DNA of 64,000 nt, from the NCBI GenBank assembly GCA_950097015.1, contig CATNEN010000001.1, positions 22,816,001 to 22,880,000 on the forward strand, in the 5' to 3' direction. Numbering within the stretch: the first letter of the stretch is position 1; each line of letters starts with the position of its first letter. The position numbers and the translations under genes were made by a program. This DNA comes from Macrostomum hystrix. Lineage: Eukaryota; Animalia; Platyhelminthes. The notes under the pieces are model-generated. The model was not told where the DNA came from and did no database searches. It saw only the letters and a list, made by a program, of their open reading frames with translations. Below are positions 1 to 64,000 of the stretch, piece after piece.

Positions 1-340
1 GAGAGAGGTAGATAGGGAGAGAGGTAGATAGGGAGAGAGGTAGATAGGGAGAGAGGTAGATAGTGAGAGAGGTAGATAGGGAGAGAGGTAGATAGGGAGA
101 GAGGTAGATAGGGAGAGAGGTAGATAGGGAGAGAGGTAGATAGGGAGCGAGGTAGATAGGGAGAGGTAGATAGGGAGCGAGGTAGATAGGGAGAGGTAGA
201 TAGGGAGCGAGGTAGATAGGGAGAGGTAGATAGGGAGCGAGGTAGATAGGGAGAGGTAGATAGGGAGCGAGGTAGATAGAGAGAGGTAGATAGGGAGCGA
301 GGTAGATAGGGAGAGGTAGATAGGTAGAGAGGTAGATAGG
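1..340. repeat. Purine-rich minisatellite, ~14-16 bp units (GAGAGAGGTAGATAGG), probably intronic in the channel gene
   Basis: Direct tandem repeat visible from the window start. Confidence 0.95.
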
Positions 341-502
341 TTGAGAAGTAGAGTTAGTGCGATGGATAGAAAAGATGGTAGAGTTAAATTTTGTTATTTT
401 TTAATGCGCACACTTTTAAGAACGAAAGCAGTGCAGAGATGATATTTCATGCATTATGGCAATGGCCAGTGTCACTGCCCAATTATCCCGTGCATTCTCC
501 AG

Positions 503-2109
503 GCCATAGACGTGTGGATGTCCACCTGCCTGGTGTTTGTATTCGGCGCCCTGATTGAATACGCCATCGCCAACGTGTTGGCCAGGAGGCACAGCTCCTT
601 GGAGCGATGGGAGAACCTCAGGAGCATTCTCGACACGGGACAGGAGCAGCAGCAGCAGCAGCAGCAACGGACTTTTCGACCAGGAAACGGCGATACTCAG
701 AACTCTCTGCTCAGAGCCCAACTGCAGAACTGCGGTCAGGGCAAGGTTGGCTTTCTGTGTTTTTTGTTTTTCCTTTTGGTAGAATTTTCCAAATTTAAAA
801 AATTTTACCATAGACACAAATCGCTTCCATTGGGCTGAGATTCGAACCCGCGACCTCTCGGCAAGATTCAACAACCCCCAACCGCAGGGGCTACAAACTC
901 CTATGTGCTCTGTAGCTACTAGTGAATCCCTCTTAGAAGTGCCACTATGGTTCAGCTAACGCTTTCTTGCCTAAGCATGTCGGTTTGTTCCGTCTGTTTA
1001 TAAACATATTCATCACAGTGCATCAAAGTTTCAGTCAGGTGGGCATGCGTCAATCTGTCAAAGACAGCGATTCGGAATCTAATCTAAACACCAAGTTGTC
1101 AAAGGCTGTCACCTTTGTTGTCAGAGCTGACGACTGTGCCGTCCAGGTCAATGGGAGAGAGGGTGTGAGAGAATGGGAGGGTGACAATGGGAGAGAGAAT
1201 GGGAGAGTGAGAATGGGAGAAAAAATGGGAGAGAGAGAATGGGAGAGTGAGAATGGGAGAGTGAGAATGGGAGAAAAAATGGGAGAGAGAGAATGGGAGA
1301 GTGAGAATGGGAGAGTGAGAATGGGAGAAAAAATGGGAGAGAGAGAATGGGAGAGTGAGAATGGGAGAGTGAGAATTTGAGAGTGAGAATGGGAGAGTGA
1401 GAATGGGAGAGAGAATGGGAGAGTGAGAATGGGAGAGAGAATGGGAAAGTGATAATGGGAGGTAGAGCGGATGAGAAATATTCATAGAGAAATGAGACAC
1501 ACCTAATGGGCAATACAATAAGAAGACTTTGTACTGGGATTCAATAACGAGTAATGGGATTCAAGGCTGATGAAAATAATCGTTACAATATTTTCTACTA
1601 ACTAGTAGTATAGCAGAGTTAAATGGTGCGAACAATTTGCCCCGTTAACCTTAACAAAACAACGTCAGCCCGCCAGCCGTCCAGAGCACATACCCCTGGC
1701 CTACATAAACCGTGACGTTGATTCTCTAGCGGCTGTTAATCGACCCGGCTGCGATGGTGAGGACTACGATCGACTTCTTCAGCGTTCTACCCAGATTGCT
1801 GCTGCCGCCGCCGAAGCGTCGACTTCGGCTTCTGCGAATTCCGCAGCGATGGGGCTGCGCCAAAGACAGATAGGGTTATTGCAGCAGCAGCAACAGCAGC
1901 AGCAGCTGGCGCAGCAGACTCGATTTCAAGCTTATCATCATCAGCAGCCGCAGGCATCGTCTCCCTACGGCAGTCAAGACGGCTACTTCGAGGATGAAAA
2001 TGTCAGCAGCGCCGAGATGATCGACCGAATCTCCAGGGCCGCCTTTCCTCTCTCCTTTGTGCTGTTTAACCTTGGCTATTGGGTATATTATATCTACATT
2101 GCAGAATGA
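503..2109 (+). CDS. 3' part of a Cys-loop ligand-gated chloride channel subunit (GlyR/GluCl/GABA-A-like). Exons 503-745, ~1039-1146 (less certain), 1669-2109; 5' exons lie outside the window
   Basis: TM3 motif AIDVWMSTCLVFVFGALIEYAIAN follows a cag acceptor at 502. TM4 is IDRISRAAFPLSFVLFNLGYWVYY*. Phase-0 GT/AG junctions are consistent. Confidence 0.88.
828..897 (-). mobile_element. tRNA-derived SINE head (fragment)
   Basis: Minus strand TGTAGCC...GGTT...GGGTTCGAATCTCAG has a B-box and resembles the SINE head at 30874. Confidence 0.55.
1150..1460. repeat. Intronic minisatellite (GAATGGGAGAGTGA-like)
   Basis: Tandem repeat; the overlapping ORFs are repeat artefacts. Confidence 0.9.
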
Positions 2110-4492
2110 TGTATTGATTATGTCAATTACTCCTTTCTCATATAATTGAATTCTCATATGTACTGACGTACGATTACATGTATTGCGTCAATGTCAAAAT
2201 TACGCACCACGTATAGCTTCTTGTAATGATAATACCGCACAATATTCTGGAAGTTGCTTCTCTTCAGCTTTTAATCCTTTCCTTAGCTACTTTGACCTAA
2301 AATCACCTTCCTCTTGCATACAGATTACTGAAAGTTTGTGCATCTCAATTAATATTTTGCACTTCTCTCATCGGTACACAAAGAAAAGACGCACTAGTTT
2401 ACATCCTTTAACCTTATAGCCATACTGCCATGTTCTTTATGTATGAATATTATGTATGCATGTGAATCGTGTATTGTTTTTCAAGTATACATCAGATCAT
2501 AGAACTATCTAAAATTAATTGAAACAAACGAAAATTTCGCGATGCAGTACACTGCTTATTAGGCCTCTTCTAAATTCCCATGTATGAATTTGAGATCGTG
2601 AGCCCGACGTCGACGCCTGAGTAGTCCTGGCGTAAAAAGCAGTCAATCTAAAAGTATGGCGTGTACTTGCTTATCAACTTCCAAAATATATATTTGCCAG
2701 CAAATGTAAAAAAGCTCGAAAAGGCTAATTCTCTTAGTCACAATCGATTACGTGTTTAATACACATACGTAGCTTGTTTTTATTTTCGTGAGCAGTAAAA
2801 CAAGACAAATTTAGACTGACAAAATAATCAATTTTTTACAGCATAAAAACGTGCTAGAGCTTATAACGTAGAAGTTATTAATTTTCTTCTAGTGTAATTG
2901 CTTACATCCAGCTAGTCCAAAGATTGTATATGAATTGCTTTGCAATTGTATATTTTCAAAGAAATAAAGTTCCTACCAAAGGCTCCTGAGTCCTGAGTGA
3001 GTGATTATTTCTTTTCCCCTGTTGCGTTTGCGAGGAGAAGACCCATTTCAATTAGAAGAAACACCATGATGGTCTCTATAAAAATCCCAATAAAATATGA
3101 AGCGGCTTACAAGTTGTTGCAGGGCATCTCTACGGTTTTGTCCGACTATTAACGCTAGTTGCTTCAATGCGGTTGTTATAAAACATATAATATCATTGAA
3201 CCATAGTACCATTTCTAACACATATCTAGTATTATGTTAGGCCTATATATGTCAGATTGTAGCTTCAAATGTAATATTAAGTTGCTAAAATAACCAACAA
3301 TAGCTACAATAGCAAATATTATATTTTAATTCTTTTAAACTTTTCACCAGTTGTTTGAATTCGCCAAACATAATTGTGACCCGTTTTAACTGTTGTTTTC
3401 TGTGTAACAGTGTATTATAGGGCCTTCTGGGTTTTATGCTAGAATTAATTAAACTAAAACTCATGATTTGGGCTCGGCATCCTGTTCATAAGAAGCAGTT
3501 TGGCTGCCTATTCTAGAAATTTAATGTCAATTCTATGAATAGATAATAACATATTCTGAGAACATTTTCTATAAATTCGTAACGTTTTATATTATATTCT
3601 ATTTCTTAATAACAATATCATGGTCATTGCCTAGGTTGGTCTATTATTATTATACTTTAATCTAACAATAATACAATGTATGCTATGTTTTGCTATTAGT
3701 TCAGTTTATTTTCTAAATATATGTCATTATAAGTAAGAAAGAATATATTTTTTGTAGATGCACTATTAATAATGTAGTTGCCTTTTTTGCAGCTAATTGC
3801 AAAAGCAAACTCAAGGCCCATTCACATAGCCATCAAACATATTAATCAATTAGAGATATATATGTAGGCCTACTAAGAAAAAAACTGTCTATAAACATGA
3901 CCTTGTTAGCCAGTGTAAGCAAATAGGTGTACACAAATATAGCTGTTGCCATATTTTGACAAGTTGATGAATTCATTTATATATGGCAGTTGCTAATTGC
4001 TAGCTCTCTATGAAACATTGTCAAAAAGTAAATATACTTAGTTACTACTTGGATAGACATCTGGACACTTTAGACATAGAAATAACAAATATGAGCCAAA
4101 ATTGTTGCCAAAAGTGTCAGCTGTAACACAATGTCAAAGTTTAACCATAGCTATACTTCCATAAACATATTTCCATTGTACATCTGATTGATAGCATAGA
4201 ATTAAAAAAGTTTATCTAAGAAGTTGTTGCTATTATTGACTTACTCTTCAAAAAAGTTAGTTTCATTAGGAAATTTTATTGACAAAATTTTTCAGTCTAG
4301 CTACCTAGCCAATCTCAGATGCAGTGCAATAGAACCAAATTGTTCATTGTTAAAGAAAAAACTATTAGATTAGGACTATGTAAAAATGCTAAAAGTTTGT
4401 ATGTTGACTTATCCACATTTCTTGCATAAAAATCTTTCACCAGCAACAGCAAGTTCAATTTATAAGCCTAATCACAAGACCTGTACAGAGCA

Positions 4493-6773
4493 ATGGGCAA
4501 CAAAGTGTCCCGCTGGATGCGCAACTATGACGCTGAGAGACGCGCCATGAAGCTGCTGTCGCGCACCGACAATGCACCAGCCAGAGCTCCGAGGTTCGAA
4601 TCCGAGCAGCAGCTGCTTCGCCAGATTGCCAAAGATCCCCTACTGGACGAAGCAATCAGTAAGAAGGACGCCAATCTGTTGCAGAATTTGAATCGGGTGA
4701 AGGTCGTCAGCTCCATTGACCCGGCAATGGTGCGCCAGCGGCAGCAGCCGACACAGTCGCACCGACCGCTGCCTCAGAGGCGACACTTTCTGCCTGTCGG
4801 AGAGTTGGGGGTGCCGGAAGTGGCGGCGGAAACTGTGCCACCTGGCAGGCTCACCTTGGTGCAGTTTCAGGTGGGTGCAATTACCTAAAGCACACAAAAG
4901 CAAACCTCTGAGCACACACGCTCGCGCAGGTGTGTAAATCTGTCCTGTCTTTCTGATCTCACTCTCACAGTGCCCTGGAGGTTGGTCCTCATTGGCGTAA
5001 TTTGCACAAGTCCCCAAGCCTTCCATTCGCGGCTGCGTCGCCAAATGAATGTGGGATCGAGCTCAGGGACCTTGGTGCGAGAGGCAATCGCGTTTGACTG
5101 ATCTGCCACTCACCTCCGCTATCGGAGTTTGACTCTGGGGAGGACACTGCATTCCTCATAGCTTTCCGTCACGAAGCTGTCAAAGGGATATCATTATTTG
5201 CTGTGTTTCATATTTGTGTAGGTGTTACGGCCCCTAGTCCATGGACTGAACAGCTGTACACAGTCTCACAAAAAGCCGCGCAATAGTTTCCACTGTCTAC
5301 GTCTACGCATCTACGCATCACCTTTCCCGTCTCCCTGTCTCATCTCTCCCGTGTCTTATCTCTCCCGTGTCTCATCTCTCCCGTGTCTCATCTCTCCCGT
5401 GTCTCATCTCTCCCGTGTCTCATCTCTCCCGTGTCTCATCTCTCCCGTGTCTCATCTCTCCCGTGTCTCATCTCTCCTGTGTCTCATCTCTTCCGTGTCT
5501 CATCTCTCCTGTGTCTCATCTCTCCCGTGTCTCATCTCTCCCGTGTCTCATCTCTCCTGTGTCTCATCTCTCCTGTGTCTCATCTCTCCCGTGTCTCATC
5601 TCTCCTGTGTCTCATCTCTTCCGTGTCTCATCTCTCTCGTGTCTCTTCTCTTCTGTCATCTCTTCCCTGTCTCATCTCTCCTGTGTCTCATCTCTCCTGT
5701 GTCTCATCCCTCCCGTGTCTCATCTCTCCTGTATCTCATCTCTTCCGTGTCTCATCTCTCCTGTGTCTCATCTCTCCTGTCTCATCTCTCCTGTGTCTCA
5801 TCTCTCCTGTGTCTCATCTCTCCTGTGTCTCATCTCTCCCGTGTCTCATCTCTCCTGTGTCTCATCTCTTCCGTGTCTCATCTCTCCTGTGTCTCATCTC
5901 TCCCGTGTCTCATCTCTCCTGTGTCTCATCTCTCCTGTGTCTCATCTCTCCTGTGTCTCATCTCTCCCGTGTCTCATCTCTCCTGTGTCTCATCTCTTCC
6001 GTGTCTCATCTCTCTCGTGTCTCTTCTCTTCTGTCATCTCTTCCCTGTCTCATCTCTCCTGTGTCTCATCTCTCCTGTGTCTCATCCCTCCCGTGTCTCA
6101 TCTCTCCTGTATCTCATCTCTTCCGTGTCTCATCTCTCCTGTGTCTCATCTCTCCTGTCTCATCTCTCCTGTGTCTCATCTCTCCTGTGTCTCATCTCTC
6201 CTGTGTCTCATCCCTCCCGTGTCTCATCTCTCCTGTATCTCATCTCTTCCGTGTCTCATCTCTCCTGTGTCTCATCTCTCCTGTCTCATCTCTCCTGTGT
6301 CTCATCTCTCCTGTGTCTCATCTCTCCTGTGTCTCATCTCTCCCGTGTCTCATCTCTCCTGTGTCTCATCTCTCCCGTGTCTCATCTCTCCTGTGTCTCA
6401 TCTCTCCCGCGTCTCATCTCTTCTGTCATCTCTTCTTTGTCTCAGTGATACTGTGACAAGTCTCTCCCCTATCTCATATTTCTACAGGCAATGCGGCCCG
6501 CAGGTTCTCTCTTTGGCCCGCTAGCTAATAAGTTTGCCGACCCCTGATCTATTAGGTCAGATTTTTAATTAGTATTCCTTTACTTACACCAATTAGGAGC
6601 TGTTAAACACCAAGCAGCCGCAGGGGGCCGGCCTAACGTCGGACATTGTGCACGAACTGCTGGAGTTCTACGCGCCGCTAATACAGCGCACGCCGGAGGA
6701 GCTGAAGCAGCTCGCGAGTGCGGAAGATGCGGCAAACCCGTCAGCTAACCCGAATAAAACTGATTTGAAATAA
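4493..6773 (+). CDS. NDUFAF4: Complex I assembly factor NDUFAF4 homolog; exons 4493-4870 and 6597-6773 (184 aa)
   Basis: MGNKVSRWMRNYDAERRA...APR, KKDANLLQNLNRVKVVS and PPGRLTLVQ match family motifs. CAG|GTGGGT and TTAG|GAG give a phase-0 join to ELLN...LLEFY. Confidence 0.85.
4912..5054 (+). repeat. Copy of a dispersed hairpin-containing repeat family (other copies at 21330, 25443, 27090, 49815)
   Basis: Shares GGTGTGTA...TTTCT...GGAGGTTGG...CGTAA.TTGCAC..CCCCAAGCCTT with the other copies. Confidence 0.7.
5335..6445. repeat. 16-bp satellite (GTGTCTCATCTCTCCY) in the NDUFAF4 intron
   Basis: Tandem array; three overlapping low-complexity ORFs are artefacts. Confidence 0.95.
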
Positions 6774-7169
6774 ATTCGGAAATAGTTATTTGCTAGTATG
6801 AACTCGTGTTCTCTTTGCTTCATTGCTTGATTAACAAAATAAAAGTTCATCATTTGCATTCAGATCTACAGTTTTTTATTATTACTAAAAATGACCCGGA
6901 AACATGCTTTCAATGTTTTGTGTGGTTTCTTTTATTATTTTAACTCGAATTGTTACAAAACAACTTCAAAGACCACATTTAACGCCATTGTTAGGCTTTT
7001 AACATGTTTTGGACGATATTTTAATCGGACTCCAGCTTTTTAATTTCTATTGGTTACGGCCATAGACAATACGACGACTTGCGGTCCACAGAGCGCGGTC
7101 TTTCATTTCCTAGCAGGGGTCTATTTTTAGAAACATTTTTCATCATAGTCTTTGTGAAACTACTGCTGT

Positions 7170-7450
7170 CTTTCATTACCAATATAGAATATTTCATTAC
7201 CAATATAGAATATTTCATTACCAATATAGAATCTTTCATTACCAATATAGAATCTTTCATTACCAATATAGAATCTTTCATTACCAATATAGAATCTTTC
7301 ATTACCAATATAGAATCTTTCATTACCAATATAGAATCTTTCATTAACAATATAGAATGTTTCATTACCAATATAGAATATTTCATTACCAATATAGAAT
7401 CTTTCATTACCAATATAGAATATTTCATTACCAATATAGAATCTTTCATT
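7170..7450. repeat. 21-bp tandem repeat (TTTCATTACCAATATAGAATC), ~13 copies
   Basis: Direct tandem repeat. Confidence 0.95.
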
Positions 7451-7725
7451 GCTCTAAAATTGCTGTGTAAACCTCTATGGCGAACAATATATAATCAATT
7501 CAAAATAGTCAGAAATTATAGCCGACATGGATTATGAGCAGAAGATTAGGCCTCTATTGATCGTTTTTGCTACAAAACACCCCGACTAGAATCTTTGAAT
7601 ATCTTGACGATTTCGATTTTTTCTCCGAGTGACCTCCGAGACACGCTTCATCAAACTAATCGGACGCTAATTTTTAATTTGTCAAGTAAATACTTTTTGT
7701 TTAAAAACACTGGCCCACAGCTTTC

Positions 7726-9300
7726 ATGTCGCTGGAACAACGACTTCGAGCAGCCCTGGAGGCTGGAGATGACGGGGAGCTGCTGGAGCTGTGTGCTCAG
7801 CTGGACAGCAATATCAGTCTGACTGTCCGTGGATATGACGACCAGCAGATGGGCCAACTGTCTCAGTCGGTGGCGCATCACGTGGCCTGCAAGTCCACGA
7901 GTGTGCAATGCCTGCAGCTGCTGATTGACAGATTCGGCTCTGGTTGTCTCACCTGTAAAAACTCCTGGGAGGAAACTCCAGTGCAGAGCGCCGCGGAGCA
8001 TCAGGACGAGTCGTGGATGCGGCTGATTCGGGACACTCTTGGCAAAGACTGCTTCAGGGCTAAGGATTGTTTCGGCAGAACAGCGGCTCATTACGCAGCT
8101 TCGAACACGAAGAGCAACTCGGCCCTGAAGTTTCTTGTAGACGAGTGCGGCAGCGACTGTCTGTTGGTGGCTGACAAGGTTGGCGACACTCCGGTTCACG
8201 CTGCAGCTCAGTACCAGGGCTCCGACTCGATGGAACTCATCGCCAGGCTGATTGGCAAGTCATGCTTCTCGAGGCGGGGCTGTCAGGATCAGACGGCCGC
8301 ACACCGCGCCTGCATGAACTTGACTGGCAGCTCGGCGCTGCAGTGGCTCCTGACAGAGTTCGGCAGCGGCTGCCTGACGGACACAGATCCCAGGAATCCG
8401 CCAAGTCATATCGCGGCAGAGTTCCAGGACGCTGGCACAATGGAACTGATCAAAGGCGAGCTTGGCAGCAAGTGCCTGCTGGAGCTGGACGGATCCAGAC
8501 AGACTGCGGTACACAGAGCTGCCATCAACAAGATCAGCAACTCGGCTTTCCGCTGGCTGCTTTGTGAGTTCGGGCCGGAATGTCTGCTGGCCAAGGATAG
8601 GCACGGCTGCACTCCCATCATGCTGGCCGCCCAGTTTCACAGCTTGGACTCAATGCAGGCTGTCAAAGACTTGCTGCTCAGCCAGTCTCAACTCCACCAG
8701 TTTGACAGCTGCAAGCAGCAGGTCATGGAATTTGCCGCAGTCAACACCGCGGACAACTCCGCTTTCAAGTGGCTCGTGTCGGAGTTCGGTAGCGAATGCC
8801 TGATTGCTCGCAGTAAATGTGGCGACACGCCTGTTCACCTGGCCGCTGAGAGGCAGACCGCCGACTCTCTTCAGTTCGCCTTGGATCAGCTGGCCTCCGA
8901 GCAGATCTTCTGTACCGCGGGTCTCGGCGGCTGTACGGTGAGTCACAAAGCCGCCATGAACCCAGCAGGCGATTCTGCGCTTCTCTGGTGCGTGCGGCGA
9001 CTGGGTCCAGCCTGCCTGCTGGTCGAGGACCTTCAAGGAGCCACAGCCGCTCACTTGGCTGCCAGGCACCAGGCAGTTGGCAGCCTCAGCCTCATCAAGG
9101 ACGTCCTTGGCGCTGGCGTTTTAGATCTGCTGGACAAGAGAGGCTGCGATCTCGAGGACTACATTGGGATGGACATCTACCAGAACAGGAGGTCCGGGAT
9201 GCTGGTCTGGCTGACCCAGACCAGGCAGCAGTTGGACTCCATGGAGGCCGAGGCGAGGCACCAGGAGGAGTGGAAGCTGCAGCAGTTGATGCGGAGCTGA
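7726..9300 (+). CDS. Ankyrin-repeat protein (524 aa, single coding exon); kinase-less paralog of 11060-13899
   Basis: Repeated GDTPVHxAA / RTAAHxAA ankyrin motifs in alternating pairs. N-terminus LEQRLRAALEAGDD...QLDSNISLTVRGYD matches the neighbouring gene. Confidence 0.9.
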   Translation: MSLEQRLRAALEAGDDGELLELCAQLDSNISLTVRGYDDQQMGQLSQSVAHHVACKSTSVQCLQLLIDRFGSGCLTCKNSWEETPVQSAAEHQDESWMRLIRDTLGKDCFRAKDCFGRTAAHYAASNTKSNSALKFLVDECGSDCLLVADKVGDTPVHAAAQYQGSDSMELIARLIGKSCFSRRGCQDQTAAHRACMNLTGSSALQWLLTEFGSGCLTDTDPRNPPSHIAAEFQDAGTMELIKGELGSKCLLELDGSRQTAVHRAAINKISNSAFRWLLCEFGPECLLAKDRHGCTPIMLAAQFHSLDSMQAVKDLLLSQSQLHQFDSCKQQVMEFAAVNTADNSAFKWLVSEFGSECLIARSKCGDTPVHLAAERQTADSLQFALDQLASEQIFCTAGLGGCTVSHKAAMNPAGDSALLWCVRRLGPACLLVEDLQGATAAHLAARHQAVGSLSLIKDVLGAGVLDLLDKRGCDLEDYIGMDIYQNRRSGMLVWLTQTRQQLDSMEAEARHQEEWKLQQLMRS

Positions 9301-11059
9301 CTGTTAGACTAGAGAAAGCTGGCTAGATTTCTGTTTCTTGAGACTTCTTTTTAAAGCCTTTTATTCATATTCGCCTACGCGAAGCTTCAAACTTGCTCTG
9401 CTCTCTAACTTCCTACTTAAGCATCGAGTAGACCAATTAAGCAGGTCGATATAGCCAAATAAATAATTTTTTTTAATTCATGTTTTATGTTAATTTTCAG
9501 AAATTTTGCTGCCACCGGCTTTTCCAAAATGTATTTTGTATTGAAAGACGATGTTTTAATGCACAGTATATAATATTGTTGCGTTGTGGCTTGCTAATAG
9601 TGGCATGCTAAAACGGCCCTTTTTCGGGCCACCGTTATAAATGCTTTACTGTATTATTAGCTTATGAATTTTTTTGCTGGCTACTGCTAGTAGACTAGTT
9701 TGTTCGTGCTGTTTATTTCTAAATATTGCTGTGTACAAATGATGAGACAGCTGCACACAGCCTCTTACAAGTTATGAATATTATGATTATTATTATTAAT
9801 TATACAGGCATCAGAATAGATTAGATCACAAAGCAGTATATTTTTGTGAAGCTACTATAAATTTAAAGTTGGTGAGTCGGTTAAAAACATGCAGCGAATA
9901 AGGTAGTATTTGGTGCAAACCACAATTACAAGGAAACAGAGAAAAGGCCGATTAAACATGTTAAGCAAACAATGAGTAAGTTACAAGCTATAATTGGCGA
10001 GATAATTTATAATTACCCACGATTTAAAAAAATCTGTGAATGATGACTGATTTAGGTCTAAAATGGTGAGCACAGTTCTCAAATTAGATGGCACCTTAAT
10101 CATCAGAATGTCAACACACACACGATCGGTGCGTCGTAGCAGCAGTTAGTCTACAAAACGTTCTATAAAATTGATTTAAAAAATTTGGCAAGTTTAAGTC
10201 CACGATGTACTCGTAAAAACCAAAATTTGGAAATATTCTCACTCGGTCACTCGCATAAGTCACTCAGTCTATTCTACTCTGGCCATGGGTAATTAGATTA
10301 TCAATCGATCAGTCAGTCATCAGTCACTCGGAAATTCATGAGTCAGTCGTTCATCACTCACTAGTCACTTAGTCATCATCACTCGGTGAGGAAGCGGTGC
10401 GGTTCTCGAACAAAGAGAACAAGAACCCGACAATGCTGAGTTGGCTGAGGGTTATTAGGTACAAGACCTACCTTATGATCAGGAGATACTCGGGATTAGA
10501 AGACTTTTGGGATCTACTTATGATCAGGAGATTTTTAGGATCAGAAGTTATTCGGGATAAAATACTTTTGGGATCTACTTATGATCAGGAGATATTCGGG
10601 ATCAGAAGGTATTTGGCATCAGAGGGCACTTCATCCCTTATCTTAGTAACGAAAAAGTTTCGACAGCTGTTTCAATAACAACAAACTAAAATCTCGAATA
10701 TATTTGCATCTAAACATTTGGAAAGGATAAAAATTTGTTAAGACATCAAAATTCTCAGAAGGCATACATCCATGAAGCTACAAAAATGTTTTCATCAGAT
10801 TGTTAGTCTGTAAGAAATACAGGTTTATACCTGTACCGTGAGTATCAAGGGATGAAATGTTCGAATTGAAGCATGTTCATTTTGTGAAATATTAAACAAG
10901 TAACGTTTCAAATATCTATTGAGTGTTACACACTTGTTATTTCTTGAAACCTTAACTATGTCATCGAAAATGTTTTTTAAAATGAACCTGGTTCCTAGTT
11001 CAAAAGCGACTTGGTCATGAGTCGCTCAGGCATCAATCCTTCAGTCAGAAGTTACTCGG

Positions 11060-13899
11060 CTACTCGATCAGGAAGCGGTGCCTCAGCAGCTCCTCGGTGT
11101 CCGCTCGCTGCTGAGGCTCCCAGACGACGCAGCGTCGGTAAAAGTCCCTCAGGGCCTCCGACATCTGGTCGGAAATCTGCGGCATGTCCTTGTTCTTGTG
11201 TCGCAGCATTGGGATCTGATGCCTCTGCAGATTCCCATTCGGAGGCTGCATCTCCGTCATCTCGAACACTGTGCAGCCGAACGCCCACACGTCAGACTTG
11301 ACCGAGTACTGGCAGGCCTCGTCACAGCCGAACTGCTCAGGGGCCATGAAGTGCCAGGTGCCGCTCGGGTTGTCGCTGAACCCGCAGGTGTTCTCGATCA
11401 CCTTTGCCAGGCCGAAGTCGATGAGCTTGATGACGCCCTCGTGAGTGAGCATGATGTTTGAGCACTTGATGTCTCTGTGCAGGACTGTTGGGCTCTGGTT
11501 GTGCAGGAAGTTGAGTCCTGAGCAGATCTGGAATGCGTCAAGCAGACTAGCTGGATGTCGCGTCATCCGATTTTGGTAACTCTGATATCAAATTCTTTCC
11601 CGATGTTCATGCATGCCTGCCTCACCTGTCTTGAAAAGTTCTTCACACCTGACTCCGGAAACGGCTTCTTCTGCCTCTCCATCAGCTCCGAGAGGCTGTG
11701 GCCCGACACCAGCTCAGTGAAGATGCAGAACCGACCGTCCTTGGCTCGCTCGCACTTCAGAAACTGCACAATGTTGCGATGCCGGATTTTTCTCAGGACC
11801 TCGATGCCCTGCCTCTCACGCTCGATGGCCTTCTCCAGCTCTGCCGGCTGCTTCGCGCCCGTCAGCTTGACGATCTTGACGGCCACAGTCTGGAAGCGGT
11901 CGGTGAGGGCCTTGTACACGGTGCCGAACCCGCCTGCACCGATTACCTGTTTCTTGCCGCCATCCAGGACAAAGTCCCACGTTGTGAAGCCGGGGTCCAG
12001 CACTGATCTGAAATTAAAGCAGCTGGTTGAGATCAAACAGACAGTGAACACGAGAATAGGCAGTAATGCTTCAACATACTTGGCTGAGGCTTCAGGAGAT
12101 GCAGCTGGTTCTTGTTGCTTCTTGACTGACGGCTGAGGCTGAGGCAACTGCTTTTGGCACGGCTGGCTCTCGATCCAGGCTCGTTTGCTGGACTTTCGGC
12201 CCGGATCCCAGTCCTTTTCCAAAAAGTCAGCCAGAGTCTGGCCTTGATTGTTCTTCAGTGAGAAGATTTGCGGTCCCAGTTCATCAGCCAAGAACTGCAA
12301 CGTGTCGACGCCCTGGAACACTGCAGCACGATGGATGGGCGTGTCACCGAAGTTGTCAGGAACTGTAAGGCAGTCACGTCCAAGCTCCTTGACAAACCAC
12401 TTCAACGATGCCTTTCCGTCTTTGTTAAACGCAGCAAAGTGGATCGCTGTTCGAGTACAGGAACCACCTTTCGGTAGGAAGCAGTCAGTTCCGAGCTCTC
12501 TTTTAATCATTTCCAGCGAGTCTACGCCCTGGTGCTTTGCGGCAAAATGGACGGGCGTGTCACCGTCTTCGTCAGGAACTGTAAGGCAGTCACGTCCAAG
12601 CTCCTTGACAAACCACTTCAACGATGCCTTTCCGTCTTTGTTAAACGCAGCATAGTGGATCGCTGTTCGATTATAGCAACCACCTTTCAGTAGAAAGCAC
12701 TCAGTTCCGAGCTCTCTCTTAATCATTTCCAGCGAGTCGACGCCCTGGTGCTGTGCGGCAAGATGTACGGGCGTGTCACCGTTTACATCAGGAACTGTAA
12801 GGCAGTCACGTCCAAGCTCCTTGACAAACCACTTCAACGATGCCTTTCCGTCTTTGTTCAACGCAGCATAGTGGATCGCTGTTCGATTATAGTAACCACC
12901 TTTCAGTAGAAAGCAGTCAGTTCCGAGCTCTCTCTTAATCATTTCCAGCGAGTCGACGCCCTGGCGCCATGCGGCAAAATGGACGGGCGTGTCACCGAAG
13001 TTGTCAGGAACTGTAAGGCAGTCTCGTCCAAGCTCCTTGACAAACCACTTCAACGATGCCTTGCCGTCTTTGTTACACGCAGCAGAGTGGATCGCTGTTC
13101 GAGTACAGGAACCACCTTTCGGTAGGAAGCAGTCAGTTCCGAGCTCTCTTTTAATCATTTCCAGCGAGTCTACGCCCTGGTGCTTTGCGGCAAGATGGAC
13201 GGGCGTGTCACCGATTACATCAGGAACTGTAAGGCAGTCTCGTCCAAGCTCCTTGACAAACCACTTCAACGATGCGTTGCTGTCTTTGTTACACGCAGCA
13301 TAGTGGATCGCTGTTCGATTCCAGCAACGACCTTTCAGTAGGAAGCAGTCAGTTCCGAGCTCTCTTTTAATCATTTCCAGCGAGTCGGCGCCCTGGTACT
13401 GTGCGGCATGATGGACGGGCGTTTCACTGTCTTTGTCAGGAACTGTAAGGCAGTGGCTTCCGCGCTGCTTGATGAGCCACTTCAGCGATGAGTTTGTTTT
13501 TCTGTTTCTGGCTGCATAGTGAGCGACGGTTCTACCTGAATCTGCTGTCTCATCAAGGCAGTCCTGTTCCAGAAAGCTGCAGATCAGCTCCAGCCACGTC
13601 TCGTCCTGGTGCATCGCGGCGCAGTGCACTGTTGTCTCGCGCTGTTCATTTCTACTGCTCAGGCAGTCGGCCCCGACCCTTTCGATGAGCATCTGCAGGC
13701 TCTGCCGACTTCGCATCTTGCAGGTCACGTGATGCGCGACTGACTGAGTTCGCTCGTTGTTACAGAACGGTTTATTCCAATTGAATTCTCTGTCGTAGCC
13801 GCCGACCGTCAGCTCGAAGTTGGAGTCGAGCTGCTTGACGAGTCGCTGCAGCTTTTTGTCGTCTGCGGCCTCCAGCGCATCTCGCAGCTGCTGCTCCAT
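11060..13899 (-). CDS. Ankyrin-repeat + MAP3K/STE11-like Ser/Thr kinase; exons 13899-12080, 12007-11626, 11527-11060
   Basis: About 14 ankyrin repeats, then [38 protein letters not shown] introns of 72 nt (in-frame, inferred) and 98 nt (joins the two ORFs: RQ|ICSGL). Confidence 0.9.
12330..13500 (-). repeat. Coding tandem repeat, 216-bp unit (72 aa = two ankyrin repeats), ~5.5 near-identical copies
   Basis: TCAGGAACTGTAAGGCAGT recurs at 216-bp spacing (e.g. 12356, 12572, 12788). Confidence 0.95.
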
Positions 13900-14663
13900 G
13901 GAGCTATGAGTTGGTTGCTAGGTGAGCCTTTTTTAAGAAAAATACTTTTTCCGGTCTTTAAGGAAATTTTTTTAGATCTCACAGGGTTGTGTTTTCATCT
14001 CAACTTTTATTTCTGTCTTTGCTCGCAGGCGAGCTTATAGAAAAGTGCCACTTCAAGCTCGAAAAGCGGACTGAGGGCTTAAAATGGTTTTTTGTGGAGA
14101 GTGTAGGAGCGTGCAACATTGTGCTAATATTGTATTGTATTGCATAGTCCAGTGAGCAGAACAATTTACTAAATATATAAATGGGCTGGATTGGCAGAGA
14201 GTACATGATATAGATTAGGATGAGGGTAAATAAAAGAGTGAATTAACCTGAGATTGAGCAGTCTGTTTTTTCCAAGTAGAAAGTCTCAATTTGTGATTTT
14301 AACGATGCATTTTTCTAACTTAAACTTTTGTGCAACACAGTTTGACTCACAAGCTTGACTAAGGGTGTAGATAATGGCTATCGGCTTGTTTCAGAATTTG
14401 ATGGCAGTCTTGGCCATAGACAATTGTACCTTGCACCACACTCGGTAGCTTTGGCTAAGACTAGAAGCCCAGGTACAGGAAATCACAAAAAATAAGGCGA
14501 GAAGGCTGGCACTCACCTCACGGCTAGCCTACTGAGAAGCGAAAGAATTCACAAAAGTTGTGGCACGAAACACAAGAGTTCCCACACGAGATCGGAGGCC
14601 TACCAGAGCCACACAGATTCACAGATTACTTAGCAGTAGCCGAGTCAGCTCAAATTCAAGAAA

Positions 14664-16910
14664 ATGCGAGAGATTGTTCACATGCAGGCCGGCCAGTGCG
14701 GCAATCAAATTGGTGCCAAGGTAATTTCTTTCTGATATACTTTCTTCTGAAAAAGCCCCAAAGATTTTGTACTTTAGCATTATAACGATTCTGATTTTCT
14801 GACAGTTCTGGGAGGTGATCTCAGACGAACATGGCATCGACCCCACCGGAACGTACCACGGAGACTCTGATCTGCAACTGGAACGCATCTCAGTTTATTT
14901 CAACGAGGCCGCCGGCGGAAAGTATGTCCCCAGAGCCGTCCTGGTCGACCTGGAACCGGGAACCATGGAGAGTGTCAGGGCCAGCGCCTTCGGCATGCTG
15001 TTCCAGCCAGATAACCTGGTGTTTGGCAAGAGCGGAGCTGGTAACAACTGGGCCAAGGGCTACTATACCGAGGGCGCCGAGATTATCGAGAGGGTCATGG
15101 ACGCCGTTCGGAAAGAGTGCGAAGGCTGCGACTGTCTTCAGGGCTTCCAGCTTACACACTCGCTTGGGGGCGGCACCGGCTCTGGGCTAGGCTCGCTGCT
15201 GCTGAGCAAGATTCGCGAGGAGTACCCGGACCGAATCGTAACGTCCTTCTCAGTCGTGCCATCGCCCAAGGTATGAGCAACTTATTATTAACTGATTTGG
15301 ACTAATAATCGAGGTAACCAGAATTCAGGATGAAATTAAGTTTTAGGAAACGTGACACCATTCGTTTAATTATTTTGCTAGAATTTCGAAATTGGCACGC
15401 CGAAAAAGTACTTTCAGATATTTCTAAAAAACCAAAATACTACTGAGTTCATTTTTACTCTCCTAAAAAAGCGATTGTCTATGATCCCATCTAGGAATTC
15501 TTGATTTCAAGCAGAAATTTCTATACAAAACTATTGTAGTTAGCCTACGCGTGTTGAAACGAGGTTGTAACTATCGGCAGCCCGCCCTCTGCTGTTGTCT
15601 ATGGTCAAATTCCATAGATATGCACAGCGGGCGGGACGTGAAACGCGTTTCACGCCCGCTAACTACAATATACCAATATTGATAGGCTGCTCGGGCTGAA
15701 ACGAGGTGAAATGCCTCGGCGCTACGCGCCTCAACGTTTTACTTCGTTTCAGCCCTCTGCAGCCTATTAACATTGGTATATTGCACTAATTGCAATAGCT
15801 TTGCTCGAGCTTTAATTCCGAGACCAGACCATATGATGTAATGGTGTAATGTACCACAGACTACCGATTCCTCGCTCTGAAGGCGCCAATTAAAAGTCTC
15901 TAAAATAAGCAATCGGATTTTATTTCCCGCTCGCCCGGGGCGATAAACGGAACTTTTTATCATCGACAGCTCACAAGCACAAGCATGACACATACACAGA
16001 GCAGGCAAATGGGGGATACATCCGATTTATTAATTTATGTATTTAGCTATTCTACTCAATGACAAAGGCTTATATGCTTTAAAAATCCAACACTCAGGTT
16101 TCCGACACTGTCGTTGAGCCCTACAACTGCATGCTGTCACTGCACCAATTGGTTGAAAACACCGATGAGACCTTCTGCATTGACAACGAGGCTCTGTACT
16201 ATATCTGCTTTCACACACTGAAGCTCAGCTCGCCCAGCTATGCAGACCTGAACCATCTAGTCAGCGCTGCCATGTCCGGCACCACCACTTGCCTGCGATT
16301 TCCTGGCCAGCTGAACGCCGACCTACGCAAGCTGGCAGTGAACATGGTGCCCTTCCCTCGCCTGCACTTCTTCATGCCCGGCTTCGCGCCCCTGACATCC
16401 CGTGGCAGCTCCAGCTACAAGCAGGTGAATGTGGCCGAGCTCACTTTGCAGATGTTCGACGCCAAAAACATGATGGCCGCCTGCGACCCCAAGCACGGCC
16501 GCTACCTCACCGTCGCCGCCATCTTCCGCGGCCGCATGTCAACTAAGGAGGTCGACGAGCAGATGCTCAACCTGCAGAACAAGAACAGCTCCTACTTTGT
16601 GGAGTGGATTCCTAACAACGTGAAGACAGCCGTGTGCGACATTCCCCCGCGTGGCATGAAGATGTCCGTCACTTTCATCGGTAACTCCACGTCCATCCAG
16701 GAGCTGTTCAAGCGAGTTTCCGAACAATTCAGCGCTATGTTCAAGCGGAAGGCCTTCTTGCACTGGTTCACAAACGAGGGCATGGACGATCACGAGTTTA
16801 TGGAGGCTGAGTCCAACGTCAACGACTTGGTGTCGGAGCTGCAGCAGTACCAGGATGCCACAGCCGATGATGAGGGAGAGTACGAAGAGGAGGAAGAGGA
16901 GCTGGAGTAA
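14664..16910 (+). CDS. TUBB: Beta-tubulin, divergent isotype (444 aa); exons 14664-14720, 14806-15270, 16098-16910
   Basis: [24 protein letters not shown] and [11 protein letters not shown] motifs, acidic tail, GT-AG phase-0 junctions. Confidence 0.97.
15534..15785. mobile_element. Double-hairpin palindromic non-autonomous element (MITE/Crypton-like) in tubulin intron 2
   Basis: Inverted pairs TGTAGTTAGC/GCTAACTACA and ATATACCAAT...ATTGGTATAT. Second copy at 56200-56400. Confidence 0.7.
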
Positions 16911-18022
16911 CTTTGCTCCCTAAAACGCGACTCTCAGTTTTATTTCTTACTTAAACGCTGAAAGTCTCAAGTATGTGACCCCCTCCAAACAGGCAGGCGC
17001 AAATGCAGAGCTCCCCCAGCGCGCAACTCATGGCATTCCGAGACCGTGTACAGTTTTTTGCTTCTAGTAAGGCTGAGTACCCATCTCTCTCGAGTACGCA
17101 TCAGTACTGGAGCTTGACTGCAGACTGATGAGAATATTTATTATTTCTTGTAACTTATATGTTTCAAATCTTACACTGAAGGGTGGTGCATTCAATTAAA
17201 TCTGCATTTGCTAGCATTTCATTTTTCACTACAAGCACTAAAACGCTCCCAGCAGAACGTAGATGATGGTCCGATCTCGCTTTCGGCCAACTATATTGTG
17301 CTCTGTCGAGTCGAGAGCTAACCAGTTTTCTATCTTTTTTGTGCACTAGCAACAGTAAACTTTTTCTAATGCGCTTTATTCCACTGGCACTGGCAGCGAC
17401 CCATGCAGAGGGTGGCGAACCAGCTTGTTTTTCATTTTACCACGAAAAATACAACACCAAACTGCGAATTTGTTTGAATAAGACGAAGCGAGCTTGCACA
17501 GCCATGCGAGACTGCGCGGATAGATAAGGCCCGAAACAGCTGACTGTTGTCTATTGTCTCGCCATTTTATGTTTAAAACATTTAGAAATAATATATATAA
17601 TTCTCCGCAAGCGCTACTGTGTGCCGTGGTCCGTAATGGTTATTTTTGCATTACAATATATATCCTATTGTCTGAAATACTGCACAATAGCTCCGAGGGC
17701 TTCTATAAAAATAAGCCACATTTATGCACCGACTTTCTAATTCAGCTTTGCTGTTAGCAGTTAAACAATTCTTAACAAATGCAGATTTGTCTGGAAGCTT
17801 TCAAGCAAGCTCAAGCTCTGCCAGTCTAGAGAATACATAAAGAAGAAATAATGCTAGTGTACAATTCCGTTTTAAGGAAAACAGGGCAGGTACAAAGTTA
17901 TGGGTCTAATAGTTCATGCTCACATATTAGTTCTTGTAAGTAGTATGGTATCGTTATTTCTGTTAGGTCATTTGTTAGGCTTTCCATCGTCAGGCATTGT
18001 ACACTCTAACTGTGCTTCGGGG

Positions 18023-18462
18023 CAAGGACCACTAGAAGAAGAATGAAGGGACACTTCGTTTCTTGGAAAATTTATTAAAGGCAGATTTTCACGGAAACTG
18101 CTTTAGCGAGATAGGAAATTTTCACGTTTTTTCACATTAAAATGTTGATAACTTCTTATTGGAAGCAAATCTTATGCTGTTATTTTAATATATCTTGCAA
18201 AACATGTTGCTTCTACGAATTTTAGAAAGTTTTATTCATAAATAATTTATGTTAATTATATTTTCGTTCATTTATCATGCATCACAATAGCAACCAATCA
18301 GACATAAATTTGAGTTTAGTCACGCGATAACGATCGAATGGCTATAGTACTTCATGATAAATAAACTGAATATAAAATGAAGATCAAATATTAATTTTAG
18401 ATTCATATATTAATTTTCGTTCTAGTGGTCCTTCCTTTAACTTCTTCTTCTAGTGGTCCTTG
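18023..18462. mobile_element. MITE, 440 bp, with 21-bp TIRs and 8-bp TSD (P- or hAT-superfamily-like)
   Basis: TIRs CAAGGACCACTAGAAGAAGAA / TTCTTCTTCTAGTGGTCCTTG. TSD CTTCGGGG at 18015-18022 and 18463-18470. Confidence 0.9.
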
Positions 18463-19361
18463 CTTCGGGGCTTAGCCCTCATGGGTCATGGACTACCTTG
18501 CAATGATTACTAAGAACATTGCAGTCTAGTCTATATAATATATTCTAGTAATTCTAGGGACATTGGTGTACATTTATGTCGCTACGCCAGTGCAAGCGAA
18601 AAATTTGGGAATCATGTGTGGTTGTAAGTGCCCTGTCTACACGACAGACTTATTTTTTAACTCAAACCGAAGCTTATGAAATGAGTCATTTTACCTAAAA
18701 ATTTGGCCAAACTTCATGGGTGGCCCCCTCAACTCTGCCACAATGTCTCCGCTATTGTTAAGCCAAAAGCATTCGTTAAACCAACCGTGCTTCACGCTGC
18801 GATGAGTTAGCCCAGCAAATTGGAGCTAAAATGGAGACAAACCGACTGAGACCCACAGGAACAACAGAAGACAAACCTGATGTACCCGCCATGACCATGC
18901 ATAAATTCGTGCTCTTATTTTCTCCTTTTCTTGTCAATTGGCCTCTGTATTATAGTTGGAAACATTCCTTACTCGCATTTGTTTGGCAGTTAAAACACAA
19001 ACTGCGGGAGGGCTCTAGAGGGCTTCGCTGCAAAATGGACAATCAAGTAAGAGGTGGCTCTCGCGGAATGAGTTGTCTACTGTTCAGTCACAAGTAGTTG
19101 CAGACTTCAATCGTGTAGAATGTGAGCACTCGATTCTCTTGCTCAAACGACAAATGACGGAGAGAGTGGGGGTCGAAACCTGAACTTTGGCGCGCTTTCT
19201 CACGGTCCCGAAAGTGGCAAAGAGAGCGTCATCTGATAGTTTAATTAAGACCCTGGTTGAAATGGGCAACTGACAACATTGAAAGCCTAATAGAGGATTA
19301 AATAGCTGAGCCAACATCTAGCAGAAGTCGTGACCCGAGCTGAAGGCAGACTAAAGCGGAG

Positions 19362-22300
19362 ATGTCTCTTAGCGGCTCGGAGCGATCAGTTCACAGCGAC
19401 CAGCCGCGCCAGTCGCGCACCCGGCGTCGCAAGCTGTTCCGCCGACGCGACAAGCGATCTCGCAGCTCGGAGCGCTACGAATTCAGTGACCTAGAGGATG
19501 AATTGTTCGTACGCGGCCCACGCAAGCTCCGGCGTGAGGATGTCGAAGGAGAGCTGAGCTACGACTACACGAATCCAGGCAGCCTGAAAGTGTTCACAGC
19601 CGGCCTGAATCGCTGTGCCGGCTTGCCCGAGTTTCGCACCGTCCTCGTCTCAGCGGCTTCCACCGCCGCCGATGTCATCAGCGACGTGCTGCAGCGCTGC
19701 GACATTCTCTATGGAGATTCGGACGAGTTCTTCCTGTGCGAAGTAATTGGGCAGCTGGAGCCATAACAGCCGCATCAGCTGCTCAATCATCACCACCACG
19801 GACAGCCCGAACCAATGCAGTTCGTGGAGCAGTGCCGCCGTATCATTGGACCCGAGGAGCACGTTCTAGTTATTCAGGCGCTGTGGAAGCCGCTGTATGG
19901 CTGCTACCGACGATTCGAGCTAAAACAGGTCACACTAGACGAAGCGAAGAACACCAGACGACGTCAGGATCGACGAAGGCGCCGGCGCGTCCAGCTCTGG
20001 CGGTCCGGCGAGCTCTCTGGCCACGGAAATCTTGACGGACGAGGCGACAGCGACAGCGATGATGATCGAAGGCTGCACGAAGGAACGCCGCCGAAAAGGC
20101 TGTGCTGCCAGGCGGCAACGCAGGTTGAGCCGGGAGATCCGCCCACACAGGCAAGGGGTCGCACCCGCGGATTCGGTACCCAGACCGAGACGGTCTATTT
20201 TCCCAGCGTCGACCGACGGTCGAGCAAGAAGTACCCCGTCCCGCTCGGTCCGTACCTTCTCCTGCTTAAGGGTTTCGACTGTCGAAATGACCTGCTGGTT
20301 AACGACCTCTACGATGCCAATCTGATGGGCAGCGACGATCGCAAGTGCGACATTCATTTGCGCTGCGCCGATGTTCAACCGCAGCACTGCATCATTGAGG
20401 CTTGTCACAGCGAGATATACGACAATGAAGCTGGCAAGAGCGTGAAGCCTTACTGCATGTCTCTGGCTCCCGTTGGTGGGGCAGAAGTCCTTCTGAATGG
20501 TCAGCTGATCGATCGGAAGCACGTCCTATCGCCTGGTGACGTCATCTCGATCGGAGCCGGGGAGATGTGTTCATACGTGTTCATGTTCAAAGACACCTCG
20601 CAGGTGCCCGACAGGTCGATCGGGCTGGCCTGGCTGATGTTCCTAGAGTCCGCTCAGCGTTCCATCGATATTCAACAGCTGCTCGATGGAAGCTGCGTCG
20701 GCGATGGAAGTATTCGACAGGAAAAGTCAGAAGCGTCGAGAGCGGCTGCGAGTTCGTTTGTGAGCACCAGCGTGCCTTCGGACTCCGTGCTGGACACACC
20801 GTGCAACGAGACAGCGTCGATTTGCGGCGCTGACTCGCGAGACGCCGACGCTCATCAGCTGGCGCAGGCCAGCCTCGGCAGCCTGCTGGCTCTGTACTTC
20901 GGCGAGTCCGTTGATTTGAATTTCGCCGCTGGCCTTCTCGTCCTGCTGACGGTGTACGTGGCCGACCTGGAGCTTGAACGGGCCGGGGCTGAGATTCAGT
21001 GGCACATTAGCGACTCGGCCGTCACGCTGGCCAAGAAGGCCAGTCAAATGCAGGACCGGCGCGACAAGGCGCAGTGCTACTCAGATTTAATCCGGGCCTG
21101 CGCCCTGGCCTTCGAGATTTTCCTGTTCTTTCACGAGGTCTGCGGCGACGGGCTCACAGCTGCGGTTGTGCGCTGCCAGCCGTGGCGCGACTTCTGCGAG
21201 ACCACCATGCAGCAGATGCTGGACAGCATCTTCAGCCAGCTAGGCGAGGTGCGAATACCCACCAGCATAGATTAAGCGAATCTATGAAGTCATAATAATA
21301 TAATAATAATTGCAGGAGGGCTGCGGGCAATGGCACATCATTTGGTGACACTAGACCCGCAGCCAGCGTAGAGGCAATGCAGCCCATTCCGCTGACTCGA
21401 TTAAATCGATTAACACGGATACCGTACAACAGTAAAAAATTATTCACACAAGTGTGTACATCAGCCCTGACTTTCTCATCGTCAGGCAGTGTACAATCTT
21501 ACTGTGTCTTGGAGGTTGGCCCTGAAGTGCGTAAATTGCACGACAAGCGTCCAAGTCTTCTCTCCGTGGTACCTTGAGATCGTATCGTATCGATCGATCT
21601 CAGGGACATTGGTACGAGAGGCAAACCCCTCTGTCGCTTACCGGCAATCAATCAAGTCCTTTCCTTAATACGAGCGTATAATTTCTTTTCGTAAATTGGG
21701 AAATCTCAAAACCTAACATTGATTTATCGTTTTTTAGATTTCTTGAATCCATTTTTTGCAGTTTTTTAGAAATCTTAGTTAAAAATTGTATGAGTAGCTT
21801 ATATAATTCCTACTTTCGACGAATCCAGGTTTCCTAGAATCCAGGTTTCTTAGAATCCAGGTTTCGTAGAATCCAGGTTTCTTAGAATCCAGGTTTCTTA
21901 GAATCCAGGTTTCTTAGAATCCAGGTTTCATAGAATCCAGGTTTCGTAGAACTCAGGTTTCGTAGAATTCAGGTTTCAAAGAATCCAGGTTTCTTAGAAT
22001 CCAGGTTTCGTAGAATTTAGTTTTCGTAGAATTCAGGTTTCAAAGAATCCAGGTTTCTTAGAATCCAGGTTTCGTAGAATCCAGGTTTCATTGAATCCAG
22101 GTTTCATAGAATCCAGGTTTCGTAAAATCCAGGTTTCGTAGAATTCAGGTTTCATAGAATCCAGGTTTCGGAGAATTCAGGTTTCGTAGATTTCAGGTTT
22201 CATAGAATCCAGGTTTCTTAGAATCCAGGTTTCGTAGAATCCAGGTTTCATTGAATCCAGGTTTCATAGAATCCAGGTTTCGTAAAATCCAGGTTTCGTA

Positions 22301-25300
22301 GAATTCAGGTTTCATAGAATCCAGGTTTCGTAGAATCCAGGTTTCTTAAAATCCAGGTTTCTTAGAATCCAGGTTTCTTAGAATCCAGGTTTCATAGAAT
22401 CCAGGTTTCGTAGAATTCAGGTTTCGTAGAATTCAGGTTTCAAAGAATCCAGGTTTCTTAGAATCCAGGTTTCGTAGAATTTAGTTTTCGTAGAATTCAG
22501 GTTTCAAAGAATCCAGGCTTCTTAGAATCCAGGTTTCGTAGAATCCAGGTTTCATTGAATCCAGGTTTCATAGAATCCAGGTTTCGTAAAATCCAGGTTT
22601 CGTAGAATTCAGGTTTCATAGAATCCAGGTTTCGGAGAATTCAGGTTTCGTAGATTTCAGGTTTCATAGAATCCAGGTTTCTTAGAATCCAGGTTTCGTA
22701 GAATTCAGGTTTTGTAGAATTCAGGTTTCATAGAATCCAGGTTTCAAAAAAATCCAGGTTTTAGAGAATTCAGGTTTCGTAGAATTCAGGTTTCGTAGAA
22801 TTCAGGTTTCCTAGAATCCAGGTTTCATAGAATCCAGGTTTCATAGAATCCGGGTTTCATAGAATCCGGGTTTCATAGAATCCAGGTTTCGTAGAATTCA
22901 GGTTTCGCAGAAACCAAGTTTCCCAGAATCCAGGTTTCATAGAATCCGGGTTTCCTAGAATCCGGATTTCCCAGAATCCTTGTTTCTTAGTTCTTAATAA
23001 TTCTAGATTGGAAGAGGCCTGGTTACTTAATTATTATATATTACTTAATACTGCATACGAGCATCTTACTGGTCAAAGTTTTTTTAAGAATGTTTTTTTA
23101 TCCCATGTTTCGACTCGAATACAGGTTTCAAATTCTAGAATTCGTAGTTTAAGATAATTGTCTGTTAGAACTAACGAAGTTCAAAGCAGATAAAGTGCTG
23201 GACAATGTTTATATTGAAATCAGATTTTACACATTTTAGGAAATCATAGCTGAAAGTTCAGCACTTTGCGACACGGGTCTCGTCAGCGCCACCAGCAGTT
23301 CTGAGCCGCAGAGCAGCATGCAGCGATTCCTGACTGTGCTCACTCAGGTCAGCCAGACGTTCAGCAGTGCCAAGCAGTACCAGTGCGTGAGCACCCTCAG
23401 ACTCATGATCATGAAGAGGCTGGTGTTCCAGGTGGGAAAGAACTTCACTATGAGAATCTTCGGCGGAGGTGAGCGCTTAAAGGGATTTGTAAAATTAAAA
23501 ATGGTGTCTAACATATTAATGTCAAAAAGGTTTGAGTCTGACTGGTTCGTGTCTAACAGGTTTGTGTCTAACAGGCTCGTGTCTAACAGGTTCGTGTCTA
23601 ACAGGTTAGTGTCTAACAGGTTAGTGTCTAACAGGTTTGTGTCTAACAGGTTCGTGTCTAACAGGTTAGTGTCTAACAGGTTAGTGTCTAACAGGTTAGT
23701 GTCTAACAGGTTAGTGTCTAACAGGTTAGTGTCTAACAGGTTAGTGTCTAACATGTTTGTGTCTAACAGATATATGTCTAACCGGAATGTCTCGTAGAGT
23801 TATTTGTCTAACAGTTTTTGTCTAACATTTTTTGCCTAAAAAGGTTAGTGTCTAACAGGTTAGTGTCTAACAGGTTAGTTGTCTAACAGGTTAGTTCTAA
23901 CAGGTTAGTCAAACTTTTATCTTACCTTTTTAACGGTTTTTTTAAAAGTGTTTCACGGTTTTGGGTAAGTTAATTTGTCACAGTATCTAACAGATTTCTC
24001 TGAAATGGCTTAAAAAATTTCCCAATAAAAAACTTTATCACAGATCCGGCAAATTTTCTAAAGTGGAACTGCGCGGTCCAACTGCGAGTCAACCTGGACC
24101 AGCTGGAAGAGTGGCTGCGTGAGGAGGCTCTCGAGCAGTTCCTGCCGGCGCTGGATTTGCCAAACAGCATCGTGGACTTGCTGGCCACGACCAAGGCACG
24201 ATTGGTGTCTGTGAGTTTAACAGCTGCGTGGCTTTAGATTGCTGACATCAACCTGTTTGACAAAAACCTGTTAGACACCGACCTATTAGACACCGACCTG
24301 TTCGACACCAACCTGTTAGACGCAAATCTGTTAGACACCAACCGGTTTGACGCAAATCTGTTAGACACCGACCTGTTAGACACCAACCTATTAGACACCA
24401 ACCTGTTAGACACCAACCTATTAGACACCAACCTATTAGACACCAACCTGTTAGACACCAACCTATTAGACACCAACCTGTTAGACACCAACCTGTTAGA
24501 CACCAACCTGTTAGACGCAACCTGTTAGACACCAACCTATTAGACGCAAATCTGTTAGACACCAACCTATTAGTCGCAAATGTGTTATGCACCAACCTGT
24601 TAGACACCAACCTGTTAGACACCAACCTGTTAGACACCAACCTGTTAGGCACCAACCTGCTAGACACCAACCTGCTAGACACCAACCTGTTAGACACCAA
24701 CCTGCTAGACACCAACCTGTTAGACACCAACCTGTTAGACACCAACCTGCTAGACACCAACCTGTTAGACGCAAATCTGTTAGACACCAACCTATTAGTC
24801 GCAAATGTGTTATGCACCAACCTGTTAGACACCAACCTGTTAGACACCAACCTGTTAGACACCAACCTGTTAGGCACCAACCTGCTAGACACCAACCTGC
24901 TAGACACCAACCTGTTAGACAACAACCTGTTAGACAAGAACCTGGTAGACACCAACCTGTTAGACACCAATCTCAGAATTTCTCCACTCTGTGCACATGC
25001 CCAATCAGACAAGCTGGCAGCAACTGCGCAAGCAATACCCGCTGATTCCACCGAGCATGCTCCACCGCATCATGCTGGAGTTCGAGTCCAGGTCAGGTCC
25101 GATGGGCGCATTGTGGGCTGTGCCGAGTGAAGACTCCGGAGAGGCGGCCTACAATGGTAAGTCTAGAGTTTCCTTGACATTTTTATAGGAATATTTTGCT
25201 TGCTTTCAGTTTTTTAAGTTCAACCTAGAACAGTAAAAACTATCCGTAACATTCAGTGACCTGCGCAATCGAGGATCACTTTCAACTGGCCATTGTGAAC

Positions 25301-27772
25301 TGTCGAATCCCAGTTGAATCGGTGCGTCCCAGCGTTAGCCTCCGCCATCTGCTGATGAGTCCGGAGTTCAACCAGCTGCTGCGCCACATGGACAGCAAGA
25401 CGGCAGGTGAGTTGATCTTCTCATTTTTCTCTCCTCCCCTATAGCGGAGAGAAGGCTTGGGGGCTTGTCGTGCAGTATACGCCCATGAGGGCCAATCTGT
25501 ATGGCACAGTGAATGTGTACACTGCCTGACGATGAGAAAGTCAGGGCAGATGTACTCACCTGTGTTAGCGTGTGCCTGCGTGCGGTATCTGCGTGTGCGT
25601 GAGTGTGTGCTCAGGAGCCAGAATTGTCTCCTCGCTGGCTGCGGTTCTACTGTCATCAAAAGATGCATCAGTGCCCAAAGCCCTCCTGAAAAGACTTCTG
25701 CGTAGTCTGTGGTACTCCTAATGCATTCGGCATGCGCAAATATATAAATTTCTTTAGATAAAAAAAGCATGAATAAATGATTAGCCTTTGCAACCGCATC
25801 CACAGCCAGCAATTGTCGGCTCCAGTGGCGCCACGTGGCGAGTCACATTCGCGATCGTCTCGGCCCTCAGAACCAATCAACGCCACAGTTGGGAGGCCTT
25901 TTCGCGGTCTCCCAGAAGGCCGCAGTTTCCAACAACGCATCGGCGGCGGCGGCAGCGCCAGACAGCGATCAGGAAGACCAATGCGATAACGACGAAGACA
26001 CTCAACGACAGGCGTTCTACGACTCTTTGAGCGACGAAGATCGAGGCGACGGATCGCCTGTAGAGCTTCGTCTTGATGACGATGATTCAAACGACACTAC
26101 AATTGCCAAATCACCAGCTAAAGTGGCTGTGAATCTTTTTCGAAATCCGAATCTCGTCAGTCAATTCGCCCGCCTCACGCCTCGGGCCGAGCTCGAGGCC
26201 CACGAGGACTTGGACGAAGACGCGTCTATCGGTGCGGACTCCTTCACCCTGGCCAACACTCTCAGGAACGAGATGCTGGCTCACTATGTCCACTCTGACA
26301 GCAGCGGCTCCTGTGACGAGTCCTCACTTCCTCGGAAGCAGCAGAGACCGACCTATCCGCTTGGCTTCCAGGCAGTCTGGAATGGCGAGGACAGCGAGAG
26401 CAACGCAGAAAACTCAGCCGCAGCCACAGAAGAGCTTTACAGACAGCACACAATGTCCTTCGCGGTGTCCGAACCGACACCAGCGCCGATGACACCGATG
26501 CTGTTGCGGCAACAGCAGCAGCAGCAGCAGCAGCCGCCGCCTCCACCGCTACCACCTCCTCGCTCGTGGTCATTAAACAATCGACGAACACAAATTGAAG
26601 GTCGTCGTTACAATGCGCCGTCGCCAGCCGCGCAGAGTTTACGATCCGCCGCTGACGCTGACGACGAGCCAGACCTGTTCTTCGTGACCCTGAGCAGGCA
26701 GCGCGGACAGTCCTTTGGCATGGAGCTCATCGATGGACAGGTATTTATGATGCGAGTCATGAGCAAAATCTCGTTAATAATGCAAGATTGTACAAGTACT
26801 TAACTGTATTTTAACTTCACGCCACAAAACAACAAGCATCACGTGATAAATTTCTCAGAAATGCCCCCTGATATCGGCCGGAGTTTACATTCGGAGCATT
26901 GTAGCGGACACCCCGGCAGACAGGTGTCATCGGTTGTGCCCCGGTGACCGAATCATCGCTGTCAACAATGAGAGCCTGGTGAATCGGCCCTATGCCAAGT
27001 GAGTTAATTCATTTGTAGTTGTGTCTAAAAGTACAAGTCACAAAAAACGAACGCTCTTCCATAACGTTCGCAGTTATAACACACAGTCAGCATGTCATTT
27101 GGTAAAAGTAGACCCACAGCCAGCGAGAGGCAATTCTGCCCATTCCGCTGACTCCTGAGCGCACACTCACACGGATACTTAGGCAATATTAATAGTGGTA
27201 ATAAAAATTATATTTGATCACAACTGCCCCCAATTGGGCTAGATGTGCAGCCGACAGCACAGCCGTAGCTTCTGAAGACTGCGTACGGCTGTTCAGTCCA
27301 TGGACTGGGGGACGCCACACCCACCCTCAATTTAGCCCAGCTGATGCTGGTACTCATTTAACAGCCGAGTAAGCTGAAGCAATGCAGAGTTAAGTGTCTT
27401 GCTAAAGGACTCAAAAATTTTCAGTGTAGTCGAGAATCGAACCCCCGACCTTCAAATCATTAGTTTGACGCTCTTAACACTGAGCTTACGACCTCCGCAA
27501 TAACTCAAACCGGTGTAAATCGGCTCAGAATTTCTCATCGTCGGGTAGTGTACACCCGCAATGTGCCTTATTTTGAAGACAAGCCCCCAAGCCCTCTCTC
27601 CGCGGCTGCTCCCCAAACCAATGAGTCGGGCGAGTCACCGCTCAACCCGTCACCAACCCAACCAATCTGCAGATGCCTGAGCCTGGTGAAGAACTCTGAA
27701 TCGGTTCTGCAGCTTCTAGTGGCGAGATCTCCGCCCGAGGTGGCCATTCGAGTTCTGGCCACGGCCTCCTGA
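19362..27772 (+). CDS. RADIL: RADIL/afadin-family RA-FHA-DIL-PDZ protein with an in-frame TAA at 19764-19766. Exons 19362-21248, 23240-23468, 24044-24210, 25009-25156, 25257-25406, 25806-26740, 26859-26998, 27673-27772
   Basis: RA: PGSLKVF...LCEVIG...IQALWKP...RRFEL. FHA: DIHLRCADVQPQHC...VLLNG...LSPGDVISIG. DIL: WNCAVQLRVNLDQLEEW...DLLATTK. PDZ: FGMELIDG|...GVYIRSIV...GDRIIAVN. All splice phases are consistent. Confidence 0.82.
21330..21570 (+). repeat. Dispersed hairpin repeat family copy (intronic)
   Basis: Contains GTACATCAGCCCTGACTTTCTCATCGTCAGGCAGTGTAC; the 5' part matches 27090-27170. Confidence 0.75.
21821..22990. repeat. 16-bp satellite (GAATCCAGGTTTCNTA) in RADIL-like intron 1
   Basis: Tandem array. 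Confidence 0.95.
23503..23910 (+). repeat. 15-bp satellite (GTGTCTAACAGGTTA) in intron 2
   Basis: Tandem array. Confidence 0.95.
24245..24970 (-). repeat. Same 15-bp satellite in inverted orientation (TTAGACACCAACCTG) in intron 3
   Basis: Reverse complement of the 23503-23910 unit. Confidence 0.95.
25443..25600 (-). repeat. Dispersed hairpin repeat family copy (intronic, inverted)
   Basis: Reverse complement of the 49815-49980 and 21450-21570 copies. Confidence 0.75.
27222..27490 (-). mobile_element. tRNA-derived SINE with CORE-like domain
   Basis: Minus strand has B-box GGTTCGATTC, then CCTTTAGCAAGACACTTAACTC...CTGTTAAATGAGTACC (CORE-like). Paralogous to 30527-30800. Confidence 0.75.
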
Positions 27773-28009
27773 CCGCATGGACATGTATTTCGGTCTTCTG
27801 CTATTGACTGTACACATTTTGTCCTGGTTCTTGTGATAGCTTGTAAAAACATTTAAACTGTTTCTATGAAAAAATGAAATATACTCGCATATGCACTCGT
27901 TCAGCTGTGAAAATGTTTGCTACTGAAGCATTCTTATTTTATGTACTTTTGTTCATTACTGTCTATTGCAGAAATGGCTTATAAGTATCAAATTCTGGAT
28001 TGAATACAA

Positions 28010-28140
28010 GGGTATGTAGCCTGAGTGATTAGGCTGAGTGACTCGCGACTTGAAGGTCGGGGGTTCGGTTTCCACTGCAACAGTCCTTCGTTGCATTCAG
28101 ATGACAACAGGCCCGAATTGGACAGGGCCAAGTGTAATGA
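28010..28140 (+). mobile_element. Internally deleted copy of the same SINE (head joined to tail)
   Basis: TGTAGCCTGAGTG...GAAGGTCGGGGGTTCG head, followed by GGCCCGAATTGGACAGG...GTGTAAT tail. Confidence 0.55.
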
Positions 28141-28689
28141 ATCATTCCTATCATTGATGCATTAACAAAGAGACATACTACTACAAGAAATAAGTTAAGA
28201 TTTAAACCTTCGCTTTAGGTTGAGAAAGAATAAAAGAGATTGTCAGCTAGATCTGTCACGATAATGTGATGTTGTACATTAAAATAGGATTAATAATGCG
28301 AGGCTAGACTAGTACACCCTTGAGAATTTGAGCTGCATTTGAACAAAATATCAAATAGTCTACAGATCTAATAGCCAAAGCCTCACCAGTCCCACCCACC
28401 CTTCTCTCTGCACCTGGCAGGGTGACTTGTTGTCATTAGCAACGAGAAAGGCAGATAGGGTGAGAGAGTACGCAGAGCGAGCTCATTCCGCAGCTATTAA
28501 ACGTTGCAAAGCAGAAGAAGGAAAGAGAGGGAGAAATTCAATGTACACTGGAAGAAGCAGAGAACATAAGCAGATAGGCACAGAGAACGGATTGCTGGCA
28601 GAAAGTAAGAAGCAACGGGAAAAGGCCAGCTACCTACTGAAGTTTGAAGGCATCTTCCTGACCGTCCAGCAGGCCAGTAGTTGAGCCAA

Positions 28690-31600
28690 ATGGAGGAAAG
28701 CGTCGGCCAGGTGCTCCTAAAGGTACAGGACGACTTGGGTCGCCTACGCGAGCAGCTGGAAGCCGCAGCTGTAGTCGCAATCGACGCTGGCAGCCCGAGC
28801 AGCGCGGCTGCCCGATTCGACGCCAGGGCGCTGCAGGAGGCGCTGGCCAAGGCCGAGACGGATCTGCGAACACGGTCGAACGACGTCCTGAGCCGCGTCC
28901 AGGTGGCGCCCGTGCACCTGCCGCAGATTCAAAAGCAGCAACAGCTGACGATACGACGTCCGGAGCATGTGCAGCAGCAGCAGCAGCGGTACCAGCATGA
29001 ACCGCTGCCTACGGTTATCTCAGCCAAGGACTACAAAGGTGGCCTCCTCGCCCTGATGGAGCGGGGCTCCATTCCACCGGACGCCAACGTTGTCCTGGAT
29101 CCACAGCCCATTCGACATCGGCCGGCGCCGGTACACGACCCCGGAACTCGTCCGCGAGATCGATTCCCGGCCGATGCGGCGGATCCGGGCTACACACACG
29201 AGGGCTACCAGCTGGACGAGACCAAGCCAGCGAGACAGAACGGCGCGGTGACTGCGAAACTGAAATTCAAGACGTCGAGCAACAGCCCCGGCAATGTTCG
29301 AGTGCAACAATTCGAGCCGCCGATGCTTCGCTCGCGTTCAGCAGCCGACCGGGTGATGCATCATCAGCCGCCGGTGGCTGCAGCGGCTGCTCCCCAGGCA
29401 GCGGCAGCAACCGCAGTAGCGGCAGCAGCGCCACCACGCGAACAGTCTGCCGCGGCGGCGCCGCCGCCACCGACAACGCCTGCGTCGTTTGCTGTGGCAT
29501 CGAGAGCTGGTGCTCCGAGCGCAGTGCGTTTCAGCATCCAGAACGGCAAGGCCAGACGCGAGGCCAGCGACTTTCTGGCCTTCCGACGTCGCTGCGAGCA
29601 ACTGGATGGCGTCCAGTGGCCGCTTATCGAGTGCCTGTTGGAGCAACTCGAGCGACTGATGCAACGGTTTTCGATTCCGCTGGCCCAGGTGAACGGGGAG
29701 CTCCTGTGCGATCTGGCCGAGCTCACGGAGCCTGACACCACCTCGACTGACGATTTCGAGTTGCTTGATTGTGTGATGAATCGAGCCGATGTGCTCAAGC
29801 TGATGAGGCGGCCAGGCAGGCAGTTCGTCGGTCCGGGGGGCTCCGATCGAGCGGCCCTCGTTATTCAGAAGAGATGGCGAGGCTATCGAGCTCAACGGGA
29901 CTACCTGAAGCACCGCAGGCGAAATCAAGCAGCCAAGGTGATCGCCGAGCAGTGGAAGAGGTACAGCCGCCGGCTGGAGATTCGAGCGCTGCTCAAGCGG
30001 AGTCGTCAGGCGCACCTGGACGGCTACAAGCGGCGATTCTCATCGATGCAGGAGCTCTGGGATAAGTGGAGCGGCAAGCGGCGCATCATAATTCATCTGC
30101 CATCGCTGGGCTACCCGGAGAAGATCCGTGCAGGATTTCCTTGCTTCAGCCGCGTGCAGAATACGCAAATGGCTCGCCTGTGCGACATTCGCGATCTAAA
30201 TGTGGACGTAGTTCTACTTTCAGCAGTCGCTATTGACGACGAGATGACGCAGTACTATGATCGCTTATTGTCGCGACTGTCCACAGATGGTCAGAAGTCT
30301 CAGCACCAGCAGCAGCAGCAGCAGTCAGTGTCCAATCGATTCAAAATCATTGTTCCCGAGGCCGCCAAGTTCTTTGCCGACCGGAGCATACCGCTGGCCA
30401 CACTGCTCAATTACTCACCAAGAGCTCTGAGAAGAATAAGAAATCTTATTCAGGTGCGAGTGAAAACCATTTTTACTTTTTTGATGGACTTAAATGATGT
30501 AAAATGCATAATATAAGTGTAATTACACCTGCCCTAATCGGGCCAGATGTGCAGCCGACAGCACAGCCACAGCATTGCACAGCGCATCTGAAGGCTGCGT
30601 ACAGCTGTTCAGTCCATGGACTGGGGGACCCCACACCCGCCCTCAATAATCTCAGCTGATGCTAGTACCCAATTTACCGCTGGGGTGAACTGAAGTAATG
30701 CATAATTAAGTATTTTAATAAAGGACACAGTTTTTTCCACTGGAGTCGGGAATCGAACCCCTGACCTTAAAGTCGACGCTTTAACCCCTAGGCTACAGCT
30801 CTGTCGTGTCGTTTACAGTAATTCATGCACGTTTGAATACCGATAATAAATTTGTACAATAACTATTGCCAGCTTGTAGCGCAGTGGTTGTAGCATCGTA
30901 GTTCTGACCGAGAGATCCGGAGTTCGAATCCCAGTCCAAGGGAAACAGTTTGTGGCCTTGAGCAACAGACTTACTTACCTGGTGCGTCAGTTCACAAGTG
31001 CTATTGTCTTAACCTCGATGCAAAAACCACCCGATCGCGCTTTAACAGGGCCGACCAGCCTTCATCGTGCCGGGCTATCCGTGCCAAGACGACCTGGCCG
31101 TGGCCAACAAGCTTGACGTGCCGATCCTGTGCCCCGAGCCGCAGGTCGCGCAGCTGTACAGCACCAAGTCCGGAGCCAGGCGTATATTCCGCGCCGCGGG
31201 AGTGGCCGCTCCACCAGGCGACTTCGACATCTACTCGATGACGCAGCTGCTGGACAGCCTGTCCCAGCTCATCACTTCCAATCTCAGCGTCACCCGGTGG
31301 CTGCTGAAGCTCGACTCGCAATTCGACGGTCGCGGCATCGGCTTTGTGGACGTCGACAGGCTGCCCTGCTACCGGTGGGCCCTGCGCGAGCGACGGCGCT
31401 ACGGCGACAAGTGGGAGAAGAAGTGGGCCCAGGAGAAGGTTCTGCTCCGGGTGCACGAGGAGCTGCCGGAGCTACTCGCTTCGCCGGCTGCCCAGGTGGC
31501 CTGTCCCGATGCCTACTCCGATTGGGAGGCCTTCCAACAGGAGTTTCTCTCCCAGGGCGGGGTAATCGAAGCCTGCCCAGCAGCCGAATCTGTCACTCGG

Positions 31601-32371
31601 CTCACTGTCGACCTGTGCATCGAGCCATCAGGCTGGGTCCGCCTGCTGTCCAGCGGAGACCAGCTGCTGAGCGCCAGCCAGCCGTTCGCCTGCCTCGGCA
31701 TCTCGTCGCCTCAGTGCAGCGTCGCTCCGTCGCAGCTGAACGACCTCTGCCGCCGGGTTGGCGACGCCTGCCGCGAGCGACACATCTACGGCCACGCCAG
31801 CGTAGACTTTGTCACCTTCGAGTCGGACTTCGAAGCTGGCCGTCAGGAGCTGTGGGCCACCGACCTCAGCCTGCACTACAGCGACACGGCCGCCCTGTCC
31901 CAGCTGTTCTACTTGGCCACGGCTGGCCGCTTCGATCCGGAGCAGCACGAGGTTCTTGTCGATCAATCGAAAGTCGGCATCGACAAGTCAAAGTCGATTG
32001 TTTCTAGACGTCTGCAAAGAGATCGAGGCCGACGCTACGCCACAATGTCCAGCCGGCTGCGGCACAGCAACCTGTCCCAGCTGCAGTTCTCCGCATTCTT
32101 CAAGGTCTGCAAGGCCCACGGCATCGAGTTCGACACCCGGTCGCGGGTCGGGAGTCTCTTCTGCCTCGTGGATCCGTTCAATCGGGACGCTGTCGGCATG
32201 GCAACCATTTCGTCCGATCTGCTCACCTCACTGGAGACCTTCGCCAGAAACTTGACCGTGCTCAACCAGGAGGTGACGACTCCCACAGACTTGGGCGACA
32301 GCAATTTTGATGGAATCATTGAAGAACTCGACGAGGTCATCAGCGCGGCGAAAGAGAATGCCAAAGCATAG
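28690..32371 (+). CDS. IQCH: IQ motif-containing protein H homolog; exons 28690-30453 and 31049-32371
   Basis: N-terminal VGQVLLKVQDDL; IQ motif IQKRWRGY; IIIHLPSLGY...QNTQMARLCDIRD; ATP-grasp-like C-terminal half (YSTKSGARRIF, GGVIEACP). Phase-0 CAG|GT...AG|GGC junction. Confidence 0.9.
30527..30800 (-). mobile_element. CORE-like SINE in the IQCH intron
   Basis: Collinear similarity with 27222-27490. Confidence 0.75.
30873..31000 (+). mobile_element. Second SINE (head + CORE-like part), head-to-head with 30527-30800
   Basis: TGTAGCGCAGTGG A-box, GGAGTTCGAATCCC B-box, then GGCCTTGAGCAA...CTTACTT. Confidence 0.65.
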
Positions 32372-32786
32372 GGCTCTCTTAGAATATTGCGCTGCGACTG
32401 TAACACTTTCTCTTCCTGAGTACTGTCGATTTTCTCGAGTTCATGCCATTGTTGTACTAACGTGAGAGCTCTATTGTGCACTCTATTATGATGCAACAGA
32501 ATCGATGGAATTTTTACTTGAAACTTTACCTGAACTGACGAAATACTCGAATACTCGTAGATAGCTTTCATTTGCTTAAAAATGTATTTTAATAGAAAAA
32601 ATTAACACTTGATTCTTTTCAATTACTGATTTTTGTGAATTACTACTTACAAGTAGAGTAGCATTGCTGAGGATTCTGATAAATATTTTCCAATTAAAGA
32701 AATGCTTTTGATAGCTTAAGCCTGAATAGAAACAAGAATCGACAAAGGAGCAGAACTAAAGAAGCGGAAGGAATCGAAGCTGTTTC

Positions 32787-34032
32787 TGTAGCCAGAATCG
32801 AAGGAAGAACCGTAGCCAGAATCGCAGTAGGAACCGAAGCCAGAATCGAAGGAAGAACCGTAGCCAGAATCGCAGTAGGAACCGAAGCCAGAATCGAAGG
32901 AAGAACCGTAGCCAGAATCGCAGTAGGAACCGAAGCCAGAATCGAAGGAAGAACCGTAGCCAGAATCGCAGTAGGAACCGAAGCCAGAATCGAAGGAAGA
33001 ACCATAGCCAGAATCGAAGGAGGAACCGAAGCCAAAATCGAAGGAAGAACCATAGCCAGAATCGCAGTAGGAACCGAAGCCAGAATCGAAGGAAGAAACG
33101 TAGCCAGAATCGCAGTAGGAACCGAAGCCAGAATCGAAGGAAGAACCGTAGCCAGAATCGCAGTAGGAACCGAAGCCAGAATCGAAGGAAGAACCATAGC
33201 CAGAATCGAAGGAGGAACCGAAGCCAAAATCGAAGGAAGAACCATAGCCAGAATCGCAGTAGGAACCGAAGCCAGAATCGAAGGAAGAACCGTAGCCAGA
33301 ATCGCAGTAGGAACCGAAGCCAGAATCGAAGGAAGAACCATAGCCAGAATCGAAGGAGGAACCGAAGCCAAAATCGAAGGAAGAACCATAGCCAGAATCG
33401 CAGTAGGAACCGAAGCCAGAATCGAAGGAAGAACCATAGCCAGAATCGAAGGAGGAGCCGTAGCCAGAATCGAAGGAGGAGCCGTAGCCAGAATCGAAGG
33501 AGGAGCCGTAGCAAGAATCGCAGTAGGAAGCATAGCCAGAATCGAAGGAGGAACCATAGCCAGAGTCGCAGGAAGAACCGTAGCCAGAGTCGCAGGAAGA
33601 ACCGTAGCCAGAGTCGCAGGAAGAACCGTAGCCAGAGTCGCAGGAAGAACCGTAGCCAGAATCGCAGGAAGAACCGTAGCCAGAATCGCAGGAAGAACCG
33701 TAGCCAGAATCGCAGGAAGAACCGTAGCCAGAATCGCAGGAAGAACCGTAGCCAGAATCGCAGGAAGAACCGTAGCCAGAATCGCAGGAAGAACCGTAGC
33801 CAGAATCGCAGGAAGAACCGTAGCCAGAATCGCAGGAAGAACCGTAGCCAGAATCGAAGGAGGAAACGTAGCTACGAGCTAGAATCGCCGGAGGAAACGT
33901 AGCTACGAGCTAGAATCACAGGAAAAACTGTAGCCAGAATCGCAGGAGGAACCGTAGCCAGAATCGCAGGAAAAACTGTAGCAAGAATCGAAGGAGGAAC
34001 CGTAGCCAGAATCGCAGGAGGAACCGTAGCCA
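32787..34032. repeat. 24-bp minisatellite (ACCGTAGCCAGAATCGCAGGAAGA and variants)
   Basis: Tandem array with alternating variants. Confidence 0.95.
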
Positions 34033-34519
34033 TATTCACATTAGCAGAGTAGGTTAGAGCGGAATGGGAGGCCATGATAACAATCGAACCGAGGATCTCA
34101 GAATGACATCCAATACAAAAATGAAGTACGCGCTGCAGCATCTCGCTCCGTGAGAAGCCATGGGATTCTGAATTTTTGCTGCGATTTCCTAAAAGCCCTT
34201 GAGCAAACACTTTGAGCTTCAGCCAGAGTGTGCTAAATTAGTCACTGTGCGCAGTAAGTACATCTGTGCCCTGTATTCTAGCCTTGGTGCTTCATCCTGA
34301 GCATTATCTATCTTCATCTGCATAGCTTCCCTTCCTACATATGCTCATCCTCTCATTGCTAGCAATCCGTAACTGCCAGAGCTGGTTGAGCACGCTGGGA
34401 ATAAATTTTACTAGGAGTATTTTCCGCCTGTTTGAGAATAAGATTGGGCTCTGTAATCAGATTGGGGATAAATGAGGATTATTCGCCTTGCTCAAACTAG
34501 CTTTGCGGAATGCTCACTC

Positions 34520-35440
34520 TCCCCTGACTCTCTCCGTCTCACGGTTTGTCTCACCCTGACTCTATCTGTCTCACAGTTTATCTCACCCTGACTCTCTCTG
34601 TCTCACAGTTTATCTCGCCCTGACTCTCTCGATACCACAGTTTGTCTCAACCTGACTCTCTCTGTCTCACAATCTATCTCACACTGACTCTCTCTGTCTC
34701 ACAGTTTATCTCACCCTGACTCTCTCTGTCTCACAGTTTGTCTCAACCTGACTCTCTCTGTCTCACAATCTATCTCACACTGACTCTCTCTGTCTCACAA
34801 TCAATCTCACACTGACTCTCTCTGTCTCACAATCTATCTCACACTGACTCTCTCTGTCTCACAGTTTATCTCGCCCTGACTCTCTCGATACCACAGTTTG
34901 TCTCAACCTGACTCTCTCTGTCTCACAATCTATCTCACACTGACTCTCTCTGTCTCACAGTTTATCTCACCCTGACTCTCTCTGTCTCACAGTTTGTCTC
35001 AACCTGACTCTCTCTGTCTCACAATCTATCTCACACTGACTCTCTCTGTCTCACAATCTATCTCACACTGACTCTCTCTGTCTCACAATCTATCTCACAC
35101 TGACTCTCTCTGTCTCACAGTTTATCTCGCCCTGACTCTCTCGATACCACAGTTTGTCTCAACCTGACTCTCTCTGTCTCACAATCTATCTCACACTGAC
35201 TCTCTCTGTCTCACAGTTTATCTCGCCCTGACTCTCTCGATACCACAGTTTGTCTCAACCTGACTCTCTCTGTCTCACAGTTTATCTCACCCTGACTCTC
35301 TCTGTCTCACAGTTTGTCTCAACCTGACTCTCTCTGTCTCACAATCTATCTCACACTGACTCTCTCTGTCTCACAGTTTATCTCACCCTGACTCTCTCGA
35401 TACCAGAGTTTGTCTCAACCTGACTCTATCTCACAGTTTT
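34520..35440. repeat. 32-bp satellite (CTGACTCTCTCTGTCTCACAGTTTATCTCACC)
   Basis: Tandem array. Confidence 0.95.
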
Positions 35441-36027
35441 CTCTTAGATTTACCCTCTTTGTCTCATAATTTTTCTCACTCTGACTATCTCCCTCGCATG
35501 TTTTCCCAAAGTTCCCTAGCAGAAACTCTAATTTTATGATTTCTCAAGCTAAACCGTGTTTTATTTTACTAATAAGAGACCCATAAGTTAAATTAAATTT
35601 ATAAATTAAAGAATTAAAGAATTTGGCCCCACTCAATTGATGAAATCAATAAAACTGCGTCAAAGGTGTAACAGATCCGGTCAGAAACCAGTTCATTGAC
35701 TTCTGGGTTAAGATTTAGAAAAAAGGAATTGCAGTGACCAGGTCAGACCCATTGTTAGTCGTCTCACAAATGCATCACTTTTTATTATGGATTAAGCAAT
35801 CGCCCATCAAAAGGATTTATGAAGCAAGCACTATTTCTGTGCGTGGGACTTGAACCCTAAACAGTAAGCCTTATCCGCCAGATAAGCATAAAGTATTTTA
35901 ATCTCTTTCCTACCCGCTAGTCGCTTAATGAAACAAATTCAAACAACTTTTTATATAATAGGAAAGCTGAGGAGATTAAGGTTTAAATCATAGGATTACA
36001 GTGCATTACTGCACGACTCATTATACT

Positions 36028-36520
36028 AGGGTTGAGTAGAGCGGGGTGAGTAGAGTGGGTTTGAGTAGAGTGTGTTTGAGTAGAGTGGGTTTGAGTTGAG
36101 TGGGTTTGAGTAGAGTGGGTTTGAGTAGAGTGGGTTTGAGTAGAGTGTGTTTGAGTAGAGTGGGTTTGAGTTGAGTGGGTTTGAGTAGAGTGGGTTTGAG
36201 TAGAGTGGGTTTGAGTTGAGTGGGTTTGAGTTGAGTGGGTTTGAGTAGAGTGGGGTTTTGTGTTGGGTTAAGTAGAGTGAGGTTGAGTAGAGTGGGTTTC
36301 AGCAGAGTGGGTTTGAGTTAAATGGGGTTGAGTAGAGGGGGTTGAGTAGTGTCTTACTGTGTAGATTGGGGTTGAGTAGAGTGGGTTAATAGTAGAGTTA
36401 AGTTTGAGTAGAGTTGGGTCGAGTAGAGTAAGTTTGAGTAGAGGGGGTTGAGTAGCGTCTTATTGTGTGGATTGTGGTTGAGTAGAGTTTTGTCGAGTTG
36501 AGTTGAGTTTGAGTAGAGTT
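36028..36520. repeat. 15-bp minisatellite (GTTTGAGTAGAGTGG)
   Basis: Tandem array, degenerate at the 3' end. Confidence 0.9.
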
Positions 36521-38414
36521 AGGGGATAGATTGTTAGCCAATGGAGTCCAGAGAGCACAGCGGTGGTATTGCGGAAACTCCATCCGGTGCTTCAGTCTTC
36601 TAATTAGAATGCAGCCAGCTCATTCAGAAAGCGAATTTCAGCTATTCCAGTCACGGAGTGGCAGTCAGGGCGGATCGCAAGTTTCCTCCAGAAGCACCTC
36701 CACATTAAGCGGAATCGCACCTTTACACTCTCTCGCTTTGCACTTGATTTCTGCTTCGGAAAATTTTCGCCAAGTAAAAGCCGGTAAGTCATCTCCTTTA
36801 ATTGTGTCTCTACTTTTTCTCCTATTTTGTGCTCTCCCAGATCTGTGCCAGGCAACCGGCCATTGTGGGACCAGACAGTAGCAGCTGCGATCTGCGCGCC
36901 CTCTCGTCGTGACTTGGTCTTAAACCGCTACTTTGAACCAGCCAGTCATCTCCATGTACACGCACGGAGCATTGTGCAGGACGCCTTTTTTAGAACCAGT
37001 TTAATCCAGTTCGCACTAGCAGTGCAGCTTTATCCCACAGTTTTCGCAACTTTCACTACGCGACGACTTTGTATCGAAGTTTTCTTTCCTCACAAATAAT
37101 TAGACTAAAGGGCCGTATCCTTCCCTGCTTTGCCCATGCCAATCTTAGTTTTAGTCAATTAGTTAGCGAACAGGAGTGATCCTAGTCGTGTCTCCTAGAA
37201 TGTTATTTCTGCACTTCTAAATGTTTAGTTTAATGGACAGACAGCCTAAGCTTGTAGGTTGCCATTAGCTTTAGATATTAAAAGTGCAAATAGTTTACGT
37301 TTTTTTATTTCATTTTCATAGTGAACTCAGAGCAGATGAGTAATGCAATCCCAGCTAGCAACGCTTAATTGGGTTAGATGTGTTTATTCTCAGATACTTT
37401 TTAGACTTAAATGGACTGACAAAGTTGGTCCCACATTGCAAGTGGGCACAACAAGAGCTTTAGACATCAGGTGTCGATAGTAGCACTCTGGCACTCAGCT
37501 ATTTCCCGAATCAGGCATTTTAATTCATTGAGTACACCTGTCCCTACCTATTAATTAGAGAAAAGTGACACTTCTATTCGGAAAATTTTTGGAATCGCAA
37601 AAATAGCTGTTAGAAGAAACAGCGGCAAACATGCACGGACAAGTGTGAGAGTGCTAACAGGGCTGCAGATAATAATTGTGAAGTTGTTGTGAGTGGAATT
37701 GTTTTCGACGGAGTAGTTAATAAAAGCAAAAATATAACATTTGACGCTAAACCATTTTTGGGACTATTTTTTGCACATTGAAAGATTTTCACTCATACAG
37801 ATGTTCAAACACCGGCTATCTCGACCTTGATAATTAACAGTAGAGAGACCACACTATTTTTCCCCAGATGGTCCGATTAACATGACATTTTGTGTGCAGA
37901 AAAATTATGCATAAATCGGTGGTTTTTTGCCACCAGACGAGAGTCGTTAAATATCAAAATATCGTTAAATACACTCAAGTTAGGAGAGGCACGATAATTG
38001 GATGCCTTGAAAATAGACGAAGATCGAGTATTCAAAAAAGCGCGCGGGGGAGGAATACGTGTTCCGTCGTACATGCCGATAAAACTAATATTACGCTTGG
38101 TACATGAATCGACACGGAGTCAGTACTCGTAATTGTACGGAACAGGGACCTGTCGGCACTGACACAGTTTTTGGGCGACAGTTTAACCCGCAGCCAGTGA
38201 CAAGACAGTTCCGCCCCATTCCGCACACTTATCAAACCAATAACAATTAGGTGTACATCACAGGTGCCATGGAAGTTGGCCTTCATAAGTGCTAATTCCG
38301 TTTACCGAAAAAAACATTGAGAGTCGTTGACCCAGCACTGCTCAACCTAGAGTTGCGGTATTAACAATCACAGCAAAATGGGGAAAGCAACAAAGCGCGC
38401 AACACACGAGGCCA

Positions 38415-39446
38415 TCACGTGGACAGGAACAAGATCTGCATAGTGGCAAGCGTTGTCAAGTTTCTGAACTCCTCATTTGCCAAGGAGCAGTTGATGCGGA
38501 AGCTCTGGTCGCTCGGTGGATTCACGATCTGCAGCATGGCCAGCGGCGGCAGGTAGAACGAGCTGTCGGGCTGGTACGGGAAGAAGTACCTGGGAAAGTA
38601 GGCATAGGTCCGGTTCATGTACGTCAGCTGCGGATAGAATCGCAGGGCAACCTCTGCTCCGGTTGAGTCAGTCGTGGCCCGACAGTCCAGCCAGAGGTCG
38701 GTGCTGTAGTTACGCGTGAGTGCCGGCCCGGCCTTCAGCAGGACGCACGGATCTCCGGCCACGTAGCCAAACGCGTTGTAGGCGTTGCAGCTGGAGAAGA
38801 TTTCCAGCTGAGGCACGCAGACGTCAACGCTGGGATTGGGAAACGATTTCCGGCAGTCCTTCGCCCGTCGACCGGCCTTGCGCAGTCGGGGATGCCACCG
38901 ACGAATCTCGTACTCGTCCAGCTCACCGTTGATGCGGGCCAGCAGTGCGGCTAGGTCGTCATCGTTTTTTCTGTCCAACCAGATCACGGAGCCGCCCTGC
39001 GAGTTTCGCGGCTCCATGTGGATGTACTCTTTCGCCTCCTCGCGAGCCATGGTCATTGTGATGACCAGACCTATTGAAGCCACGAACACCACCAGCATGA
39101 TGCCGCCGATGACCAGTTGGAGCCGGAGCTGCCGGGCAATCTTTTCTTCGTTCTCCTGCTGCATGCTCTTGTAGGGATCGTAGCCGACGGTGCCGATGCC
39201 GCGGTTGTCCGCCAGTCGGTACCGGTGACTGTCCCGACGACCAAAGAAGATGGTGTTGAACTCGCGCCGATTGTAGCGGCCGCCTCCGCTGCTCACATTT
39301 TCGTCTCCTCCGGCCTCGTCGTTTGCGTCACCATCTTGGGCGAGTTTCAGCGAAGTCTTCTCTATTCGGTCTTCATCACCGGAGCTCTCAAGCAGAGATT
39401 CCGGATGCTGCGACGACTTGTTGTTCATGTCGAGGTGCTGCGACAT
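38415..39446 (-). CDS. Divergent Na+/K+-ATPase beta-subunit-like type II membrane protein (343 aa, single coding exon)
   Basis: Single TM LVIGGIMLVVFVASIGLVITM; ectodomain motifs FGYVAGDPCVLLK, YFPRYFFPY, YLPPLAMLQ, FRINC. Confidence 0.75.
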   Translation of the reverse strand: MSQHLDMNNKSSQHPESLLESSGDEDRIEKTSLKLAQDGDANDEAGGDENVSSGGGRYNRREFNTIFFGRRDSHRYRLADNRGIGTVGYDPYKSMQQENEEKIARQLRLQLVIGGIMLVVFVASIGLVITMTMAREEAKEYIHMEPRNSQGGSVIWLDRKNDDDLAALLARINGELDEYEIRRWHPRLRKAGRRAKDCRKSFPNPSVDVCVPQLEIFSSCNAYNAFGYVAGDPCVLLKAGPALTRNYSTDLWLDCRATTDSTGAEVALRFYPQLTYMNRTYAYFPRYFFPYQPDSSFYLPPLAMLQIVNPPSDQSFRINCSLANEEFRNLTTLATMQILFLST

Positions 39447-40835
39447 TGTCTGGGTTACTACGGTTGGAATGACTTTGCTTACATCAGGTAATACAGCATG
39501 TCGTTATACTCTGGCGTCGCTGAAAGCCAGAAAGTGGACTATTTATCTGCTGCGGATGTGTCCTTGTAGTTTTCTAGTTGCAAAACTCTTTTTACTTTGT
39601 CTATTTCTACAGGCGTTCTAAGGAAAAGAATTACTAAACAAAAGGGTAGATGGCCAAGCGATGAGTTTAACTGAGGCCTTCGCAGACCCGGAGTGAAGGA
39701 CTGTTTAGGGAGCGATGAATTATTTAGCGCGCAGTTGTCTGCTCCAGGCGCCAATTAGATGCAGCTCCGACAGACGAAAAGGCGACAAGCGCATTGGCAG
39801 GGAGGGCGACAAGTGACGGTGCTGACCGACTGGCAAAAAAGCTGGAAGAATTCGCAAAAGACAAAATTCACTGGTCTTCTCGACTGCCTGAGGCCTGTGG
39901 CCAGGGATGCGAAAATAGTGAAGGCCAGGGCGTGAGAGGAGGGTGAGAGCGGCGATGTGTGGGGGAGAGCGGGTTGCGGGGAGGCTGGTGTATGTGAGGA
40001 GGGCGAAGCACAACGCAATGGGGTGGCTAGAGGAGCGTTCTGCTACGAGACCATTCTGTCCCAGGCAATTGGACAAAGGGTGGTGCAGCCAACCCGAAAA
40101 TTACAGGGGCGCACTTAAAGGGTAAGGAACAGGGAGCGAGGGAGAATGCTTCAGGCTGGCAATGCTTCAGTGGATCATATCTGAGTGCACAGTTGAATGG
40201 GAGAGGACAAAGGCATGGGACTATAATCCAAGCTAGACTACATATAGTGAGGCATTATGCATGAGCATAGCACGGTGCAAAATATTCTGCTCGTATAATA
40301 AAAATGCAGAGTTAAAGTAAAGGCTAGAAAGTTGCGGGGACGAGAATCGCTTCTGGAGTTCATTGGAGAGTTGCGACACCCGGCATCGGAGAAAAAATCG
40401 ATGGCACCTGACTTCTTCTACTGCTTTAAGAGCTTTTCAAGCTAGATTTCTGAGTGCACCGGCTATCCTACTCTACAAAAAAGTAGGGAAAAAACTTAGC
40501 CCATTGAAATGACGGGAGCGATGAGTCGGTTCTCAGTCGCTTGACTTTTGCCATTTGCGCGTCAAACTAGAAAGTGCGAGCGAGTGAGTGGCGTGAGTGG
40601 CGTCGGGGCTTGTATAGCATTATAAGCAGAGTTGGGATCATTGATTTGGATAGCGCATCATAAGAGTGTATGTTTGTTATACACATAGAAATAGGTAGGC
40701 AGGCCATACCTTTAGCTCGATTCGAGATCCAGGCCTGGTCCGATGACTTACTTGACTTAGCTGCAGGGGGCATCTTCCGGATGCAGCGGGGAGGCGTTGC
40801 CGCCCATTCCGCTAGCCCCTGGCGACCACGGGCAA

Positions 40836-43800
40836 CTAGAGCTGCGGTGTCGCGCAGGGGGATCCGGTGGTGCCGGCGTCCGCAGCGCGGTCCTCCTCCG
40901 GAGTGTCCAGGAGGTGGAGGGTTGCTCGCCCGGTGGCCCTCAGGTATCGGACGAGCTGGCAGATGTTCTCAGGCCTGAAAACGTCGGGGAGATCCGGGTT
41001 TGGGCCGAGATAGGTGAGCCGGTCCTGAGTGAAGGCGGGGCAGTCGCAAATAAAATGCTCTGCATCCTCAACATAGGAGAGGCAGAAGGGGCATTCCTCA
41101 CTGCGGATTTTGCCTTGCAGGAAGCGGTGCCTGGCGAAACAGCCATGGCCAGAGAGGGCCATGGTGACTGCCCTGATGTCCTTGCGGTTCAGTCCAAGCA
41201 AGGCTTTGCGAAGGGCAGTGGAGGGACAAGGGACAGCAGCGCGAGACTGCCGACAATCGGCGGTGTTGATCCATCTGTCCTTGTGCTTTGAGGTCACCCA
41301 CTGGTTAATCCGAGTGTTGACGACGGCGGTAGGGGTGGAGACCGCAGGCACGGGGCCAAAAAGCGAGCCCGTCGAACCGGCCTTGGCGAGGCTGTCGGCC
41401 AATTCGTTACCAGGGTGGCCAGAGTGCCCTGGAATCCACCTTAGGGACACCTTGTTGTGGGTCCCTAAGCGGTTGAGTTGCGCGACGCAGTCGAGGACTG
41501 TGCGCGAGCAGGTGTGCGTGCGTCCAAGGGCATGGATCGCCGCCTGGCTGTCCGAGTGGAGGAAGATTTCCGCTCCATGGACGTTTTGGTTGATCAGCTC
41601 CAGGGCGCAGGAGCTGATGGCGAGAACTTCGTTCTGGAAGACGGTAGAGTTTATGCCGGTGTGCTGGGAGAAGGTCGCCAAAGTTTTCCCTCCGGACATA
41701 ATGCAGTAGCCGAAACCAGAGATCGAGTTGATTTGCGATCCGTCGGTGAAGCAGTGAATTTCACGGGGTTGGCCGTGGTCACGTACTTCCTGTCGAGGCG
41801 GAATGCTGGTTTTGAATTTTTGCGGTGGGCACAGCGTCGACGGGATTCCGTCGGAGAGAATTTTGAGACCTCCTGCTGCGTCCAGGTCCCGTAGGCTGAG
41901 GTCGCCATGGGGCTGGAGGTTCCGCTTGCTAAAGGCAAGTTGCTTCCGGATGGAGATACCCGCGTCCAGAAGACGACGAGCCGTCTTCATCGCCTCCCCC
42001 TTGATAAAAAGATCTAAAGGGGGAAGGTCCAGGAAGGCATTCATGCCAGCGAAGGGAGTGGAGGGTGCCGCACTCATGATGGCTCGACAAGCACGGCCCT
42101 GCACCTTGTTTAGGGCCTCCAGGACCCCTTTGGTCTCCAGGGCACTATTCCAAATGAAGCCGGCAAAAGAGATGGCCGGTCTTACAATGGTAGTGTAAAT
42201 CCACCAGAGACGGCGGGGGGTGAGGCCCCAGGTGGCGCCGAAGGCTCTGCGAATCTGCGCGAGCGTCGCAAGAGCTTTACGGGTTTTGAATTTGACGTGA
42301 GGTGTCCAGCTCAACCTGTGGTCGAGGATGACACCTAAGCATCTGGTTTGCTTCTCCATGGCGATTGGTTTGTCATAGAGAAGGAGAGGCTCAATCCTCC
42401 AGTTTCGTTTGCTGGTGAACATAATGGCGACGGTCTTGGACTCAGAGAGTTTGAGGCCGCAGCCATTGGCCCAGCGTTCGGCACGGTGGATGAAAGCTTG
42501 CAGAAGGTCTCTAAGGACCGGGGGAGACGGTCCGGCCACGGTGGCGGTGACGTCGTCAGCATAGCCGATTTTTTGGACCGGGTCCGGGTCAGGGCTGCAG
42601 AGCAGTTCGTCCATGACAAGGTTCCAAAGGATCGGACTGAGAACGCCACCCTGCGGGCCTCCCTTCTGGACATTCACAGAACGGGAGTGTCCAAGCAGGT
42701 GCGAGGTGGCAGTTCGGTGAGAGATCATATACATGATCCAGCGGGTGAGGTGCTCGTGCGTAGCCCGGCGTTCCAGGGCTCGCCTAAAGGCTCCGAAGAG
42801 CACATTGTCGAAGGCACCATCAATGTCGAGGAAAAGCGAGAGAGCAAAACCGGTGCCAAGCACGGCGCGCTCCAGCTTGTCGACGATGGCATGCAGAGCA
42901 CTTTCGATGGAACGTCCGGATCGAAAGGCGTGCTGGTTGGCGGAGAGCGGGGAGTTCCTCAGCTCAACGTGAAGGAGGCGCCAAAGAACAAGCCTTTCAA
43001 GCAGCTTAAGAAAGAAAGATGTTAAGCTGATGGGGCGGAAGGCTTTGGCGGAGTGGTAGTCTCCCTTCCCAGGTTTGGGGATGAAGACGATAGTGGCTTC
43101 CTGCCAAGACCTGGGTACGTACCCGAGGGTGATACAGGCCTTGAACAGGTTGCAAAGGAGGCCGAGGAACCTGTCATTTTTTACCGCTTCATGTAGGAAG
43201 GCGGGGTAAATGTTGTCAGGTCCAGGCGACTTAAAAGGCGAGAAGGAGTTAGCAGCGCGAGCTGTCCGTTCTCTAGTGATAATAGTTGTCGCAAGGATGT
43301 GCCCACCCGGAGTGTGGTCCGGCGGGTCCTGAAGCGGCGCAGTCTGGGGGAAGGCGCTGGCGAGCATGATGTCCAGCGATTCGCCAGGATTCTCAGCAAG
43401 CCGGCCGTCCGGTCTTTTGATCACTGAGAGCTTCGACATTTTGTCAAGAGTGAGCGCTTTTACAACGCGAGAAGTTGGGCGGGCGCCCTCCAGCTCGGAG
43501 CAGTATTGGCGCCACTTTTCGGACTTCGCTTTCCTGGTGTCACGCTTAAAGTCACGAATCGCATTCTGGTAGGCGGTCAGGTCAGCTTGGTCCTTGCTTT
43601 TCCGCGCAATCCGCTGGAGGGATTTGGCCTTTCGCCGGAGGGTTCCAAGCGCTGGGTTCCACCAGGGAGCGGATTTTTTGCCTTTGTAGGCTTTAAGAGG
43701 GCAAGAGGTTTCATGAGCTGTCAAGATGGTCATGCTGAGTAGATCAGCCAGATCGTCCACTTCTTGACAGGTGGCAGGAACAACGGATTCTAACTGGTTG

Positions 43801-44540
43801 GTCTGGCGCTTCACGGATTCCGCAAAGGCCGTCCAGTCAGTATTCCGGGCGTTCCTTTTCCACAGAATACCAGGCTTGGAGTAGGAGCTTAGCAACCGGA
43901 AACGAATGAAGCGATGGTCAGACAGAGATTCCTCTTCGTCCCACACCTGCCAGTTCCTAATCAGAGGGATCAGGCCCTGAGAGGCGAGGGTGGCGTCAAG
44001 GACCTCCGTCCATCGTCCATTGTCAAAGGTGGGTGTGCCACCCGAGTTGCAGAACTCAATATTGGTGGTGCAGATGTAGGCAAGGAGATCCTCGCCTCTG
44101 CAGTTGGAGGTAACACTGCCCCAGTGGGTGTGGTGGGCATTTATGTCGCCTGCCACCAGCAGCTCAAAGTCGCGGTCTGAGCAGTAGTCCACGAGGGAAG
44201 TGAGACTGGGCGGAACCGCAGGACCGTCGCCAGGAATGTATATAGAGGCGATGATGACGGTGCGGTTCGGGAGAATGTGGTTGGTTTGGATGACACAGAG
44301 GTCTTTGTCAGAGAGGTCTGGTCTATACCAAGCTTTTAGATCGGTAGTCGCGAACACAGCAGCCCTGGGGTTTTGGGGCATGAAAAAACAGTCAAAACCA
44401 GCAGGAATGTTCGGAATCTTACCTTTCTTCGTCCAGGGCTCTTGGAGGAGGATGATGCCCGGTTTTTCGAAGTCCACCACACGCGCCAGGTTGGTCGAGG
44501 CCGCGATGCAGTGGTGCAGGTTCAGCTGCAGGAAGCTCAC
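40836..44540 (-). CDS. LINE ORF2: APE endonuclease, reverse transcriptase, RNase H, C-terminal Cys/His motif
   Basis: LQLNLHH, LLQEPW, GDINAHH, SDH; [12 protein letters not shown]; [24 protein letters not shown]; CPFC...H...C. Annotated start is GTG. Confidence 0.95.
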
Positions 44541-44575
44541 CCCAGGAGGGGCGGTCCGTGCGGCTATCTGCTGGC

Positions 44576-46063
44576 CTACGGCGAGTTGTTCAGGAGCGAT
44601 TCCTCGTCCTCGCCGGTGTTTTGCCCGAGCTCCATCGGTTCCTCCTGAATCGGATCCAGAGTTGAGGCCGGGGCTGCCGCAACAGCGGCGTCCGTGTCCT
44701 CAACCCGGTTTTCCGCTGGGGGTTCCGATGAAACATTGGGCCGGGTGGTGCTGCGGTGGCGTCCACTGTTGGGGTCCGACAGCTGTCTGGCGCGCTGAGT
44801 CAAGCCAGCACGGATGGTGTTACGGGCGGGTTTCCGGCCCTTACCACGTCCGCCTGTCGTTGCGGCTCGCGCGGCTTTGCCCCTGATAGGGTCCGCATCC
44901 TCGGAGTGGTCGTGACGATCAGGAGTCTGTGTTCCAGGGCGCAGGGGCCCGGCAGAGCTCTGGTTCGTCCGTTTCCGCTTTTCCGGGGGCGGCGGGCGAG
45001 TGGCGTCGGACTCGAAGCTGAAAATCTGCATTCGAGTGAGGCCTGCACTGATGTAGGACATGTCTGGGCAGCGGAGCATCCAGCTGTCCGACAATCCTAG
45101 GATGGCCGTGAAACCGTCTCCACCAGGTCTGGTGATGGTTTCATGAACCACGACACCGTTTGCTGGCAGATCCGGGTGGATTGCCAACAGCAGGCGGCGC
45201 AGTTCTCCGGCGTTGGTGATGGCGCTGCGAGCTGGAATCCAAACACGATGACGGTGTGTCTGGGGGCGCTCGTCCTCCCTGTAGATAAACAGGTTGCCCA
45301 TTTCCGTGCCCCAGTCGAAGGATTTCAGCATCTCGAGGAGTTGCTGTCCGGACTGGTTGTCGGCAGGCTGGACAATGAGGGCTTGGTCCTGGATGTCGGT
45401 CTTCAGGACGTGCAGTACAGTGCCGCTCAGTGCCAGTTTGACCAGATGGGAGTCCAATCTGCGCCAGATCTGGTCGAGTTGCGCTGTTGTGAGGGGCGTC
45501 TCCTGGCCTCGGATAACCAAGGCCGGCTGCCTCTTTGCCATAGCAGCGTAAGTGCGCTTTGGCCTTGTGGTTTGGCCGGCGCCTCCCGCAACGGGCCCCC
45601 CAGCAGTCGTCGGAGTTTCCGGATGACTGTGAGAGGTTCCGCCGCGAGAGGAACCGGATGCCCCAGAGGCCTGGGCGGCACTTTTCCGCGCTTCCGGGTT
45701 TCCCGGACGGCGCGAGGAGTCCGCCTCCTTGTTGGGTGCCGGTTCCTCCGCGATGTTCGCAGAGTTGCCGGCCCCCTCCTCGGAGGCGGTGGTTGGCGCG
45801 GATTTCGCAGCCAACCGTACTTCCTGTTTTCGCCGCCGGAATTCCTGGAGGCGGGCGAGGCTGCGGGCTTGCGTGGAAGGGGAGCGTTTGCTCTTTGATC
45901 CAGCCGCTCTGGTGTTTTCCTGAGTGGCGGAGGAGCAGGATGAATTTTGGGCGCCGGTGGAACCGGTGTCGCCCTGGCGCTGGTCCTGAGGATCTGCGTC
46001 GCCGGCCGGGGTCGGCGTTTCAGCAGGGTCCTGGGACGTGCTGGAGCTGTAGTGGGACTCCAT
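44576..46063 (-). CDS. LINE ORF1 (gag-like, 495 aa)
   Basis: Long ATG-initiated ORF immediately upstream of ORF2; disordered basic ends around a globular core; no CCHC knuckle seen. Confidence 0.8.
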
Positions 46064-46194
46064 AGGTCGCTGGAAAAAGAGAAAGAAGAGAATAAAAATA
46101 AAAACCGCTAATGGCCGGATAGACTCCCCGGACCTTTCAGCCCCTCAGCGCGGTGAGACCTTAGGCATAAGAGGACACCTAAAGCAGTGCCAGG

Positions 46195-46852
46195 CCCGCA
46201 GACTGGCTGCGTACCCTGTTGAGGTCGAAGGGTGACACCTGTCCCTCAGAGCCGTAGCCAGAGGTACCTGATCACGCACAGGTGCACGAGCGCTGCGGAC
46301 TGGCCGCATACCCTGTTAAGGTCAAAGGGTGACACCCTTCCCTCAGAGCCGTAGCCAGAGGTACCTGATCACGCACAGGTGCGCGAGACGCTGCGGACTG
46401 GCCGCATACCCTGTTAAGGTCAAAGGGTGACACCTTTCCCTCAGAGCCGTAGCCAGAGGTACCTGATCACGCACAGGTGCACGAAAACTGCGGACTGGCC
46501 GCATACCCTGTTAAGGTCAAAGGGTGACACCTTTCCCTCAGAGCCGTAGCCAGAGGTACCTGATCACGCACAGGTGCGCGAGACGCTGCGGACTGGCCGC
46601 ATACCCTGTCAAGGTCAAAGGGTAAACACCTCTCCCTCAGAGCCGTAGCCAGAGGTACCTGATCACGCACAGGTGCGCGAGACGCTGCGGACTGGCCGCA
46701 TACCCTGTCAAGGTCAAAGGGTAACACCTCTCCCTCAGAGCCGTAGCCAGAGGTACCTGATCACGCACAGGTGCACGAAAGCTGCGGACTCGCCGCATAC
46801 CCTGTTAAGGTCAAAGGGTGACACCTTTCCCTCCAGCCAGGGCTAGAGGTAC
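46195..46852 (-). repeat. ~98-bp tandem monomers (~6.5 copies) in the LINE 5' region
   Basis: CTCAGAGCCGTAGCCAGAGGTACCTGATCACG recurs at 46245, 46342, 46440, 46537, 46636, 46734. Confidence 0.92.
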
Positions 46853-48117
46853 CCAGTTTGGCCAGAGGCCCTGGATGGGTCATCCAGCGCTGTTGCCCAT
46901 TCTGTCCGGCTGCCCTAGGGTCAGCCTTGAACACTCGCGGGACGTGTACCCATGGGTCAGCTGACGGGACAGCGTGGAGGGATCCCTGCACCCGGAGGTA
47001 CAGGGCTCCTTCCTGCCAGGCCTGCTCAAAAAACGACTGCAGGTGTGAGGCATCGCAGACCTTAGCCCGTAGGCCTGGTCTGACTCATACCACACAGGCA
47101 TTGTGTCCCGCCGGTGCGAGCGGCCTGGTCCGATAGTCAAGGATTGTTTTTTCCGAGTAGTCGATTCGTTGAGTTCGAGCTGGCATAGCTGACTGGGCAG
47201 CCGGCTATGCGGAGCTATGAGGAGATATCCGAGCCGCTTTTGCACAGAAAAACTACACAACAACGGTGAAGCCAGCCTACAATGCGAGAGCGGGTAATTA
47301 GTTCGGCCTAGCAAAAGAGAAACAGAAAGGCTCTATTTTTATCCTAGACCTAGACCCGCAGCAACTGAATTGGCTACACTGCGCAGGGCTGGCTGCTCAG
47401 ACGACGATTTTCCCATTTGAATCTCCCACACACAGTGCAGCCTCCACCAAAACCAGCTTCCAGAGCGGGCCGCGCTTCATCAGCCGCATCGATGCGAAAT
47501 GGGGAAGTGGGACGGCTATAGAGCGACTCACTCTCTGCACTGAGGGGAGCAGCAGAGTGGGAGAGGCAACCGGGGGGGAGAATTTGTTTCTTCCAGCGAA
47601 AGGAATTATGGTAGGGGGTGCTTGGGCGGAGTCGACCCAGGGCACTGCCTGGTCCTCGCTTTGCGTAATTACCTTAAGCCATTGATTCTAGCATTGAATT
47701 TTCTCTTCCATTCATAAACTGTGCATGCAGCCTAGCCAGGAGCAGGGACTATGCTTCTGTCATTATAGTTCAAGCTCGCAATCGTGCTTGTCTCAGCGCC
47801 TCATTATTCAGCAAAACTCAATTCAGCTCTGCCAACACTCATGCGACAGTTCTCACCCATTCACAGTCTTACAGGAACTCATTAGGCGCTAGTTGTGGGT
47901 CTGTTGAGCACTAAATTTCTGCTCACGCACGGAAGAGGAAAGGCGGAAAGAAAATGGTCGACCATTTTGGCAAAAAACCGCCTCCACTTCCATCACCAGC
48001 TAAGGCCCGATTGGAACTCCGTCTGTTGCTAGGCAAGAGCCAGGGTTTGATCCCAGAAGCAATCAAATACAAGAATAATAATACTTAATAAAATTTCTTA
48101 ACCACAATCATTTTTGT

Positions 48118-48285
48118 GGAGGATTGCACACCTGCTGATCATTGCTGTAGAGGATTGCACACCTGCTGCTTATTGCTGTAGAGGATTGCACACCTGCTGC
48201 TCATTGCTGTAGAGGATTGCACACCTGCTGCTCATTGCTGTAGAGGATTGCACACCTGCTAATCATTGCTGTAGAGGATTGCACA
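48118..48285. repeat. 31-bp tandem repeat, ~5 copies
   Basis: GGATTGCACACCTGCTGCTCATTGCTGTAGA. Confidence 0.9.
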
Positions 48286-48796
48286 ATGCCGAGACAATGC
48301 CCCAGTTTGATGTCATCTATCGAGATTAACAGAGTTTAGTTTCAAGTATTAGTTCATCATTAGTATAATGGAATGTATACCTACTCACTTCTCACTGTAA
48401 TTAATAAACTCAGCCAAATCCACAAAAGTACAAGCACAGACAGGCCAAGGGCCAGGCAAAACAGATTTGTTATGCAGTCCGCCTATCGTCCAAAATCATC
48501 TCCGACCTCTTGGACCTTCATGATTTCAATCGCTTCGTTAGCCTAAAATTAATGAGCAGGCGTCTAGAGCAGACAGGATAATGAGTGAGACATGAATGCG
48601 CATTGATTGCAGCACTCGCAGCATTCTACTTGTAAGTAGTGAGAAGGAAATTATATTTTAAAGTTGTTTTATATAAATTTGGCCTATTTAGGGCAACTAA
48701 AATGAAAATTCGCTGTAATTTCAGCCAAGGAACACTGGTAGTTCACACAAGGACTACTTTAGTACTTTACCTCTCATGCACAGAGGCAGTTGTATA

Positions 48797-49677
48797 TGTT
48801 GTGAGCTGCGTCTCACAATGACCTTGCTCCGACCCCTGCGTCTCTAACCCTTCCACCCCGGCCACATGCTCAATCCAGTTCTGCCGGGACCCGGCTTATG
48901 CCACCCTCCTTTATCGTTGTTTGTCGCTCGCCCATTGGCTGCCCCCTGCGCCGTCCTCGCTAGTCCAATCAGGCCTCACGCCAAGGAGACTTCTGATTGG
49001 CTAGCCGGCCTCCTTCTCTCTCTCTCGGCTCTCAGCCTTGTATGTTTGCCCCCACCCCAGCCCTGCGTGGCTTAGCCCTACCCCGTCCAGCCTTATGCCA
49101 TCGCCCCACCCCATGCTGTTATTTATTAGCGCGCGCTGCCCGTGGCCAGCCCCGCGCCCCCCTCCCGAGTACTATTGTGAGAACGCTGCCCTGAGTTAGA
49201 AGCGAACAATCCATACAATAATAAACTACGCAGCCTGAGCTACACTAATTGCCATGAGTGCAGCGTTCGATCCCTCCCGGTAAGAAAAGCATTAACGAGT
49301 TATTTATTTGTCCGTGCTTAAACCTTGTTCCTCTGCCCGACCTCTGCTACTGCCAAAAGCTCATCATCATCATCCTTCTCCTCCAGAGTCTTTCCTCGAG
49401 TCTGCGAAGCGTCGGTACGCCTCCAGACCGTCATCCACCTCTCTCTGGGGCTGTCGAATGGCTACCCGCTCGCAGTCAAAGCCTTCACGAATCCTTCTGT
49501 GCCGGGCTTAGCGAGTGTCTGTACGCTCCAAGCCCATCCCGTCTCTCCTCGGAGTGTCTGAACGCCTCGAGGGTCGCTGCTTCCCATCCCTCCTCCCCCG
49601 GCAAGCTTTGGGCGGTCCGTACCCGAACCCCTACTACCGCGTCGGCGAACTGCCGACGGTACCGATAAACTACAACA
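48797..49677 (+). mobile_element. Solo LTR (881 bp), Gypsy-like, with 4-bp TSD TATA
   Basis: TGTTGT...ACAACA termini; TATA at 48793-48796 and 49678-49681; internal CCAAT and AATAAA. Confidence 0.85.
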
Positions 49678-49814
49678 TATATGATACGATGAACCGTTTT
49701 TCGCATTGTACTCAGAAAAGAGGTCCGGAGTTCGAGTCTGAGGTAACGGGTAAACTTTTTTGTCCTCGACTACTACGAGCGTACACATAATTTATGGTTT
49801 CAATTCTCTCCATT

Positions 49815-49980
49815 TGTACGCAGGCACACGCTCACACAGGTGTGTACATCTATCCGACTTTCTCATTGTCAGGCAGTGTTCACTCTCCCTGTGCCTTGGA
49901 GGTTAGCCCTCAAGGGCGTAAATTGCACGACAAGCCCGCAAGCCTTCTCTCAGCCGCTGCGCCCCAAATCAATGTGGCCT
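49815..49980 (+). repeat. Dispersed hairpin repeat family copy
   Basis: Matches 21450-21570 and the reverse complement of 25443-25600. Confidence 0.75.
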
Positions 49981-50773
49981 CGTTCCTTTGGCCTCATTTA
50001 TAAGCACACTGTATTTTTCTAGCAACTTGATTTTGTGAAACATAAAACGTTGCTCTTCCATCTCGATTGAGTTAACCGGAGTTGTGCGACTGAGTCGGTG
50101 GTGCTGGCACTGAATCATGTCTTGTTTCGGTCCACTGACTGCTGCATTTTATAGGGACCGTACAGACATTTTTATTCAGAAAGGGAAGCTAAAACTATGC
50201 GCCCGCGTTAGATGAGTTTTGAGTGTAAAAACCAAGAGCGAATACTCAATGCCCACACATTCACCTCACCAGCTGGAAGACCTTGGCTCGTAACAATGGG
50301 CCAGGATAAACAAAGGAATATGAGTTCATGTCTTTTTCGAATGAGTCCATATTTTTCTTAAAATACAATCAATTATCTCAGCTTAGAATCATTCCCAAAT
50401 CATACCACCATGAATCATATAAAATTCATAAGTCCCGACAGAAAGCAGTGCCTGAATACATTTTTATGTGTCAATCATCTGTCTGTCGGAGGATACGAAT
50501 ATAATTTGAATGCATAGCTAAAAATGTAATTTAAATAGCAACTGAACTTGCATGGAAAGCAAACGAGCGATTTTACTGCGCTTCTGTGAATAAAACTCAA
50601 TTGTGGACGGCCCACAAAGCAGGCTGGAATTTGCAATCTGGGAGAGCAATCTCAGCAAGTCAATCAGGCTTCAGATTGCACCCTTGAAGTATAAGAAACA
50701 ATGAGCCACTTCAGTATATCATATGCAAGGGCCAATCACCCTTACTATGATTTGGGTCCAGACGAGAAATGAA

Positions 50774-51663
50774 ATCCCAGTTCGGGCGCCAATGTTGTAG
50801 TTCCTCGGTATGGTCGGCAGTTCGCCAACGCGGTAGTAGGGGTTCGGGTACGGACCGCCCAAAGCTTGCCGGGGGTGGAGGGAGGGGAAGCAGCGACCCT
50901 CGAGGCGTCCAGACACTCCGAGGAGAGACGGGGCGGACTTGGAACGTACCGACACTCGCTAAGCCCTGACTAAAGGCTTTGACTGCGAGCGGGTAGCCAC
51001 TCGACAGCCCCAGAGAGGTGGATGATGGTCTGGAGGCGTACCGACACTTCGCAGACTCGAGGGTAGACTCTGGAGGAGAAGGATGATGATGAGCTTTTGG
51101 CAGAGGTCGAACAGAGGAACAAGGTTTGAGCACGGACAAATAAATAACTCGTTAATGCTATTCTTACCGGGAGGGATTGAACGCTGCACTCATGGCAATT
51201 AGTGTAGCTCAGGCTGCGTAGTTTATTATTGATCGTTCGCTTCTTACTCTTAAGTTCGCTCTAACTGAGGGCAACGTTCTCGCAATAGTACTCGGGAGGC
51301 GCGGGGCTGGCTACGGGCAGCGCGCGCTAATAAATAACAGCGTGGGGTGGGGCGAGGGCATAGGGCTGGACGGGGTAGGGCTAAGCTACGCAGGGCTGGG
51401 GTGGGGGCAAACACACAAGGCTGAGAGCCGAGAGAGAGAGAGGGAAGGAGACCGGCTAGCCAATCAGAAGTCTCCTTGGCGAGAGGCCTGATTGGACTAG
51501 CGAGGACGGCGCATTGGGCAGCCAATGGGCGAACGACAACCAACGATAAAGGAGGGTGGCCTAAGCCGGGGCCGGCCAGAACTGGGTTGAGCAGGTGGCC
51601 GGGGTGGAAGGGTTAGAGACGCAGGGGTCGGGGCAAGGTCATTGTGAGACGCAGCTCACAACA
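50774..51663 (-). mobile_element. 5' LTR of the same family (50793-51663) with a tRNA-Lys primer-binding site; internal region apparently lost
   Basis: Reverse-complement similarity to 48797-49677 over its length. LTR end ACAACA is followed by T-TGGCGCCCGAACTGGGAT, 16/18 to the tRNA-Lys(UUU) PBS TGGCGCCCGAACAGGGAC. Confidence 0.85.
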
Positions 51664-51979
51664 CTTGGATGAGTGAAAGCAACAGAATGCCCTATCATTA
51701 GCGTCCTTGAAAGGTCGCTACCACCAGGTCATTTTTCACTATTTCTAAGTTGAATTTTTAGTCTAAGCTGCAATATGAAGAGAATGTGCAGATTATCAAT
51801 GTATTAAATAATCAAAAATTTTTGTCCATTTAACAAGAATTTCTTGTCTGTAAGGTACGAGTCATCTTATCTTATTACATTTATTTCTATAGTACGATTT
51901 TTTTCTACCGCAATATTTCGTCTATGGCCCAATCATATCTATGCCATATGTATATGCCATACGTTTATGAAGAAATGTA

Positions 51980-52118
51980 TAATATTTCCCATTTATTTCG
52001 GCTCCCTAGGATGGAAGGCTCGAGGCGCAAATTTATTGACCGAGGCGAAGCCGAGGTCAATGAATGTCGCGCCGAGTGCTTTTCACCCATAGACGGCCGA
52101 AAGAAATGGGAAATATGG
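51980..52118. mobile_element. Palindromic MITE-like element centred on CCGAGGCGAAGCCGAGG
   Basis: Arms ATATTTCCCATTT.TTTCGGC...ATTGACC / GGTCAAT...GCCGAAA.AAATGGGAAATAT. Confidence 0.6.
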
Positions 52119-52782
52119 TATGTATTCCCTGTTTGCCCGCCAACTTTGAATGTACTTTTATGCTCTGTGTATAAACTCTGACTCTCTTTCTCTCTCGGAC
52201 TCTTTACATAGTCTATGGTAAAAAGCAGACCTGTTTGAAGAAGAAGCGTCTGTGGTAAAAAGTGTACACTAGGCGTGTAAGGCTGGAAAGGCTTTCTGAG
52301 CTATGGCTAGCTTTGAGCTACGTTATTTTTATTCCCCCCCAGACATCTGTGAGTTGTCTATGGTAAGCGTTCCGTTTATCCGCCCCGGGCGAGCGCGAAA
52401 TAAATCATTTATTTCCCGGGGCAAATAAATGAAATGCTTTGAGACATAGACGGGGTCGGGCAAACGGGGAATAGATGCATAGATGAGATTGGAAATAACA
52501 GAATACATTTTCCTGTTTAAAGTCCTCTGCAAAAGATATTTCATGGGTCTAACAGGCTCTATTAGTTCTTCAATATAGAAACTTGTCAAACTGAAGTAGA
52601 AAGCCAGTACGAGTATTTGAACAGAGTTTTCGCGACGAATCATAGCCGCTCAAAAGGGCTGGATTGGATGCGAAAAAATATTAAATGCAAATGAAATTGG
52701 AATCTTCCAACCTGCCATCTAACAATGGAAGGCATTGTCTCCGAGTCATAAAAAGTTTATCTGGATTAAAAAAAATAAGAAA

Positions 52783-53568
52783 ATGCATTTGAGAATGCAG
52801 TTTTCCATATTTGTCGGAGGCTTGCGAATCACTTCAGTCTATATCGCGACGGCTCTATTGCTTGTGGGCTCAACCAGCATCTACCACAAAATCAACGGAC
52901 TGCTCTGCATGAGAAGCGAGTTCATCGAAGCGCGCCTTGATGGCGACTCGTCGATAATCGAATGCTCGAGCCTGTGCAGCCGCAGCCAGCGCTGCCAGGC
53001 GTTTTCAATGGCTCCTTGTCGGCTGTTCGTGTTCGACAGGTGCAGCAAAAACGTGAGAGACTGCAGCTGCACCCGTACAGGTCAGGTGTATGTGAAACAA
53101 CAGTCGGGACTGCAGCCAGGAGCTCTTTGTCCTCCTGGCTACGCGAGTGACTTCTGTGGAGCCAAGTACAAGTTCATGAGCTGTGCAGGAAACTGGACCA
53201 GATGTAAAGGCATGTGCGATACTGAGCCTGGACTCGTCATCATGGCCGACGTGATTGACGCTGCTGAGCTGCAATTTGTGAAACAGATGGCTGCCAGCAA
53301 GCTGTCCAGCCTGCCACCTGGTCTGTCGGCCATCTATTTGGGAGGCTGGCAGCCTCCGGGAAGTCCCGAGCCGTCAGGGGGCTGGAAATGGGTCAGCTGC
53401 GGTCTGAGCATCTCGACTGCGATGTGGAGCAGCGGTGAGCCCAACAATGGCGGCGCCGGAGAGGATCGAGCCGCTGCTGACTATTTGAATAAGTTCATCG
53501 ACCTGCCCACGGACAACTACGGCCACGCTGCGGGAGGCTACTGCGAGTGCCTTTCGCCGTTCGTCTGA
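52783..53568 (+). CDS. Probably secreted PAN/apple-like + C-type lectin domain protein (single coding exon)
   Basis: Hydrophobic N-terminus; SIIECSSLC...CQAF...CRLF (PAN-like); W..CKGMC, YLGG, WKW, WSSGEPNN, YCE (CTLD). Confidence 0.8.
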   Translation: MHLRMQFSIFVGGLRITSVYIATALLLVGSTSIYHKINGLLCMRSEFIEARLDGDSSIIECSSLCSRSQRCQAFSMAPCRLFVFDRCSKNVRDCSCTRTGQVYVKQQSGLQPGALCPPGYASDFCGAKYKFMSCAGNWTRCKGMCDTEPGLVIMADVIDAAELQFVKQMAASKLSSLPPGLSAIYLGGWQPPGSPEPSGGWKWVSCGLSISTAMWSSGEPNNGGAGEDRAAADYLNKFIDLPTDNYGHAAGGYCECLSPFV

Positions 53569-54304
53569 ATAGTTGTGCGAAAGATGCGTTGTCAATACTT
53601 TTCCCTTCTCTCTGTGTTTGTTTCCGCTCACACGCCCCTCCAATTGTACTTTTTCCTCTCTCGCTCCATCTGTTCAACGTCTTAGCTAACCTTAAAATCT
53701 CTTTCCTCTCCCTCGTCTATGATTGGCCAGCTGTTCGTCCGTCTCTCTTTCTCCACCCCTCCTTTTCAGCTCTTACCCTCTAGCCCGTCTTGTCTCTTGG
53801 TAAATATATTAGATTCTCGGCCACTTTTTGATTGGATAAAGACTGGCTCTAACATTGAAGACTGCTTTAGTTTGAGAAGTTACTGCATGCGTTGACGAGA
53901 CCCAAAAACAAAAAAAGGAAAATGTGACAGAAGCTGTTTAAATAAACCTTTTAAAAATGATAAATGCTTTACGTTTTTCTTTACAATCGCTTCAGAAAGT
54001 AGATTGTGAGAATAGCAACTAATGGCAAGTCATTAAGGAGAAATTTACCCCAATGCTCTTTATGATATTACGAAATAAAAAAATGATATTTTGTCTGGAT
54101 TTTTTTGAGAAATTTTAAGCTGAAATATAAAAAACCAAGCGTCAAGTACCACTAGAGACAGATGGATATTGACCTCACGATTTTTAAGGAATTTCGTTCA
54201 AGGCTCTAGTGGATTAAAATATTCTTCACAACAGTAGACACTGTAAGAAAATTGCATGGATAACATACATCAAGTATCTATCATTCATCTTATATATCAC
54301 ATAC

Positions 54305-54768
54305 ATCAAATGAGGCAATCTAACACTCAAATGGGACAATCCCACACTCAAATGAGACAATCCCACACTCAAATGGGACAATCCCACACTCAAATGAGAC
54401 AGTCCCACACTCAAATAAGACAATGCCACACTCAAATGAGACAGTCCCACACTCAAATGAGACAATCCCACACTCAAATGAGACAATCCCACACTCAAAT
54501 GAGACAATCCCACACTCAAATGAGACAATCCCACACTCAAATGAGACAATCCCACACTCAAATAAGACAATCACACACTCAAATGAGACAATCCCACAGT
54601 CAAATGAGACAGTCCCACACTCAAATGAGACAGTCCCACACTCAAATGAGACAATCCCACACTCAAATGAGACAGTCCCACACTCAAATGAGACAGTCCC
54701 ACACTCAAATGAGACAGTCCCACACTCAAATGAGACAGTCCCACACTCAAATGAGACAATTCCACACT
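54305..54768. repeat. 21-bp tandem repeat (CACTCAAATGAGACARTCCCA)
   Basis: Tandem array; the overlapping ORFs are artefacts. Confidence 0.95.
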
Positions 54769-56199
54769 TATTTTTTTAGTTGATTTATAATCTTTTTCGC
54801 CACATTTTTCTGTTAGAAATAATCAGAAAATGATCGTAATACACTCTCTTTATAAGTAGCGTGCAGCAGAAAAGCATGCTCTTTTTTATTTAGATTTGTA
54901 TTAGAAAGCTTTTTAGTTGTGGGATAAATCGAATCGTATGTTCTAGTATTCGGCTGATTATCGGCGTAATATTATCAACTTCTTGCCTTGAAAGCTAAAT
55001 TCGAACGAATTCTAAGAAATCAAGAATCAGTTGTAACAGCTACTGGTACGCTGAAGCTATGGGGAATTAAGTGCTTCTTTTAGGCTAAGATTAGAACTCC
55101 AAACCTCTCGGCCAGAAGATCGAAGGTCTAACCAGTGGGCTGCGAAGCTCTGGTTGGGCAAAAAAGGCTTTTGTATTGCCCTGTGATCATCTTATCCATA
55201 GCCTTCTCACTTCAACAAAAATCCCAGTCAACTCACGAAAAGCCAGGGAGAAGATTAGCAACATTTCCGCTCGACTGCAGCCGAGCAAGAAGAGGTCTCT
55301 TTAGAATGCAAGATGAGCGACCTTCGTTTGGACTCAGATTCCGGAAATTCCAGAATTTGATATCTTCCGAGGCCAGGAAAATGCTTTAGTCCAGTCTCGT
55401 GGGATGTCATCACGAAGGATTTGATGCATACTTCTACCAGAATGATCTCTAATTCTTGGAATTTATAGCTTTTTTCGTTTGTTTGGTTGATGTAAAAAGT
55501 ACACATTAACGATAATAGTAGATAATGATGCCTAGAAGCTGAGTCTGTCGATTGAAAAAAGCAGCATCAGCAGCTGAGTGTATACCACCGCCTTCGATAA
55601 CACATTCAGGCTCATCTAGGGAGCGCTGAGACGCATGCCAGTGGAAATGTCTCATTACCAGGCATTGTGCCTGGTAAGCTTCTTGGTGCGCGGGGGGTGA
55701 CCCAGAGTAATTACACATCTTCACAGCCTTCCGACCGACCTTCTTCACAAGCTTAACTGTGAAACCTTTCAACTGCATCAGTCACTCTGTTGCCAACGAG
55801 TTTGCTTTCAATGAACTGTCGAAGGAACTCAATAATCCATGTCATTTTTCATGTTTGTTCGGGGTCAAATTTGAGTTTTAAACTCGGAAAAATTAGTTGC
55901 GTGTACTTAAACATGACTTCAGGGGTCATGCGAGAGGATGTTTGAGAGGATTTACGAGGTCGAGGAAACCATGCTGTGTTATCGGCAGATCTGTTCGCCA
56001 AAGGAGTGCGAAAGACTGCATTCTGTGCAGCTGTCTTGCTGTCTATGGCCGTAATCTAAAGTAAATAGTGGGGCACAAATGACAATGTTTTTACCCTTAT
56101 CTCACTCTCGTTCGCTTCTTCTTAGATACTGTCTATGGTCCAAGGCGGCTACAGCAAACCTTTCAGTCATTTGCTCCAACGAACGAGGAAAATCACCTG

Positions 56200-56400
56200 T
56201 TGTAGTTAGCCTACGCGTGTTAAAACAAGGTTAAAACTAACGAAAGCCCGCCCTCTGCTGTTGTCTATGGTCGAATTCCATAGATATGCACAGCGGGCGT
56301 GCCGTGAAACGCGTTTCACACCCGCTAACTACAATATACCAATTTTGATAGGCTGCAGAGGGCTGAAACGAGGTAAAACGTCGAGGCGCGTAGCGCGTCA
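56200..56400. mobile_element. Truncated second copy of the 15534-15785 palindromic element
   Basis: Near-identical GCCCGCCCTCTGCTGTTGTCTATGGTC...GCTAACTACAATATACCAAT. Confidence 0.75.
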
Positions 56401-57049
56401 CCAAGCTCTAAGCGAATTTCTTGGATCTTTGGAAAACTGCAAAGGCACGCTTGACAATTGCTAAGTGGCCGTATTCTTGACATAGTCGAAAAGTACATTT
56501 AGTGAATTCAAATGGAGTTGTACTGGCACCAGATGCCAATGTGAGGGTAAAATAGGTCGAGTCACTCAGCATCAAGCAGCAAGCAAAGTGGTCCACACGG
56601 TACCCTGTCTTATGAATTATGACTGGCGAGTCACCAAACCAGATTCTTTATTCATCATGCAGCAGGCTAGAAAAGTGCGCCTGGCGCGGAGATCAGATAG
56701 CAAGCGGCGCATTCATATTGCAATTTCAGGGAGACCGCCCGGCTGCTCCATCATTTCAGTGGGTCGGCGATGCATGGCCTGTCTCAATATTTGCTTTTCA
56801 ACCAGTCTCACCTCCGGCTCCCTACAGAGCACATTCCCGCGAGGATTTTTCTGCCTATATTTGAAGGAAAATTGCTGCTCACGAAATAGACAGCTCGGAG
56901 AAGCAAACATTTTTTGGGCGCCTTTGCGAAAGCCCTGCGTATTTTATATTATTAATCATTGCTTGCCAATAGCGACATCAATTACTTGCTGTAGTTTGTT
57001 ATTTGTTACGAACACTGTTTTAAATTCTCAGTAAGCATTGTCCGTCTGT

Positions 57050-60000
57050 CCTTCACCCATCTTTTCCTCCTCACCCATCTCTCACCCATCTCTCCCTCCT
57101 TCACCCATCTCTCACCAATCTATCGCTCCTTCACACATCTCTCTCCAATCTATCTCTCCTTCACCCACCTCTCACCAATCTATCTCTCCTTCACACATCT
57201 CTCACCAATCTATCTCTCTTTCACCCATCTCTCTCCAATCTATCTCTCCTTCACCCATCTCTCACCAATCTATCTCTCCTTCACCCATCTCTCTCCAATC
57301 TATCTCTCCTTCACCCATCTCTCACCAATATATCGCTCCTTCACACATCTCCCTCCAATCTATCTCTCCTTCACCCATCTCTCTCCAATCTATCGCTCCT
57401 TCACACATCTCCCTCCAATCTATCTCTCCTTCACACATCTCTCACCCATCTCTCACTCCTTCACCCATCTCTCCCTCCTTCACCCATCTCTCCCTCCTTC
57501 ACCCATCTCTCCCTCCTTCACATAACCCTCTCACCAATCTATCTCTCCTTCACACATCTCTCACCAATCTATCTCTCTTTCACCCATCTCTCTCCAATCT
57601 ATCTCTCCTTCACCCATCTCTCTCCAATCTATCTCTCCTTCACCCATCTCTCACCAATATATCGCTCCTTCACACATCTCTCACCAATCTATCTCTCCTT
57701 CACACATCTCTCACCAATCTATCGCTCCTTCACCCATCTCTCACCAATCTATCTCTCCTTCACACATCTCTCTCCAATCTATCGCTCCTTCACCCACCTC
57801 TCACCAATCTATCTCTCCTTCACCCATCTCTCACCAATCTATCTCTCCTTCACACATCTCTCACCAATCTATCGCTCCTTCACACATCTCTCACCAATCT
57901 ATCTCTCCTTCACACATCTCTCACCAATCTATCGCTCCTTCACACATCTCTCTCCAATCTATCGCTCCTTCACCCATCTCTCACCAATCTATCTCTCCTT
58001 CACCCATCTCTCACCAATCTATTTCTCCTTCACCCATCTCTCTCCAATCTATCTCTCCTTCACACATCTCTCACCAATCTATCGCTCCTTCACACATCTC
58101 TCTCCAGTCTATCTCTCCTTCACTCATCTCTCACCAATCTATCTCTCCTTCACCCATCTCTCTCCAATCTATCTCTCCTTCACCCATCTCTCACCAATCT
58201 ATCTCTCATTCACCCATCTCTCACCAATCTATCTCTCCTTCACCCATCTCTCTCCAATCTATCTCTCCTTCACCCATCTCTCACCAATCTATCGCTCCTT
58301 CACACATCTATCACCAATCTATCTCTCCTTCACCCATCTCTCACCAATCTATCTCTCCTTCACCCATCTCTCTCCAATCTATCTCTCCTTCACACATCTC
58401 TCACCAATCTATCTCTCCTTCACCCATCTCTCACCAATCTATCGCTCCTTCACACATCTCTCACCAATCTATCTCTCCTTCACCCATCTCTCACCAATCT
58501 ATCTCTCCTTCACCCATCTCTCACCAATCTATCTCTCCTTCACCCATCTCTCACCAATCTATCTCTCCTTCACCCATCTCTCACCAATCTATTTCTCCTT
58601 CACCCATCTCTCTCCAATCTATCTCTCCTTCACACATCTCTCACCAATCTATCTCTCCTTCACCCATCTCTCACCAATCTATCGCTCCTTCACACATCTC
58701 TCACCAATCTATCTCTCCTTCACCCATCTCTCTCCAATCTATCTCTCCTTCACACATCTCTCACCAATCTATCTCTCCTTCACCCATCTCTCACCAATCT
58801 ATCGCTCCTTCACACATCTCTCACCAATCTATCTCTCCTTCACTCATCTCTCACCAATCTATCTCTCCTTCACCCATCTCTCTCCAATCTATCTCTCCTT
58901 CACCCATCTCTCACCAATCTATTTCTCCTTCACCCATCTCTCACCAATCTATTTCTCCTTCACACATCTCTCTCCAATCTATCTCTCCTTCACCCATCTC
59001 TCACCAATCTATCTCTCCTTCACACATCTCTCACCAATCAATCTCTCCTTCACCCATCTCTCTCCAATCTATCTCTCCTTCACCCATCTCTCACCAATCT
59101 ATCGCTCCTTCACACATCTATCACCAATCTATCTCTCCTTCACCCATCTCTCACCAATCTATCTCTCCTTCACCCATCTCTCTCCAATCTATCGCTCCTT
59201 CACACATCTCTCACCAATCTATCTCTCCTTCACCCATCTCTCACCAATCTATCTCTCCTTCACCCATCTCTCACCAATCTATCTCTCCTTCACCCATCTC
59301 TCACCAATCTATCTCTCCTTCACCCATCTCTCACCAATCTATTTCTCCTTCACCCATCTCTCTCCAATCTATCTCTCCTTCACACATCTCTCACCAATCT
59401 ATCTCTCCTTCACCCATCTCTCACCAATCTATCGCTCCTTCACACATCTCTCACCAATCTATCTCTCCTTCACCCATCTCTCACCAATCTATCGCTCCTT
59501 CACACATCTCTCACCAATCTATCTCTCCTTCACCCATCTCTCACCAATCTATCTCTCCTTCACCCATCTCTCACCAATCTATCCCTCCTTCACCCATCTC
59601 TCTCCAATCTATCGCTCCTTCACACATCTCTCACCAATCTATCTCTCCTTCACCCATCTCTCACCAATCTATCGCTCCTTCACACATCTCTCTCCAGTCT
59701 ATCTCTCCTTCACTCATCTCTCACCAATCTATCTCTCCTTCACCCATCTCTCTCCAATCTATCTCTCCTTCACCCATCTCTCACCAATCTATTTCTCCTT
59801 CACCCATCTCTCTCCAATCTATCTCTCCTTCACACATCTCTCACCAATCTATCTCTCCTTCACCCATCTCTCACCAATCTATCTCTCCTTCACCCATCTC
59901 TCACCAATCTATCTCTCCTTCACCCATCTCTCTCCAATCTATCTCTCCTTCACCCATCTCTCACCAATCTATCGCTCCTTCACACATCTATCACCAATCT

Positions 60001-63000
60001 ATCTCTCCTTCACCCATCTCTCACCAATCTATCTCTCCTTCACCCATCTCTCTCCAATCTATCTCTCCTTCACCCATCTCTCACCAATCTATCGCTCCTT
60101 CACACATCTCTCACCAATCTATCTCTCCTTCACCCATCTCTCACCAATCTATCTCTCCTTCACCCATCTCTCACCAATCTATCTCTCCTTCACCCATCTC
60201 TCTCCAATCTATTTCTCCTTCACCCATCTCTCTCCAATCTATCTCTCCTTCACACATCTCTCACCAATCTATTTCTCCTTCACCCATCTCTCTCCAATCT
60301 ATCTCTCCTTCACACATCTCTCACCAATCTATCTCTCCTTCACCCATCTCTCACCAATCTATCGCTCCTTCACACATCTCTCACCAATCTATCTCTCCTT
60401 CACCCATCTCTCACCAATCTATCGCTCCTTCACACATCTCTCACCAATCTATCTCTCCTTCACCCATCTCTCTCCAATCTATCGCTCCTTCACACATCTC
60501 TCACCAATCTATCTCTCCTTCACCCATCTCTCACCAATCTATCTCTCCTTCACCCATCTCTCACCAATCTATCCCTCCTTCACCCATCTCTCTCCAATCT
60601 ATCGCTCCTTCACACATCTCTCACCAATCTATCTCTCCTTCACCCATCTCTCACCAATCTATCGCTCCTTCACACATCTCTCACCAATCTATCTCTCCTT
60701 CACCCATCTCTCTCCAATCTATTTCTCCTTCACACATCTCTCTAATCTATCTCTCCTTCACCCATCTCTCACCAATCTATCTCTCCTTCACCCATCTCTC
60801 ACCAATCTATTTTTCCTTCACCCATCTCTCTCCAATCTATCTCTCCTTCACACATCTCTCACCAATCTATCTCTCCTTCACCCATCTCTCTCCAATCTAT
60901 TTCTCCTTCACACATCTCTCTCCAATCTATCTCTCCTTCACCCATCTCTCACCAATCTATCTCTCCTTCACCCATCTCTCACCAATCTATCTCTCCTTCA
61001 CCCATCTCTCTCCAATCTATCTCTCCTTCACCCATCTCTCACCAATCTATCGCTCCTTCACACATCTATCACCAATCTATCTCTCCTTCACCCATCTCTC
61101 ACCAATCTATCTCTCCTTCACCCATCTCTCTCCAATCTATCTCTCCTTCACCCATCTCTCACCAATCTATCGCTCCTTCACACATCTCTCACCAATCTAT
61201 CTCTCCTTCACCCATCTCTCACCAATCTATCTCTCCTTCACCCATCTCTCACCAATCTATTTCTCCTTCACCCATCTCTCTCCAATCTATCCCTCCTTCA
61301 CCCATCTCTCTCCAATCTATCGCTCCTTCACACATCTCTCACCAATCTATCTCTCCTTCACCCATCTCTCACCAATCTATCGCTCCTTCACACATCTCTC
61401 TCCAGTCTATCTCTCCTTCACCCATCTCTCTCCAATCTATCTCTCCTTCACACATCTCTCACCAATCTATCTCTCCTTCACACATCTCTCACCAATCTAT
61501 CTCTCCTTCACACATCTCTCACCAATCTATCTCTCCTTCACCCATCTCTCTCCAATCTATCTCTCCTTCACACATCTCTCACCAATCTATCTCTCCTTCA
61601 CCCATCTCTCACCAATCTATCGCTCCTTCACACATCTCTCACCAATCTATCTCTCCTTCACTCATCTCTCACCAATCTATCTCTCCTTCACCCATCTCTC
61701 TCCAATCTATCTCTCCTTCACCCATCTCTCACCAATCTATTTCTCCTTCACCCATCTCTCACCAATCTATTTCTCCTTCACACATCTCTCTCCAATCTAT
61801 CTCTCCTTCACCCATCTCTCACCAATCTATCTCTCCTTCACACATCTCTCACCAATCAATCTCTCCTTCACCCATCTCTCTCCAATCTATCTCTCCTTCA
61901 CCCATCTCTCACCAATCTATCGCTCCTTCACACATCTATCACCAATCTATCTCTCCTTCACCCATCTCTCACCAATCTATCTCTCCTTCACCCATCTCTC
62001 TCCAATCTATCGCTCCTTCACACATCTCTCACCAATCTATCTCTCCTTCACCCATCTCTCACCAATCTATCTCTCCTTCACCCATCTCTCACCAATCTAT
62101 CTCTCCTTCACCCATCTCTCACCAATCTATCTCTCCTTCACCCATCTCTCACCAATCTATTTCTCCTTCACCCATCTCTCTCCAATCTATCTCTCCTTCA
62201 CACATCTCTCACCAATCTATCTCTCCTTCACCCATCTCTCACCAATCTATCGCTCCTTCACACATCTCTCACCAATCTATCTCTCCTTCACCCATCTCTC
62301 ACCAATCTATCTCTCCTTCACCCATCTCTCACCAATCTATCTCTCCTTCACCCATCTCTCACCAATCTATCCCTCCTTCACCCATCTCTCTCCAATCTAT
62401 CGCTCCTTCACACATCTCTCACCAATCTATCTCTCCTTCACCCATCTCTCACCAATCTATCTCTCCTTCACCCATCTCTCACCAATCTATCTCTCCTTCA
62501 CCCATCTCTCACCAATCTATCTCTCCTTCACCCATCTCTCACCAATCTATTTCTCCTTCACCCATCTCTCTCCAATCTATCTCTCCTTCACACATCTCTC
62601 ACCAATCTATCTCTCCTTCACCCATCTCTCACCAATCTATCGCTCCTTCACACATCTCTCACCAATCTATCTCTCCTTCACCCATCTCTCACCAATCTAT
62701 CGCTCCTTCACACATCTCTCACCAATCTATCTCTCCTTCACCCATCTCTCACCAATCTATCTCTCCTTCACCCATCTCTCACCAATCTATCCCTCCTTCA
62801 CCCATCTCTCTCCAATCTATCGCTCCTTCACACATCTCTCACCAATCTATCTCTCCTTCACCCATCTCTCACCAATCTATCGCTCCTTCACACATCTCTC
62901 TCCAGTCTATCTCTCCTTCACTCATCTCTCACCAATCTATCTCTCCTTCACCCATCTCTCTCCAATCTATCTCTCCTTCACCCATCTCTCACCAATCTAT

Positions 63001-64000
63001 TTCTCCTTCACCCATCTCTCTCCAATCTATCTCTCCTTCACACATCTCTCACCAATCTATCTCTCCTTCACCCATCTCTCACCAATCTATCTCTCCTTCA
63101 CCCATCTCTCACCAATCTATCTCTCCTTCACCCATCTCTCTCCAATCTATCTCTCCTTCACCCATCTCTCACCAATCTATCGCTCCTTCACACATCTATC
63201 ACCAATCTATCTCTCCTTCACCCATCTCTCACCAATCTATCTCTCCTTCACCCATCTCTCTCCAATCTATCTCTCCTTCACCCATCTCTCACCAATCTAT
63301 CGCTCCTTCACACATCTCTCACCAATCTATCTCTCCTTCACCCATCTCTCACCAATCTATCTCTCCTTCACCCATCTCTCACCAATCTATCTCTCCTTCA
63401 CCCATCTCTCTCCAATCTATTTCTCCTTCACCCATCTCTCTCCAATCTATCTCTCCTTCACACATCTCTCACCAATCTATTTCTCCTTCACCCATCTCTC
63501 TCCAATCTATCTCTCCTTCACACATCTCTCACCAATCTATCTCTCCTTCACCCATCTCTCACCAATCTATCGCTCCTTCACACATCTCTCACCAATCTAT
63601 CTCTCCTTCACCCATCTCTCACCAATCTATCGCTCCTTCACACATCTCTCACCAATCTATCTCTCCTTCACCCATCTCTCTCCAATCTATCGCTCCTTCA
63701 CACATCTCTCACCAATCTATCTCTCCTTCACCCATCTCTCACCAATCTATCTCTCCTTCACCCATCTCTCACCAATCTATCCCTCCTTCACCCATCTCTC
63801 TCCAATCTATCGCTCCTTCACACATCTCTCACCAATCTATCTCTCCTTCACCCATCTCTCACCAATCTATCGCTCCTTCACACATCTCTCACCAATCTAT
63901 CTCTCCTTCACCCATCTCTCTCCAATCTATCTCTCCTTCACACATCTCTCTCCAATCTATCTCTCCTTCACCCATCTCTCACCAATCTATCTCTCCTTCA
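57050..64000. repeat. 30-bp pyrimidine-rich satellite (TCACCCATCTCTCACCAATCTATCTCTCCT), ~7 kb, runs off the window end
   Basis: Tandem array with internal higher-order duplications. Confidence 0.98.

Follow-up and report, generated by a model that had tools for sequence, protein, structure and literature searches.

Tandem repeats that are homogenised yet hypervariable at their binding faces are a hallmark of the fungal NLR non-self receptors, and DARPins are designed on the same principle. Among animal genes, the regime is well documented for the zinc fingers of PRDM9, where the units of a minisatellite are homogenised by concerted evolution and the ligand-contacting residues are under strong positive selection. 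ANK repeats and a protein kinase share one polypeptide in ILK, TNNI3K, RIPK4/ANKK1 and DAPK1, and the ANK repeats are N-terminal in ILK and TNNI3K. The DARPin positions that Binz et al. randomised in 2003 are said to be 2, 3, 5, 13, 14 and 33. Fungal NLRs with highly internally conserved (HIC) ANK, TPR or WD40 repeats, such as HET-E/HET-D/HNWD and Podospora Pa_3_8560, have been surveyed for repeats with an identity of 85% or more across a minimum of 100 aa (Dyrka et al. 2014, PMC4986451); among metazoan ANK/TPR/WD repeat proteins, such repeats were found in just 0.8% (PMC4986451). ANK-caspases have been described as specific to parasitic flatworms, with no mention of repeat homogenisation or hypervariable sites (PMC11463336). 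This ANK-caspase paper was the only one found in the literature on Macrostomum and ankyrin, and no description of hypervariable homogenised ankyrin arrays on signalling enzymes in animals was found in the literature.

Here, we analysed a 64,000-nucleotide stretch of DNA (the window) from the flatworm Macrostomum hystrix, which agrees with the invertebrate host supposed in a preliminary description of the sequence. The focal gene encodes a product of 889 aa from three exons, in which ~15 ANK repeats are followed by a disordered linker and then by an STE-group kinase. The features of the locus are as follows.

7726..9300, plus strand: convergent neighbouring gene, an ANK-only paralog of 524 aa (Pfam ANK matches, unit HMM matches)
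11060..14038, minus strand: the transcribed focal gene (RNA contigs of two RNA runs; ORFs)
13489..13899, minus strand: N-terminal cap and one diverged double-ANK unit, aa 1-137 (unit HMM match; AF2 helices)
13273..13488, minus strand: unit 1, aa 138-209 (85-87% DNA identity to units 2-5)
12409..13272, minus strand: units 2-5, the homogenised core, aa 210-497 (boundaries at 13057, 12841 and 12625)
12193..12408, minus strand: unit 6, aa 498-569 (in-register alignment, AF2)
12080..12192, minus strand: low-complexity linker at the end of exon 1 (AF2 pLDDT <50 at residues 582-603)
12008..12079, minus strand: intron 1, 72 nt, GT..AG, in frame and open (absent from RNA contigs X2, X3 and X9; present in DNA run X1)
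11626..12007, minus strand: exon 2, kinase N-lobe with the GAGGFG glycine loop and the VAVK lysine (Pfam PF00069, E=1e-15)
11528..11625, minus strand: intron 2, 98 nt, GT..AG (spliced out in RNA contigs X2, X3 and X9)
11060..11527, minus strand: exon 3, kinase C-lobe and stop codon (Pfam PF00069, E=3e-35)

The 5′ UTR reaches at least position 14038, the ATG is at 13899, the stop codon is at 11060-11062, and the 3′ UTR extends below 10900. RNA contigs from runs X2 and X3 span 13357-14038 and 10900-12366 with both introns spliced out; the array and the kinase are thus on one spliced transcript, which agrees with the direct wiring of the two that had been proposed. The long minus-strand ORF runs from 13899 to 11563. 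A hydrophobic stretch in this ORF was considered as a transmembrane helix, and this was rejected since the RNA contigs show that the stretch is the 72-nt in-frame intron 1.

An assembly artefact or a pseudogene is an explanation to which we give next to no credence, even though the short-read contigs break within the array; short contigs cannot span it, and the unit count is therefore taken from the long-read assembly alone. The reading frame is open across all units of the array, both introns are correctly spliced in RNA, and the kinase exons show 4 synonymous and 0 nonsynonymous differences from those of X9, a sister taxon. In addition, the patches that distinguish units 2, 3, 4 and 5 were each recovered with 0-1 mismatch in independent short-read contigs from a DNA run and two RNA runs (two studies), which shows that the array is real. 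The unit patches are identical in all three sequencing runs. No polymorphism and no variation in repeat number was seen, the sequenced reference line being inbred (F~0.998, PMC10468722).

Tandem Repeats Finder reported a period of 216 with 5.5 copies at 12304-13490 (90% matches, no indels), matching the ~5.5 tandem 216-bp units of the preliminary description. Each 216-bp unit encodes two 36-aa ankyrin repeats (a 72-aa double-ANK), and six 72-aa units lie in register, starting at aa 138, 210, 282, 354, 426 and 498, with the motifs GDTPVH-AA and RTAIH-AA present in every unit. In unit 6, the first ANK retains the repeat match (hot residues NF, R and VF), and the second ANK is diverged and serves as the C-terminal cap. 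The pairwise identity of units 2-5 is 90.7-95.8% in DNA (mean ~93%) and 84.7-93.1% in protein (mean 87.7% over 288 aa). Amino-acid variation among these four units occurs in 12 of the 72 columns (19, 20, 27, 30, 31, 47, 51, 55, 56, 57, 63 and 66), the change in column 47 being D/E, and another 7 codons have synonymous changes only. Of the 19 extra amino-acid states, 13 fall in the 12 columns taken a priori as DARPin-equivalent (permutation p=6.5e-5). The near-invariant framework with clustered differences noted earlier therefore holds beyond chance, and all the residue strings that had been read from the sequence are present (KD/VI/NF/VN/ED/NF; H-QY/L-KH/F-WR/L-QH/F-KH/R-VF; CWN/SCT/YYN/CYN/SCT; Y-C/S-C/Y-L/Y-F/F-F). 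The aromatic share is 38% at the hot positions compared to 8% elsewhere.

The Pfam families Ank_2 (E=5e-41), Ank_4 (E=6e-34) and Ank (E=2e-28) matched the array. The AF2 model is a solenoid of 15 helix pairs (pLDDT 88.9, pTM 0.82); in its N-terminal part, helices H54-146 were predicted with pLDDT >90 save for residues 40-46. The best Foldseek matches to the solenoid were NOMPC, ankyrin-1, AnkB and DARPins, with E down to 2e-17. By its Pfam motif and by the stacked helix pairs of the predicted fold, the array belongs to the ankyrin-repeat proteins. The variable columns map to the hairpin tips and to helix-1 positions 4, 7 and 8, which form one face of helix 1 in the model; this mapping is based on AF2 secondary structure and helix periodicity, not on coordinates. 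The placement of the variable sites at canonical ANK binding-face positions, as had been claimed, is thus supported by the predicted structure.

In order to calculate dN/dS, the hot columns were fixed beforehand as the DARPin-randomised positions. In the focal gene, omega at the hot columns was 3.7 (p=0.003), with 15 nonsynonymous and 0 synonymous changes at hot codons and 7 synonymous changes pooled, and in a paralog on C39 it was 4.7 (p=0.004); the arrays are small (4-7 units each) and recombination precludes any tree-based correction of these values. The codon-level tests cover these two arrays of the M. hystrix genome. The values exceed 1 at the binding columns in both genes, as the preliminary description had anticipated. 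The framework dN/dS of the focal gene is 0.31, and 0.11 once positions 4 and 10 are added to the hot set.

One could argue that a 216-bp unit was amplified very recently and that the first substitutions appeared, without positive selection, where the ANK fold tolerates them. The hot columns are indeed among the most variable family-wide (background entropy 2.97 vs 1.94 bits) and the samples are small, but omega at the a-priori columns is significantly above 1 in two independent arrays, and several hot codons differ by 2-3 nucleotides whereas synonymous sites differ by one at most. Among 30 columns that are hypervariable family-wide (H>=2.5 bits), those on the binding face vary in the homogenised arrays (mean H 1.09 vs 0.21, p=6e-4), and this contrast between binding-face and off-face columns was replicated in four arrays and was absent in the older array L007. 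Moreover, 21 other columns that are equally unconstrained family-wide are near-invariant within the homogenised arrays. We therefore regard a neutral by-product as improbable. The omega values above 1 could partly reflect old differences that were retained by selection at the hot sites as conversion erased the rest, which would still be selection for diversity and not necessarily an arms race.

Array L007 (C41:2.47 Mb) has three identical units, and its remaining variation extends across all columns. It was examined as a replicate of the hot-column pattern and rejected as an older array in which variation is not confined.

Synonymous sites of the units show all three 2:2 partitions, so the four-gamete test fails, which shows that the units recombine and upholds the recombination part of the proposed diversification by repeat shuffling. 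In the paralog L002, the mean amino-acid identity of the units is 90.1%, units 3 and 5 show no difference, and a single hot codon sets units 4 and 6 apart. Taken together, these data show that recent duplication, along with inter-unit recombination or gene conversion, keeps the DNA identity of the units at ~93%, and that at the hairpin tips and one helix-1 face the rate of amino-acid change is 3-5 times that of synonymous sites.

Such a recombinogenic repeat architecture might also suggest that a germline template is rewritten in somatic cells from donor units, in the manner of lamprey VLRs or of chicken immunoglobulin gene conversion. A DNA search of the 220-Mb assembly with units 2-5 returned, apart from the locus itself, a single paralog (76% identity) and no other DNA copy of the units; in addition, the genomic hot patches are reproduced with at most 1 mismatch by RNA contigs of two studies. 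With no donor units in the assembly and with RNA in agreement with the germline patches, the somatic or donor-cassette model was rejected as very improbable. Since the focal gene has no close copy in the M. hystrix genome, the repertoire there is small. The convergent neighbour at 7726..9300 is built of the same 72-aa double-ANK units, which are not homogenised and are ~37-43% identical to the core units. No ANK ORF was found within 6 kb upstream of the nearest kinase paralog (C1:14.887 Mb, 67% identity). A caspase cluster lies 67-85 kb upstream of the focal gene; no ANK domains were found in it, and it therefore provides no direct link to the focal gene.

The hot-column pattern recurs in two gene groups of Macrostomum lignano, one of which carries the array on kinases or caspases; the M. 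lignano evidence is at the protein level. In the M. lignano co-orthologs, of which there are at least 12, 31 units show a framework identity of 93% and a hot-column identity of 45%, and 30 distinct hot-site words occur among these 31 units, with 1-4 units per gene (these are genes, not proven alleles). Since framework identity is only 73% across species compared to 93-97% within species, the arrays undergo concerted evolution. In three M. lignano proteins (P0021, P0016 and P0023), a homogenised array of the focal type is on a caspase. In a library-wide search, every match looked up at >=40% identity belonged to M. lignano with the exception of a 991-bp metagenome fragment, and the remaining matches were generic long ANK proteins. 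Orthology to the animal ANK-kinases was not found, the close matches being all from Macrostomum. By these searches, the family appears to be restricted to Macrostomum.

We also considered whether the array is an endogenous scaffold that docks fixed proteins of the worm itself, such as substrates or regulators, with adaptively specialised units; their hot-site differences would then stem from past subfunctionalisation, and not from continuing diversification or from recognition of non-self. Several own partners are bound along the groove in ILK, TNNI3K and ankyrin-B, complexes of AnkB and ankyrin-1 are among the fold matches, and the focal gene is single-copy and identical in three runs. However, stable partners predict that hot residues are conserved across species, and in the sister taxon all three hot codons of unit 6 (27, 30 and 31) are replaced although the kinase changes are synonymous only. 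The near-duplicate units of L002 indicate that homogenisation and unit turnover are ongoing, and the variety of hot-site words and of unit numbers in the M. lignano co-orthologs is also at odds with a fixed set of partners. For these reasons, we consider an endogenous scaffold unlikely.

The kinase has the full set of catalytic motifs: the glycine loop, the VAIK lysine, the HRD...N catalytic loop, DFG and APE (MAPE). The closest solved kinases are TNIK, STK25/24, MAP4K4, SLK, TAO2 and PAK (E 6e-25 to 1e-21), followed by the MAP3K ASK1 (4e-20), in searches that were run on the exons separately; the N-lobe exon alone matched no solved structure at E<=1e-8. The GT..FMAPE loop is similar to the STE20 signature. 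From these matches, the kinase is of the STE group and probably STE20-like. The preliminary description had called it MAP3K-like; an STE-group kinase with all catalytic motifs was found, and the narrower assignment was revised, since STE20/MAP4K kinases match slightly better than ASK1 and "STE-group, probably STE20-like" is the safer wording. No NACHT or NB-ARC domain was detected when Pfam was run on the exon 1-2 ORF and on exon 3, which gave ANK and kinase families alone.

The focal gene thus probably encodes an expressed, germline-encoded, cytosolic ankyrin array with a variable face, fused to a predicted active STE-group kinase that would be switched by a fast-evolving protein-binding groove. 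The concave groove would be the fast-evolving surface, and each unit would offer an aromatic-rich patch of its own on a scaffold common to all. A rapidly changing ligand, once bound, may switch the kinase through clustering or by relieving autoinhibition, and the kinase may then feed a MAPK-type or cell-death pathway; candidate ligands would be pathogen-derived, from selfish elements, or another conflict-type partner. The array would then act like the repeat domain of a fungal NLR without a NOD module. In the preliminary description, the gene was a candidate for an innate-immune or allorecognition sensor. More tentatively, the family could be a Macrostomum-specific, NOD-less counterpart of the fungal HIC receptors, in which a diversifying ankyrin "paratope" on kinase or caspase effectors serves as an intracellular innate-immune or conflict sensor. 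Such a sensor would respond to pathogens, to selfish elements or, after hypodermic insemination, to foreign sperm and seminal proteins, and unit shuffling and gene duplication would supply the repertoire.

Since this type of array sits on a kinase or a caspase, it offers a testable class of sensors that would couple a recognition surface, with no NOD module in between, directly to an output of the MAPK or cell-death type. Macrostomum is experimentally tractable, with RNAi and transgenesis established in M. lignano, and the family may provide a new opening for the study of flatworm innate immunity or conflict biology. The array is also a natural library of DARPin-like candidate binders on one scaffold. 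If the ligands are ordinary endogenous partners, the finding reduces to an interesting case of concerted evolution.

Compared with known animal proteins, the focal gene differs from PRDM9, which has a C2H2 zinc-finger fold, a DNA ligand and a methyltransferase effector. ILK, TNNI3K, RIPK4/ANKK1 and DAPK1 have TKL or CAMK kinases and diverged repeats, whereas the focal gene has an STE-group kinase and homogenised repeats with hypervariable faces. As in the platyhelminth ANK-caspases (PMC11463336), an ANK pro-domain is set directly on a signalling or death enzyme, but the effector here is a kinase. The array resembles DARPins in that its consensus framework is constant and its diversity falls at positions 2 and 3 of the hairpin and 13 and 14 of helix 1; 7 of its 12 variable columns are among the 12 DARPin-equivalent ones, and DARPins are among both the sequence and the fold matches. 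In contrast to DARPins, the array is natural, its repeats are 36 aa long and have a short additional helix following helix 2, its unit consists of two non-identical ANKs, positions 4 and 10 vary too, and positions 5 and 33 barely vary in the focal gene.

The flatworm array is a candidate counterpart of the fungal HIC NLRs, which are also known for repeat-number polymorphism and non-self recognition. It differs from them in that the array is N-terminal and fused straight to a kinase (or to a caspase in sister genes), in that there is no NACHT or NB-ARC module, and in that the host is an animal. It shares with them near-identical tandem repeats, recombination between units, positive selection acting on the inner helix and hairpin of the concave face, and the modular exchange of effector domains on one kind of repeat array. 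Measured against the HIC criteria, units 2-5 have 87.7% identity over 288 aa, with positive selection on the binding face and with recombination and concerted evolution. The focal gene is a real new animal variant of the hypervariable repeat regime of the fungal NLRs.

Tandem Repeats Finder showed one array at 12304-13490, with a period of 216, 5.5 copies, 90% matches and 0 indels. The array is encoded on the minus strand, where an ORF of 778 aa (13899 to 11563) encodes six 72-aa units in register; their first residues are 138, 210, 282, 354, 426 and 498. Each unit consists of two 36-aa ankyrin repeats (D-xx-GDTPVH-x-AA-xx-QG and G-xxx-RTAIH-x-AA-x-NKDG), and all residue strings quoted in the preliminary description were found in the translated units. 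Units 2-5 share 90.7-95.8% identity in DNA and 84.7-93.1% in protein (mean 87.7%); the DNA identity of unit 1 is about 86%, and in unit 6 divergence has turned the second half into a C-terminal cap. Amino acids change in only 12 of the 72 columns across units 2-5 (19, 20, 27, 30, 31, 47, 51, 55, 56, 57, 63 and 66), and 7 further codons differ synonymously only. The possibility of an assembly artefact had been raised. Since contig pieces specific to units 2, 3, 4 and 5 over the first patch of variable (hot) columns recur with 0 or at most 1 mismatch in a DNA run (X1) and in RNA runs from two studies (X2 and X3), the array is not such an artefact; short-read contigs break within it, and the unit count is that of the long-read assembly alone.

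Contigs of the public runs were placed on 10900-14100, those of a related organism (X9) being of low depth. The X2 and X3 contigs skip exactly two stretches, both GT..AG introns on the minus strand, whereas X1 is colinear with the genome across both, which shows that the focal gene is expressed as a spliced transcript of three coding exons.

Gene model of the focal gene (exons from contigs of X2 and X3 compared with X1)
13899-12080, minus strand: coding exon 1
12008-12079, minus strand: intron 1, 72 nt, skipped in RNA contigs
12007-11626, minus strand: coding exon 2
11528-11625, minus strand: intron 2, 98 nt, skipped in RNA contigs
11527-11060, minus strand: coding exon 3

By arithmetic from these exons the protein has 889 codons, and the exons were searched one by one. 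Pfam identified ankyrin families, with E-values as low as 5e-41, together with a protein kinase domain divided between exons 2 (1e-15) and 3 (3e-35), and no NACHT, NB-ARC or further domain in the focal gene. A candidate membrane helix between the array and the kinase was rejected: intron 1 is in frame and stop-free and creates a false 24-aa hydrophobic segment in the ORF, which the RNA contigs remove. Since no signal peptide was evident by eye in the focal protein and the apparent helix is an intron, the protein is predicted to be cytosolic. The kinase motifs ([21 protein letters not shown] and GTWHFMAPE) are intact, and thus the kinase should be active. The fusion of the array to a kinase, as first described, is borne out by the spliced transcript and the Pfam match; its MAP3K-like affinity is less well supported, since the C-lobe is nearest to STE20/MAP4K types (TNIK, STK24/25, MAP4K4, SLK, TAO2 and PAK; E from about 1e-25 to 1e-21), with ASK1 behind them (E=4e-20). 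The kinase is therefore better described as STE group, probably STE20-like.

The AlphaFold2 model, which covers exon 1 only and used an alignment of 21 sequences, had a mean pLDDT of 88.9 and a pTM of 0.82. It forms a single solenoid of 15 helix pairs, in which helix 2 of each repeat is followed by a further short helix, and its linker is disordered; its Foldseek matches include NOMPC, ankyrin-1, AnkB, TRPA1, latrotoxins and DARPins. Sites were mapped from the secondary structure of the model and helix periodicity, with unit 2 as the example. Columns 19-20 lie mid-loop ahead of helix 1, and columns 55-57 in the following hairpin, flanked by its two bridge residues; on helix 1, columns 27, 30 and 31 occupy positions 4, 7 and 8 (i, i+3, i+4) along one helical face. 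Column 63 is helix 1 position 4 of the second ankyrin repeat, and column 66 is the residue that follows directly after. In the predicted structure, the variable columns are thus the hairpin tips and the inner-helix face forming the ankyrin binding groove, in agreement with the DARPin-type positions originally proposed. Counted from the TPLH motif, columns 19, 20, 30, 31, 55, 56 and 66 are DARPin positions 2, 3, 13 and 14; Binz et al. 2003 reportedly randomised positions 2, 3, 5, 13, 14 and 33. Aromatic residues make up 38% of hot positions vs 8% elsewhere. Positive selection in ankyrin repeats of fungal NLRs was located in the same hairpin/inner-helix region (PMC4986451).

For the codon tests, 12 columns were fixed beforehand as DARPin positions 2, 3, 5, 13, 14 and 33 of both ankyrin repeats, invariant ones included. 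Minimal codon changes were counted along the pathway with the fewest nonsynonymous steps, and the tests cover two arrays of this genome, with small counts per array.

Codon changes and dN/dS (omega; omega_hot at hot columns)
Focal gene, units 2-5, a-priori hot columns: 15 nonsynonymous and 0 synonymous changes
Focal gene, units 2-5, synonymous changes pooled over all 72 columns: 7
Focal gene, units 2-5, omega_hot: 3.7 (p=0.003)
Focal gene, units 2-5, framework omega: 0.31, or 0.11 with positions 4 and 10 moved to the hot set
Paralog on contig C39, 7 units, omega_hot: 4.7 (p=0.004)

The ratio at the variable sites therefore exceeds 1 in both arrays, as the preliminary description had required. 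Pairwise Nei-Gojobori estimates agree (dN_hot 0.31 vs dS 0.10), as does permutation of column labels (focal gene, p=6.5e-5; C39 paralog, p=3e-3). Several hot codons differ by 2-3 nucleotides, and synonymous sites by one. Across the family as a whole, the hot columns too rank with the least conserved. Yet of the 30 columns whose family-wide entropy reaches 2.5 bits or more, variation inside homogenised arrays is confined to those on the binding face (mean within-array entropy 1.09 vs 0.21 bits for the others, p=6e-4). This binding-face-only variation was seen in four arrays and was absent in one older, non-homogenised array. Taken together, these results show an expressed ankyrin-kinase in which positive selection diversifies the binding-face residues on a homogenised repeat framework.

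Repeat shuffling, also proposed earlier, left its trace in the biallelic synonymous sites of units 2-5, which show all three possible 2:2 partitions: units 2+3 vs 4+5 at column 11, 2+4 vs 3+5 at column 18, and 2+5 vs 3+4 at columns 34, 41 and 49. Unless mutation was recurrent, these do not fit one tree, so recombination or gene conversion has taken place between units. A DNA search of the assembly found no further copy of the core units (units 2-5), so it has no donor cassettes. The C39 paralog has an identical pair of units (3 and 5) and a second pair (4 and 6) distinguished by a single codon, the hot H-x-AA codon (TGG/ATG); two units were thus probably duplicated very recently, before one hot site changed.

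About 20 loci in the assembly have the 72-aa double-ankyrin unit, at least 7 of them followed by a kinase of the focal type; the protein identity of the other loci to the core units is at most 48%. Two double-ankyrin loci and other features of the window are listed below.

Double-ankyrin loci elsewhere in the assembly, and other features of the window
C39:18424249-18427536: paralogous ankyrin-kinase (L002, L033), eight or so homogenised 71-aa units
C41:2470947-2473607: ankyrin ORF (L004/L007), 1022 aa, 12 double-ankyrin units, three identical in protein
7726-9300, plus strand: convergent ankyrin-only paralog, 524 aa, 72-aa double-ankyrin units, not homogenised, no kinase at its end
14815-16910, plus strand: beta-tubulin, an ordinary neighbour
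19815-21275, plus strand: FHA-domain protein, an ordinary neighbour
28681-32371, plus strand: IQCH-like ATP-grasp protein with IQ motif, an ordinary neighbour
38415-39446, minus strand: Na/K-ATPase beta-like protein, an ordinary neighbour
40836-46063, minus strand: intact-looking non-LTR retrotransposon, 1234-aa ORF (endonuclease, reverse transcriptase, RNase H) after a 495-aa ORF1
57038-64000: satellite array reaching the window end, GC skew -0.97, almost no G on the plus strand
5222-6524, 23318-25130, 32694-33557 and 54256-54783: further satellite arrays

The remaining units of the C41 ORF vary at all columns, and no kinase or caspase match was found near it. The kinase C-lobe exon has at least 47 paralogs of the same exon shape (ORFs of 170-200 aa) in the genome, many clustered on C1 at 22-26 Mb and some behind other ankyrin-type N-termini (L043). 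At two of the genome's own loci (L025 and L026) and in the proteins P0129 and P0136, double-ankyrin units precede a long, channel-like C-terminal region with multiple hydrophobic segments; P0129 is labelled as a Kangiellaceae MAG protein and looks like a mis-binned flatworm-type gene.

Close protein matches are all from M. lignano, with identity of at most 57%, and scores drop from 1e-65 there to 1e-19 for generic ankyrin proteins. In an exhaustive HMMER search, all matches of at least 40% identity that were looked up came from M. lignano, apart from one 991-bp metagenome fragment. At least 12 M. lignano co-orthologs share the caps and the kinase, with 1-4 internal units each. Compared at the protein level, framework columns are 93% identical across these genes and hot columns 45%, and the 31 units have 30 different hot-site words. 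Against the units of this genome, framework identity falls to 73%, as concerted evolution or independent recent expansion would predict. In another M. lignano group, a homogenised array of one type is joined to a kinase (P0003) or to caspases (P0016, P0021 and P0023; Peptidase_C14 E=1e-42 for P0021). These results show that the pattern is replicated in paralogs and a second species, and that its effectors, either kinase or caspase domains, are modular. The X9 contigs, likewise spliced, are about 94-96% identical to the focal gene; the kinase exons have 4 synonymous and 0 nonsynonymous differences, and unit 6 has a replacement at each of its hot codons 27, 30 and 31 (R>L, V>Q and F>R; five nucleotide changes), along with I25V, T36S and one synonymous change. 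Given the low contig depth, this between-species comparison serves as supporting evidence only. The reference was made from the inbred line SR1 (F~0.998; PMC10468722), and X1, X2 and X3 agree with the genome at the hot patches.

Flatworm ankyrin-caspases have been published and described as parasite-specific, and a kinase-like pro-domain has been mentioned for one M. lignano caspase (PMC11463336). The M. hystrix genome has about 80 caspase-domain matches, including a six-gene tandem cluster (PF00656; L049 and L050) at C1:22730900-22749000, 67-85 kb before the window, whose N-terminal regions (95-275 aa, mostly 240-275 aa) matched no Pfam family. At C1:23924000-23933900 (L048), two ankyrin-like ORFs, a kinase N-lobe, a kinase C-lobe and a caspase p10 part (QACRG motif) lie on one strand and may be an ankyrin-kinase-caspase gene or tightly linked genes; a similar kinase-caspase adjacency was seen at C38:8.74-8.78 Mb.

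We suggest that the groove would bind fast-evolving protein ligands and that ligand binding would control the kinase. Highly internally conserved repeats occur in only 0.8% of metazoan repeat proteins (PMC4986451). A bacterial-type protein from metagenome and NCBI data (P0142), with about 20 near-identical 33-aa ankyrin repeats differing mainly at positions 2, 3 and 13, is a prokaryotic example of the homogenised-framework pattern. The best-known animal parallel to the focal array is the zinc fingers of PRDM9, and among known regimes that of fungal NLRs whose ANK, TPR or WD repeats are highly conserved internally comes closest. However, fungal NLRs are defined by their NOD domain, which the focal gene lacks; it would therefore work like these receptors but does not belong to their family.
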